Notes: generated by a model not told the origin, from the sequence alone. A stretch of DNA of 64,000 bases from an uncultured Gammaproteobacteria bacterium (GCA_963976865.1 CAXBLY010000002.1:22917-86916), one strand, 5' to 3'; numbered from the stretch's first letter, positions 1 through 64,000 are shown. Translations and numbers: made by a program.

Positions 1-10020: not shown

Positions 10021-10393
10021 CTACATACTTTTATTCTGCAATTATAAAATCTACGTTCGGTACAGGTAGCGCTATGACTACTACTCAATCAGTACGCTTA
10101 AGCACATAAGGTGTCAAATAGGAAAAGCTTATTCGAACTATAAATATAATATTATCCGGTTGTTTTCAAGCACTAAGAAGCAGCATCCGGGGTACAACCT
10201 CACTACCGGAATATACAGAGTAATCACAATATACTTGCGCAATGTTTCATTTTGTCGATATCACTATTGTGCTGAAGGGCTAAAAAGTAAAAGCTGGCCC
10301 ATAACCATTTTTCTGCAAACTGGATGGTTACGCACCTGCCATAAGTCAATATGGCATGGTTTAGTAAAAATGATTTTATCCAGATGAAATAAC

Positions 10394-10873
10394 TTATAGT
10401 TCAGCTGTATACAAACGATTTTTTCTTTGAGGTTTTTTACCGACCAGATATGAAGATGACGAATCCACAAGCGCCCGGCTCTTGATGGCATTTCGGCCGA
10501 GCAACATTCTGAACCTCATATTTTCTCTGGCAGTCAGAGTGATTTCTATCGGCCATGTATATGCACCAATAGAGAGCGGCGTTTCTATTACCCAGCGTTC
10601 TTCTTTATGTCCACCGGAATCAGTTACAACACGATTGTCTGTCACTTTTGCTTTGCAGATCACTACTGTATCGGTATTAAGCTGTATGGGGTGAATGCTA
10701 AACTCAACAAACTGAATGTTATTTTTCACAAACGGACGCAACTCAAATGCGTGTAGTGCTGACGTTCGTGCACCAGTATCAACTTTGGCTTTAATTTGCG
10801 GCAAACCCAGCTCTGGGAGTGAAACCCACTCTCGCCAGCCGAAAGTTAACTTGTCCTGCGTATCATCGCTCAA
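10394..10873 (-). CDS. RimB-like protein (DUF785/COG4067, retropepsin-like putative ATP-dependent zinc protease)
   Basis: 159 aa, transcribed divergently from rimK. The COG4067-RimK pairing is a conserved neighbourhood (rimABK in Pseudomonas). The fold cannot be verified without a search. Confidence 0.65.
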   Translation of the reverse strand: MSDDTQDKLTFGWREWVSLPELGLPQIKAKVDTGARTSALHAFELRPFVKNNIQFVEFSIHPIQLNTDTVVICKAKVTDNRVVTDSGGHKEERWVIETPLSIGAYTWPIEITLTARENMRFRMLLGRNAIKSRALVDSSSSYLVGKKPQRKNRLYTAEL

Positions 10874-11045
10874 TATCTATGCCTTTGTCATTTGTCTAAC
10901 ACACGGTATAAGCTGTTAAAAAGTCTATTGATTTTACGCAGTAGATTACATTATTCAAGGATGAAATTAGCCTTATTCAGAATATCTATTGTAGAGTACA
11001 CTGGCAGGTATAATTGTAATTAATTTCATTTTACAGGAGCTTATT

Positions 11046-12239
11046 ATCAAACTTGCTATTCTTTCTCGAGGACCCAATTCATACAGCACACGTCGCTTCA
11101 AGGAAGCTGCTTTACAACGAGGACACAGCGTCAGTGTGCTGGACACACTCAAGTTTGCTATCGATTTACAGCAGGGTATTCCTGATCTGTACTACCGCCA
11201 GAAAGTTTTGGGTGACTATGATGCAGTATTACCAAGAATCGGTGCGTCAATTACTTACTATGGTACAGCTGTTGTCAGACAGTTTCAGGAAATGGATGTG
11301 TTTTGCGCGAATACAGCTCACGGAATAACCAATTCCCGAGACAAACTTCGCAGTTTGCAGATATTAAGCCGACATCATATTGGCATTCCGAGAACCACCT
11401 TTGTAAGAGACAGGAAAGATGTACTCCCTGCCATCGAGCGAGTTGGCGGTGCTCCCGTCGTCATTAAATTAATTGAAGGCACCCAGGGTATCGGCGTGCT
11501 ACTTGCTGAAACAATTAATGCAGCAGAATCCATTATCGAACTGTTACAAAGTCAGAAACAGAATGTACTCGTACAGAAATTCGTAGCCGAGAGCAAAGGT
11601 AAGGATATTCGCGCGTTAGTTGTCGGTGACCGTGTTGTTGCTGCGATGCGTCGAGTTGCGCAAGGCCAGGAATTTCGAAGTAACGTCCATCGTGGCGGAA
11701 TCGCAGAAGTTGTAGAACTCGATGATAAATACAAGGAAACAGCCGTGCGTGCCGCACAGATATTAGGTTTACAGATAGCGGGTGTTGATATGCTGGAAGG
11801 TAAACATGGACCGCAAATCATGGAAGTCAATTCATCTCCCGGCCTTGAAGGGATAGAATCCTGTACCGAACTCGACGTTGCAGGTGCAATTATTGATTAT
11901 ATTTCTGCGCAAGTTGATTTTCCGGAAATCGATATAAGACAGCGACTGACTGTAAGTAAAGGTTATGGTGTCAGTGAAATTTATGTGCCTGAAGGAGCAA
12001 AATTCGTTGGCAGCACCATTAAGGAAGTCATGCATGCAGAAAAAGATATCAATGTGCTGACGCTATACCGTGGCAATAAGGTAATTCCCAATCCACGCAC
12101 CGATCGCATAATAGAAGCTGAAGATAAATTACTCTGCTTTGGAAAACTTGAGTTCATGCGAGATATGATCCCGGCAAAAGCACGCAGACGGCGCAGACCA
12201 GAGTTAATGGATTTAAATACAGGCGAGGCTAGTGACTAA
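11046..12239 (+). CDS. rimK: RimK-family ATP-grasp alpha-L-glutamate ligase (ribosomal protein S6 modification) with a fused C-terminal RCK_C/TrkA-C domain; probable non-ATG start (ATC/ATT) about 90 nt upstream of the tracked ATG
   Basis: The tracked ORF (11136..12239) starts at MLDTLKF, but the same frame is open upstream and reads IKLAILSRGPNSYSTRRFKEAALQRGHSVSVLDT, the canonical RimK N-terminus (E. coli [22 protein letters not shown]). GGAG at 11036-11039 is followed by ATT at 11043 and ATC at 11046. The ATP-grasp core is present. The C-terminal about 70 aa (VSEIYVPEGAKFVGSTIKEV...VLTLYRGNKVIPNP...DKLLCFG) look like an RCK_C domain. Confidence 0.8.
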   Translation: MKLAILSRGPNSYSTRRFKEAALQRGHSVSVLDTLKFAIDLQQGIPDLYYRQKVLGDYDAVLPRIGASITYYGTAVVRQFQEMDVFCANTAHGITNSRDKLRSLQILSRHHIGIPRTTFVRDRKDVLPAIERVGGAPVVIKLIEGTQGIGVLLAETINAAESIIELLQSQKQNVLVQKFVAESKGKDIRALVVGDRVVAAMRRVAQGQEFRSNVHRGGIAEVVELDDKYKETAVRAAQILGLQIAGVDMLEGKHGPQIMEVNSSPGLEGIESCTELDVAGAIIDYISAQVDFPEIDIRQRLTVSKGYGVSEIYVPEGAKFVGSTIKEVMHAEKDINVLTLYRGNKVIPNPRTDRIIEAEDKLLCFGKLEFMRDMIPAKARRRRRPELMDLNTGEASD

Positions 12240-12297
12240 ATATCACTGGCCTGGAAATTTAGTCTATCTTTCTAATATTACCTAGAGATATTACACG

Positions 12298-13362
12298 TTG
12301 AGCGCAAGTAAAACACCAGACAACAAACCTTTTGAAATTGCCGGGCACGTTGTTGAACCAGGCAGTCGAATTCAGTTCGACCTTCCTACTGCTAACCTGT
12401 ATACGCATACCCCGCTCAATATGCCTATAGAAATCATCAATGGAAAATATAGTGGTCCGGTACTTCTGGTATGCGCTGCCATTCATGGTGACGAACTGAA
12501 TGGTGTAGAAATAATTCGGCGTGTGCGAAGTTTTCGCGGAATAGATAAATTACATGGGACATTAGTCCTCGTCCCTGTGGTAAATCTGTTTGGATTTATT
12601 CACCAGTCTCGCTATCTACCGGATCGACGTGATTTGAATCGATGTTTCCCAGGAAGCGAAAAAGGATCGATTGCCTCTCGTGTGGCATTCAAGTTCTTCA
12701 ATGAAATTGTCAAACACTGTACACATATTATTGACCTGCATACTGCTGCAATAAACAGAGACAATCTTCCCCAGATCAGAGCAGCATTGGAAAATCCTGA
12801 AGTAGAAAAACTGGCAAAAGGTTTTTCCATACCTGTAATCATTAATTCAGGATTAATAGAAAACACACTTCGTTACGAAGCTGGGCAATTAGGCATTCCT
12901 GTCATTACTTATGAATCCGGTGAAGCACTTCGCCTGTCTGAACAATGTATTGTGACTGGTGTGCGCGGAATTGTCAGCGTCATGAGAACACTGAACATGC
13001 TCCCTTCTAAGCGAATCGCAACCGTAAAAGCAGAACCTTATATTGCAAGGTCAAGCAGCTGGTTTCGTGCACCTCTGGATGGCATGTTCCGCCCCTTATG
13101 CAAGCTTGGCGCACGAGTGAAAAGTGGCGATGTACTGGGTGTAATCTCAGCCCCTTTTTCAGCCGAAGAAGAAGTCTTAACAACAAAATCAGACGGCATT
13201 ATTATATGTGTTAGCAATCTGCCACTTGTGAATGAAGGAGAAGCCTTATTTCACATAGCAAGATTTGAGAAAGCGGGCGTTGTTGAAAGTGAAATCGCAG
13301 CGCATGAAAGCAACATTGAAGATGATCGCCTATTTGAAATAGAGACAATAACAAACCCCTGA
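12298..13362 (+). CDS. Succinylglutamate desuccinylase/aspartoacylase-family (AstE/AspA, COG3608) zinc deacylase, RimK-associated
   Basis: 354 aa. Zinc-ligand motifs of the AstE_AspA family (HGDELNG, E..LNRCFPG, DLH) are present. It follows rimK at 58 nt, the known COG0189-COG3608 neighbourhood. Confidence 0.8.
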   Translation: MSASKTPDNKPFEIAGHVVEPGSRIQFDLPTANLYTHTPLNMPIEIINGKYSGPVLLVCAAIHGDELNGVEIIRRVRSFRGIDKLHGTLVLVPVVNLFGFIHQSRYLPDRRDLNRCFPGSEKGSIASRVAFKFFNEIVKHCTHIIDLHTAAINRDNLPQIRAALENPEVEKLAKGFSIPVIINSGLIENTLRYEAGQLGIPVITYESGEALRLSEQCIVTGVRGIVSVMRTLNMLPSKRIATVKAEPYIARSSSWFRAPLDGMFRPLCKLGARVKSGDVLGVISAPFSAEEEVLTTKSDGIIICVSNLPLVNEGEALFHIARFEKAGVVESEIAAHESNIEDDRLFEIETITNP

Positions 13363-13375
13363 TCACAAGGACATG

Positions 13376-14089
13376 TTACCAGTGCATATTCTCTAAATGT
13401 ATTCTCAGTTGGGTAACATTTTTAAATTTTTTCAGAATCAAACTGGGTTTCAAACCACAACAGATATATTTTATTGCATCGGGCTGTCTGGAATAGTGCT
13501 TTGCCCCTCCAAACGAGTCGTAAAAGATTTTTATAAGATCCACAATGTCTTCTCTTCTTGATTCACGCTTGGATTCTTTTGAAAAAATCAGATCCAGCAA
13601 CTTTAACTGAAATTCCAGTCCGAATTTATTTATGATTACATTCTCAGTATGCAGATCACCATGGTATTCACCCAGATTATGAATTTGCTCAACCCCTTTT
13701 GTCATTGCATAAAGCAGATGAAGGGCCTGAAATGAAGATAAGCGCTTGCCTGGAAACCGGGTGATGAATTCAGATAATAGCTCCCCTTCTATAAATTCAG
13801 AAATCAATACTGTTATTGGCTTTCGTTTAAATATAAAAGTTTCTTTCGTATGATACTGAATTAGAATTGGGCACTCTCTAAGCTTATGTAATTGCTTGGC
13901 GTAGAAATTTGCTGTTTTATCATTCTTGTTTCTTTCTGGATAAAACAACTTTGCAGCGCGTTCAATATTAGTCCCTGTTTCTAAAATTTTATACACCTCA
14001 CCTTCCCAGCCACAACCCAGCTTGGAAATCACTTCAAATTTCCTGGATATGATACGCCCGGGAGACAAGTTGAATTCGCTATCTGTCAT
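13376..14089 (-). CDS. Small atypical protein kinase of the RIO/Bud32/Kdo-kinase type
   Basis: 237 aa with Gly-loop LGCGWEGEVYK, beta3 Lys in RAAKLF, hinge LISEFIEGE, catalytic loop HGDLHTENVII (the RIO/Bud32 HGDL signature) and LLDLIF as the metal-binding-loop equivalent. Its start overlaps the stop of the upstream phosphoesterase gene (ATGA). Confidence 0.55.
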   Translation of the reverse strand: MTDSEFNLSPGRIISRKFEVISKLGCGWEGEVYKILETGTNIERAAKLFYPERNKNDKTANFYAKQLHKLRECPILIQYHTKETFIFKRKPITVLISEFIEGELLSEFITRFPGKRLSSFQALHLLYAMTKGVEQIHNLGEYHGDLHTENVIINKFGLEFQLKLLDLIFSKESKRESRREDIVDLIKIFYDSFGGAKHYSRQPDAIKYICCGLKPSLILKKFKNVTQLRIHLENMHW

Positions 14090-14832
14090 AGGTTTATTAC
14101 AAAATCAGGAATAAATTCTTTATTCGGCGAGTCAGAGTACCCACGAGGATTACAGACAACGCGTGTCTTTCCAATCATGTAGTCACTATGTTTATGTATA
14201 TGGCCATGAACCCAGAGATCAGCATCAGAATCATTCACGGTTTGATCCAGGTGTGACGCATAGGCAGCGTTAATAACATTGTTGCCTGATTCACCTGACA
14301 ATGATTTTTCACTGGGAGCATGGTGAGTGACTATGACACGCTTCCCTTCTGGTGCTACTTCAATTTCTCTGTTCAGCCAAATCATGGAGCGCTGGTGAAA
14401 CTTTAATACATCCGACGACTTAATGCTCCTATTCGATACACCATACTTGATAGCATCATAATCAGAAATATACCTTGTCGCCATATTCTTTGCGGACCTG
14501 GCATTTCCATACAGATTAAAGTCTGTCCACATTGTGCAGCATAGGAATTGCACGTCATCAATCTGGATAGATTCATTTTCCATAACATGGATATTTGACC
14601 CTGCAGTGAGTTCTTTCAGCAAAGCCAGATGCTGCTGTAATGAGGCTCCGTAATATTCATGATTACCTGGTACATAGATAACCGGAATATGACTGAAATA
14701 CTGTCTGGCCCAGTCAACACCGCCAGACTCTATATGAATGTCACCAGCAAGTATTAAGACATCTATATTTAAGTCAGGTGGAACAAACTCTCCGAATTCT
14801 AAATGCAGGTCACTTAGAATATAGATTCTCAT
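14086..14832 (-). CDS. Calcineurin-like metallophosphoesterase
   Basis: 248 aa with the full MPP motif set DLH, AGDIH, GNHE, VTHH, GHIH. Cytoplasmic, no signal peptide. Confidence 0.8.
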   Translation of the reverse strand: MRIYILSDLHLEFGEFVPPDLNIDVLILAGDIHIESGGVDWARQYFSHIPVIYVPGNHEYYGASLQQHLALLKELTAGSNIHVMENESIQIDDVQFLCCTMWTDFNLYGNARSAKNMATRYISDYDAIKYGVSNRSIKSSDVLKFHQRSMIWLNREIEVAPEGKRVIVTHHAPSEKSLSGESGNNVINAAYASHLDQTVNDSDADLWVHGHIHKHSDYMIGKTRVVCNPRGYSDSPNKEFIPDFVINL

Positions 14833-14850
14833 TCGAAAAGTATGCTTGTT

Positions 14851-15108
14851 TTAGTATATGTCTGGTGAGTTATCAGATTCGTTATTTTTGACTTTAATCC
14901 TGTATAAAGTTGCATTGTCTTTGTTATCGGCTAGCTCTAACACCAGATTAACCAGGTCCGCTGCTGTGATATCACCACTTTTAATTTCGGCAATTTCATC
15001 AACCGTTAGCTCTTTAACAAGCTCTCGTGTTGTCACTGAAGTGCCTTTACAGGCAGTTTCCAGTGCGGCCTGAAGGACACTAGGCTTTATTTTATCGTGC
15101 ATTATCAA
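14851..15108 (-). CDS. Hypothetical small acidic protein (85 aa), first gene of the kinase/phosphoesterase unit
   Basis: ORF with coding-like composition, 18 nt upstream of the phosphoesterase gene and preceded by a 400-bp AT-rich promoter region. No recognisable motif. Confidence 0.4.
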   Translation of the reverse strand: MIMHDKIKPSVLQAALETACKGTSVTTRELVKELTVDEIAEIKSGDITAADLVNLVLELADNKDNATLYRIKVKNNESDNSPDIY

Positions 15109-15514
15109 GTCAACTCATGATGTAATTTTCGCAGTTTTTTACTTAAAGTAGACATGGTTGGATATATCTATTAATGAGTGCTGCAAGCAACGCAATTAAA
15201 TATTAGATTCACGCCATTTTCATAGCAATACATGGACATTTGTCATTAATCCCTGCAGTTATAGAATCAACCAACTGATCTTGAGTATATTAAGGTATTT
15301 ATCGTGGTGCAATATTTTTCGGCACACTATTTTTTCTTTATTTATCATATAGATAGACGATATTTTGACACGAAAACAGGCTATTCCATGATTTTGAATA
15401 TGACAGGCCACTCAGTCATTTATATGTATGTGGTATCAAGTACCCGATGAATAATACTGACGTTAGCCAGGAAAATAGACACAGTTACTTAATCTGTAAC
15501 TCACTAACAATATT

Positions 15515-16012
15515 ATGATTCGGTCCTGCATATTTCTTGTTATCCTGATTGCCATGCCTGGCGTATCGTTAGCGCAAAGGACAGAAATCTATGCAGTGCA
15601 GATAGGCACTTATGAAAAGTTTGCTGACGCTACCCGGCAAGCCGTCAAAGACTTTGAGAATGTTCATGTTTTCACTTACAGAAATGTATCACGAGTCACG
15701 GTAGGCGAATTCACCTCAAGAGATAACGCTAAAGCTTTATTAAAAGAACTTAAAAAAGCTGGATTTCATGATGCTTTTATCCGTAGAACCGGATACGTTG
15801 ACCTTAACAAACCTCACAGTACGATAGAAAAATTCAACATACTTATTTCAGAATTTGATGCAAAAGCATTTTACCTGGACGGCGACCTGTTTATATTTCA
15901 GGGGTCTGGTTACATCAAGATTCACCACCAGGATTTAAAGAAAATATCCAGCACCAGGCCTTCTATTAATTTAAACCCGAATAATAATTTTCAGCTTATT
16001 AACTCGTACTAG
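15515..16012 (+). CDS. Secreted SPOR-domain (peptidoglycan-binding) protein
   Basis: 165 aa, signal peptide MIRSCIFLVILIAMPGVSLA. The SPOR-like block is YAVQIGTYEKFADATRQAVKDFE...AKALLKELKKAGFHDAFI. Confidence 0.55.
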   Translation: MIRSCIFLVILIAMPGVSLAQRTEIYAVQIGTYEKFADATRQAVKDFENVHVFTYRNVSRVTVGEFTSRDNAKALLKELKKAGFHDAFIRRTGYVDLNKPHSTIEKFNILISEFDAKAFYLDGDLFIFQGSGYIKIHHQDLKKISSTRPSINLNPNNNFQLINSY

Positions 16013-17226
16013 CCATCAAGAATTATAGTATCGATTTTCAGGTCACCTGTTATCGTTTTATGCACAGGACACTTGTTAGCTATATCTATCAAACGTTGGC
16101 GCTGGGATTCGTCAAGATCGCCAATCAATATAATTTTACGAATAATTGTTTCTACTTTACCTGAATCATCCTCACAGTCATGACAGTCTTTGATGTGTTC
16201 ACTATTATGCTCGAGAGTGATTGTCACATCATCCAGAGACCATTGTTTTCGGTTCGCATACATACGAATAGTCATTGATGTACAGGCTCCTAATGCTGCC
16301 AGGAGGTGCTCATAAGGATCAGGTCCGTGGTTACTACCACCAAACTCAGTTGGCTCGTCAGCAAACCATTGATGGTCATCAGTAGTCACCTGTCTAAGAA
16401 ACTTTTGGTTTGATTCAAGTATACAAACCTGGCCTTTTGGTATTTTCACGGACTCATCTTCGTGGCAATCGATATAACGCTGCGCCCAGGCAACAATAGT
16501 ATTCGCCACATATGCTGCATCATCATTATTTGTTAACAAATGACTGGCATTATCCAGTGTAATAAAACTTTTTGGATGTTTAGCTTTTGAAAATATGATT
16601 CCTGCCTGATCAATAGATACGACGTCATCTACAGGAGAATGAAAGACCAGCAATGCCTTGCGAAGGTTGGTAATTTTTTCTTCAGTGTTTTGTGCTGAGA
16701 GATCATCAATAAATTGCTTCTGGACATCAAAATAACGTCCAGCAATATCGACAGAAGCAACACCATTTTTGTGTATGCTTTCCACTTCTTTAGAGAATAG
16801 ATGTAATAAGTGATCGGCAGTCGCAGGAGACCCAATTGTCACCACAGCTTTGCATTCCTGTATCTCGCTTGAAGCGTGAAGTGCAGCAGTCCCTCCCAGG
16901 CTGTGTCCAATAAGTAATTGCGGTGCTTTGTACTCTCTGCGCAACATATCTGCTGCAGATAGAAGATCGGCGACGTTACTGGTGAAATTAGTGTCTGAGA
17001 AGTCTCCTTGTGATTCACCAAGGCCGGTAAAATCAAAGCGTAATACCGCGACGCCATTTAACGCAAGCTTATTTGCTACATATGCAGCAGCAAGAATGTC
17101 TTTGCCACAGGTAAAGCAATGTGCGAACAAGGCATAGTAATTTATTTTTGTATCTGGCAGTTCAAGGATTGCTGCTAGCTGGTCACCAGATTGGTTAGCA
17201 AATGTGATTCTCTTTTTAGTAGGCAA
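16009..17226 (-). CDS. Bifunctional alpha/beta-hydrolase-OsmC/Ohr-family fusion protein
   Basis: 405 aa. The N-terminal half has the nucleophile elbow GHSLGG. The C-terminal about 140 aa are OsmC-like (GPDPYEHLLAALGACTSMT...ANKCPVHKTI). Confidence 0.8.
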   Translation of the reverse strand: MPTKKRITFANQSGDQLAAILELPDTKINYYALFAHCFTCGKDILAAAYVANKLALNGVAVLRFDFTGLGESQGDFSDTNFTSNVADLLSAADMLRREYKAPQLLIGHSLGGTAALHASSEIQECKAVVTIGSPATADHLLHLFSKEVESIHKNGVASVDIAGRYFDVQKQFIDDLSAQNTEEKITNLRKALLVFHSPVDDVVSIDQAGIIFSKAKHPKSFITLDNASHLLTNNDDAAYVANTIVAWAQRYIDCHEDESVKIPKGQVCILESNQKFLRQVTTDDHQWFADEPTEFGGSNHGPDPYEHLLAALGACTSMTIRMYANRKQWSLDDVTITLEHNSEHIKDCHDCEDDSGKVETIIRKIILIGDLDESQRQRLIDIANKCPVHKTITGDLKIDTIILDG

Positions 17227-17265
17227 AATAAATTCTATTAATCGTTAAAAAGTTAAGTTTACTGA

Positions 17266-17511
17266 TTACTTAATTGCGACAGGATTCAGAGACATATAAA
17301 GTGACTGCGCATGCTCTGCCGCAGTAATACCAGAACTTGTAAGATATCCACCATCCACCTGAGAGGCAAACCCTTTATCATACAAACTTTGTGCGGCTGC
17401 TTTAGTAGCAGGATCAGCTGTTTTATGAATTTTAATGCCTGCTCTCATTGTAGAAAGATCAAATGTAAGAAGCAGATTTAATTCAGCGACATTCTCTGAT
17501 GTAAAAGTCAT
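17266..17511 (-). CDS. Hypothetical protein (81 aa)
   Basis: ORF upstream of the hydrolase-OsmC gene on the same strand. No motif recognised. Confidence 0.3.
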   Translation of the reverse strand: MTFTSENVAELNLLLTFDLSTMRAGIKIHKTADPATKAAAQSLYDKGFASQVDGGYLTSSGITAAEHAQSLYMSLNPVAIK

Positions 17512-17994
17512 TCACTCGACTCCATTATAATAGTTGATATAAACGTACAATCATTTACTAAAATACTTTAATACAGATTATTTGAAAGTTATACCTGAAT
17601 TTACCTTATGCATATATAGTAACAGGACACTCTTGGATTTATGCCCATAAATTGATTCAGCCTATGTTACTAAACCAGCGCACAGGATGATTATCCCTGT
17701 ATCAGTAATTCTATGCATACCCAGTTTAAAACATGATGATAACCTTGTTTTCTCGGGGATATACAAGCACACAAAATGTATTACGCCATTGATACTGCCC
17801 TACGAAATAATATTCCCTGATTACCCGCTTATCTGTTCTGCGCTGTCAGCACCTGTCACAGTTGTATTATTACCAGGATTTTCATAACGCGTGTCAATTT
17901 TCAATATAACAATCAGGCATGTATTACAAATAAACCAGAAATAACTGTCCAGCATTATAGTTAAGCTGTATAGTGTTAGCAGACATCGCGTGTA

Positions 17995-18342
17995 ATGCGC
18001 TCTTCTGGAATAATGCCAGTTCCAGTCAATCTCGCAGCCATATATAGAAGCGAAAAATCAATCCCCATCATTACCACACTAGACACTATGACAGACAATA
18101 CGGCCAGCACTTCACAATTCTATTCAATCGAATCCATAGAGCCTGTTGAACCACCTGCAGGAGCAGAAGGCAGTGATTGGCACCAATATGTAATAGTTCA
18201 GGGAACAAATAGAATAAGTGGCTATCGTCAGGGCAGCATGGATTCAGTACGCCGCGCAACTGAAGAAAACATTGAATTATTAAACGAGCGACAATTTGGT
18301 AAACGCGCACGCGTACAGCAATCACTTTCCAGCAAGAAATGA
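17995..18342 (+). CDS. Hypothetical protein (115 aa), possibly starting at the internal Met (MTDNTAST...)
   Basis: ORF 40 nt upstream of the methyltransferase gene. No motif recognised. A 99-aa antisense ORF overlaps it. Confidence 0.3.
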   Translation: MRSSGIMPVPVNLAAIYRSEKSIPIITTLDTMTDNTASTSQFYSIESIEPVEPPAGAEGSDWHQYVIVQGTNRISGYRQGSMDSVRRATEENIELLNERQFGKRARVQQSLSSKK

Positions 18343-18384
18343 CATTCATGCGACCAGGGCATTTAATTAAAGTGACTAATTTCA

Positions 18385-19050
18385 ATGCCTCAAGTTAGAA
18401 CGCGTTATCAGACCATCGAGTTTGATCAAACCGATATACACTTAAGAACATTACGAGACAATCAACAGTACTTCGACAAAGACAATATTGCTGAAAAACT
18501 AGGTATATCTTCAGCGACATGGCCGTTATTTGGAGTGGTATGGCCGTCGAGCATTGTGCTGGCACATTATATGATGGATTATGACTTTGCCAACAAACGC
18601 ATCCTGGAAATTGGCTGCGGAATTGGCCTGGCTAGCCTGTTATTAAATTACAGGCACGCAGATATTAGTGCTACAGACATGCATCCCGAAGCCGAGCAAT
18701 ATTTGATAGAAAATACCCATCTCAATAAAGGCAAGCCCATCCCTTTTGAGCGCGCAACATGGAATAGCTACATTATGGAACTGGGCAAGTTCGATTTAAT
18801 CATTGGTAGTGACGTGTTATACGAAAGAGATAATATAAACAGTTTGGCCACTTTTATAGACAACCACACCAAAGCAAACAGCAACGTTATTATTGTCGAT
18901 CCAGGCAGAGGCAATCATGCTGCATTTAGCAAGAAGATGGTAAAGCTGGGCTATTCACACAATCAAACCAAGACCGGGGATACCAGTTATTTGGAGAAAC
19001 CCTATAAGGGACAAATTCTTCAGTATGCTTCTCACGAAATGCAGGCTTAA
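18385..19050 (+). CDS. Class I SAM-dependent methyltransferase (protein-lysine MTase-like, Methyltransf_16-type)
   Basis: 221 aa with motif I ILEIGCGIGLAS and motif post-II DLIIGSDVLYE, typical of METTL21/EftM-like lysine methyltransferases. Confidence 0.7.
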   Translation: MPQVRTRYQTIEFDQTDIHLRTLRDNQQYFDKDNIAEKLGISSATWPLFGVVWPSSIVLAHYMMDYDFANKRILEIGCGIGLASLLLNYRHADISATDMHPEAEQYLIENTHLNKGKPIPFERATWNSYIMELGKFDLIIGSDVLYERDNINSLATFIDNHTKANSNVIIVDPGRGNHAAFSKKMVKLGYSHNQTKTGDTSYLEKPYKGQILQYASHEMQA

Positions 19051-19066
19051 TTCCTGATTTAAATCA

Positions 19067-21181
19067 TCAGATTGAAGCCTGAATACACCGTAGTTGACCG
19101 TAATCGTATTCACCCTCCAGTGCTTCAAAAACAGGTTTCAGTCGCCCTTCGTTGTCAGTATTAGTTTCAATCAGGAATATGACTTCTTTATATTCCTGTT
19201 CGCTTATATCCAGGATCTGTTTCACATCCAGCAATCCCATCTCAATGGCTTCAGAGAAATGCGTGTAAATTGTAGAGACTTTTAATCCGCGCATTCGGCC
19301 AATGCTTTCAACATCATTACCCTGCTGGTGTAATGTCAGCGTTTCATTGACTGTGTCTGACAAATTGTTATCAAGTAGTTCAGGTAATGGGTACCTGGCT
19401 ATTTCCTCTAAAAACATGTCTCCATAGCGTGCCAGCTTTTGCACACCGACACCCATGATTTCGCTCATTTGTGCTTTAGTAACAGGTCTGACTCGAAGCA
19501 TCTCATGAAGTGTCGCATCATGAAAAATGACGTAGGGAGGCGTGCCTGCTTTTTCAGCCAGGCTTAAACGCAATGCTCTCAACGCCTCCCATAATGGCTC
19601 ATCCTGTGGACGAACCGATAGTTTACTTTTACTCGATGTACCGGTCTGAGCTTCTTTCCGGGTTTTTCGCAACTGTAAACTTTGCTCCCCCTTTAACACT
19701 GGACGACATTTCTCGGTTAATCTCAGTGCACCATGTCTCTCCATATCGATTTCAAGTAAACCTATTGCTATTAGCTGACGCATAATGACACGCCACTGTG
19801 CAACCGAAAATTCTTTGCCTATGCCAAAAGTGCTGATACGTTCATGTCCATTACGGGTAATTCTTTCGTCTTTTTTCCCTAGCAAAATGTCTACAATATA
19901 ATTGACGCCGAAGCGTTGTTCTGTTCGATATACACAGGATAATGCCATTTGAGCTGCCTTCGTCGCATCCCAGTTTTGTGGTGGATTAAGACAGTTATCA
20001 CAATTACCACAGGATAAATCTGAAATTTCATCGAAATACTCAAGTAACGCACTTCGCCGGCAAGTAATTAACTCACACAAGCCAAGCATGGCCTCCAACT
20101 TATTATGTTCAACTTGTTTATGAACCTCAGCGGCATTTGAATTTTGACTGAATTGCCTTAACGTAATGACATCCTGCAAGCCATAGGCCATCCAGGCATT
20201 GGCAGCCAGACCATCTCTTCCAGCTCTGCCCGTTTCCTGGTAATAAGCTTCGACACTTTTAGGTAGACTCAAATGCGCAACAAAACGTACGTCAGGTTTA
20301 TCTATACCCATGCCAAAAGCAATTGTTGCCACTATAATCATCCCTTCTTCGCGAAGAAAACGTCTTTGATTATTCTGACGTACATGCGCTGACAAACCTG
20401 CATGATACGGCAAAGCCACTCTACCCTGCTGACACAACCATTCCGCAATCGCCTCAACTTTTTTTCGCGAGAGGCAGTACACAATTCCTGCATCATTGGC
20501 ATGATTTGTCTGTAAAAAATTCCACAGGCGCTGTTTCGGGTTATTGCCATCAGTAATCGTATAACGGATATTCGGACGGTCAAAACTATCGATAAAAATA
20601 CTGGCATCGTGCAATTGCAACTGGGAAATTATTTCTTCACGCGTACGTTTATCCGCAGTGGCTGTCAGCGCAACTCTTGGGACGTTGGGGAATCGTTCGT
20701 GCAAATGCTTTAAGCGCTGATACTCTGGTCTAAAATCATGCCCCCACTGCGACACACAGTGAGCTTCATCAATTGCAAATAATGCTAACGTGGATTCGTC
20801 CAGCAAGCGCAGCACTCTTTCGGTAAGTAATCGCTCTGGCGCTATATATAAAATATCCAGTTGATTGTTGCGCAGTTTCTGCTCGACCTCCCGCGCTTCA
20901 TTTGCATCAAGACTGGAATTCAGAAATGCCGCGTTTACACCTAATAATTTTAGCGCATCCACCTGGTCCTGCATAAGTGCTATCAGTGGTGACACTACTA
21001 CGCCAACCCCTTCACGCACGATAGCGGGAATTTGATAACACAGGGATTTCCCACCTCCTGTGGGCATGAGTACTAGCGCATCTTTTCCATCCAGTATTTC
21101 ATTAACAATATTTTCCTGTGAGGGTCTGAACTGTTCAAAACCAAATATTGATTTTAAAATATGATTAGCACGCTGAAGCAA
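19067..21181 (-). CDS. recQ: ATP-dependent DNA helicase RecQ
   Basis: 704 aa with [21 protein letters not shown], Zn-binding Cys cluster (CRR...CGNCDNC) and an HRDC tail. Confidence 0.9.
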
Positions 21182-21263
21182 TTTGGCAGGTCTTTGATTA
21201 CTGAGAAGATCAGGTATTATGACCTATATCTAAAATAATGAAATATATCAGGCTTATATAAAA

Positions 21264-21653
21264 ATGGATCAATGCATTTTCTGTGGAAAACAAACGTTAT
21301 TACATGAAACCGATTTAACTTATGTCACATACGACACTTATCCTGCCTCACCTGGACACGCTTTGATCATAACCAAACGACATGTGCCAAATTACTTTGA
21401 CTGTTCTCGTGAAGAAGTGATCGAACTGTGGCAATCGGTTGAAGTCGCCAAACAACTCATTGAAAAGGAATATTCACCAGACTCATATAATGTCGGCATT
21501 AATGTTGGTTCAGTCGCAGGACAGTCGGTTCCACATATACATATCCACTTGATACCCAGATACAAAGGTGATGTGGAAGATCCCAGAGGGGGCGTACGTA
21601 GTGTTATTCCCCACAAGCGCAAATACACCAGACGCCAGGATGCGAACAACTAA
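21264..21653 (+). CDS. HIT-family (histidine triad) nucleotide hydrolase
   Basis: 129 aa, CIFC zinc motif near the N-terminus and HIHIHLIP histidine triad. Confidence 0.85.
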   Translation: MDQCIFCGKQTLLHETDLTYVTYDTYPASPGHALIITKRHVPNYFDCSREEVIELWQSVEVAKQLIEKEYSPDSYNVGINVGSVAGQSVPHIHIHLIPRYKGDVEDPRGGVRSVIPHKRKYTRRQDANN

Positions 21654-21840
21654 GCCCAGGAGCATGTCCGGATTACAATCCGGCGTCTATTATTAAATTC
21701 ATGAATCAAAATTTATTCGGCGTCGGCATTCATACTATTCTTTATAGCCGATATGCTCTCTATGATATATTCAGATATTAACAATATTGGGGCATCACCC
21801 ATAACCATAATAAAACATTATTGCGCGAGGAATATTAACA

Positions 21841-22407
21841 ATGAAGACAATGAGTTACTTAATGATATTAATGTCATTTGTTATTGTATTTTCGGGGTCA
21901 AACGCAGTCTCTGCAGACAAATCCCTGTATGAACGAATCGGTGGCGAAAAGAAAGCCAGAGAAATCGTCAGTGATATCTGGGATAACCACAGCAAGAACC
22001 CGATCGTCAAAGATCGCTTTTCCAAGAGCAACCCTGAATATGTAAAGCAGAGAGTATTTGAGATATTTGCCGCCGCCACAGGTGCGACTGATGTCAGCTA
22101 CAACGGATTAGATATGAAAGCTGCCCATACCGGCATGAACATTAGCGAAATGGAATTTAATGCCGTGGTGGATGATGTACTCGCAGCGTGCGCGTCAAAC
22201 GGTGTGCAACAACAGGAGCTCAATGAAGTGCTGGCAATTTTGTGGTCAGTAAGGAAGGATATTGTGAACTCGAACATTCTCACTGACAGCCTGATCAGCT
22301 CAACATCCAGCAGTCAGCCTCAGCAGGCTCACAAACAGGAATCAGCCAGTTCAGGCAGTAAAGCAGAACGAGATGCGCATTACTGCCTAAAAAGTCACGA
22401 ATGCTAG
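21841..22407 (+). CDS. Group-I truncated haemoglobin (trHbN-like) with a Sec signal peptide and a Ser-rich C-terminal tail
   Basis: 188 aa. MKTMSYLMILMSFVIVFSGSNAVSA is a signal peptide. LYERIGGEKKAREIVSDIW...MKAAHTGMNISEMEFNAVVDDVL is trHb-like with a proximal His. The tail SSTSSSQPQQAHKQESASSGSKAERDAHYCLKSHEC is low-complexity with two Cys. Confidence 0.65.
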   Translation: MKTMSYLMILMSFVIVFSGSNAVSADKSLYERIGGEKKAREIVSDIWDNHSKNPIVKDRFSKSNPEYVKQRVFEIFAAATGATDVSYNGLDMKAAHTGMNISEMEFNAVVDDVLAACASNGVQQQELNEVLAILWSVRKDIVNSNILTDSLISSTSSSQPQQAHKQESASSGSKAERDAHYCLKSHEC

Positions 22408-22431
22408 TTTTGTTTTAATCTAACATTATTC

Positions 22432-22477
22432 AGAGTTAGACGCTTTTAGCTGTGTGCGTCTAACTCTTTCTCTTTTG
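22432..22477 (+). terminator. Rho-independent terminator after the truncated-haemoglobin gene
   Basis: AGAGTTAGACGC-ttttagctgtgt-GCGTCTAACTCT, a 12-bp perfect stem, followed by TTCTCTTTT. Confidence 0.7.
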
Positions 22478-22554
22478 ACAAAATCCAGTATCGGCACACC
22501 AGAAGTAACAGGCATCTGAATAAAAACCTGTCGTCACGACAGGAGCGTCACACA

Positions 22555-22974
22555 CTAGATTCGCTTAGCGTTGATCATGGATAGCCATAAATTTTTATCC
22601 GTACCATTCAGTCTCTCGTGTATGTTATTGGTGATTGAAGGATACATGGCCAGAATATCTTTACACACTTTTTTGCCTGAATTAGTCACAACCAGTTCAA
22701 CGGTTCTTCTGTCATCTCGCTGATAGTCTCGGTTGAGCAATTTCAGCTTTGTCAATTTATCGACATGACGTGTGACAGAGGCACGTTGTATATTTAAATA
22801 GGCAGCAACTTCTGAAGGCTTGCCTGCGTATTCCAGATAAAGCGTCTTCAGCACTAACCATTCGTTAATATTCAGCTTCAGCTTCCTCAAGGGAACTCTC
22901 AGTTGTTCTTCAGCTTCATATAATATATTCATGCCAACGATAACAGCACTTACATCCTTATTACTCATATGCAT
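22555..22974 (-). CDS. MarR-family transcriptional regulator
   Basis: 139 aa, wHTH region LNIQRASVTRHVDKLTKLKLLNRDYQRDDRR, typical MarR. Confidence 0.75.
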   Translation of the reverse strand: MHMSNKDVSAVIVGMNILYEAEEQLRVPLRKLKLNINEWLVLKTLYLEYAGKPSEVAAYLNIQRASVTRHVDKLTKLKLLNRDYQRDDRRTVELVVTNSGKKVCKDILAMYPSITNNIHERLNGTDKNLWLSMINAKRI

Positions 22975-23249
22975 ACTCCTTAATTCAGTTGCACAATTAA
23001 ACTATCAATATTAATCGTCAAAATCACATATAAATCAATGTGGTTGTACAGTACATCATTGTCCAACGCTTCATATAAGAGGCTATAAAAATGAATTATT
23101 CTCATTTAGAGACATTGTCATAATTGATAGTACAGTACCTGAATTATCTCAAAATATTCACTTACTATAATAGTGTTAAGCTTCATGTAACGTGTTACAT
23201 GCTCTCTAGCCTTTAATGAAAAAAACCTACTAAGGTAAGGTAGTGTTCT

Positions 23250-24881
23250 ATGAATAGTGATGACCGCAAGTTGCAGTTGCCAAATCCACAGGAAGCATTA
23301 AATGAATGCACCAACATTCTGGCGACTGAAGAATTCAAGCGTTCACCGAAAATGTCTTCATTACTTTATTATCTGGTCAACGAAACTCTCGAGGGTCGAT
23401 CTCACTATCTTAAGGCTTACACGATTGCTACCAGTTTGTTCGACAAGGATGAATCCTTCGATCCACAGACAGACCCCTTGATACGTGTTAGTGCAGTTCG
23501 CCTGCGCAGGATGATTCAGCATTATTATCATTCTCAAAAACAACCTGGCCCAGTCAGAATTGAACTAAACAAAGGCAGTTATATTCCTGCATTTTATTAC
23601 ACGGGGAACAAGCAAACCCATCCGGAAAATGAAACACTGCAACACGATAATACCCCACCAATTGAATGCACTTTCCCAAGTCTGGCAGTCTTATACTTCA
23701 AAAATCTGAGCCCTGATCCAGCACATGGCTACATCGCAGATGGATTCACTCAGGAATTACTGACAGAAATATTAAAAGTTAAGTCAATTACGGTTGTCTC
23801 ATATAACGCATTTAATGCCAACGAAAAGCATCATGCCCACCCGAATTACATACCTGAAGTCACCGATGTGCGTTACGTGTTGAGTGGATCACTTCAGGTA
23901 ACCGATCAATCCCTGAGACTTTATGTTCAGCTGGATGATACAAACACTCGTTCAATAATATGGTCAAAGCGTTGCGAGATTGATTTCAAAGTTGATGATT
24001 TTATTTCTGCACAGAGGGAGATTGCCGATCAAGTCGCAAATTATATTGCCCGTCCTTACGGCGCTATCACTCAAAATGAGTTGCGCAATATCCAGCGAAA
24101 AACCACAAAAGACTACAATGCCTACGAACTGCATTTACATTATTATCAGTGGTTAAAAACATTCTCACCGAAAGATCATTCAAAAGCTTACCATTCACTC
24201 AAAGAGTCTTTAAAAATTGACCCTGAATTTTCTGACGCCTGGGCTTCTCTTTCGATAATTTATGTCAACGACTATATATTTTCATATGGCACCGTCACTA
24301 CTGATGAAAGTTTGCTTGATCTCGCCAACCATGCCGCTATTAAGGCAATCAAATCGAACCCTGAAAACCCTCGCGCCAACTATGTGTTGCTATATGGAAA
24401 AATCGCTAAAGACGGAATTAACACTTACCCGGAAGAAGTTGATCTGATTTATCAACACAACAAAAATAATTCACTCATCATTGCAGACATAGGGTTAAGA
24501 CTCGCTATCAGTGGCGACTGGGAACGTGGACTCGAAATAATAGAAGCAGCCATGGTACTAAACCCAGCTCATCCTGATTACTATTATTACCCATTCGTTA
24601 TTAATCATTTCAGGCTTAAAGAATACAAAGAAGCTTTACGCTACGCCAAAATGATTGATATGTCAGAGTTTTATTGGACGCATATCCACTATGCGGCAAT
24701 ATTCTCGGAAACAGGAGACATAGCTAAAGCGAAAGATCACACTCGGATCTTGAAGAAACTATACCCAAATATAGAAAATGAATTTGTAACAGAATTTAAT
24801 AAATGGCACCCCGAGAAAACTCTGGTAGATAAATATATCTCGGCCCTGCAGTTAACAGGATTACAAATACAATCAATCTGA
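23250..24881 (+). CDS. Soluble CadC-like transcriptional regulator: winged-helix (trans_reg_C) DNA-binding domain, TolB-N-like segment and C-terminal TPR region
   Basis: 543 aa with wing/recognition-helix-like IRVSAVRLRRMIQHYY. SLAVLYFKNLSPDPAHGYIADGFTQELLTEILKV matches the conserved TolB-N-like block of CadC-family TPR regulators. The rest is TPR-like. Confidence 0.6.
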   Translation: MNSDDRKLQLPNPQEALNECTNILATEEFKRSPKMSSLLYYLVNETLEGRSHYLKAYTIATSLFDKDESFDPQTDPLIRVSAVRLRRMIQHYYHSQKQPGPVRIELNKGSYIPAFYYTGNKQTHPENETLQHDNTPPIECTFPSLAVLYFKNLSPDPAHGYIADGFTQELLTEILKVKSITVVSYNAFNANEKHHAHPNYIPEVTDVRYVLSGSLQVTDQSLRLYVQLDDTNTRSIIWSKRCEIDFKVDDFISAQREIADQVANYIARPYGAITQNELRNIQRKTTKDYNAYELHLHYYQWLKTFSPKDHSKAYHSLKESLKIDPEFSDAWASLSIIYVNDYIFSYGTVTTDESLLDLANHAAIKAIKSNPENPRANYVLLYGKIAKDGINTYPEEVDLIYQHNKNNSLIIADIGLRLAISGDWERGLEIIEAAMVLNPAHPDYYYYPFVINHFRLKEYKEALRYAKMIDMSEFYWTHIHYAAIFSETGDIAKAKDHTRILKKLYPNIENEFVTEFNKWHPEKTLVDKYISALQLTGLQIQSI

Positions 24882-24885
24882 TACT

Positions 24886-24918
24886 GAAAAAGCTATCAGG
24901 GCTAGTGATAGCTTTGGA
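24886..24918. terminator. Hairpin between convergent genes, probably a bidirectional terminator
   Basis: AAAGCTATCA-gggctag-TGATAGCTTT, flanked by AAAAA upstream (read on the minus strand it becomes hairpin plus UUUUU) and TTT downstream. Confidence 0.5.
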
Positions 24919-24945
24919 ATTCAACCAGATATAGATTCTATTCAG

Positions 24946-25494
24946 TTACTTAACCTGAGCTTCAATTTCATTTTTAGCAATTGCGATATTATCTTTTATT
25001 TGTCGCTCAACAAATCCGACGATAATAGAGTCGTACTTTTCTGCTGTTCTCTTTGAGGCTTCCTGACCAACTCTGCGATTGAACTCAAGTGCTTTCACCC
25101 CCAGAGGTGATTCGTAGAATTTAATTAATCCCTGAACATCCGCATGTGAATATGTTTCTTTATACAGAGGCATGTAGATTTCATTAGTGACTTTGTCGTA
25201 AGGCATGGATTTCTTGATATGCTCTTCGTAATTTTTCACCATGGTCGCAAATCTGGCTTTCAGTATTTCTCCTGCCTGCTTTTTTTGAGCTTCGCTAAAA
25301 CTGGAACCATCAATATTCTGGTCAGCAGCTCTAAGGAATCCCGTCTGCATCTGCCCGATCACTTGAGAATTAAGACCAATGTAGTTATTTACAACACCCG
25401 TTATTTCAAATAATTTTTTCAGATCATCATTATACGAACCTGCATTTGCGACAGAAGATAATGCGAATAATGCTAAAAAACCGAATATTTTCAT
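24946..25494 (-). CDS. Secreted DUF2059-like protein
   Basis: 182 aa, signal peptide MKIFGFLALFALSSVANA, helical Lys/Glu-rich body. Family assignment from memory only. Confidence 0.45.
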   Translation of the reverse strand: MKIFGFLALFALSSVANAGSYNDDLKKLFEITGVVNNYIGLNSQVIGQMQTGFLRAADQNIDGSSFSEAQKKQAGEILKARFATMVKNYEEHIKKSMPYDKVTNEIYMPLYKETYSHADVQGLIKFYESPLGVKALEFNRRVGQEASKRTAEKYDSIIVGFVERQIKDNIAIAKNEIEAQVK

Positions 25495-25930
25495 AGAGAT
25501 AGAGTCCTAAATTATTTATATATCAAATCATTATTAATGCTTTGTCGCATTGTAATACAACTGGGCAATATCGTCCGACTATTTCTGATTTGACACGATT
25601 ACTAATCAACCTACCTTATTATTTCTAGTGGATTTAGTACCCAGTAAACAGGGGGTATTAATATGATATACAAACCGACTGCCGTTTTATGATCTCTGCA
25701 AAACTACTTTATGTCTGGCTTACCCAAACCTGCATTCATTAATCAAGCCACCAAACAGTATTATCAATGTTCGCAACAGAAGGTTTTAAAGAAAACTACA
25801 TAACTTTCTGTAAATTTGTATCCATTAGATGTTATAGCGACAAAATTTCTTCAAGTGTTATTATCGCTCCTGAAAATTTACCGGATTCTCAATCTCTTCA
25901 CTTCATAACATAGCAGTTAACATTAAATAA

Positions 25931-28744
25931 ATGGAATTTATCGCAGGACAACGCTGGATTAGCCATTCTGAAACACAATTGGGCCTCGGAATTGTCACTG
26001 AGATTGCCAGTCGGCGGGTAAAAATTTTATTCCCGGCAGTCAGTGAGAGCCGTATATACGCCATAGATAATGCTCCATTGAGCAGGATTCGTTACAATCC
26101 GGGCGATACAATCGTTGATAGCGATGAGCTCTCCATACTTATATCCAGCATCAAGGAAGACGAAGGTTTAATCACTTATTGCGGAAAAACAGCAACGAGT
26201 GACTATAAAGAGATTCACGAGCTGGACTTGAGCGCCTTTGTACAGTTTACAACCCCACAGCAACGCCTTTTTAGCGGGCAACTGGATAAGAATAAAAATT
26301 TCACTCTGCGAGTGGAAACATTACAACACTTACATCGATTGCAACAATCGCCCGTCAAAGGACTTTTGGGTTCACGAACTAATTTATTACCACATCAAAT
26401 ATTCATTGCCAGCAATGTGGCAAACAGGCACGCACCCCGAGTGCTACTGGCAGACGAAGTGGGTCTTGGAAAAACGATAGAAGCCGGCATGATATTGCAT
26501 CATCAGTTACATACCGGTAAATCATCACGCATATTGATACTAGTCCCGGACAGTCTTGTTCATCAATGGCTAGTCGAGATGTTACGTCGATTCAACATCA
26601 GATTTTCAATTTTTGATCAGGAACGAATTGATGCATTACTGGATGAAGGGCATTCAAACCCATTTGATTCCGAGCAAAAAATACTTTGTCCACTAAGCCT
26701 GGTTAGCGATGATTCACAAGTTCTGCAATATGTTTTATCTACCGAATGGGACACTGTTGTTGTCGACGAAGCACATCATTTAAGCTGGAGTGAACAGCAC
26801 GTCAGCACCGAATACCAGTGTGTCGAACAACTTTCCAGTCAATGTGAAAGTCTATTACTGCTAACAGCAACACCTGAGCAGGTTGGCCTGGACAGTCATT
26901 TTGCCAGATTAAGATTACTGGACCCTGCCAGATTTCATGACTTGGCAGCATTTCAGAAAGAACAATCAGGACACAGCCAGCTCAATACGCTAATTCAGCA
27001 GCTATTAAAAAATGAGAAGCTAGATCAGGCACAACAGCAACAGCTTGAACATTATTTAGGCGAGTCATGCAGCGACCAGACTGATAAAAACATTGCCATG
27101 TTGCTGGATAGGCATGGAACTGGTCGAGTATTGTTTAGAAATTCACGCACCGCAGTACAAGGTTTCCCAAACAGAGTAGCTACTCCCTACCCCCTTGAGC
27201 TTCCTGAAAACTACATAATAGATGCTTCTAAAATTTATCCGGAAACAGAATTTAATGACGATTCATGGCTGGAACTGGACCCACGTGTTTCATGGCTAAT
27301 AGAGAAGTCAAAATCACTAAAACCAAACAAAGTACTTGTCATCTGCCATCATGCAGAGACAGCTATCCAGCTGGATAATTATTTGAATCTAAGGATGGGA
27401 ATAAGAAGCACCTCATTCCATGAAGATCTGAGTATTATTGAAAGAGATCGTGCTGCAGCCTATTTTGCAGAAGGTTCCAATCCTGATGAGCTTGATACTG
27501 GCGATGGCGCACAAGTATTGATATGTTCAGAAATTGGCAGTGAAGGACGAAATTTTCAGTTCTCTCATCATTTAATATTATTTGATCTGCCTTTTAATCC
27601 AGATCTACTAGAGCAGCGTATCGGAAGACTTGACCGAATTGGTCAAAACCACGACATTCAAGTGCATATACCTTATATAAAGAATACTGCTCAGGAAGTA
27701 TTATTCAGATGGATACATGAAGGCATACAACTTTTTACACAAAGCTGCTCTGCTGGCTATGAAATTTACAATAACTTCTCATCCCAGTTAATTGAGTTGA
27801 TTGAATCAAAAAACTATAGCAACTCAGATGCGCTCGACGCATTAATAAAAGAGACTATTTCATTCACAAGCAAGACGATGCAAAGTTTACATGAAGGTCG
27901 CGACAGATTACTGGAGCTGAATTCATGCAATAAACCCCAAGCTCAGGCATTAATAGAAAGAATCAAACAGGAAGATCAATATGAGTTGTTAAGTGACTAT
28001 ATGGATAAAGTATTTGACCAATTTGGTGTCGACACAGAATTCCACTCTGAACACAGTTATATTTTACGACCAGGCGATCACATGCACGCAAACTTCCCAG
28101 GATTAAATGAAGAAGGTAACACGATTACATTTAATCGTGAAAAAGCACTAAGGCGGGAAGATATGGAGTTTCTAAGTTGGGAGCACCCCATGATAACGGA
28201 AAGTATGGAGATGATTCAGAATAGCGAATTTGGAAATACCGCGCTTGCACTTATCAGCCTGGAAAGCCTGCCCAAGGGAACGCTGTTTATAGAAACATGG
28301 TATGCGATCAATATTATTGCCAATAAAAGTTTACAGCTTGAACGCTACCTGCCTTTGCACCCTACCCGTTTTCTCATCGATAACAACAAAAAAGATTTCA
28401 GCCAGCTGTTGCCTTTCGAAAAATTAAACCCACTATGTAATTCCATTCCGAAAAAAACTGCTTTATCCATTGCAGAAAAGACGAGAGCAATTACTCAGGA
28501 GGTTTTAATACATTCTCAAAAACTGGCAGATGATAAAATCGTCGAAATAAAAAATTCTGCACAAAAAAGGATGGTAAACGATTTATCATCAGAACTTAAT
28601 CGCTTGAAAGCCTTGCAGAAAGTTAATTCCACTATACGCGATGACGAAATAGACTATTTAGAGCACCGCATCCAATTATCTGAACAACAAATTGAGCGTG
28701 CCAGATTCCAGCTCCAGGGTATTCGTTTAATTATCAATAGTTAA
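25931..28744 (+). CDS. rapA: RNA polymerase-associated SWI2/SNF2 ATPase RapA (HepA)
   Basis: 937 aa. The N-terminus MEFIAGQRWISHSETQLGLGIV is RapA-like. SNF2 motifs LLADEVGLGKTIEAG and DEAHHL and a helicase C-terminal domain are present. Confidence 0.9.
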   Translation: MEFIAGQRWISHSETQLGLGIVTEIASRRVKILFPAVSESRIYAIDNAPLSRIRYNPGDTIVDSDELSILISSIKEDEGLITYCGKTATSDYKEIHELDLSAFVQFTTPQQRLFSGQLDKNKNFTLRVETLQHLHRLQQSPVKGLLGSRTNLLPHQIFIASNVANRHAPRVLLADEVGLGKTIEAGMILHHQLHTGKSSRILILVPDSLVHQWLVEMLRRFNIRFSIFDQERIDALLDEGHSNPFDSEQKILCPLSLVSDDSQVLQYVLSTEWDTVVVDEAHHLSWSEQHVSTEYQCVEQLSSQCESLLLLTATPEQVGLDSHFARLRLLDPARFHDLAAFQKEQSGHSQLNTLIQQLLKNEKLDQAQQQQLEHYLGESCSDQTDKNIAMLLDRHGTGRVLFRNSRTAVQGFPNRVATPYPLELPENYIIDASKIYPETEFNDDSWLELDPRVSWLIEKSKSLKPNKVLVICHHAETAIQLDNYLNLRMGIRSTSFHEDLSIIERDRAAAYFAEGSNPDELDTGDGAQVLICSEIGSEGRNFQFSHHLILFDLPFNPDLLEQRIGRLDRIGQNHDIQVHIPYIKNTAQEVLFRWIHEGIQLFTQSCSAGYEIYNNFSSQLIELIESKNYSNSDALDALIKETISFTSKTMQSLHEGRDRLLELNSCNKPQAQALIERIKQEDQYELLSDYMDKVFDQFGVDTEFHSEHSYILRPGDHMHANFPGLNEEGNTITFNREKALRREDMEFLSWEHPMITESMEMIQNSEFGNTALALISLESLPKGTLFIETWYAINIIANKSLQLERYLPLHPTRFLIDNNKKDFSQLLPFEKLNPLCNSIPKKTALSIAEKTRAITQEVLIHSQKLADDKIVEIKNSAQKRMVNDLSSELNRLKALQKVNSTIRDDEIDYLEHRIQLSEQQIERARFQLQGIRLIINS

Positions 28745-28976
28745 ATAGCCCAATTTCATCCCGTCGGGGTATGCGAATAACGCTCTCAACTCTGACAATG
28801 TACTGCATTTATTCAACTATTCATAATATATACTACATTAGATAGCTCAAGTAACTTATTGAATTATATGGCCAATAAACTGCATTCCCTTTGCATAAAT
28901 AAGTTTTATTTGATTAAGAATGTAATTACATTAGTATATACTAATATTTTTACTAACCAAACCTTAGGGAACTACA

Positions 28977-29582
28977 ATGAAGAAGTCTATAATTTCACTC
29001 TCAAGCCTTATTGGCATTATATCAGTCAGTGCAGCTATCGTATTTAGCAATGTATCAGCTGAAGAAGAAGTAACTAAGCCTGAAACACAACAGAGTTCAA
29101 ATGACTGCCAAATGCCTGCTGCATTCATGAATGCAGAAAACATGGCTAATGCGGTTGCTGACCCTGCCAAATTCATGGAGCTAGTTACTTTGATGAGTAA
29201 CCCACAAGCAGCACAATCCATGATGAATTGTTCAACTGAAACTGAGCAATGGGCAGAATGGAGCAAAAACCTGAGCAATCCTACGTTTAAAATGAATGCT
29301 GCAGCAGTATTTATGAATCCTCAGGTTTACATGAACTGGATGACTGCGATGATGAATCCTCAGACATTCCAGACAACTATGAATACATTCATGAACCCTG
29401 CTCTTTACATGCAATGGATGACAGCTATGTCAAACCCTGCATACTATCAGCCAATGAACAAAATGATGGACCCAGCATGGCAACAGGAAAGCACAGCATG
29501 GATGATGAATCCTGCAAGCTACCAGCAGATGTTCAGTGCTTTTACAACTAGCCCAGCTGTAGCGGAAGTTGCAGTCAACTAA
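28977..29582 (+). CDS. Secreted Met/Asn/Pro/Gln-rich repeat protein (hypothetical)
   Basis: 201 aa, signal peptide ending SNVSA. Iterated units are FMNPQVYMNWMTAMMNP / FMNPALYMQWMTAMSNP / MMNPASYQQMF. The protein is about 15% Met, with no His and few Cys. Confidence 0.6.
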   Translation: MKKSIISLSSLIGIISVSAAIVFSNVSAEEEVTKPETQQSSNDCQMPAAFMNAENMANAVADPAKFMELVTLMSNPQAAQSMMNCSTETEQWAEWSKNLSNPTFKMNAAAVFMNPQVYMNWMTAMMNPQTFQTTMNTFMNPALYMQWMTAMSNPAYYQPMNKMMDPAWQQESTAWMMNPASYQQMFSAFTTSPAVAEVAVN

Positions 29583-29662
29583 GTAGAGATCAGAAATTGC
29601 AGGAAGCAAAAGTAATGTATCTGACTCCCTGGATCTAGAGTAGTAGAAACATTATAGACTCG

Positions 29663-29700
29663 AAAAAGCCTCAATCATTAGATTGGGGCTTTTTTATTTG
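29663..29700. terminator. Bidirectional rho-independent terminator between convergent genes
   Basis: AAAAAGCCTCAATC-atta-GATTGGGGCTTTTTT, a 10-bp stem with an A-run 5' and a T-run 3'. Confidence 0.75.
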
Positions 29701-29713
29701 AAAGATATTAAAA

Positions 29714-30403
29714 TCAAACTGAAAGATACCCACTGATTTTTTCGGCGTCCACATCATCTCGAGTATTTTCAAATATAATCTCACCACTTTCTATCACTAG
29801 AATTCGATCAGCAATAGCCAGGGCAAAATGCAAAACCTGTTCAGACACAATGATGGTGATATCCCGCATTTTTCTTATTTCATTAAGGATATTCGCAATA
29901 TCCTTGATAATTGATGGCTGAATCCCTTCTGTTGGCTCATCCAAAAGTAATACCTTTGGATCCGTTACTAAAGCGCGTGCTATTGCAAGTTGCTGCTGCT
30001 GCCCTCCTGACAGGTTTCCACCTTTTCTATGCCTCATGTCATGCAAGACAGGAAACAGAGAAAATATCTCATCAGGAATCTTCTTTGACCTGGAATTTTC
30101 CAACCCGGTTTCAATGTTCTCCTGTACCGAAAGCGCAGGGAAAATCATTCTGCCTTGTGGCACATATGCAATACCATTAGATACTCTTTCAAAGCTTTCC
30201 ATATTAGAAACATCGGTTGCATCAATTGAAATATTGCCATTATTAACTGGAAGAATTCCTATCAATGATTTGAATAATGTAGTTTTACCCATACCATTCC
30301 TTCCCATAATAGCAATCGTTTGATTATTATCTGCAGTAAAGGATAGATCATCAATGACTTTGCTTTGCCCATATGAGACCTGAATATTTTCAACGTGCAA
30401 CAT
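29714..30403 (-). CDS. urtE: Second-copy urea/amide ABC transporter ATP-binding protein (UrtE/FmdF-like)
   Basis: 229 aa, GRNGMGKTT, LSGGQQQ. Paralogue of 3158..3853. Confidence 0.85.
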   Translation of the reverse strand: MLHVENIQVSYGQSKVIDDLSFTADNNQTIAIMGRNGMGKTTLFKSLIGILPVNNGNISIDATDVSNMESFERVSNGIAYVPQGRMIFPALSVQENIETGLENSRSKKIPDEIFSLFPVLHDMRHRKGGNLSGGQQQQLAIARALVTDPKVLLLDEPTEGIQPSIIKDIANILNEIRKMRDITIIVSEQVLHFALAIADRILVIESGEIIFENTRDDVDAEKISGYLSV

Positions 30404-30434
30404 TATATATTCCTCTTTAATGATTGATTCAGAA

Positions 30435-31187
30435 TTAATGACCCAGATACACTTCTATTACTTGCTCGTTTGATTTAACTTCATGCATTGGCCCTTCTGC
30501 CAACAGCTTTCCCTGATGTAACACAGTGACCTTACTGGCAATTTTCTCAACAAAGTCCATATCATGCTCAATAACAATTACGCTGCGTCCTTGGCATATT
30601 CTTTTTAACAAGTCTGCAGTTTGATCTCTCTCTTTAACACTCATGCCTGCAACCGGCTCATCCAGCATCAACAATTCAGGATCCTGAATTAATAACATTC
30701 CAATCTCTAACCACTGCTTCTGGCCGTGACTTAACAGAGATGCTTCCATTTCGAGAAATTCTTCCAGGAATATCTCTTTCGCAATGCGATGTATTTCCTG
30801 ATCGACTGTTTCTGTTGTTTTAAAAAATATTGCGCTTAATACATTTCTGGCCTGCGGATATGATACTTCCAGATTTTCATAGACAGACAGATTTTCATAA
30901 ATTGAAGGTGTCTGAAATTTCCTGCCAACACCCGCATGTACAATCTGATGCTCCGACATTTTTGTCAGTTCATGATTGTTGAATTTAATATATCCACTAC
31001 TGGCTGATGTTTTACCACATATCAAGTCTAGTAAAGTTGTCTTACCAGCACCGTTAGGTCCAATAATGACTCTCAATTCATTTTTGTCGATATACATCGT
31101 TACATTATCGACAGCTTTAAAACCATCAAAAGAGACAGTTAATTCTTCTATGCTTAGTACAAAATCTGAATTACTACCTTCAGCCAT
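30435..31187 (-). CDS. urtD: Second-copy urea/amide ABC transporter ATP-binding protein (UrtD/FmdE-like)
   Basis: 250 aa, GPNGAGKTT, LSHGQKQWLEIG. Confidence 0.85.
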   Translation of the reverse strand: MAEGSNSDFVLSIEELTVSFDGFKAVDNVTMYIDKNELRVIIGPNGAGKTTLLDLICGKTSASSGYIKFNNHELTKMSEHQIVHAGVGRKFQTPSIYENLSVYENLEVSYPQARNVLSAIFFKTTETVDQEIHRIAKEIFLEEFLEMEASLLSHGQKQWLEIGMLLIQDPELLMLDEPVAGMSVKERDQTADLLKRICQGRSVIVIEHDMDFVEKIASKVTVLHQGKLLAEGPMHEVKSNEQVIEVYLGH

Positions 31188-31207
31188 GATTATTCCTTTT
31201 ATCAGTA

Positions 31208-32368
31208 TTATTCAATTGCTGCAGATGTTTTAGAAGTCATTGCAACGTTATCCTGCAAATTACCGGAGGAATCCTTGTCGGTGTTATTCCTTGAAGCTTT
31301 ATATTTATCAGAGAGTTTCTGATAGATGCCAGCGAGACCATTAGGAAATGCCATGACAACACCGATAAACAAAGCGCCCATCAGGAATAACCATAATTCC
31401 GGAAAACTTTCTGAAAACAATGTTTTTCCGTAGTTGACTAACAGAGTTCCATAGATCGCACCAATCAAACTCATACGCCCCCCTACAGCCGCAAATATAA
31501 CCATCTCAATAGATGGCACAATTCCGACAAATGAAGGAGACATAAAACCTACCTGCAGTGTAAACATTGCACCACCGATTGCAGAAAATGCTGCAGCAAC
31601 ACAAAAGATAAATATTTTAAAATTTGCTACGTCATAACCAGAGAACCTGACCCTGTCTTCTTTGTCCTTGAGTGCTAGCAGTAATTTTCCAACCTTTCCA
31701 TTCAGTATAAAACGTCCGATAAGTACACATATAGCAAGCAATAAAAGATTTATGTAATAGAGGATATATTTTGCCGAATCATCTCTGATATCCCACCCAT
31801 GAAGAGTACGTAGATCAGTGATTCCATTAACACCTCCTATCAAGCCTTGTTGTCCTATAATTAATATCGTTAGAATTGCAGCGACGGCTTGTGTAATAAT
31901 CGCAAAGTACACACCACTCACACGGCGTTTAAACATAGCCGCTCCAATAATGTACGCAAATACGGTTGGCACAATAAGTACTGCAGCTAACGTAAATGCA
32001 AAATTATCAAAAGGCACCCAAAACCATGGCAGTTCAGTTAGCTGATTCCAATCCATAAAGTCAGGTATACCAGGTGTTGATTGAATAGCTGTCGTGACGG
32101 GATCAGATGCTTCGAGCTTGAGAAACATGGCCATGCAATATCCACCCAGGCCAAAAAATACTCCTTGACCTAAACTCAGAATTCCACCATACCCCCAACA
32201 CAACACCAGGCTCATGGCAACAAAAGCATAAGTGAGATATTTACCAACAAGGTTCAATCGGAATATATCCAGTACTAGTGGCAGCAAGACACCTAAGAAT
32301 ACAAGTATGACAACCAAACCAATCATGTCATTTTTGCTTCCCAACATTCTTTGTAAAGCTATATTCAT
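31208..32368 (-). CDS. urtC: Second-copy urea/amide ABC transporter permease (UrtC-like)
   Basis: 386 aa polytopic, paralogue of 4613..5728. Confidence 0.8.
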   Translation of the reverse strand: MNIALQRMLGSKNDMIGLVVILVFLGVLLPLVLDIFRLNLVGKYLTYAFVAMSLVLCWGYGGILSLGQGVFFGLGGYCMAMFLKLEASDPVTTAIQSTPGIPDFMDWNQLTELPWFWVPFDNFAFTLAAVLIVPTVFAYIIGAAMFKRRVSGVYFAIITQAVAAILTILIIGQQGLIGGVNGITDLRTLHGWDIRDDSAKYILYYINLLLLAICVLIGRFILNGKVGKLLLALKDKEDRVRFSGYDVANFKIFIFCVAAAFSAIGGAMFTLQVGFMSPSFVGIVPSIEMVIFAAVGGRMSLIGAIYGTLLVNYGKTLFSESFPELWLFLMGALFIGVVMAFPNGLAGIYQKLSDKYKASRNNTDKDSSGNLQDNVAMTSKTSAAIE

Positions 32369-32379
32369 AAAAGCTCTCC

Positions 32380-33306
32380 TTATTTTCTGACTTTGACTGA
32401 GAACAAACCTTCAGGCTTTATCATCAATATGATGATCACTGTTAACAGTGTAAGCACCTTGGCCATAGATCCTGAAAGGAAAAATTCCATAATTGATTGC
32501 GCCTGGGCGATTGAAAATGCAGATGCAATAGTCCCCAATAAACTCGCAGCACCACCAAATACAACAACCAAAAATGTATCAACGATATAAAGAGATCCAC
32601 TGGTAGGGCCTGTTGACGCAATGGTTGTAAATACTGCTCCTGCAATTCCAGCGATCCCACATCCAAATGCAAATGTATAACGGTCAACTTTTTTAGTATT
32701 AATACCAGCAGCCCCACTCATAACACGATTCTGAGTTGTGGCTCTTATACGCAAACCCCAACGTGATTTATAAAGCATATAAAATACTGCCAGGGTAAGA
32801 AAAAATGTAACTGTCACCACCAGAATTCCATTAATTGGAATTTCTATGATATCTGTTAACTGATAAGAACCCAGCAACCAATCTGGCAAAGTTGGGCTAA
32901 CTTCTCTTGCCCCAAATGCAGAACGGAATCCTTGCTGCATTATCAGGCTCAATCCCCATGTGGCCAGCAAAGTATCCAATGGCCTTTTATATAAATGCCT
33001 GACCATCCCTAACTCAACCAGGTAACCAACTATAAAAGCAATAAAGAAAGCAATGACAATGGCAAAGAAAAAATAATAATCCATAAACTCAGGAATATGC
33101 TTTTGAGTTAATACAGATAATAAATAAGTTGTGTATGCGCCAATTGTCAGAAATTCACCATGGGCCATGTTAATTACCTGCATTTGCCCAAATATGATCG
33201 CAAGTCCCAGTGCCATCAACAAAAATACACAAAATAGACTCAACCCGGAAAAGCCCTGCATTGCAAATATTGATCCCAGCTCAGATGCAGAATAATCAGA
33301 GAACAT
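32380..33306 (-). CDS. urtB: Second-copy urea/amide ABC transporter permease (UrtB-like)
   Basis: 308 aa polytopic, paralogue of 5732..6607. Confidence 0.8.
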   Translation of the reverse strand: MFSDYSASELGSIFAMQGFSGLSLFCVFLLMALGLAIIFGQMQVINMAHGEFLTIGAYTTYLLSVLTQKHIPEFMDYYFFFAIVIAFFIAFIVGYLVELGMVRHLYKRPLDTLLATWGLSLIMQQGFRSAFGAREVSPTLPDWLLGSYQLTDIIEIPINGILVVTVTFFLTLAVFYMLYKSRWGLRIRATTQNRVMSGAAGINTKKVDRYTFAFGCGIAGIAGAVFTTIASTGPTSGSLYIVDTFLVVVFGGAASLLGTIASAFSIAQAQSIMEFFLSGSMAKVLTLLTVIIILMIKPEGLFSVKVRK

Positions 33307-33412
33307 TAGCTAACTCCTTGCAAATTATTATTCATGTGCATTATCGAGTAACAACCAATGTTGAACTCAGGCTATTACTCGATATGCATGATTAAGTTAA
33401 ATCCCAGTCGCC

Positions 33413-34669
33413 TTATTGATAACCTTCAGGGAATGGATTTGGCTCAATCAGATCTGATTCGTAAATCACTTCAAATTGCCCATCAGCTTTTGCCAGACCA
33501 ATTCTTGTTTTACTCCACAGATGGTGATTCTTATCATGAATACGTACATAGCCTTCCGGTGCTGTAGTCAACTCTATGCCATTTGATGAAACTGCAATTT
33601 TATCAACATCAAAACTGCCGGCTTTCTCGACAGCTGCTTTCCATAGCCATGGGCCAAGATAGGCAGCCTGTGTGACGTCGCCAATAACGCTATCTTCGCC
33701 CCACATTTCCTTAAACTCCTTAACAAAATTTGTATTATTTTCATTGTCAAGACTCTGGAAATATTTCATTGCAGAATAAAAACCTTCAACATTTTCACCA
33801 CCAATGCCCAGCATTTCATCTTCTGTTACAGAAATAGTTAATAAAGTCCATTTATCTGACGTAATACCAGCTGCTTTAAGTTGCTTGAACCATGAAACAT
33901 TGCTACCACCAACAACTGCGGCGTAAATCACGTCTGGCTTCTTCAGTTTAATCTTGTTAATTAAAGATCCGAAGTTTGTGTGACCAAGTGGGTAGTACTC
34001 TTCTCCTACTACTTTTCCACCTAATACATTCTCAATGTGTTTGCGAGCAATCTTCATAGAAGTTCTTGGCCAGATATAATCGGAACCAACCAGGTAAAAA
34101 GTTTTTGCACCTTTTTTCTCTTTAATCCAGTCTAATCCAGCAAGAATTTGTTGTGTCGCTTCCTGACCTGTATAAATTACATTTTTGGACTGTTCAAGAC
34201 CTTCGTAAAATGTTGGGTAATAAAGCATGCCATTTTCTTTCTCAAATACAGGCAGTGCAGCTTTACGTGAAGCAGACGTCCAGCAACCAAATACCGCGGC
34301 TACTTTGTCATTGACTAATAACTTCCTTGATTTCTCCGCAAATGTTGGCCAGTCACTAGCACCGTCTTCTTGGATTATCTCAATCTTTCTACCAAGTACT
34401 CCGCCCATTTCATTTATCTGGCTAATCGCAAGCTTTTCAGCTTCAACTGAACCAGTTTCACTGATTGCCATGGTACCTGTCACTGAATGTAGAATACCTA
34501 CTGTTACAGTATCATCGGTAACAGCCAATCCTGTGGTGTTTACCTCCGATGTAGGGTAATCATTAGAAAATACGTTCTGACTTACGAATAAAAATATTAT
34601 TAATAATGAACTCAGAACACTTAATTTAAACTTATGCATGTTTCTATCTCCGAAGTTAATGTAAATCAT
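33413..34669 (-). CDS. urtA: Second-copy periplasmic urea/amide/formamide binding protein (UrtA/FmdD-like), Sec-type signal; likely start at the internal Met (about 34639)
   Basis: LivJ/UrtA-like body (VTVGILHSVTGTMAISE, QINEMGGVLGRKI). MHKFKLSVLSSLLIIFLFVSQNVFS looks like a Sec signal, in contrast to the Tat signal on copy 1. Confidence 0.85.
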   Translation of the reverse strand: MIYINFGDRNMHKFKLSVLSSLLIIFLFVSQNVFSNDYPTSEVNTTGLAVTDDTVTVGILHSVTGTMAISETGSVEAEKLAISQINEMGGVLGRKIEIIQEDGASDWPTFAEKSRKLLVNDKVAAVFGCWTSASRKAALPVFEKENGMLYYPTFYEGLEQSKNVIYTGQEATQQILAGLDWIKEKKGAKTFYLVGSDYIWPRTSMKIARKHIENVLGGKVVGEEYYPLGHTNFGSLINKIKLKKPDVIYAAVVGGSNVSWFKQLKAAGITSDKWTLLTISVTEDEMLGIGGENVEGFYSAMKYFQSLDNENNTNFVKEFKEMWGEDSVIGDVTQAAYLGPWLWKAAVEKAGSFDVDKIAVSSNGIELTTAPEGYVRIHDKNHHLWSKTRIGLAKADGQFEVIYESDLIEPNPFPEGYQ

Positions 34670-34969
34670 GTTCGAAAATATTCATTGCAACTACAATGCC
34701 AACTACGTTTTTACAAGCGAATTAAATTATTTGTTATGAGAATGATATTGAATCATGTTAATTACGCACTAATTTCTTTCATCATTAAATCGTTAAAACT
34801 TTATAATGGTGCGTAAGTAATATAAATTTTTATATATCAATAAACAGACCAGAATTAACACTCTGTAATTTCAGAAAGCTATGCATTTTTAGATGCATAG
34901 AATCTTTTATTAGTGCAGAATTATTATGGTACGGATGCTGACAAGATTTGATGCCTAAACGCATCTATA

Positions 34970-35233
34970 TTATTTGACTTGTGGGCGGGTATTTTGATCG
35001 AGTATTTTTTTCACTGTTGAGCAGTGCCATTTACCATTTCTTGGAGTTTTATATTGATTCTCATTTAAATAATCACATATATCCTGAAGAATATGACCGC
35101 TCTTTCTTAAATTAATAATTTTGGATATGGTTGCTTGCTGATCACGATCTATCATTTGATAACCACTCGCTGCGATTCTCCAGCCATAACGCATTCTCCT
35201 GTAGTTACAATGATCGACCTTGTAGGCTCTCAC
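34970..35233 (-). pseudogene. Remnant of a large serine recombinase: only the 'Recombinase' domain is present and the N-terminal catalytic resolvase domain is missing
   Basis: The 87-aa ORF YGWRIAASGYQMIDRDQQATISKIINLRKSGHILQDICDYLNENQYKTPRNGKWHCSTVKKIL aligns with the recombinase domain of TnpX/SpoIVCA-type enzymes (...YSLRKIAKYLNE.GIPTPRGGKWSASTISRIL). There is no room upstream for a catalytic domain, because fmdB ends 12 nt away. Confidence 0.55.
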
Positions 35234-35245
35234 TAGTCTTGCTCC

Positions 35246-35560
35246 TTAGTGTCCTAGCATCCATGGTCTGCCACCTGGCGATGCCTGCATATATTCAGGC
35301 TTCTTATGTGAATGATTATCATGAGAGTGATCATGTCCACAGGAATGCTTTTTCTTCCTTATTGGTTCGTGAGCACTCTTTTCATTTTTTTCCCAGGCCT
35401 GTCTGTTTCTATTGTTCATTAAAGATAATGCAGGAGCGGAAATAATGCGCGTCGTATCTGATCCACATGAAGGACAAGGAAAAGTATCATTTCTATTATT
35501 TATATTTGCATGCTGGATAAAATCGCCATGTTCTTCACAACGGTATTCATATATAGGCAT
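35246..35560 (-). CDS. fmdB: FmdB-family zinc-ribbon putative regulatory protein with a His-rich C-terminal tail
   Basis: 104 aa. MPIYEYRCEEHGDF...FPCPSCGS is the FmdB/CxxC_CxxC_SSSS ribbon, with the first pair being C..H. Immediately downstream of fmdA. The tail is HSCGHDHSHDNHSHKK. Confidence 0.75.
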   Translation of the reverse strand: MPIYEYRCEEHGDFIQHANINNRNDTFPCPSCGSDTTRIISAPALSLMNNRNRQAWEKNEKSAHEPIRKKKHSCGHDHSHDNHSHKKPEYMQASPGGRPWMLGH

Positions 35561-35588
35561 TATCTACACTCCTGAATTTAATTTAACA

Positions 35589-36845
35589 TTAACTGGTAAA
35601 CGCCAGATCTTGCGAACCTGTTACCTCTTTAGTTGGCCCTTCTTCTTTGATATTGATATCAAAGTCAAATATTCCTGTTGGTAGCCATAGAGTAGAACAT
35701 GCATTCGGAATATCGACTATTCCACTAATGTGTCCTTCAACTGGTGCGGTACCTAAAATTGCATATCCCTGTGCTCCGGTGAATCCAAATTTCTTCATAT
35801 ACTCAATCGCATTTAAACATGCTCTACGATAAGCAATGTGAGGATCAAGATAATATTGCTCTCCGTCTTCGTCGACTGAAATCCCTTCAAAGATCAGGTA
35901 GTCAGAATAATCCGGATCAATTTTACTTGGTTTGAAGATAGGATTAACGACACTATATTTCTCCATCCCACCTTTAATAATGCTCACTTTGATGTCCAGA
36001 TACCCGGCCATCTCGATTGCTCCACAGAATGTAATTTCTCCATCACCCTGAGAAAAATGGATATCACCCATGGAAAGTCCCGCACCATCAACATACACTG
36101 GAAAATAAACAGTTGATCCACGCGAAAGATTTTTGATATCACAATTACCACCATGTTCTCTTGGAGGTACTGTTCTGGCAGCTTCAGCTGCAGCTTTATC
36201 ACGCGCTGCACCTGTCAGTGACCCCATTAGCGCAGTATCTGCATAGGGTAATGCTGCCAATGGCGGTACTCTGTCAGGGTCTGTGTTAACCAGCTTGGTT
36301 TCACGCTTGTTCCACTCATCCAGCAAGTCAGCAGATGGCAGACAGCCAATCAATCCCGGATGCATTGTGCCTGGAAATCTGACGTGAGGAATGTGTCTTG
36401 AAGATGCCCATATACCACTAAAGTCCCAGCATGCTTTTCTTGCTTCAGGATAATGCTCAGTCAGGAATCCACCTCCATTCTCGCGAGCAAAGAATCCAGT
36501 GAACCCCCAGGCAGATTCAGGTAATACACCGACATCCAGAATATCCACGACTAGCAAGTCTCCAGGCTTTGCTCCCTCGACACCAATAGGCCCACTCAAG
36601 TAGTGCACTTTGGTTAAATCGACATCCCGAATATCATTCGCACTATCATCATTTTCAATTTGTCCTCCAGTCCAGTCAATACACTGAACTCGAAATTCCT
36701 GTCCTGGTTTAACAGTTGAAGTAAATGGAATATCAGGATGCCATCGATTGTGAAGTACATCGGCTTGTTCTTCTGGTGTTTTATCTATATCTACTTCTAT
36801 TAGCGTTTCTATCATTATGCTCACTCCTAGCTGATTAAGGATCAA
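35589..36845 (-). CDS. fmdA: Formamidase of the acetamidase/formamidase (FmdA_AmdA) family; probable true start at the internal Met (MIETLIEVD, about 36815)
   Basis: About 408 aa from the internal Met, the FmdA size. Conserved blocks are NRWHPDIP, DWTGGQI.NDDSA.D, LSGPIGVEGAKPGDLLVVD, GNCDIKNL and HFSQGDGEI. The fmdA-fmdB-fmdDEF(urt-like) arrangement is as in Methylophilus. Confidence 0.85.
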   Translation of the reverse strand: MILNQLGVSIMIETLIEVDIDKTPEEQADVLHNRWHPDIPFTSTVKPGQEFRVQCIDWTGGQIENDDSANDIRDVDLTKVHYLSGPIGVEGAKPGDLLVVDILDVGVLPESAWGFTGFFARENGGGFLTEHYPEARKACWDFSGIWASSRHIPHVRFPGTMHPGLIGCLPSADLLDEWNKRETKLVNTDPDRVPPLAALPYADTALMGSLTGAARDKAAAEAARTVPPREHGGNCDIKNLSRGSTVYFPVYVDGAGLSMGDIHFSQGDGEITFCGAIEMAGYLDIKVSIIKGGMEKYSVVNPIFKPSKIDPDYSDYLIFEGISVDEDGEQYYLDPHIAYRRACLNAIEYMKKFGFTGAQGYAILGTAPVEGHISGIVDIPNACSTLWLPTGIFDFDINIKEEGPTKEVTGSQDLAFTS

Positions 36846-37144
36846 ATCATCCAGAACATCGCACTATATGTGCCAACAATAAGAGCATTATAGAAATCAG
36901 CAACTTAGTGAATTTCAAGATGTTGCTGTATTGAATAACACATAGATTTTTGCACCATTATAGATATTGGCGCACCAAAAAAAGATACTACAGAACAGAG
37001 CAGGAACAATAATTATTCAATTATTAATGGCATTGAATCTTTTCGCACTAGACACTATCACACACAAAAATTTAAGCACTATTACCTGTGAAATATTCAA
37101 TGTGTTCAACTATCACATCAAACATTCACAGTATAGCTACATAT

Positions 37145-37783
37145 TTAGAATCTGAGTTTCAGACTTCTATAAAGAGTATTCAACTCATCTACTGAATTAA
37201 CACAGGTATCCAGGTCTTTGAGTATCCCGTCTTCTATACCATAGATCCAGCCATGTACCGCTAGCTCATTATTGCGTTTCCAGCAGTTTTGCACTGTTGT
37301 GGTATTACATACATTAAATACCTGTTCAATGACGTTTAATTCACTCAGACGAGCCTGTTTTTCCTCACCCGATAAGGCTGACAACTCCTCTGCGTGAAAC
37401 CTTGCGACATCTTTAATGTGTCTAAGCCAATTATCAATCAGGCCATGTTGCTTTTTTTCCAGTGATGCCTGTATTCCACCACATCCATAATGACCACACA
37501 CAATAATATGTTTAACCTTTAATACTTCGACTGCAAACTGTATGACGGAGAGGCAGTTTAAATCAGTATGAACCACAACATTCGCTATATTCCGGTGTAC
37601 AAATACTTCTCCCGGAGGAAGGTTTACAATCTGATTTGCAGGCACACGACTATCAGAGCATCCTATCCATAGATATTCTGGCGTTTGCTGTTCAGACGAA
37701 ATAGAAAAGAATTCAGGGTTTTCATCTTTAATTTTCTTCGCCCAGGCACGGTTATTGTCAAACAGTTTACTTAATTTTTTCAT
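37145..37783 (-). CDS. Beta-class carbonic anhydrase
   Basis: 212 aa with CSDSRV and HYGCGG zinc-ligand motifs. Confidence 0.85.
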   Translation of the reverse strand: MKKLSKLFDNNRAWAKKIKDENPEFFSISSEQQTPEYLWIGCSDSRVPANQIVNLPPGEVFVHRNIANVVVHTDLNCLSVIQFAVEVLKVKHIIVCGHYGCGGIQASLEKKQHGLIDNWLRHIKDVARFHAEELSALSGEEKQARLSELNVIEQVFNVCNTTTVQNCWKRNNELAVHGWIYGIEDGILKDLDTCVNSVDELNTLYRSLKLRF

Positions 37784-37801
37784 AATATTTTATGCTTTAT
37801 A

Positions 37802-39037
37802 TTAATAATTAAAATAACTATCCCACAGACTGTCCAATTGTGTATTAGATTCGGATAGAGGTTTAGCCTGATATTTTCCATCAATGCTACTGATCAACTT
37901 CAACCGTAGCAATTTCTCCAAAGCATCCTGCATTTCAAAATCAAGCACACACTGGTATTTATCACAAAACCACTTTTCGATCTTATCGTCAAGCTCTGCT
38001 GCTGATAAAGGCTTATTTGATATCAGAAGATGATAGTAAGCAAGGATTGTTTCCTTACACTCCTCTTCTTCTGCCGTATCAATTAAGTGGTGAAATACAC
38101 CAGCGTTATTATCAAGATTTTTAAAATAGAGATTTTCAGCCAATTGTTTCATGAACTGGATTTTTCTGTTTTTATATTTAGTGAATTGACGCCATAAAAA
38201 TCCACCTAATCCTGCCAGCCCCACCAGTAAAGCAATTAGCGTAGGTTGATCTAGCGTTGCAGGTTCATCATGAAGACCCAGCCAAAAGGCAAGTACAGAT
38301 AACACCAGCAATAGTGTCGCTCCCAATTTTGTCACTAGCATGAATACTCCACCTACTGCGGCGGGAACACCAATCAGCAACTTATCGATAGGCTTCATAC
38401 GTACTTCTGTATTTGGAAATAGCATTTCCATATCATTTTTAGGCACATTGCGAAATAACTTTATAATGGTCGAACCAGGCTCAAAATAAAGGTCAGTTCT
38501 ATCCAGCCTGTCAAAGTATTCTTTTTGTTTAAATCGTACATATACAAGAACACGATCATATACCTGTAATTCTATTGGGCGTTTTTTCAAGCCAAACCAC
38601 TGGCTAACAGTTTCTGTTTTATCACTCAGACCACGCCTGAAAAACAGCACCTCTTCAAAATCATCAAAATCAACCTGGAGCTTAACTTTAAACAGCGATT
38701 CTGCATGCATTGCATCTTGCAGATCAGCCTCTGAAACAGATTCAAAATTGGCTTGTTCCAGAACAAGCTTGAGTTGATCTTCTAATAATATTTTAAGTTC
38801 ATTGACATCAATGTCACCAGTATCTATTGATCTTGTATCTCTATCAGGGTCGAATGGTGCATAGTAATTTTTTAATTGTTCCAGCCGCTTATGCAACTCA
38901 AAGTGGAACAGAGCAGTAAGCATTTCACAAAACCCGTTGAATGCTTCAACATCATTTTTTGCCAACCCTGCATCAGCCTGACACATAGTTACGACATCAG
39001 TACGTCGATAAGGTATAAATCTCTCTCTAACTTTCAC
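37802..39037 (-). CDS. Hypothetical membrane protein (DUF3754/TMEM143-like?)
   Basis: 411 aa. Acidic N-terminal half, two predicted TM helices (IGVPAAVGGVFMLVTKLGATLLLVLSVLAFWL and LIALLVGLAGLGGFLW), helical C-terminus. Family assignment from memory only. Confidence 0.4.
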   Translation of the reverse strand: MKVRERFIPYRRTDVVTMCQADAGLAKNDVEAFNGFCEMLTALFHFELHKRLEQLKNYYAPFDPDRDTRSIDTGDIDVNELKILLEDQLKLVLEQANFESVSEADLQDAMHAESLFKVKLQVDFDDFEEVLFFRRGLSDKTETVSQWFGLKKRPIELQVYDRVLVYVRFKQKEYFDRLDRTDLYFEPGSTIIKLFRNVPKNDMEMLFPNTEVRMKPIDKLLIGVPAAVGGVFMLVTKLGATLLLVLSVLAFWLGLHDEPATLDQPTLIALLVGLAGLGGFLWRQFTKYKNRKIQFMKQLAENLYFKNLDNNAGVFHHLIDTAEEEECKETILAYYHLLISNKPLSAAELDDKIEKWFCDKYQCVLDFEMQDALEKLLRLKLISSIDGKYQAKPLSESNTQLDSLWDSYFNY

Positions 39038-39083
39038 TTACTTGCCTCTATTTAGTATTTGCGCTTTAAGTGTTTTACTGAAA

Positions 39084-40004
39084 TCAATCTATCTGTTCGA
39101 GCGTATAACCTTTTTCCTGTAAAAGTGTATTAATGCCATTATGGCCCCAAAAATGACCTGCACCTATAGCGAAAAAGTAACTCTGCGAAGAGTTTTCATT
39201 AACCAGATGATGAATTGTCTCGACCATTTTATAGTTGCGTTGATCTATTAATCGATCTAATAGCTGACTATATAATTCATTATCTTTCATATAAGACATT
39301 AAATATGTCATCAGAAGATCCAGATCACCATGCAGATATGCTTCTATTGATTCTTCTATGAAATCATAATTTTGATCTTTACTTGTTTGCAGGTATTCAA
39401 GCGTATCACTTAAAAAAGTGAGCTGCTGTTTTTCTGTCATGATATCAAATACACTTAATTGCTCTTCAACAGATTCCAGCCCACCCGTGCTTAATTTCAT
39501 TCCAGCCGCCTGCTCAAATAATGCGGCATCCAGTGCCAACTGCCCTGGATATTTAAGCTGTTGTTCTATCACAGTAAGTGTTATCGCTAACACCCAAATC
39601 TTTTGTTTTATAAAGAATTCCAGATTCAGCTCAGGATGAACTTGTTTAAGATAGGTTTCGATCTGGCTTTGCAATTGCGCAGGAAGATGATCATGCAATG
39701 TTTTCTTGTCAGGCAGCCACATTGACTGCTTAATCATCATGGTATTGGATTCACTTAGATCCAGTTCAGCATAAAATGAAGTTGACTCCTTTAATGCCTG
39801 AGTGACTTCTTCAGGTAGTTCTGTCACTCTTGGGTCAGGCAGATGAATAGTACCAAACAGGTAAAATTCATGTTCTCCCGTCACCTTCCAAAGAAACGGA
39901 TGCGCATATAGCGAAGAATGAAACGCTAATAATATAATTGCCAGTATATAGTTTTTGCTTTTAATCTTGATGTTCCCAACAAACCTCATAGACATTAAAG
40001 ACAC
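39084..40004 (-). CDS. TraB/GumN-family protein, secreted
   Basis: 306 aa with a signal-anchor (ILAIILLAFHSSLYA). Family motifs FGTIHLPD and AIGAGHFWG. Confidence 0.6.
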   Translation of the reverse strand: MSLMSMRFVGNIKIKSKNYILAIILLAFHSSLYAHPFLWKVTGEHEFYLFGTIHLPDPRVTELPEEVTQALKESTSFYAELDLSESNTMMIKQSMWLPDKKTLHDHLPAQLQSQIETYLKQVHPELNLEFFIKQKIWVLAITLTVIEQQLKYPGQLALDAALFEQAAGMKLSTGGLESVEEQLSVFDIMTEKQQLTFLSDTLEYLQTSKDQNYDFIEESIEAYLHGDLDLLMTYLMSYMKDNELYSQLLDRLIDQRNYKMVETIHHLVNENSSQSYFFAIGAGHFWGHNGINTLLQEKGYTLEQID

Positions 40005-40034
40005 TCGCCTTATATTAGATTAGCCATTCAATTT

Positions 40035-41183
40035 TTACTCCATATTGGATAGGATAGCCTGTTTTACTGCTTCAAGTTTCGCATCAATTGTAATCATTTT
40101 GCTCGATGCCTGCTTTATAGCCGTATCAGGGTCTTTTAACCCATGGCCAGTGAGCGTACACACGACAGTGCTTCCTTTGGGTATTTTTCCACTTTTAATG
40201 TCTCTTAAAGCGCCTGCTAAAGAAGTGGCCGATGCAGGCTCACAGAATACGCCTTCATCACTTGCCAGTGTTCGTTGAGCCGTGAGAATTTCATCGTCAC
40301 TGCACTCGTCGAACCAGCCACCGGATTCTTTAGAAACTGTCCATGCATTGTCCCAACTTTGCGGGTGACCAATACGAATAGCTGTAGCTACAGTCTCAGG
40401 ATCATCGACCATGCTACCACGCATAAATGGAGCACTACCTGCTGCCTGATAGCCCACCATCTTAGGTCGGGAAGTAATGACCGCGGGTGTAGTGAATTTA
40501 CAGTCACCGGAACAGAGATTGCAGGCTTTAGTCTGTACAGAGCCATTATCATCGCTGGCGCATTCTGTATATCCAATCCAGTGTGCAGTGATATTGCCTG
40601 CATTCCCAACGGGCAAGCAATGGAAGTCAGGCGCTTTTCCTAATTCTTCTACAATTTCAAATGCAGCTGTTTTCTGGCCCTGAAGTCGATATGGATTAAT
40701 ACTATTCACAATATCAACAGGAGCATGCTCTGCCACTTCTTTAACTAAACGCATACCATCATCAAAATTGCCCCGTACCTGAATGACAATTGCACCATGT
40801 ATCATCGCCTGGGCAAGTTTACCCATGGCAATTTTTCCATCCGGGATTAACACGAATGCTGTAATTCCTGCACGTGACGCATAAGCTGCTGCTGCGGCAG
40901 ACGTATTTCCGGTAGACGCGCAGATAATTGCACGACTTCCTTCCTGTATAGCTTTGGTAACTGCAACCGTCATACCACGATCTTTAAATGACCCAGTAGG
41001 ATTTAACCCTTCGTATTTCAAATACAGAGATACATCATGTTCATTAGCGACTTTTATATTTTGACATAGGATTAATGGTGTATTTCCTTCGCCAAGGCTA
41101 ATAATTCTTCCATCAGGATCAATTGGCAATCTTGGTAAATAGCGTTTGATCAGCCCTGTATAATGTGTTTTTAAATCTTGCAT
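40035..41183 (-). CDS. thrC: Threonine synthase with an unusual Cys-rich insertion
   Basis: 382 aa with FKDRGMT (PLP Lys), GNTSAAAAAYA and PVGNAGNITAHW. An extra segment of about 20 aa, CASDDNGSVQTKACNLCSGDC, is present (see findings). Confidence 0.85.
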   Translation of the reverse strand: MQDLKTHYTGLIKRYLPRLPIDPDGRIISLGEGNTPLILCQNIKVANEHDVSLYLKYEGLNPTGSFKDRGMTVAVTKAIQEGSRAIICASTGNTSAAAAAYASRAGITAFVLIPDGKIAMGKLAQAMIHGAIVIQVRGNFDDGMRLVKEVAEHAPVDIVNSINPYRLQGQKTAAFEIVEELGKAPDFHCLPVGNAGNITAHWIGYTECASDDNGSVQTKACNLCSGDCKFTTPAVITSRPKMVGYQAAGSAPFMRGSMVDDPETVATAIRIGHPQSWDNAWTVSKESGGWFDECSDDEILTAQRTLASDEGVFCEPASATSLAGALRDIKSGKIPKGSTVVCTLTGHGLKDPDTAIKQASSKMITIDAKLEAVKQAILSNME

Positions 41184-41187
41184 TAAT

Positions 41188-42498
41188 TTAACCTAAAGTT
41201 TCTAAACGAATTCTGATGATTTTGCCTGTCACTGTATCCAGTTTTTCTATTTTTTGAATTGCTGCCTTCATGTTTGATTCAAACACATTATGGGTCAACA
41301 TAACTAAAGGCACACTACCCTGCTCATCCTTCTCTTCTTTTTGAACAATCGCCTCTATACTAATATCCTGATCTGAAAATATGCGTGTAATATCTGCCAG
41401 CACACCTGCCTGATCCTGCACTTGCATGCGCAGATAAAATGCTGTTTCCACCTGATCCATACCTAGCACTTCTATATCATGTATGGCATCGGGCTGGAAT
41501 GCTAGATGTGGTACACGATTACCTGGATCAGTTGTCAGCGCTCTCACCACATCAACCAGATCTGCAACTACTGCAGAAGCTGTCGGTTCAGCACCTGCTC
41601 CTGGTCCATAGTATAAAGTAGAACCTACTGCATCTGCTTTTACCAGCACTGCATTCATTACACCGTCAACATTGGCAATCAGTCGTCTATGAGGAATCAA
41701 GGTGGGGTGTACACGCATTTCCAAACCGGCTTCAACCCGTCGCGCTATACCTAAATGTTTAATCCTGTATCCCAGCTCACCTGCATATTCAACATCAGCA
41801 CGAGTAATTTCTGAAATACCTTCCGTATAAACTTTTTCAAACTGCAAAGGAACCCCAAATGCAATTGACGCCAGTATCGTTAATTTATGTGCAGCATCAA
41901 TACCTTCAACATCAAAAGTTGGATCTGCTTCTGCATAGCCAAGTGCCTGGGCTTCACTGAGTACATCCGCAAAGTCACGGCCTTTGTCGCGCATTTCAGT
42001 CAGAATGAAATTACCGGTACCATTAATAATACCTGCAAGCCATTCAATCTGATTACCAGCCAGACCTTCACGAATAGCCTTGATAATCGGAATACCACCA
42101 GCGACGGCGGCTTCAAACGCAACAGTGACTCCTTTACGCTGCGCGGCTGCAAAGATTTCATTACCATGCAGAGCAATCAGTGCTTTATTTGCAGTGACTA
42201 TGTGCTTGCCATTTTCTATCGCACGTAATACAAGTTCTTTCGCCAGCTCTGTTCCGCCAATTAATTCCAGAATAATATCTATCTCTGGGTCATTAACAAT
42301 TTCATTTGAGTCCTGCGTTAACCTGACATTGTCCAGGTTCGCGCCGCGCTTTTTATTAATATCACGCACACTGGCTGCAACCAGCTTGATTGAACGCCCG
42401 GCACGTCTTGCGATTTCTTCCCCATTACGTTGCAATACCGTTGCGGTTCCTCCGCCGACGGTACCTAAACCTAAAATTCCTATTGTGACTGGTTTCAT
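41188..42498 (-). CDS. hom: Homoserine dehydrogenase with C-terminal ACT domain
   Basis: 436 aa, N-terminal NAD-binding GILGLGTVGGG, conserved catalytic core, ACT domain at the C-terminus. Confidence 0.9.
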   Translation of the reverse strand: MKPVTIGILGLGTVGGGTATVLQRNGEEIARRAGRSIKLVAASVRDINKKRGANLDNVRLTQDSNEIVNDPEIDIILELIGGTELAKELVLRAIENGKHIVTANKALIALHGNEIFAAAQRKGVTVAFEAAVAGGIPIIKAIREGLAGNQIEWLAGIINGTGNFILTEMRDKGRDFADVLSEAQALGYAEADPTFDVEGIDAAHKLTILASIAFGVPLQFEKVYTEGISEITRADVEYAGELGYRIKHLGIARRVEAGLEMRVHPTLIPHRRLIANVDGVMNAVLVKADAVGSTLYYGPGAGAEPTASAVVADLVDVVRALTTDPGNRVPHLAFQPDAIHDIEVLGMDQVETAFYLRMQVQDQAGVLADITRIFSDQDISIEAIVQKEEKDEQGSVPLVMLTHNVFESNMKAAIQKIEKLDTVTGKIIRIRLETLG

Positions 42499-42519
42499 GA
42501 TGCTATTTATTCTCTTGTG

Positions 42520-43698
42520 TTATTCAGAATCGCGAAACATTTTTTTAATTCCACGTATTGCCTGTCGTGTTCTGTGTTCATTTTCAATTAAACTAAAGCG
42601 CACATGGCCATCGCCATATTGGCCAAATCCGATACCAGGTGAAACAGCAACTTTTGCCTGTTCCAGCATTTGTATGGAAAAATCCAGCGAACCTTGCTGA
42701 GAAAATTTTTCAGGGATTTTTGCCCAGACAAACATAGTGGCCTTAGGTGGGTCAACATGCCAACCCATATTATTCAGTCCATCGATCAATACATCACGAC
42801 GTGAACAATACATATTACGAATTTCCTGGACGCAATCCTGCGGACCATCCAGTGCTGCAATGGCAGCGACCTGAATGGGGGTAAACATTCCATAGTCCAG
42901 ATATGATTTCAATCGGGATAAAGCACCCACAAGCGTTTTATTACCGCACATAAAACCGACACGCCAGCCCGGCATATTGTACGTTTTGGAAAGCGAGTAA
43001 AACTCTGCTGCAATGTCCTTCGCACCTTTGACCTGTAAAATCGATGGCGGTTCATAGCCATCGAATGTGATCTCACCATAGGCAATATCGTTAATTACCC
43101 AGATATTGTATTCCTTGGCAATCTCGATAACTCGCTCAAAAAACTCCAGCTCAACGCACTGCGTTGTTGGATTGGCCGGAAAATTCAAAATGATTAACTT
43201 TGGTTTTGGCCAGGCAACATTAATCGCCTTTTCCAGTTCTTCAAAAAAGTCAGTTTCTTCTGACAGTGGTACATAGATAACTTCTGCACCTGCGATCACA
43301 CACCCGTATGGATGAATTGGGTAAGCAGGGTTAGGTACCAGCACAGCGTCACCCGGACTTAACATTGCCAGTGCTAAATGAGCGAGACCTTCTTTCGAAC
43401 CGATAGTGACTATTGATTCAGTTTCCTCATCCAAATCCACATCAAACTTGCGTTTGTACCATCCACAAATTGATTTTCTCAAACGCGGGATTCCCCGAGA
43501 GACAGAATACCGGTGTGTATCGCTTCGCTGGGCTGCTTCTACCAGTTTGTCAACGATATGAGCAGGCGCACCCTGATCAGGATTGCCCATTCCAAAATCA
43601 ACGACATCCTCACCTTCTGCCCGAAAGGCGGCTTTTCGCTCGTTTACAATATTAAAAATATACGGTGGTAACCGCTTAATTCTTGGAAAATCTTCCAT
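42520..43698 (-). CDS. Class I/II PLP-dependent aminotransferase (AlaC-like), the first gene of the conserved alaC-hom-thrC cluster
   Basis: 392 aa with aminotransferase I/II blocks ([19 protein letters not shown] with the PLP Lys). Confidence 0.8.
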
Positions 43699-43757
43699 TG
43701 ATGCGTTATTCCAAAACTTGAAGTACTATTTAGTGAATTTGTAGATAAAATCAGACC

Positions 43758-44138
43758 GTGCATTTTACAGAAGACAAGCCCTCGGGTAACTATATTATTA
43801 ATGAGTACAGCAAAAATACCGTCACTATAAACAATCAGTGTTACGGAAAATCGCTATATCTCTCCCCAGACACGCTGATTGACTCGCTCCCATTACAATA
43901 CAGCTCAGAATTAACCCCTGAATCCATCAAGTTTATTATTGACCTGAAGCCTGAACTTGTAATCCTGGGTAGCGGCAATTCGCTGCAGTTTCCCCCTGCA
44001 TCAATAATCGCTCAGTTTGCGAACAATAAGATTGGATTTGAGGCAATGGATCACTCTGCCGCCTGCCGTACCTATGCAGTGTTAAGCGCTGAGCAACGCG
44101 ATGTCGGTTTACTTCTATTGATCAGCCAAGTGAAATAA
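43758..44138 (+). CDS. Mth938-like/DUF498 small protein
   Basis: 126 aa. PELVILGSGNSLQFPP is typical of the Mth938/Xcc1710 fold family. Tentative. Confidence 0.45.
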   Translation: MHFTEDKPSGNYIINEYSKNTVTINNQCYGKSLYLSPDTLIDSLPLQYSSELTPESIKFIIDLKPELVILGSGNSLQFPPASIIAQFANNKIGFEAMDHSAACRTYAVLSAEQRDVGLLLLISQVK

Positions 44139-44144
44139 AGATGA

Positions 44145-44906
44145 TTATCTGGGCAAATACTTCAAGGGATCAACCGGATTGCCATCTTTACGTATTTCAA
44201 AATGCAGTTTTGCTCGATCTGTACCCGTCGAACCCACTTCCGCAATTTTCTGTCCGGTTTTAACCACAGCACCTTCGTTGACTAGCAGTTTCCTGCTATG
44301 TGCATAAGCGCTGAAAAAACTGTCATTATGCTTAATGATCAATAAATTCCCATAGCCTCGCAGGCCACTTCCGGCATAGACGACCTTGCCTGCAGAGGCA
44401 GCACTGACGACGGTGCCTTCTTTGGCAACAATATCGATACCATTATTGCTGCCTGAAAACTTACTTAATAGTTTCCCCTTGACCGGCCATCGCCAGTCCC
44501 CCACAGGAATAGTTCTGACTGGTTTACTCGGTTTGCTTGCAGATTTGGCAGACGATGATTTAGCAGCCCTGCTGGTACTTCTAATAGGTGCAGATGAGTT
44601 AACGCGTAATTTTTGACCTGGATAAATTGTGTAAGGCCTGGATATGTTATTCCACCTGGCAAGAGATTTAGCATCCACACCATAACGCCAGCTTATTGAA
44701 TGTAGCGTGTCACCTTTTTCTACAATGTGGTAACTATTATGATAATAGCGCGGTTGCTTTGATTTGGAAGCACATCCGTTAAGCAGCAGAACCAGACATA
44801 AGCAAATGAAAAATATTCGCATGTAAAATAAAAAGCGAGTTGTTAGTGAGCTGATGCCCAGATTATAGCGATAGCAAGTAAAGCGACAAATATCCATCCT
44901 AACCAT
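44145..44906 (-). CDS. nlpD: NlpD-like murein hydrolase activator lipoprotein (LysM plus M23 peptidase domain)
   Basis: Lipobox LLNGCAS after an internal Met start, LysM block YHIVEKGDTLHSISWRYGV, M23 domain GIDIVAKEGTVV...VGSTG. Confidence 0.8.
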   Translation of the reverse strand: MVRMDICRFTCYRYNLGISSLTTRFLFYMRIFFICLCLVLLLNGCASKSKQPRYYHNSYHIVEKGDTLHSISWRYGVDAKSLARWNNISRPYTIYPGQKLRVNSSAPIRSTSRAAKSSSAKSASKPSKPVRTIPVGDWRWPVKGKLLSKFSGSNNGIDIVAKEGTVVSAASAGKVVYAGSGLRGYGNLLIIKHNDSFFSAYAHSRKLLVNEGAVVKTGQKIAEVGSTGTDRAKLHFEIRKDGNPVDPLKYLPR

Positions 44907-45424
44907 TCGATATATTTTAACAACATAGGTTCAATTCGTGGCCCGGCAAACCTGATAATTCCGGCCACCAGGAAAAATCTTGCTCCTCTTCCCACAAATG
45001 AAGCCAATAGAAATGGTAGCAATGGCTGCACCATAACACCGGCAGTAATAGTAAATAACTTATAAGGAATTGGTGAAAAACCGGCAATAAATACTACCCA
45101 GACGCCCCATTGCTCAAACCAGTCACGCGCGTGAATATAACTGTCCCAATACTTGGTAGTTTCAAGCCATTGTGAAATCACATCAAATGCAAAGTATCCA
45201 ATCGCATATCCCGCCAATCCGCCAAGCACTGAGAATATTGTTGTGAGAAATGCAAACCATAGTGCCCTGTTCGGTAATCGCATGCACATGGGCGCGAGCA
45301 TGACGTCGGGAGGAATTGGAAAAAATGATGATTCAGCAAAACTTAATGCACTCAGGATTGCAGGTGCACGTTTATGTGCGGCGGCATTCATGCATTTTGC
45401 ATATATTGTTGAGAATAATTTCAT
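44843..45424 (-). CDS. YqaA/DedA-family inner-membrane protein
   Basis: Tracked ORF 44843..45493; the likely start is Met24 (MKLFSTIYAKCMN). Four TM helices, DedA/SNARE-associated-like motif FFPIPPDV. Confidence 0.6.
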   Translation of the reverse strand: MKLFSTIYAKCMNAAAHKRAPAILSALSFAESSFFPIPPDVMLAPMCMRLPNRALWFAFLTTIFSVLGGLAGYAIGYFAFDVISQWLETTKYWDSYIHARDWFEQWGVWVVFIAGFSPIPYKLFTITAGVMVQPLLPFLLASFVGRGARFFLVAGIIRFAGPRIEPMLLKYIEWLGWIFVALLAIAIIWASAH

Positions 45425-45431
45425 TCTAAAT

Positions 45432-46109
45432 TTACGGCCCTCGTACCAAAGGTACAAATGAAACATCTTCAAGTTTTTCCTGAGTGACACCATCGTTAGT
45501 GCGTTTAAGTGTCAGTAATTGTTGCGTACTATCCTGAGTGCCAACAGGAATAATCAGGCGACCGCCGATCTTCAGTTGATTGATGAGAGAATTTGGAATT
45601 TCAGGTGCAGCAGCAGTCACTATAATTGCATCGTACGGCGCGTAGTTTTCCCAGCCCCAGGTACCATCTGATAATTTACATTGCACATTTCTTAGACCTA
45701 GTGATATCAGTAATTTTCGTGCCTGTTGATGCAAGGGCTTAATTAATTCTACGGTATAGACTTTTTCAACTATATGAGCGAGTAATGCCGCCTGATATCC
45801 GGAACCTGTGCCAATTTCCAGTACCTTTTGTGGAATTCCTTCAGCAATTAATGCTTCCGTCATTCTAGCCACAGTGTATGGCTGGGATATAGTTTGTTTA
45901 TGTCCGATTGGTAACGCATTATCTTCATAAGCGCGGGTTGCCAATGCCTCATCAACAAATAGATGTCTTGGTATTGAACGCATGGCTTCCAGCACTGTGA
46001 CACTTCGAATCCCTTTGGCACGCAGACGATCAATCAAGCGATCGCGCGTTCGCTGCGATGTCATACCTATACCCTGGATATTTTTACTCATCGCTAATCC
46101 CGCAATCAC
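45432..46109 (-). CDS. pcm: Protein-L-isoaspartate O-methyltransferase
   Basis: [29 protein letters not shown] and SAM motif [16 protein letters not shown]. Confidence 0.9.
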
Positions 46110-46845
46110 TCAGCCAGCTGCTAATCAGATCTATTGAATTATATTTGGTAAGATCCACATGAATTGGTGTGACAGAAATATAATTTTCGCTCAACGCATG
46201 GAAATCTGTCCCCGGTCCGGCATCCTGTTCGGGACCTGCAGCACCTACCCAGTAGATTGTTTTTCCGCGCGGATCATTTGTCACAACAGCTGGCTCAGAC
46301 TTATGCCGGTTGCCAAGACGGGTGGTTTGCACTCCACGTATATCTGCTAATGGTACATCGGGCACATTAACATTAAGAATTGTATCTTTGGGGAGCGGTT
46401 TATTGATCAGTTGTTTGACCAGATTTCTGGTGACAATGGCAGCCGTGAGAAAATGTTCTGCCTGAAATGAGTTGATTGATACCGCCACCGCAGGAAAACC
46501 CAGATGCCTGCCTTCGATGGCAGCAGCGACCGTTCCCGAGTAAATCACGTCATCGCCCAGATTTGGACCACAGTTAATCCCAGCAACCACCATATCGGGT
46601 TCATTCTGTAGCAAGCCCGTAAGACCCAGATGGACACAATCGGTTGGTGTTCCATCGACCTTAAACCAGCCGGCTTCAACTTCACTAGCACGTAGAGGCA
46701 TTTGCAGAGTAAGTGAATTACTCGCAGCACTACGGTCTATATGTGGTGCAACTACACTTATTTTGGCGATTTCGCTGAGAGATTTGGCCAGCGCCAAAAG
46801 GCCCGGCGCCTGGTAACCATCATCGTTACTGAGTAATAAATGCAT
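46084..46845 (-). CDS. surE: 5'/3'-nucleotidase SurE
   Basis: 253 aa. N-terminal [15 protein letters not shown] and [21 protein letters not shown]. Overlaps pcm as in the enterobacterial surE-pcm arrangement. Confidence 0.9.
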
Positions 46846-46935
46846 ACATGTATTCGGGTAAAAAGTGTACTATCTGGAATAGAAAATCCACCTATAATAG
46901 CAGGCAAGTGCCCAGGCTTCGTAGTAATAATTTAA

Positions 46936-47493
46936 TTGATTGTAAATTTCATGTCAGACGACAAAAATAATCCCGATGACTCTCCAAGTTTTGCCGAGCT
47001 ACTCGATGGCGTAAAAGTATTATCCGATCATGACAAAGTCGTCCATGAAATACCCAAACCCCGCCCCATACCAAAGCAGTCACATCGAGATGAACGAAGA
47101 GTCATGGATGAGTTGCTCGTCAGCCCCAGTGAATATGTCGACATGCAAGCTGGTGATAGTCTTTCATATGTACAGACAGGAATACAAAAACAGGTCTTCC
47201 GCAAACTTAAACGTGGTCAGTACACAATTGAGGCAGAGCTGGATCTACACGGCTTGACCAGACTTGAAGCACAGCAGCAACTCAATGAATTCGTCAATGA
47301 ATGCAGAGAATTTGGGATTCGTTGTGTGCGTATCATTCATGGAAAAGGTTACGGCTCAAGTAATCAGGGCCCGGTGATTAAACCGTTAGTTAACCAGTGG
47401 CTGCAGCGGCGCTCAGAGATTTTGGCATTCTGTTCTGCAAGGCCTGCAGATGGTGGAACTGGCGCTGTGTACGTGTTGATAAAATCTACCTAG
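46936..47493 (+). CDS. Smr-domain protein (SmrB-like)
   Basis: About 183 aa from MSDDKNNP. The C-terminal Smr domain is ELDLHGLTRLEAQQQLNEFV...IRCVRIIHGKGYGS. Confidence 0.7.
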   Translation: MIVNFMSDDKNNPDDSPSFAELLDGVKVLSDHDKVVHEIPKPRPIPKQSHRDERRVMDELLVSPSEYVDMQAGDSLSYVQTGIQKQVFRKLKRGQYTIEAELDLHGLTRLEAQQQLNEFVNECREFGIRCVRIIHGKGYGSSNQGPVIKPLVNQWLQRRSEILAFCSARPADGGTGAVYVLIKST

Positions 47494-47494
47494 A

Positions 47495-48196
47495 TCAGTA
47501 CTCACGTTGCAGTAAAAAGTTTTTGTAATAACGAACATCGTCGCGTATAAGCTCCAGATCTATAGATTGTGTATATTTAATCTGATCAAACGCATCTGAA
47601 AACTGGTCCGCATTCGTTGCTGCCACACCATTTACCGATACAATCAAATCTCCCTTCTGCAAATCAAGTTTTTTGGAGACATTTTCTTCAAGCACACTTT
47701 TAACCTCAAACGCTGCCAGCTGCCCATCTTGCATATGAGGAACCAAATTAAACGTGGTGATGAAATTTTCGGGCTTATCAAAAAATTGTTTGCGGTCTTC
47801 GGTGGATATATTTACAGGAGGTGACCATACATCTTTGCCTGCTGTTGATGTTATATCAATGCTTAAGCTTCTTAATGTCAAGGTAAGCACCTGGTCATTA
47901 CAGTAGAAACTAACGCGGCTACGACGAACATAATCCAGCACACAGCCAGCAACTACGTCACCGACTCGCAATACTAATTCACGATGCTTTTCTTTATCAA
48001 ACAGAACGGCAATTGAGTCAGGGTTATTCAGGACAACCCCGCTTAATTCAAAATTGGCTAATTTAAGTGGCGTACTCCAGACTGCCGGGACCGAAACGGC
48101 AAATGACAGGATCGCAACAGATATCCAGCGCAATCTAGACTGGATAAAAATCGATCGGATAATTAAATGTAAATACTGGAACATCTTCAGATCCAA
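47495..48196 (-). CDS. Membrane-anchored PDZ-domain protein (GspC-like architecture), last gene of the TonB array
   Basis: N-terminal TM helix WISVAILSFAVSVPAVW and a C-terminal PDZ-like block GDLIVSVNGVAATNADQFSDAFDQIK. The start is uncertain because the ORF overlaps the tonB 3' end. Confidence 0.4.
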   Translation of the reverse strand: MDLKMFQYLHLIIRSIFIQSRLRWISVAILSFAVSVPAVWSTPLKLANFELSGVVLNNPDSIAVLFDKEKHRELVLRVGDVVAGCVLDYVRRSRVSFYCNDQVLTLTLRSLSIDITSTAGKDVWSPPVNISTEDRKQFFDKPENFITTFNLVPHMQDGQLAAFEVKSVLEENVSKKLDLQKGDLIVSVNGVAATNADQFSDAFDQIKYTQSIDLELIRDDVRYYKNFLLQREY

Positions 48197-49121
48197 AATT
48201 GATCAGTTTTACGCGTTGAATTAGTTTCTGCTCGAGTTCCGTATCAGCCAGTTCACTACTGACGATATATACTTCAGTCACCTTCCCTGAAGGCGCAATA
48301 GAAATTTTTAGGACGACTTTTCCCTGCAGGTCAGGTGATGATCTAAGTGCCCGATTGTACATACTGAATATCGCACTCTTATTTCTATCAAATGTGATCT
48401 GTATTTTTTCCAGATCACGCTGCGCCGCACGTCCAACACCATTGTCACTGCCTGTGCCTGAACCGCCCTCACCAGCCCCCAGACCAGCAGGTCCAGAAAC
48501 ACGGCTCGCTGTTCTGCCGCCCAGTCCGGTACCCGATACGTCCCGGCTCAATGCAGCAGTATTGATACCACCACTGCCTTTACCTGTGTTCTTTGTTACC
48601 AGAGAACGTTCAATTCTTGAAGCCGAGCCACCACTATTACTGAGTGACCGCTCACCTAAAGTTTGCGAATTTGTTTTTTTACTGATGTCAGCCAATTCAC
48701 TTTGAAATGCCAGCAAACCCGAGGCCGCTGCCACTTCTTTTGCAGATTTTTTAGGTGGCGCAGGTGCTACCTTTTTCTGAGGGACAGGCTTATTAGCTGC
48801 TTTAGCAACTTTCTTTTCCTGTACTTTCTTTATTGCTTTTGGTTTTGTAGTTTTGACTGGTTTGTTAATTTTCTGAGGCACCACTTTTTTAACAATCGGT
48901 GGAGGTGGTGGAAGCTTTTTTTCAATCAGTATTTTTACAACGCGCTTTTCCTGTAATTCCTCAACTGGTTTTTCTTTTTCTGGCAAGGGCAGGAATGGGA
49001 CAATCAGGGTGAGCACAAGACAAGTCATCGTGACACGATTCAATACGCGTCTGAATCTTGTTTTCTCTACGGTTGACACTTCCCATGGGAGGCGCCATGA
49101 ATATACGGCTGCTGCTGTCAT
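48135..49121 (-). CDS. tonB: TonB-family energy transducer; start probably at the internal Met (MTAAAVYSW...)
   Basis: N-terminal TM anchor, a long Pro/Lys-rich spacer (KKLPPPPPIVKKVVPQK...KPVPQKKVAPAPPKK) and a C-terminal TonB domain (VVLKISIAPSGKVTEVYIVSS...FNYPIDF). Confidence 0.75.
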   Translation of the reverse strand: MTAAAVYSWRLPWEVSTVEKTRFRRVLNRVTMTCLVLTLIVPFLPLPEKEKPVEELQEKRVVKILIEKKLPPPPPIVKKVVPQKINKPVKTTKPKAIKKVQEKKVAKAANKPVPQKKVAPAPPKKSAKEVAAASGLLAFQSELADISKKTNSQTLGERSLSNSGGSASRIERSLVTKNTGKGSGGINTAALSRDVSGTGLGGRTASRVSGPAGLGAGEGGSGTGSDNGVGRAAQRDLEKIQITFDRNKSAIFSMYNRALRSSPDLQGKVVLKISIAPSGKVTEVYIVSSELADTELEQKLIQRVKLINFGSEDVPVFTFNYPIDFYPV

Positions 49122-49125
49122 AACT

Positions 49126-49629
49126 CTAACTTGCTTTAGTAGATTCTCTTTGAATAACGGATAATGATATCTGCTCAAAACCAGCACTTGAACAAATCTG
49201 CATGACTTGCTTTATCAGGCTGAATGGCACTTCTTTATCACCCATTATAGTAATTTCCTTTTTCTCACCTTCTTGCACATCTGCCTGAACTTTTAGCATC
49301 TCTTCCTGAAGTGCCATCTGTAGCTTTTGCACATCCGCTTTCTTATTTCCATTGATATCACCTGAACTGACAACTTTCTGACCCTGCAGGCTTATATCTT
49401 CATTATTAAGCATTAATACTACAGAAACACGCGGCTTTTTCTCAGCCATAGACTGCGGCATTTCAATGCCTTTAGCATTTGGTAGTACAGTCGGGTCCGA
49501 CGCATTCACCAGTAAGAAAAATACCAAAATGGTAAATATATCCATCAGCGAGACAATATTAAATGGTGCCTGCTTTTTAGCGCGATCATGATTGCGCTGC
49601 ATTCTTTGTACTGTTTTTTTGCCACGCAT
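49126..49629 (-). CDS. exbD: ExbD/TolR-family biopolymer transport protein (copy 2)
   Basis: 167 aa, single TM (FNIVSLMDIFTILVFFLL), ExbD fold. Confidence 0.8.
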   Translation of the reverse strand: MRGKKTVQRMQRNHDRAKKQAPFNIVSLMDIFTILVFFLLVNASDPTVLPNAKGIEMPQSMAEKKPRVSVVLMLNNEDISLQGQKVVSSGDINGNKKADVQKLQMALQEEMLKVQADVQEGEKKEITIMGDKEVPFSLIKQVMQICSSAGFEQISLSVIQRESTKAS

Positions 49630-49631
49630 AA

Positions 49632-50138
49632 TTATCTTCCTGCTGTATACACTGGAGCATCACCCACAGCGATATCAGGAAACAGATCTGCAAATACTGT
49701 TTCCCCATCCTTAACTACTTCTGCCGCCCTGACTGAGTCCATAATCTGAACAAGCACATCGTAGGTAATGTCTGGTTCTAACAGTATTGTTGCATTTTGA
49801 ATATCCTGATACCTGGTTTTCAGGCCTTGTAAATATTCGTTAAGTGCTGTTAATTCGTAGCCTTGGTCGCCGTTTTTAATTGATTTGAGTACGCCCTTGT
49901 TACGATCCTGAACACGCAATGAATTCTCGCGTACAACAATTTCAAGCTCTAATGTTTTAACGTTATTTTTGACAACATCAGATTTGGCTGGCAAATCCAG
50001 TTCCAAAATACTTATTTTAGAAAACACCGCTGTAATCAGCAGGAAAGGAACCAGAATTACCATCAGGTTCATGAAAGCAGTAATACTTAGCTCTGCTTCT
50101 TCCCTGTTGCGTCTTCTACTATGGCGTCTATATATCAT
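49632..50138 (-). CDS. exbD: ExbD/TolR-family biopolymer transport protein (copy 1)
   Basis: 168 aa, single TM (ITAFMNLMVILVPFLLI). Confidence 0.8.
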   Translation of the reverse strand: MIYRRHSRRRNREEAELSITAFMNLMVILVPFLLITAVFSKISILELDLPAKSDVVKNNVKTLELEIVVRENSLRVQDRNKGVLKSIKNGDQGYELTALNEYLQGLKTRYQDIQNATILLEPDITYDVLVQIMDSVRAAEVVKDGETVFADLFPDIAVGDAPVYTAGR

Positions 50139-50155
50139 AATGACTTATATCAATT

Positions 50156-50812
50156 TTATGCTTCAGCCTGTGCCTGCTTTCGCGCACTGACTGCAATGGT
50201 ATTCAGTACTTTGACTGAGGCCATCTCAAGGCTATCAACAATTTCTGTAGTCTTGGTCTGTAACCAGGAATGCAGAAGCAATAATGGAATACCTACCATC
50301 AGTCCAAATGCGGTTGTATTCATCGCAACCGAGATACTTGATGAGAGCAAATCTGCTTTTTCTGCAGGGCTTGCCGCGGATATTGCTGTAAATGCATCGA
50401 TTAGACCGATAATTGTTCCAAGCAGACCTAACAGGGTTGCAACATTTGCAAAAGTCGCCAGGTAATGAGTCCGCTTTTCCAGTTTAGGAACCACTTCCAT
50501 TAAACCTTCTTCCATTGCCGTTTCAATATCATCTCTACGGCGTGACGTTTGCGCACTTGCAATGCCATAGCCCATAATTCGGCTGATAGCACATTTGGAT
50601 TTTTCAGCAAAATTCATTGCTTCATTCATATTGCCACTGGCCAGTACTGTCTGAATTTTTTTCCAGGCAATCTGATTTTTAATTCGTGTGGAAGAAAGAT
50701 AAATATATCTTTCAATGGCGATCGCCAAACCTATGGCTAACACAAACACGATTGGGATCATGAAAATACCGCCGGACTGGAAGAATGTTACAAAAGACTC
50801 ATACATATTCAT
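50156..50812 (-). CDS. exbB: MotA/TolQ/ExbB proton-channel protein
   Basis: 218 aa, three TM helices, conserved C-terminal GLMVGIPLLLLHSWLQ. Confidence 0.85.
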   Translation of the reverse strand: MNMYESFVTFFQSGGIFMIPIVFVLAIGLAIAIERYIYLSSTRIKNQIAWKKIQTVLASGNMNEAMNFAEKSKCAISRIMGYGIASAQTSRRRDDIETAMEEGLMEVVPKLEKRTHYLATFANVATLLGLLGTIIGLIDAFTAISAASPAEKADLLSSSISVAMNTTAFGLMVGIPLLLLHSWLQTKTTEIVDSLEMASVKVLNTIAVSARKQAQAEA

Positions 50813-50842
50813 TGGGACTCCCTATTACTTAATATCGTAAAT

Positions 50843-51103
50843 TTATTTTCTACTTTGCTGATAGAAATCTACTTTGCGTTGAAAAACTTCCTTATCTACC
50901 GGCTGTATATATTCGTTAATATGTCGCTGCAGAAAAAAGTCGCCCTCACCTGGCAGTGATGCTTTCCATGGAACAATCACCAGACTTTTGGGTAATTCTT
51001 TATTACCAATAATTGAAATACCATTAAGCTCCTGCACATTCTGATCTGCAAATGACATACTTTGCATGAATATAAAGATCATAATTAGCAAGAAGATTTT
51101 CAC
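50843..51103 (-). CDS. Small secreted hypothetical protein (86 aa)
   Basis: Signal peptide MKIFLLIMIFIFMQSMSFA. Sits between the TPR lipoprotein gene and exbB. Confidence 0.4.
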   Translation of the reverse strand: MKIFLLIMIFIFMQSMSFADQNVQELNGISIIGNKELPKSLVIVPWKASLPGEGDFFLQRHINEYIQPVDKEVFQRKVDFYQQSRK

Positions 51104-51119
51104 TATCCCAACTCCATCA

Positions 51120-51752
51120 CTATTTTATTTGACTCTCTCTACGTGATAAATCACTTATCCAGGCTATGACTTGTTTATCGTCATTTTTTTCTATTTCTTG
51201 ATATGCCTGATAATGTGATTTTGCACAAACTATTTTCTGTAAATACAGGTCACATAAAATAGCTAAATTTAGATGAGCGTTTGCGTAATTCGGATACTCG
51301 GCCAGAGCATTTTTATACATACTCTGCGCCTCCTCAAAAGCGCCTTTTTCACGTTTAATAATGCCTGCCTGATTTAATGCATAAGGATTCTTTGGATTCA
51401 GCTTAACGGCAGTTTCAATAGCATGATCGGCTTTATCAATTTCGCCCAGTTTTCGGTAAGCTATCGCGATATTCACCCAGGGGCCTGAAGCACGCGGTTC
51501 TTTTTCTGCAACCTGATTGAATATTTCGATGGCCTGCAAATAATCTTCTGCAGACATTGCTTCCACACCATATCCAAACTGCTGTTCAACAGACGCAGAA
51601 ACTTTATAATTCTGCTTTACAACTATTCTGGAACTTTCATCTTTATTGTTGGCAACTGAAGATACATTACTGGGCGCATTTGCACATGCCGTTAACAGCA
51701 ATACAATGAAACCTGAAATAATATATTTAGTATTAATGAATTGTCTCCACAT
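51120..51752 (-). CDS. TPR-repeat lipoprotein
   Basis: 210 aa, lipobox LLTAC, TPR units (AIAYRKLGEIDKADHAIETAVKLNPKNPYALNQAG...). Confidence 0.6.
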   Translation of the reverse strand: MWRQFINTKYIISGFIVLLLTACANAPSNVSSVANNKDESSRIVVKQNYKVSASVEQQFGYGVEAMSAEDYLQAIEIFNQVAEKEPRASGPWVNIAIAYRKLGEIDKADHAIETAVKLNPKNPYALNQAGIIKREKGAFEEAQSMYKNALAEYPNYANAHLNLAILCDLYLQKIVCAKSHYQAYQEIEKNDDKQVIAWISDLSRRESQIK

Positions 51753-54549
51753 AAGCTTCTGATTTTTCTGTTCTCGCGTATCGCGCTGGTACTAATTCAC
51801 CTAATTCACGCAGGCTTTCTTTAATCCATTTGTTATACACACCATCCACTGTTCTGCGTGCATTCAGTTCAAACAGGTCAATCGCCTGCTCCTCAAACGG
51901 GAATGCCTGTTCTTCCAGTAAAAACTCATACTGCGCCAGTTCTTCTTGAGAAAGTCCGGGAGGCCGATCAGACTGCATTAATGCGCGACTAAAGTCGTAG
52001 TAAATCAAGCCTGAGTAGTAGGTTGCTGACGTAGTCACCTCTTCTACCTTGTATGCACCTGCCTGTTCAAACGCTAGCAATGCTCTTTCCATGAGCGTTT
52101 TCTTCGCTTTCAGACTTGTTTTCAATGGGATTTTCAAGCGGCTGGCATTAAATACCGTGTATTTAGGAATTGCCAACTGAAGTGATGCATTAGCAGCAAT
52201 AAATTTCATCCTGGCAGTACTGGTAGAACCTGCTACAGCCTCAGTCTTGATGATATCTTCCCGCCATTGCTTGACTAACTGGGTCTCATTTCTTGCTAGA
52301 TACAAATCTACAAGTGATTGACGAACTTCCAATGCAGCTTCATAAGGCTTGGGAAATCTCTTGATATAATTCTTGTAGATTTCAATAGCACGATAATCAT
52401 CTTTTTCTTTTGCATATAAATCTGCTGCCACAAGACTTGAAGTACGCTGGGTTTCTTTATCATTTGCATCATCCAGACTAATCCTTTCGTATTCTTGCGC
52501 AGCCAGTATATTGCGTTGATCTTTTTCGTATACCAGTGCTAATTTATGCGTAATTGAGGACTGTTCTTCATGATCAGGGAAACGGCTTCTGAAATCTTCC
52601 AGCACAACCGCGGCACGTGACCATTGCTCTGACTTAAGCAGTAATGTTGCTGCATCATATTGTGCTGCCGGTCGAATATCAGAACCAGGAACAATTCGGC
52701 CAACTCGCAAATAATGCTCTACCGCTATATCTGTTTCACCTGCCAACTGACTGGCTTCTCCCTGTTTGTAAATAGAAGCGGCTAGTTTTTCTTCAAGATT
52801 TTTACGCTCTTTAGCATCATTTCCAACTAATAGAATTGCCTGTTGGTAAGCAACCTCTGAACCAGGAAAGTCATTTAGCTCGAAAGAAGAGTGCGCCTTA
52901 ACAGTCCAGGCACTTTTACGAAGTTTGATATCGCTATCAGCAAACTTTTCAACCAGCAAACTTGATGCCTGAATAGCCCTGCTGTAATCTTTAATTGAGA
53001 ATAGATCTTCAGCTGCTTTTGTTAACGCCACAGATGCTTGTGGATGTAACGGGAATTTATTGGCAAATTTAAATGTACTATCAATCTGCCTGGATTTAAT
53101 TTGTGCATTAACACTTTTGTCTTTAGTTGCAGTCAACCAGTCATTAAACGCAACCAGAGCTGCATAACCAGCCTCTGAATCTTTTGCATGCGCCGGATAG
53201 TGATATGCTGTCTTTTCAAATTCAACAACTGCATTTTCATATTCTTTAGTTTCAAACCAGATATCTGCCAGCAGGAAATTCATATGCGCCGAATGCGGAT
53301 CTTCGGGAAACGATGCTATGTAGGCCTGATACCAGCGGGTTGCTTCAATATAGTCTGGCTTCTTCTTGGATTTCTGGGCAACGGCATGATAGTACTTGGC
53401 TAAATCGATGATATTGGATTTCAGATAATCAACGACATGTGACGCATCTTCAATCTGGTTATGTACCCAGTATTCAGAGTTAATATGATAATTTTCAACA
53501 AACTGTTTTTTTGCATTCAGTACTTCAGACGGGAATTTACCTTTCTTGAACGCATCAATGGCCCTGATCTGGAAATCTGGCGCCTGCGCATTGAACTGAT
53601 TATGCTTAACAAACTCTCTAAATGTATTGGCAGCATCACTATAGCGCTGCTTTTCCAGATACTGCACCCCCAGCCGATCATAGATCAAGGCTTCGTATGG
53701 TCGCCTTCCGTGACCATTAAAATAACCCGATATTTCACTGGCACCGCCCAAATAACCATAACTTAATCCCAATGCGCGCAGAGAGTCGTCTAACAACTCT
53801 TTTTCTGGACGCGTCAGCGCTTCTATATCCTTATCAACATCATTCATAATCATGGTATCGAGAAGCGCAATAAACGAATGCAATCCGACATCATAATCAA
53901 GCCTCTTGAATTGCGTCCAACCCTGTTTATAAAGTGCATGCCGATAGAATCGACTGTCCTTGCCCAGCTCGATGACTTCAGCATAAGCCAGTTCAGCTCG
54001 CTTGTATTTCTTATCTACAAACAGTGTCTCGCCACGGCGAAACTGCGCTTCCACGTAATAATCAGAATCCGGAAACTTTTCAATTAATCTGTCTAGACTA
54101 TCCAGCATTTTCTCGCGCTGATCTGCCGCTTCATATGCCCGTGATAATTGATACAGGACAACATCGTTTAATTGATAGTCTGATTGCTCTAGCAACAAGT
54201 ATTCATATAACTCGATAGTCTCTTTATAATTTATATCAGTGGTTGTGAATTTTGATGCAACTTCAGGACTTGATACATCGACTGCCTGCAGGTCTTCATT
54301 TTCCTCTAGCCTTAAATCACCCAACCTGCGTATTACTTCTGGCGAATCTTTTTCCTGATCTTCATCAACCAGCAACTCACGATAGCTATGTATGGCTTTC
54401 TTACGGCTACTCTCAACGGGAATGTCGTTTTCCACGTCGACTTTCTTACGCTCAAGGTCTTCAATCGTATAATAGGACCCACCGCCCCAGCCACAAGCCT
54501 GTATCATTAGAATCAGCGCATAAACGCTGCAATAACGTATATGCTTCAT
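51733..54549 (-). CDS. Large TPR-repeat lipoprotein (938 aa)
   Basis: Lipobox MIQACG, then multiple TPR-like helical repeats throughout. Confidence 0.6.
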   Translation of the reverse strand: MKHIRYCSVYALILMIQACGWGGGSYYTIEDLERKKVDVENDIPVESSRKKAIHSYRELLVDEDQEKDSPEVIRRLGDLRLEENEDLQAVDVSSPEVASKFTTTDINYKETIELYEYLLLEQSDYQLNDVVLYQLSRAYEAADQREKMLDSLDRLIEKFPDSDYYVEAQFRRGETLFVDKKYKRAELAYAEVIELGKDSRFYRHALYKQGWTQFKRLDYDVGLHSFIALLDTMIMNDVDKDIEALTRPEKELLDDSLRALGLSYGYLGGASEISGYFNGHGRRPYEALIYDRLGVQYLEKQRYSDAANTFREFVKHNQFNAQAPDFQIRAIDAFKKGKFPSEVLNAKKQFVENYHINSEYWVHNQIEDASHVVDYLKSNIIDLAKYYHAVAQKSKKKPDYIEATRWYQAYIASFPEDPHSAHMNFLLADIWFETKEYENAVVEFEKTAYHYPAHAKDSEAGYAALVAFNDWLTATKDKSVNAQIKSRQIDSTFKFANKFPLHPQASVALTKAAEDLFSIKDYSRAIQASSLLVEKFADSDIKLRKSAWTVKAHSSFELNDFPGSEVAYQQAILLVGNDAKERKNLEEKLAASIYKQGEASQLAGETDIAVEHYLRVGRIVPGSDIRPAAQYDAATLLLKSEQWSRAAVVLEDFRSRFPDHEEQSSITHKLALVYEKDQRNILAAQEYERISLDDANDKETQRTSSLVAADLYAKEKDDYRAIEIYKNYIKRFPKPYEAALEVRQSLVDLYLARNETQLVKQWREDIIKTEAVAGSTSTARMKFIAANASLQLAIPKYTVFNASRLKIPLKTSLKAKKTLMERALLAFEQAGAYKVEEVTTSATYYSGLIYYDFSRALMQSDRPPGLSQEELAQYEFLLEEQAFPFEEQAIDLFELNARRTVDGVYNKWIKESLRELGELVPARYARTEKSEAYVETIH

Positions 54550-56438
54550 TCGTCTTCTCCAATAATTTCCGGATTATCAATGGTTGCCTGATCATAAGCC
54601 TGTGCCAATGCCAGCTTGGCTTGCGCACGATAACTCTTCATCACCAGCTTGCGTTTAACCAGTTCACGCACAGCAAGCTTTTCGATCAGCGTGCTTTGTT
54701 TTTCATAAGCAACAACTAAGCGTGGAAGTGCGTCTTCAATTCTCTGTCTGATTTCGTCTATGCGATACTGGAATCCACCAAAGCCAAAACTTGCCACCTG
54801 ATCAACGGTGCCAATAGATTTTTCAACGTCAGCCATATTAGTAATTTCTTCTTCAATGGCTCTGAGCTCTGTTTTAGCTCTCCATTGTCTTTCTGCATAT
54901 TGTTGTGAAACTTCCCAGTAAATTCGACCTTTAAGCATTTCAAGTCGCTTCAAGCTGTCTGAATACTGTTTGTTTGATGGATCCTGTTCACTTAATTTTG
55001 TTAACTTATTATAAAGTCGATCAATGCGTTTGATTTTCAGCAGTTCATCATCATCGACAAATGCCAGTACATTTTGATTCGATTCTGCATCATTATATGC
55101 TTCAGAAAGCTCAGCATATTTTGCCTTAAGACGCTTCAATTGCGACCTCTTCAGCGTTTTGCCTGCTGCAGGCGCTGTTTGTTCATAGCGTGCTTTACGC
55201 GTATCAAGCATGGTGTTGTATACATGAATGTTGTCTAGCCAGTTCTGAAGATTTTCCTGAAGAAAAATCAGGTCACGGAAATTTTTAACAGCTTCGTGGA
55301 ACTGATGATCAGCCATCAGTTCCGACAGGTATCGCATTTCCGGTACTGAAGGAATACTTTTTAACGACCAGAACCAGCCTAATAGTGGTTCTTCTTTAGT
55401 TTTGCCAATTAACGCGGTGATAAATTTACCTTGCTCGATCGAAGCAATTGATTCCGTTAATTTGCCAGTTTCAATCTGATATGAATTGATTGCATCTTCA
55501 TAGGACTTTACGGCGCGACCATTCAAACCAAGTTGCCCATACCCGTAAGCGATCGCCAGTAATCCTTCCTGGACTGGTGTCGTTGTTAATCTGCGATCTT
55601 TTAATTCCAGCCAGGGAGTTAAAGCTTTCTCATAATGCCCCTGTTCACTGTGCGCCCACCCCATGGTCAACAGGGAAATATCTGAATAAAGACCACTTAG
55701 GCGAACATCTTCAAGATAGCCTTGTGCTTTTTCCGGTTCATTTTTTAATAATGCCAGCCCTGCTACGAGATTGGACTTATCTCTTAGTGTCAATTCATTT
55801 GAATTGCGTATCTTTTGTTTGCTAGCGTTTTTTAAACTACTGACTCCATCTTCCACATTACCATTTCTAATATGAGCAATTCCAAGATTATGCAATGCAT
55901 ATGGTTTATGTGATTTTGGCGGCTTCCATCCATCAAGTACTGCAATCGCTTTCTCGGGCTGACCTATATCCAGGTATACCTGACTTTTTAATAATTTTAC
56001 ATCGCTGAAAACATCTTCATGGACCGCACCTTTAATGTTTTCCACGTATTGCGCTGCGTTCGCCAGATAACCACGCTGATAAGAAATTTTTGCCAGATAA
56101 TAATAAGCTCTGTTTTTAACAGCATCATCGGAGTTTTCTTCAAGAAGTCTAGCAAATATTTTTCCGGCTTCATTATGCATTCCATAGGACAGCTCTATCC
56201 CGCCTAATAGCAACTCGTCATCAGGGCGGTGATTAGCCACTCGATTAAGTTGCTGCGCTGCCAGTAAATGAGTTATTGAAGTAAAATAATCATCCTGAAA
56301 AAAATGAAACAGCACTTCGCCATAGTGAAGATCCTTGACAGTATTGATCACTATCTTTTCTTCAGCATACACTGACGCATTCGCAAACAAACAGGCGACT
56401 ACGAAATATTTAATCAGTCTGGACAACATGGTTATCAT
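54546..56438 (-). CDS. Secreted TPR plus coiled-coil protein (630 aa)
   Basis: Signal peptide (FVVACLFANASVYA), N-terminal TPR region, C-terminal long heptad-rich region. Confidence 0.55.
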   Translation of the reverse strand: MITMLSRLIKYFVVACLFANASVYAEEKIVINTVKDLHYGEVLFHFFQDDYFTSITHLLAAQQLNRVANHRPDDELLLGGIELSYGMHNEAGKIFARLLEENSDDAVKNRAYYYLAKISYQRGYLANAAQYVENIKGAVHEDVFSDVKLLKSQVYLDIGQPEKAIAVLDGWKPPKSHKPYALHNLGIAHIRNGNVEDGVSSLKNASKQKIRNSNELTLRDKSNLVAGLALLKNEPEKAQGYLEDVRLSGLYSDISLLTMGWAHSEQGHYEKALTPWLELKDRRLTTTPVQEGLLAIAYGYGQLGLNGRAVKSYEDAINSYQIETGKLTESIASIEQGKFITALIGKTKEEPLLGWFWSLKSIPSVPEMRYLSELMADHQFHEAVKNFRDLIFLQENLQNWLDNIHVYNTMLDTRKARYEQTAPAAGKTLKRSQLKRLKAKYAELSEAYNDAESNQNVLAFVDDDELLKIKRIDRLYNKLTKLSEQDPSNKQYSDSLKRLEMLKGRIYWEVSQQYAERQWRAKTELRAIEEEITNMADVEKSIGTVDQVASFGFGGFQYRIDEIRQRIEDALPRLVVAYEKQSTLIEKLAVRELVKRKLVMKSYRAQAKLALAQAYDQATIDNPEIIGEDE

Positions 56439-56465
56439 TTAAAGGTAAGCTCTCTGCCAGATCAC

Positions 56466-57038
56466 CTATTGCCACTCTTTAATGACAAATTCAGGTTGTT
56501 TCTTGATAGACCTGTCTGAAATCTTGAGCTCCAGATATTTTGCACCCAGGCCTTTTTCTACTTTTATATCTGCACCCCGGCGATAATCACGTCCGTTCGG
56601 TCCCTTGCCAACAAGTATCGCCACTAATTCATGTTCACCACTGGTGACGTTACCAACATACAGTTGCTGAACACCGCCACGGTGTAATGCATCAACTTCA
56701 CGTTTGGTATACAAATAGTTTGCAACAATCTTGTCATCCAGTTTTAACTGCACAGAGTCAAGATCAAAGAAATCACCAACATCCACTGACACGAATACAG
56801 CTATTTGTGTATTTGCAGGGAAAAGCAATTCTTCCTCTAAAATATACAGATCGCGATTAATCTCAAGAACCTCTTTCTTAAGCGACTGGACTCGCCCATC
56901 CAGTGATTTAAACTCATCATCAAGATTTTCGCCTGTTTGAGTTGCAGAGATTACACTTCCTGTAATCAGCATTGAAATTATTAATACCAGTAATTTTGTA
57001 GGCATACCCACCTCCTTTAAATTATTCTTTCTCATCAA
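56466..57038 (-). CDS. Secreted hypothetical protein (190 aa)
   Basis: Signal peptide, short coiled-coil, then a beta-rich domain. No motif recognised. Confidence 0.4.
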   Translation of the reverse strand: MMRKNNLKEVGMPTKLLVLIISMLITGSVISATQTGENLDDEFKSLDGRVQSLKKEVLEINRDLYILEEELLFPANTQIAVFVSVDVGDFFDLDSVQLKLDDKIVANYLYTKREVDALHRGGVQQLYVGNVTSGEHELVAILVGKGPNGRDYRRGADIKVEKGLGAKYLELKISDRSIKKQPEFVIKEWQ

Positions 57039-57039
57039 C

Positions 57040-58176
57040 TCAATATCTCACCGAAAAGAACAGTTGCAATACTGCCGCATCAAATGAATATGGATCATCG
57101 GTAATGACAGAAAGGTCTTCTATCCCGCTGTAGTCGTCATATTGCGAATCAATATATTCTGCAGAAAAATTCAACGTGCCATTATTGAATCTTGAATATT
57201 CATCAAAAATCCTATAGCTGACTTTGGCGCCAATTGAGTAACTATCAAAAGTGCTTAATTCTTTATCTCTGGCCATGAAATTTCGCGCGACCGAAAAATT
57301 ATTACTATAAAAGTCTGCTGCATCCTGAGTGTAATAACGTAAATACAAATCGGTCAGCCAACGATCACCAATATATTGCGAATAAGTGAAATCGACTGTA
57401 TGAGCAACTATGTCCCAGGTGTCTCTAAAATATCGATAACCCAGAGAAGTTGCAGCTTTGAAATCCCAGTACTTGGTCACGCTGAGTGCCGTTGCCTGGC
57501 TAGACCTTGTACCCGGATACACTTCGGAACCCAAACCCTGCGGAACATTCCCAATAATGACAAACCGGTAGGGATTATTGAGGTAACCATCTTCAAGCGT
57601 TGCCTCATAAGAGAGATCTGCTCTGATTTTACTGGTTAATACCTGTGATAAAGAAACACGATATTGAGATCGTTTTAAATCTTCCTCAAATTCAGGCGCA
57701 TCAACACGCTTGATAGTATCCCAACCATGAGTAAAGCCCAGGCCTATGGTAGTTAAATCACCAAACATGTCATGAGAAATATCAAAACCTGCTGTATTGG
57801 CCTCATAATCATTCTCATCACTATAAGTATAGAATGCGCCGATTACTGTATTATCATGCAGGTAGTTACCACCCAGCGTAAATTCATCTCTGTCTTCAGT
57901 ATATTTGCTTGCGCCTGCCAGCACGTCGGGCGACGCGCCAGTAATATTGTCCTGATGATATTTTCCGTACACTGAAAATTTTTGTGCAAAGCTTTTGCGT
58001 ACCAGTACAGTGACACCATCAACCTCTACACCACCACCATCGTAATAATGGTATTGAACATCTGCCCTGTCTTCAGGTAACTGGGCAGCAAATGCTGGTT
58101 GCCTGATCAGTGATACAGCAGCAATGGCGCTTATAATTAGCGCGTATATAGCAAATTGTAATTTAGTTACAGCCAC
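57040..58176 (-). CDS. DUF3570-like outer-membrane beta-barrel protein; probable GTG start at 58176
   Basis: The tracked ATG ORF (57040..58326) would overlap the DUF4266 gene by 164 nt. A GTG at 58176 preceded by AAGGAA gives MAVTKLQFAIYALIISAIAAVSLIRQPAFAA, a clean signal peptide. The body has alternating beta-strand patterns with C-terminal ...LQLFFSVRY. DUF3570 assignment from memory only. Confidence 0.5.
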   Translation of the reverse strand: MAVTKLQFAIYALIISAIAAVSLIRQPAFAAQLPEDRADVQYHYYDGGGVEVDGVTVLVRKSFAQKFSVYGKYHQDNITGASPDVLAGASKYTEDRDEFTLGGNYLHDNTVIGAFYTYSDENDYEANTAGFDISHDMFGDLTTIGLGFTHGWDTIKRVDAPEFEEDLKRSQYRVSLSQVLTSKIRADLSYEATLEDGYLNNPYRFVIIGNVPQGLGSEVYPGTRSSQATALSVTKYWDFKAATSLGYRYFRDTWDIVAHTVDFTYSQYIGDRWLTDLYLRYYTQDAADFYSNNFSVARNFMARDKELSTFDSYSIGAKVSYRIFDEYSRFNNGTLNFSAEYIDSQYDDYSGIEDLSVITDDPYSFDAAVLQLFFSVRY

Positions 58177-58393
58177 AACCACTTCCTTGTGCCGATGCTG
58201 CGCCTTTAGCACCTTCTCTGGTTTCATAGGTGTGTTGTCTGAACGAGCTAAACACTGCATCACGATCCGGATCCATAATAGGGTCTGCCAAATGCTCTCG
58301 TTCATATGGTGCCACCCACGGTTCAATCGGCTTTATACTGCATGCAGTTAAGCCAATAACAATGAACATTAACAATAAAGATTTAATTATCAT
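58163..58393 (-). CDS. DUF4266-like small lipoprotein
   Basis: 76 aa, lipobox GLTAC, C-terminal GSGCGCN. DUF4266/DUF3570 pairing recalled from memory. Confidence 0.5.
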   Translation of the reverse strand: MIIKSLLLMFIVIGLTACSIKPIEPWVAPYEREHLADPIMDPDRDAVFSSFRQHTYETREGAKGAASAQGSGCGCN

Positions 58394-58396
58394 GAT

Positions 58397-58912
58397 TTAT
58401 TCATATTTCAATTGCTTGATCTGCTGCTGATAAAGACTCAGGTAACTTTCTTTATAACCACGGTGCATATATCGAATCTCGCCGTTTCTATCGACAATAA
58501 TAGTCATGGGCATAGCGTCAATATCGTATAGTTTGCTTACCTGTTTGGACTGGTCGAATAATATTGGGAAATCAATCCCCAGTTTTTTTGCCAGTCTTAT
58601 GGCTTTTTCCGGTTCTTCATCAATGTTGACTGCGAGCAGTTCAAAATCATATTCGTCATGCAGTCCCTTTAGCTCAGAAAGTTTTGGCAATTCCTGCTGA
58701 CAAGGACCACACCATGATGCCCAGAAATTAATAAGCACAACTTTGCCACGATATTCACTAAGTTTTCGGTTATCACCCTGATCACTCTTTAAAGTAAAAT
58801 CAGGTGCTGTCTTGCCGATCAGTTCATTTCTGGCAACTGAAGTACCCACGCAAATCAGACACAGGAGTCCTGTAATAACAATTAAAATATTTTTAATTTC
58901 TATACTTTTCAT
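58397..58912 (-). CDS. TlpA/ResA/CcmG-like periplasmic thiol:disulfide oxidoreductase
   Basis: 171 aa, signal anchor, active site WASWCGPC, AhpC/TSA-TlpA fold. Confidence 0.8.
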   Translation of the reverse strand: MKSIEIKNILIVITGLLCLICVGTSVARNELIGKTAPDFTLKSDQGDNRKLSEYRGKVVLINFWASWCGPCQQELPKLSELKGLHDEYDFELLAVNIDEEPEKAIRLAKKLGIDFPILFDQSKQVSKLYDIDAMPMTIIVDRNGEIRYMHRGYKESYLSLYQQQIKQLKYE

Positions 58913-58932
58913 GACGCCTCCACATACATAAT

Positions 58933-59571
58933 TTAGAAGAACACGCCCAGGTTGAATGAGGCTTCCAGGTTATGTGTGAATTCATTTTCTCCCAACAGAT
59001 CTGTTTCATAGATATAATCTCTAAAATCAAATCGTGCTGATAACCAGTCCGTTGGCAGAATTTTCAACCCTATTCCAAAGTGGTATGCAAACTCGTCCTC
59101 TTCAATGAACTCAACATTACCAACACCTGCGAGTACATAAAAAGTACTACTCAACGCGATGTCACGCCCCAGAAACACTTCGCCCGGCAATATGTTGTAC
59201 CCTATTGATAATGCGTAATATTCAACGTCCTGCGTTTCCTGGGGGAACAATGGCAGACCTAGCCGACGAAATGACTCATCTTTAACCTCAGATTCGCCGT
59301 ATGTCGCTTCAACAAAGAAGTCTTCGGTGACGTGATACGCTGCACGAATTCCAATCACCGGTTCAGACCCAAAATCCTCGACATCCAGTACTCCATAGAA
59401 TGCTGAGATCTCGAAGTCTTCAGTATCAATTTTCGGCACCACGATATCTCTACGATGAATATCTGGCTTAATCACCTGTTCCTGTTCTTGCTGATCTTCA
59501 TCTTCCTGCGCAAACACCATGCCGGTGTTGATGCCTATCAGCATGATGAGAAATATTGCAATCCATTTCAT
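58933..59571 (-). CDS. Outer-membrane beta-barrel protein (OmpW/OmpA-barrel-like)
   Basis: 212 aa, signal peptide, acidic linker, amphipathic beta strands, C-terminal ...NLGVFF. Confidence 0.5.
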   Translation of the reverse strand: MKWIAIFLIMLIGINTGMVFAQEDEDQQEQEQVIKPDIHRRDIVVPKIDTEDFEISAFYGVLDVEDFGSEPVIGIRAAYHVTEDFFVEATYGESEVKDESFRRLGLPLFPQETQDVEYYALSIGYNILPGEVFLGRDIALSSTFYVLAGVGNVEFIEEDEFAYHFGIGLKILPTDWLSARFDFRDYIYETDLLGENEFTHNLEASFNLGVFF

Positions 59572-59590
59572 AATTTATCCCTTCCCTTCT

Positions 59591-60376
59591 TTAAAAGAAA
59601 AATGCCACGCCGCCTGTTATTTCATCAAAATCATCGTTTTCATCATCGTTTGATAAAACAACGTAGCGACGATAATCAGCACGTATAAAAAAACGTTCAG
59701 TCAAATAAAATCTTGCACCGATCCCTGCATTGGCAAGATCAGAATCTGTCTCTTCGGCATTTACCAGTGTTGCTCTTGGAGTATTCTCAAAACGACCATA
59801 ACCAATTGTAAAATTTGGACTGACACGCCATTTCGGAAATGGTGTTGAGACAAGATTGAGGCTGTAAACATCAGAGCTGGAAAAGTCACCAGCAACTTCA
59901 CCATAGGAGAATTCCAGCATGATATTTTCTGTAAATTTGTAACCCAGACGTGCGGTAATAAACGGATCACCTGAGAAATCACCTCCAGACACACCAAACT
60001 CGATTCGTCTTCTCAAGTAGTCACTGACTAATACATCACGAAAACTCTTGTTCGAGCCTGCCTCAGTCAACGTACGCTCCATTTGTGAACGTTCAACCCA
60101 ACCGGTTTTATTGTGATCTGTTCTGACTTTAAACCAGTCTGTTTTACGCTTGATTATTTCAACCCATTCGTGACGATCCACCACATGGAAAATGGGAAAT
60201 CCACGTCCTGGACCTGTATGCATTTCAATATATGGATCAGCAACCTGTACGCTTTGATACTCTTTATCTGCGTAGGCGACCTGATTGACTGTGATGAACA
60301 TCACAAAGGCAAATATCACATACTTTAAGTGAGTTATTGTTGAGATTTGAGTAAAGCTTTCCATGCCTGATTTCAT
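59591..60376 (-). CDS. SH3b-like domain fused to an outer-membrane beta-barrel domain
   Basis: 261 aa, signal peptide. DPYIEMHTGPGRGFPIFHVVDRHEWVEIIKRKTDWFKVRTDHNKTGWVE is bacterial-SH3-like. The C-terminal barrel ends ...GGVAFFF. Confidence 0.5.
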   Translation of the reverse strand: MKSGMESFTQISTITHLKYVIFAFVMFITVNQVAYADKEYQSVQVADPYIEMHTGPGRGFPIFHVVDRHEWVEIIKRKTDWFKVRTDHNKTGWVERSQMERTLTEAGSNKSFRDVLVSDYLRRRIEFGVSGGDFSGDPFITARLGYKFTENIMLEFSYGEVAGDFSSSDVYSLNLVSTPFPKWRVSPNFTIGYGRFENTPRATLVNAEETDSDLANAGIGARFYLTERFFIRADYRRYVVLSNDDENDDFDEITGGVAFFF

Positions 60377-60386
60377 TTCAAATTAT

Positions 60387-60911
60387 TTATGGGGCGCAGC
60401 TTGCCAGATCAGCAGCTGATGGACCTGTTCCTGTTAGGACAGTACAATTTACCGGACACGAACCATTGTTTGTTCCTGCCCAATTAGCAATTTCTTGATA
60501 ACAAGTCGCCGCTGTACTTGCAAAAATATCGCCACCACCATGTGGCCCTACGGATGCGACTCCGGAATCACCAACTAAGGGTTCGGCAAGTAATTTGCTC
60601 TGCGAGACACTGGCAGGATTCACAAAGGCTTGTGCAGAATTAAAATTAAATGCCAGGTCAGCAGCAGTTACCGGGTTTTGAATCAGGATAAATGCACCAC
60701 CTGATCCACCAGAAGCATGACAGGCGCTCGCTGCGCAGCTGACATTTGATGCACCTATTGGCCCTTGCAAGATAGGACTAATACACAAATCAAAAATGTT
60801 GCTACATAAATCTGCAACACTACCGGGATCATCCTCGGTAGAAACACTGTCGCATCCAGTTAAAATGATTAGCGCCGCAGCAAGCGACGCAAACCGCCGC
60901 TTCTTGTTCAC
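60387..60911 (-). CDS. Gly/Ala/Ser-rich Cys-containing lipoprotein (174 aa)
   Basis: Lipobox ILTGC and 10 Cys, including SCAASACH, a C-x4-CH arrangement of the kind used by some c3-type cytochromes. Confidence 0.45.
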   Translation of the reverse strand: MNKKRRFASLAAALIILTGCDSVSTEDDPGSVADLCSNIFDLCISPILQGPIGASNVSCAASACHASGGSGGAFILIQNPVTAADLAFNFNSAQAFVNPASVSQSKLLAEPLVGDSGVASVGPHGGGDIFASTAATCYQEIANWAGTNNGSCPVNCTVLTGTGPSAADLASCAP

Positions 60912-60938
60912 GGTAACTTCTCCGTAACTATTTAATAT

Positions 60939-63929
60939 TTAAATACAAGTTGGGTTATTTGCAGCACCCATGCTAATCCAGTTCAATATCACGCCATAAG
61001 TGCTATTCGGACTAGTGTCTACTAATACCGGTTGAGTGGGCCCCGCTGGATTAGCAGGACTCACTAACACCTGTGGGTGAGGCAAGTTAGGAGCAACATT
61101 GTCAGAAACTGCTCTTAGCAACAAATCATTGTTAGCCGGTGTACATAGATCGTTAATCATGGAAATAGTGACATTGAAGTCGCCGCCAGGATTACCTGTT
61201 AATACAAACCGGTTTTGTCCACTTGATGGATTCGCACTGTTGTCAGCATCTTCACCAGGCGCATGACATGACTGACAATCGGCCATTAATCGTGGATGAA
61301 CTGTCGAATTAAACAGTGACTGACTTACACCTACGTTTGAAAGCAGGTCTGCTTTAACTTTATAGACGCCATCAACCAGCTCAAATGGATCATTAATATA
61401 TTGAGCACCGATATCCACCCATTCAGTCACCAGACGCTTTTCAGATGCGTTCATAAACAGACTATGGTCTAACGTGCCAAGCACATGTTCATTATCAGCG
61501 CGTAATTTTCTATGATAAATCGTCTCAATGAGATGACTGGTACGTGAACTATTGGCAGAACCACCCACAGACACTAGCGGTTCATTACGCAGGAATACAA
61601 CTCCTCCATCCTGTACTACAGGTGGTAATGGCTGACCAAAAGCATCTTTCTCAAATGTTCCAATTAGCAGTTGATCATATGAAATGATTCTGCCACCCAA
61701 ACCACTCAGACCACCTTCTAAAGTTAATCCCGCTGAAACAGCCTCGTTCGCCAGCAATGCATTGTTATGGCAATTTACACATGTACATCCACCATCATTA
61801 ATTGCACCTGCTGCACTACAGGCACCCAGCACATCATCACGTGCCTTGTCCCAGATCGGCTGGATATGATCTTCGTAGTTGATTCTTATACGTCCATTAG
61901 GTGCGACCGGTGGAGGCGTATCCAGATCATCATATGAAATGATTTGCTGCTGTATACCACCGATGCTGACCCCTGCCCACACAGGTGTATAAGTTATATT
62001 GGGTAATAGGTCACCCGACCCATTCGCTGGATCATTACGACTCTTAGTATCAGCCATTGTTTCACCCGCTACGACATCCCAACCTTTAGTAGCAATATAT
62101 TCATTATCAGCTTGGCTACCTGCGATTGGCGTTGTATTTAATGGTTCTGTTGCACGCCTTGGTGAATGGCATCCATTACATGTACGTACTTCACCGGGAC
62201 GCACCTGCAACCAGTTTGTATGCGTTTGAAATGCACGCCCTTCTCCATCCAGTACAGTCATGGCGACTGCCGTGTCCGCTGGTACTTTTACACGGAATGA
62301 TCCGTCAGGCTCGATCTGCTGGTATCCAAGAATTTCCTGCATCTCAAATTCACTTTCACCAATCGCATCCATGATCATGCCCGGTGGCGTTGGAATTGCT
62401 CGGGTCACACGGACAAAACGCGCAACACGATTTGCAAACTCTGGAGTACTGGGATCTTTCATTAACAGCAGATCCGGCTCTCCTGTTGCAGTTTTAGGAA
62501 TGGTTTCACCAGGTGCCAATACCGAGTCGCCCATAATATCCAGTGAATCAGTGTCGTAAACACTGCGAACATTCAGCACACCCATACCTGTACCACCTAA
62601 ACCATTCGCTTCAGAAGCCAATGCGGGATCAGGGAATTTATCCCCGATAATCGCAGGTGTATCACCCAGACCACGTGGAAGTATTGCAATTGGATCAACC
62701 AGCGCTTTACCCGGTGCTGCCAGATGCACAGGACGCAATGTTCTATTCCCCAGGTCCATCATATATATACTGTATTCCGGAGTTCCCTGATCAGGTTCGG
62801 TAACTCCCGTCATAGGGTCCGTTACCATGGCCGGATTTGGTGGCGCAGGCCTGAATGAGACTAATGCACGGTTTGTCCCATCCCACAAAGGATAAGGTGT
62901 TGTGAAACGTCCGCCGGGAGAAAACTCATCATCAAAGTTAACTGTGAGATTTGTTAATTGAACTTTAGTTTGCCCATTGCAGTTCTGCGGAAGTCCTGGT
63001 CCTGGTTCACACGCATCAGAATAATTTTTAACATCCAGCAGCATTATCGCACCCGCTTCATTAGTACCTGATAAAGGCATCAATGAGGTCATCACACGAC
63101 CATCCTGCATTTCTCGAGGATGTAAAAAACTGTTCCCTGGACTAAATGCTCCGTACTCTACAAACAGGTTTGTTCCGTCAGGGTTTGCAAAAAATACCGG
63201 GAAATGATTTCTGTTTGCGAAATGATCCCAGCGTGAATACATAATTTCACCCGTCTTAAGCACAGTGGCATTACGATCATGACTCTGGTTAAACGATATT
63301 TGCGTGATTTCCTGAGTCACAGGATCAAACACATGCAGAGCAATCGTCTGCTCACGCTCATACTCATCCAGATATGTATATGGCTCTACATTTTCTTCAG
63401 CCATTTTTTGTTGCGTTGTTTTTTGGCGGCTGGATGAAAATACGATTCGTCCATCCGGCAAATAGGCGGGGTCTACATCATCCGCTAATTCAGCAACGGC
63501 TGTATCCTGAATTAACCGCGTCAGCGTGTTTGAATTCAGATTAATTTCCCAGATATTAAACGTTGCATCATTCGGTCCACGCATGGCAAACACCACTTTG
63601 CTTGCATCAAAGTTGACTTCAGGATCAGACACGTCACCCTGACCCTGGGTATAGGCGGAAGTTAAGTTGGTAGATTCCGAAAGTGGAGCAGATACATTTT
63701 TCATGTATAAATCACCACCCGGTGAAAAACGTACACCATCAGTAGGGTTACCAAGGGCAGCGGTATTTCTTTGCGCATACACAATTGGGAAGTCACCATT
63801 AATGATCACACCCTCTTCGCCTGCGCCCCCGCCACAGCCTGACATTGAAGTAGCAATAGCCCCACCGATTGCCCATATACTTATGCGTAAACATTTAGCC
63901 CATTTAACTGCCATGACCGACTTCTCCAA
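60939..63929 (-). CDS. Giant lipoprotein (996 aa) with TolB-like (PD40) beta-propeller repeats and three CxxCH motifs, putative c-type haem lipoprotein
   Basis: Lipobox SMSGC. Repeated propeller-blade signatures are present (RFSPGGDLY, YLPDGRIVFSSSRQ, ANPDGTNLFVEYG, FSPGGRFTTPYP, IEPDGSFRVKVP). Three spaced haem-attachment-type motifs are CNGCH, CVNCH and CQSCH. Confidence 0.55.
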   Translation of the reverse strand: MEKSVMAVKWAKCLRISIWAIGGAIATSMSGCGGGAGEEGVIINGDFPIVYAQRNTAALGNPTDGVRFSPGGDLYMKNVSAPLSESTNLTSAYTQGQGDVSDPEVNFDASKVVFAMRGPNDATFNIWEINLNSNTLTRLIQDTAVAELADDVDPAYLPDGRIVFSSSRQKTTQQKMAEENVEPYTYLDEYEREQTIALHVFDPVTQEITQISFNQSHDRNATVLKTGEIMYSRWDHFANRNHFPVFFANPDGTNLFVEYGAFSPGNSFLHPREMQDGRVMTSLMPLSGTNEAGAIMLLDVKNYSDACEPGPGLPQNCNGQTKVQLTNLTVNFDDEFSPGGRFTTPYPLWDGTNRALVSFRPAPPNPAMVTDPMTGVTEPDQGTPEYSIYMMDLGNRTLRPVHLAAPGKALVDPIAILPRGLGDTPAIIGDKFPDPALASEANGLGGTGMGVLNVRSVYDTDSLDIMGDSVLAPGETIPKTATGEPDLLLMKDPSTPEFANRVARFVRVTRAIPTPPGMIMDAIGESEFEMQEILGYQQIEPDGSFRVKVPADTAVAMTVLDGEGRAFQTHTNWLQVRPGEVRTCNGCHSPRRATEPLNTTPIAGSQADNEYIATKGWDVVAGETMADTKSRNDPANGSGDLLPNITYTPVWAGVSIGGIQQQIISYDDLDTPPPVAPNGRIRINYEDHIQPIWDKARDDVLGACSAAGAINDGGCTCVNCHNNALLANEAVSAGLTLEGGLSGLGGRIISYDQLLIGTFEKDAFGQPLPPVVQDGGVVFLRNEPLVSVGGSANSSRTSHLIETIYHRKLRADNEHVLGTLDHSLFMNASEKRLVTEWVDIGAQYINDPFELVDGVYKVKADLLSNVGVSQSLFNSTVHPRLMADCQSCHAPGEDADNSANPSSGQNRFVLTGNPGGDFNVTISMINDLCTPANNDLLLRAVSDNVAPNLPHPQVLVSPANPAGPTQPVLVDTSPNSTYGVILNWISMGAANNPTCI

Positions 63930-64000
63930 AACAACTCTGTTTACGTGAACAGAGTCTAGTTATTTATGCTGGCGATTATTGTGGAGAGAAGCAGTGTGAA

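Follow-up and report, generated by a model that had tools for sequence, protein, structure and literature searches.

The window analysed here, a 64,000-nt stretch of the genome of an uncultured Gammaproteobacteria bacterium (GCA_963976865.1, CAXBLY010000002.1:22917-86916), encodes a predicted three-haem lipoprotein related to the alpha subunit of anammox hydrazine synthase (HzsA) and, next to it, a 174-aa putative mono-haem lipoprotein. Membership in the family, conserved motifs, matching domains, and synteny were observed directly; on this basis, we propose, with a probability of about 60%, that these lipoproteins are the haem arm of an extracytoplasmic thiol/flavin/haem module that is cotranscribed with an Agl/Glt core complex; the attachment of haem, the substrate, which way electrons flow, and the physical coupling to the motor are deduced parts of this proposal. 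The features of the large gene are as follows.

60939..63914, minus strand: HzsA-related three-haem lipoprotein gene, 991 aa from the ATG at 63914
63834..63836, minus strand: lipobox Cys C32 (SMSGC), the predicted lipid attachment site, with Gly at the +2 residue
62670..63797, minus strand: N-terminal TolB-like beta-propeller, approximately aa 45-420
62166..62372, minus strand: HZS_alpha middle domain, aa 520-588 (Pfam PF18582, E 4e-19; alignment to 5C2V_A)
62166-62180, minus strand: haem motif 1, CNGCH, at the end of the HZS_alpha middle domain, counterpart of HzsA haem αI
61374..61916, minus strand: haem-2 domain, approximately aa 672-852, counterpart of the HzsA bis-His haem αII domain
61767-61781, minus strand: motif 2, CVNCH, aligned by profile to KCAMCH of 5C2V_A
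61464-61466, minus strand: distal His822, aligned with the His of HzsA GRLLHNKFL and kept in 126 of 131 representatives
60942..61373, minus strand: extra C-terminal haem-3 domain, aa 853-996, absent from HzsA
61263-61277, minus strand: motif 3, CQSCH
61077-61079, minus strand: His951 in the haem-3 domain

In the ORF list, the large ORF spans 60939..63929 on the minus strand and begins with a TTG at 63929 (996 aa, the numbering used here for residues). The ATG at 63914 is the likelier start; it is preceded by GGAGAAG, and public gene callers have recorded exactly the same 991-aa sequence. This ORF and that of the 174-aa protein lie exactly where an earlier note, made from the sequence of this DNA, had placed them, and the Cys of the SMSGC lipobox that it had read in the large protein was found at 63834-63836. 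The lipobox Cys is invariant in 60 orthologues and present in 127 of the 131 representatives, and the large protein is predicted to be an exported, lipid-anchored, HzsA-related c-type cytochrome to which haem would be covalently attached. Its predicted layout is a six-bladed TolB-like propeller followed by the HZS_alpha, haem-2, and haem-3 domains. The propeller blade signatures are loosely defined: the at least five SP(D/G)G-type signatures claimed earlier have counterparts by eye (SPGG twice, DPAYLPDG, NPDG, MQDG, and LWDG), but one strict regular expression returned none.

The three CxxCH motifs are 133 and 168 aa apart, in agreement with the 120 to 180 aa given earlier, and all three are invariant across the 60 orthologues, which answers the check that the earlier note had proposed. 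Motifs 1 and 2 are kept in 127 to 131 of the 131 full-length representatives, which share 31 to 50% identity (for motif 1, C584 and C587 in 131/131 and H588 in 127/131), and S589, P590, R591, and R592 directly after motif 1 (CNGCHSPRR) are nearly invariant. Because the motifs are conserved in the 131 representatives and the 60 orthologues, a chance origin is excluded, and the view of this protein as a lipoprotein in which a TolB-like propeller is joined to three conserved c-type haem motifs is supported. The haem-3 domain is missing from about three quarters of the family representatives. AF2 confidence is low right at motifs 2 and 3 (aa 722-748 and 892-905); a helix-CxxCH-helix-helix pattern is predicted at motif 3 and in the 174-aa protein, with pLDDT below 50 around the motifs. 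No cytochrome maturation genes were found within the 64-kb window.

The 174-aa neighbour has the following features.

60387..60911, minus strand: 174-aa lipoprotein gene, GTG start after GGAGAAG, lipobox LTGC
60717-60737, minus strand: CAASACH (C-x4-CH)
60540-60542, minus strand: invariant His124

The structure model of this protein is poor (pLDDT 50). In hhalign comparisons it matches aa 857-988 of the large protein with a probability of 93 to 95% (E values of 3e-7 and 6e-8), and its sequence identifies it as a stand-alone paralogue of the haem-3 domain. C59, C64, H65, and H124 are invariant in its orthologues, so that the adjacent Cys-rich lipoprotein with C-x4-CH described earlier is both present and conserved. 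CX4CH occurs in 65 of 77 loci and a canonical CxxCH takes its place in three, and because of this substitution CX4CH is expected to be a variant of the haem attachment site, through which the protein would carry a single haem. That CxxCH and C-x4-CH instead form disulfides or metal sites and bind no haem would fit the additional conserved Cys residues of the small protein (C36, C43, C137, C152, C156, and C172) and a Pfam search in which neither it nor the haem-3 domain matched a cytochrome family. This is most improbable, as the His after the second Cys is conserved as much as the Cys residues, the motifs that align with motifs 1 and 2 in the HzsA crystal structure bear haem, and CX4CH alternates with CxxCH among orthologues.

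The link to anammox that had been suggested earlier is real. Pfam HZS_alpha (PF18582) matches the large protein with 69.3 bits against a cutoff of 26.6, and all of the best 120 homologues carry this domain, with 'HzsA-related protein' as one of their UniRef names. HzsA (5C2V_A) is the top Foldseek match, aligned over the full length (933 columns; E, 7.5e-31), and it is the sole significant match in a profile search of PDB sequences, in which seven others had E values of 0.08 to 1. [quoted passage not shown] It shares with HzsA of 'Ca. Kuenenia stuttgartiensis' (5C2V chain A) the order of propeller, HZS_alpha haem domain, and C-terminal haem domain, and the CxxCH motifs of both αI and αII align, as does the αII distal His (HzsA His772), at a sequence identity of only approximately 16%. 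Unlike HzsA, the large protein is predicted to be lipid anchored, has one further haem domain, the third, as well as a paralogous mono-haem protein as a separate partner, and is found in a different operon and in different hosts.

The structural similarity over the full length and the conservation of both haem sites (αI and αII) and of the distal His would be expected of a functional hydrazine synthase alpha subunit, or of an enzyme with related N-N or NO/hydroxylamine chemistry. Such a function is nevertheless highly improbable, and we conclude from the sequence that the large protein is not a hydrazine synthase, because it has no βγ partner, lacks Tyr591, and scores far below the equivalog cutoff. 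The NCBIfam equivalog NF052339 (hydrazine_alpha) gives 68.4 bits against a cutoff of 800 and matches just aa 526-589, and no hzsBC-like βγ gene, separate or fused, was found either in the window or flanking approximately 85 related loci. In HzsA, Tyr591 is the iron ligand of haem αI and the CxxCH His is zinc bound, whereas CSGCHYGSY of HzsA reads CNGCHSPRR here, and His570, conserved in the large-protein family, is Ala in HzsA. In addition, the hosts, among them Thioalkalivibrio, Nevskia, Methylibium, Ideonella, Rubrivivax, and others, are largely aerobic or facultative. Hydrazine synthase activity has also been denied to other non-anammox homologues (PMC12758564).

These homologues, assigned to clades I to IV, come from Planctomycetota, Desulfobacterota, and others (PMC12758564, PMC10732223, PMC11828985) and resemble the large protein in having the HZS_alpha domain and an αI site with the canonical pocket and in missing Tyr591. 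They adjoin a fused βγ homologue, often together with an FG-GAP protein, and lack His772 or the entire αII site (PMC12758564), whereas the large-protein family retains a counterpart of His772, lacks a βγ neighbour, and occurs in an ApbE/DUF3570/Glt context. In the literature searched on non-anammox HzsA homologues, there was no mention of this family. HzsA-like sequences are counted as anammox markers in metagenomes (e.g., PMC11828985), and a large proteobacterial family with the HzsA architecture but without βγ and Tyr591 is a concrete source of false positives in such surveys, as well as a point of comparison for the evolution of hydrazine synthase.

Downstream of the two lipoprotein genes lies a set of genes for predicted redox and outer membrane proteins.

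59591..60376, minus strand: SH3 domain fused to a small outer membrane beta-barrel (Pfam SH3_3 and OMP_b-brl), syntenic in approximately 75 loci
58933..59571, minus strand: small outer membrane beta-barrel, TIGR04565 OMP_myx_plus, 144.6 bits against a cutoff of 60
58397..58912, minus strand: TlpA/ResA-like periplasmic thioredoxin with WCGPC (Redoxin/AhpC-TSA Pfam match)
58163..58393, minus strand: DUF4266 lipoprotein with a C-terminal CGC (CXC), ending in GCGCN (Pfam PF14086, E 1.6e-20, 74.2 bits)
57040..58227, minus strand: DUF3570, a known ApbE flavinylation substrate family (Pfam PF12094, 135.9 bits), with TGAS and AGAS sites
56466..57038, minus strand: secreted protein of approximately 180 to 190 aa without a family (no Pfam match), syntenic in nearly all loci

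Just beyond the window, an apbE gene whose 324-aa product has a signal peptide ends 193 bp upstream; it was seen on contigs L088 and L089, both of which are identical to the window over 9,062 nt (0 mismatches). The DUF3570 protein ends in FFSVRY, which resembles an outer membrane barrel signature, and it is probably a barrel; in 69 orthologues of DUF3570, only x-x-A-S of the flavinylation motifs is conserved, with N, S, or T often replacing the Gly. DUF3570 is a known target of flavinylation by ApbE, and a module of ApbE, DUF3570, thioredoxin, and DUF4266 was described by Meheust et al. 2021 (PMC8238504), with 543 clusters, 227 with DsbD and 316 without (PMC8238504). As in those clusters, all four components are adjacent here, DUF4266 ends in CXC, and DUF3570 has putative motifs of the [S/T]GA[S/T] type. 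In contrast to them, cytochromes (one HzsA-like and one small) and two outer membrane barrels are inserted between apbE and tlpA, there is no DsbD gene in view, and other residues often stand in for the motif Gly. The accessible part of the supplements of PMC8238504 contained no HZS_alpha.

The TlpA/CcmG-like gene that the earlier note had placed four genes away was confirmed at 58397-58912, downstream of the large gene. It had been taken as support for cytochrome maturation, in a reading in which the large protein is a rare enzyme of the anammox or planctomycete type and the thioredoxin keeps apocytochrome cysteines reduced for haem ligation. The WCGPC motif, ResA as the best NCBIfam match (120.8 bits), and the cotranscription of tlpA with two cytochrome genes speak for this, but the ResA score is under the cutoff of 170 bits, and the trio of tlpA, DUF4266, and DUF3570 with ApbE makes up a module that was defined in 543 clusters without reference to cytochromes (PMC8238504). 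Since DUF4266 and DUF3570 always follow tlpA and ApbE precedes it in the compared loci, the gene is assigned by its context to the known flavinylation module, with no dedicated role in cytochrome maturation predicted for it. Nor is the large protein rare outside anammox bacteria and planctomycetes, as had been stated: it has orthologues in the genomes of at least 588 species, and its superfamily comprises 3,918 clusters at 50% identity. The family is found mainly in Gamma- and Betaproteobacteria, where it is common yet unstudied, and databases already use the name 'HzsA-related protein' for it. On balance, the cytochrome maturation reading is doubtful.

The genes that follow resemble those of the Agl/Glt core complex.

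54546..56438, minus strand: GltC-like TPR protein, 630 aa (synteny and homology with Tgr7_0543)
51733..54549, minus strand: GltD-like TPR lipoprotein, 938 aa, with YbgF/CpoB-like and BamD-like repeats
51120..51752, minus strand: GltE-like TPR lipoprotein, 210 aa
50843..51103, minus strand: 86-aa secreted protein in the position of the core complex 'additional gene' (Tgr7_0540, 91 aa)
50156-50812, minus strand: AglR-like MotA/ExbB (Pfam; PMC3169522 Table S3)
49632-50138 and 49126-49629, minus strand: two AglQ/S-like ExbD proteins (Pfam; PMC3169522 Table S3)
48135-49187, minus strand: GltG/TonB-like protein with a TM helix, a Pro/Lys-rich linker, and a weak TonB_C match
47495-48196, minus strand: PDZ protein

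Both in its individual genes and in their sizes, the region 47495-56438 equals Tgr7_0536-0543 and Mpe_A1224-1231 of the core complex of Gamma- and Betaproteobacteria (aglRQS and gltC, D, E, and G; Luciano et al. 2011, PMC3169522), an assignment that is based on the Tgr7 and Mpe_A genes in Table S3. Motor gene synteny with Thioalkalivibrio HL-EbGR7 was found by tblastn. The array consists of 17 codirectional genes with gaps of no more than 30 nt, an arrangement from which the redox module is predicted to be cotranscribed with the Tol/Exb-like core complex, and its gene order is shared by approximately 80 Gamma- and Betaproteobacterial loci at 38 to 91% identity. Two-haem homologues (35 to 39% identity) also adjoin genes for the SH3-OMP, OMP, TlpA, DUF4266, and DUF3570 proteins. 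No paper linking the redox module and the Agl/Glt genes in one array was found in the literature searched. Synteny alone is no proof of a joint action of the redox module with the Agl/Glt motor.

The tight synteny with motor genes, the presence of TolQ, TolR, and TolA analogues (ExbB, two ExbD proteins, and the TonB-like protein), the YbgF/CpoB-like TPR protein (91.2 bits against a cutoff of 90.1), and the small outer membrane barrels could also indicate that the large protein is mainly a structural, TolB-like adaptor of an Agl/Glt envelope machine, whose haems are redox sensors or stabilizing cofactors and not part of an electron path. We consider this unlikely, as three or four invariant haem sites and a dedicated flavin/thiol module exceed what sensing would be expected to require, and the TolB equivalog (TIGR02800) gives 22.9 bits against a cutoff of 343. 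With TolB of Tol-Pal, the large protein shares the propeller fold only; the TolB N-terminal domain was not identified in it, and TolB has no haem. In addition, two distant two-haem homologues, on the short contigs L085 and L086, have the redox module, but no motor genes are present in the available sequence.

In the favoured redox module reading, the large and 174-aa proteins would supply the haem arm, and the other parts would be the periplasmic ApbE, DUF3570, the CXC protein DUF4266, the TlpA-like thioredoxin, and the two small outer membrane barrels. Most likely, electrons would pass among thiol, flavin, and haem carriers at the boundary of the periplasm and the outer membrane, with a relay formed by haem 2, haem 3, and the small cytochrome and with haem 1, at the interface of the propeller and the middle domain, facing the substrate. 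With a conserved multi-haem partner, the possible roles of the DUF3570/DUF4266/thioredoxin/ApbE module narrow to an outer membrane electron path through thiol, flavin, and haem.

Luciano et al. called the function of the core complex unknown and left its role outside gliding bacteria open; 'cytochrome' occurs 0 times in their paper, and the adjacent module is unmentioned (PMC3169522). More tentatively, the ancestral Agl/Glt core complex could have as its working end the two cytochromes (HzsA-related and mono-haem) together with a flavinylated DUF3570 barrel, in which case the proton motive force-driven, Tol/Exb-like motor would serve an outer membrane redox process and not motility in nongliding Gamma- and Betaproteobacteria. 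If so, this would give a first functional handle on three orphan systems, namely, the non-anammox HzsA homologues, the DUF3570 module, and the Glt core. In cultured bacteria, among them Methylibium, Thioalkalivibrio, Panacagrimonas, Ideonella, Caldimonas, and Litoribacillus, the operon ties the core complex to redox proteins, which makes the role of the complex outside gliding bacteria a genetically testable question.

The most interesting result concerns genomic context: a conserved operon unites three orphan systems. It comprises 17 codirectional genes, running from position 63914 down to 47495 of the window, with neighbours never more than 30 nt apart, in this order:

1, cytochrome related to the alpha subunit of anammox hydrazine synthase (HzsA-like cytochrome, the large protein)
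2, small cytochrome (the small protein)
3, SH3-OMP barrel
4, OMP_myx_plus barrel
5, TlpA/ResA-like protein
6, DUF4266 protein with a C-terminal CGC
7, DUF3570 protein
8, protein of ~190 aa
9, three TPR proteins of 630, 938, and 210 aa
10, 86-aa protein
11, MotA/ExbB protein
12, two ExbD proteins
13, TonB-like protein
14, PDZ protein

A gene for ApbE with a signal peptide lies 193 bp upstream, as seen on contigs identical to the window (0 mismatches over 9062 nt). Scans for promoters and terminators in 46800-64000 gave counts at chance level and no evidence of internal transcription units. The gene order is repeated in ~80 loci at 38 to 91% identity, with hosts including Thioalkalivibrio, Nevskia, Panacagrimonas, Litoribacillus, Sulfuricaulis, Methylibium, Ideonella, Caldimonas, Rubrivivax, and Aquabacterium. 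Thioalkalivibrio sulfidiphilus has the order as well, and there the HzsA-like gene and its redox neighbours would, judged by position, be about Tgr7_0544-0552. Homologues with two haem motifs (35 to 39% identity) still lie beside the SH3-OMP, OMP, TlpA, DUF4266, and DUF3570 genes. The HzsA-like gene is in obligate synteny with the flavin/thiol module and usually also with a Tol-like motor. In the contigs L085 (504-6148), L086 (2631-8073), and L087 (3183-8919), distant HzsA-like genes of the two-haem type have beside them a conserved trio encoding proteins of ~420 to 440 aa, ~860 to 890 aa with a Laminin_G_3 domain, and ~530 to 550 aa. This trio, which is absent from the three-haem loci, may be an alternative partner set.

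Both cytochrome ORFs are present in the window ORF list where the earlier note placed them, and translation confirmed the following features, including the three CxxCH motifs and the C-x4-CH motif that it had described:

63834-63836 (-), lipobox Cys32 of the large protein
62166-62180 (-), CNGCH, motif 1
61767-61781 (-), CVNCH, motif 2
61263-61277 (-), CQSCH, motif 3
60717-60737 (-), CAASACH of the small protein

The three CxxCH motifs are spaced by 133 and then 168 residues, within the 120 to 180 aa claimed previously. The listed start of the large ORF, TTG at 63929, gives 996 aa, the numbering used here. This mechanically assigned start is probably wrong, with ATG at 63914 being the start, because a GGAGAAG ribosome-binding site precedes that ATG and its 991-aa product is the exact sequence stored by public gene callers. 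The small ORF (60387-60911) has a GTG start, the same ribosome-binding site, and the lipobox LTGC. Directly upstream of the ribosome-binding site of the HzsA-like gene, in the 193-bp gap after apbE, lies a perfect palindrome with a 9-bp stem (63934-63955, ACTCTGTTTACGTGAACAGAGT), which could be a terminator, an attenuator, or an operator. The residue at +2 after the lipid-modified Cys is Gly in the large protein, and in the small protein it is Asp (CDS/CDN) in close relatives, not in distant ones. Since these sorting residues differ, the two cytochromes may be anchored in different membranes.

The large protein is a lipoprotein with the architecture of HzsA and represents a variant of the HzsA design. 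Its one significant Pfam match is PF18582, the hydrazine synthase alpha middle domain (aa 520 to 588, 69.3 bits), which terminates at the first CxxCH, and HzsA (PDB 5C2V chain A) is its sole significant solved-structure relative by sequence. An AlphaFold2 model built from 60 homologues (pLDDT 79.3, pTM 0.83) likewise retrieved 5C2V_A as the top Foldseek match (E value of 7.5e-31, 933 alignment columns), followed by TolB. In the profile alignment, motif 1 falls on the motif of HzsA haem αI, motif 2 falls on the αII motif KCAMCH, and His822 matches the αII distal His in GRLLHNKFL, while residues 853 to 996, which carry motif 3, extend past the end of HzsA. For this C-terminal domain, Pfam at E values up to 10 returned only subthreshold matches centred on the CxxCH (MtrC/MtrF, CCP_MauG, and cbb3), and that scan lends no support to a likeness to planctomycete PSCyt-type cytochrome domains, which is not claimed. 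An internal duplication of the second and third haem domains is not claimed, because the hhalign comparison between them was weak (40%).

The resemblance to HzsA raises the question of hydrazine synthase itself, an identity that was rejected on membership tests: the large protein scores 68 bits with the equivalog model against a cut-off of 800, and the region of HzsA Tyr591 reads CHSPRR. No βγ-type gene was found within the window or in ~85 related loci. The hosts of the HzsA-like gene belong to gamma- and betaproteobacterial genera that are largely aerobic or facultative. Non-anammox HzsA homologues surveyed previously belong to other clades, which adjoin βγ homologues and lack His772 (PMC12758564), whereas the HzsA-like family here has no βγ neighbour and carries His822 aligned on the αII distal His. 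Homologues have also been reported from other phyla (PMC11828985 and PMC10732223), and none of these three studies mentions the proteobacterial family described here.

Exactly three CxxCH motifs occur in all of the 120 closest database proteins, and the nine motif residues and the lipobox Cys are invariant in a 60-sequence alignment. This invariance in orthologues, together with the placement of motifs 1 and 2 on HzsA haem motifs, gives the earlier haem reading good support at the sequence level. When 1.84 billion cluster representatives were searched exhaustively, 3918 relatives emerged, and residue conservation was assessed in 131 full-length relatives (31 to 50% identity) among the best 149 of these. 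C584 and C587 are each kept in 131/131 and H588 in 127; C717 is kept in 128, C720 and H721 in 131, and H822 in 126. Motif 3, His951, and Trp984 are jointly present in only ~33/131, the remainder being without the entire domain, and the three-haem form is therefore a subfamily within a mostly two-haem, HzsA-like family. His199, His570, Met530, Met625, His688, and Trp573 are also strongly conserved among the 131 and are candidate ligand or pocket residues; His570 corresponds to an Ala in HzsA. The earlier note had called propeller-haem lipoproteins of this size rare, a view at odds with the 3918 relatives and with matches in the genomes of at least 588 species. The family to which the gene belongs is thus large, and it already has a name in databases, the UniRef entry for one homologue reading "HzsA-related protein."

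The small protein is homologous to residues 857 to 988 of the large protein by profile-profile comparison with hhalign (probability of 93 to 95%, E values of 3e-7 and 6e-8), its CX4CH aligning on CQSCH and its His124 on His951. C59-x4-C64-H65, His124, and several more Cys residues are invariant in its orthologues. Among 77 related loci, the gene at this position encodes CX4CH in 65, CxxCH in 3 (Sulfuricaulis, the related locus L069, and a "Muproteobacteria" MAG), and CX5CH in 1, the script not recovering the right ORF in the other 8. Such an exchange of CX4CH for CxxCH would be the behaviour expected of a haem-attachment variant, and tetrahaem cytochromes c3 provide an established precedent for haem sites of the CX4CH type. 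The small gene is absent beside two-haem relatives of the large protein and therefore co-occurs with the third domain. No Pfam family matched the small protein even at E values up to 10, and its AlphaFold2 model (pLDDT 49.7) was too poor for a fold search.

The second system is the flavinylation module. [quoted passage not shown] 2021, PMC8238504). Because of these clusters, the TlpA/ResA-like gene, which does lie four genes from the HzsA-like gene, on its downstream side, is assigned first of all to the ApbE/DUF3570/DUF4266 module; a dedicated role in keeping apocytochrome cysteines reduced, to which the earlier note had pointed, is not supported. HZS_alpha/PF18582 has no match in the searched supplementary files of that study. 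The DUF3570 protein of the window (57040-58227) carries TGAS and AGAS, and Ser99 and Ser107 of its 395-aa form are candidate flavinylation residues. Compared with the published [S/T]GA[S/T] motif, the motifs in 69 orthologous loci are partly degenerate, Gly frequently being replaced by Asn, Ser, or Thr and only Ala-Ser being constant, which suggests either a broader ApbE specificity than described or that some DUF3570 orthologues are unflavinylated. A motif search of both cytochromes found no flavinylation motif, and a sequence search of the PDB with DUF3570 found no match.

The downstream half of the operon equals the Agl/Glt "core complex," a set of Tol/Exb-like envelope motor genes, of Luciano et al. 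2011 (PMC3169522). Table S3 of that study assigns Tgr7_0536-0543 to GltG, AglS, AglQ, AglR, GltE, GltD, and GltC, and these genes have exactly the sizes of the ones that follow the HzsA-like gene of Thioalkalivibrio on its downstream side. Other genomes with the core complex in that study are those of Marinobacter, Hahella, Saccharophagus, Teredinibacter, Cellvibrio, Shewanella frigidimarina, and Geobacter. Methylibium, the only betaproteobacterium in that study, also carries the full array (loci L061 and L080). Luciano et al. called the function of the core complex unknown and never mentioned cytochromes, and our literature search found no paper joining the HzsA-like gene, the flavinylation module, and the core complex. 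The 86-aa secreted protein (50843-51103), between the GltE-like and AglR-like genes, occupies the position of their unnamed "additional gene" (Tgr7_0540, 91 aa), which they state is common to all non-myxobacterial core complexes.

The large protein has three conserved haem motifs and its small paralogue has one, and haems would be attached to both. An electron relay may run through haems 2 and 3 together with the small cytochrome, bis-His ligation being suggested by His822, His951, and His124, and haem 1 could sit at the junction of the propeller and middle domain, facing a substrate or partner. At the boundary of the periplasm and outer membrane, electrons might be exchanged among the TlpA/DUF4266 thiols, the flavins of DUF3570, and the haems.

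Elsewhere in the window (1173-10020), an aliphatic amidase gene (AmiE-like, 719 bits) adjoins an Urt-like ABC transporter with two UrtA-like binding proteins below the UrtA cut-off and a GvpN-like AAA protein. This is probably a locus for short-chain amide uptake and hydrolysis, not a urea locus. At 29714-34669, the two genes scanned, UrtA (535 bits) and UrtC (441 bits), both exceed their cut-offs, and the locus looks like a second Urt system, a urea transporter of the urtABCDE type, which gives the window two paralogous Urt-type systems.
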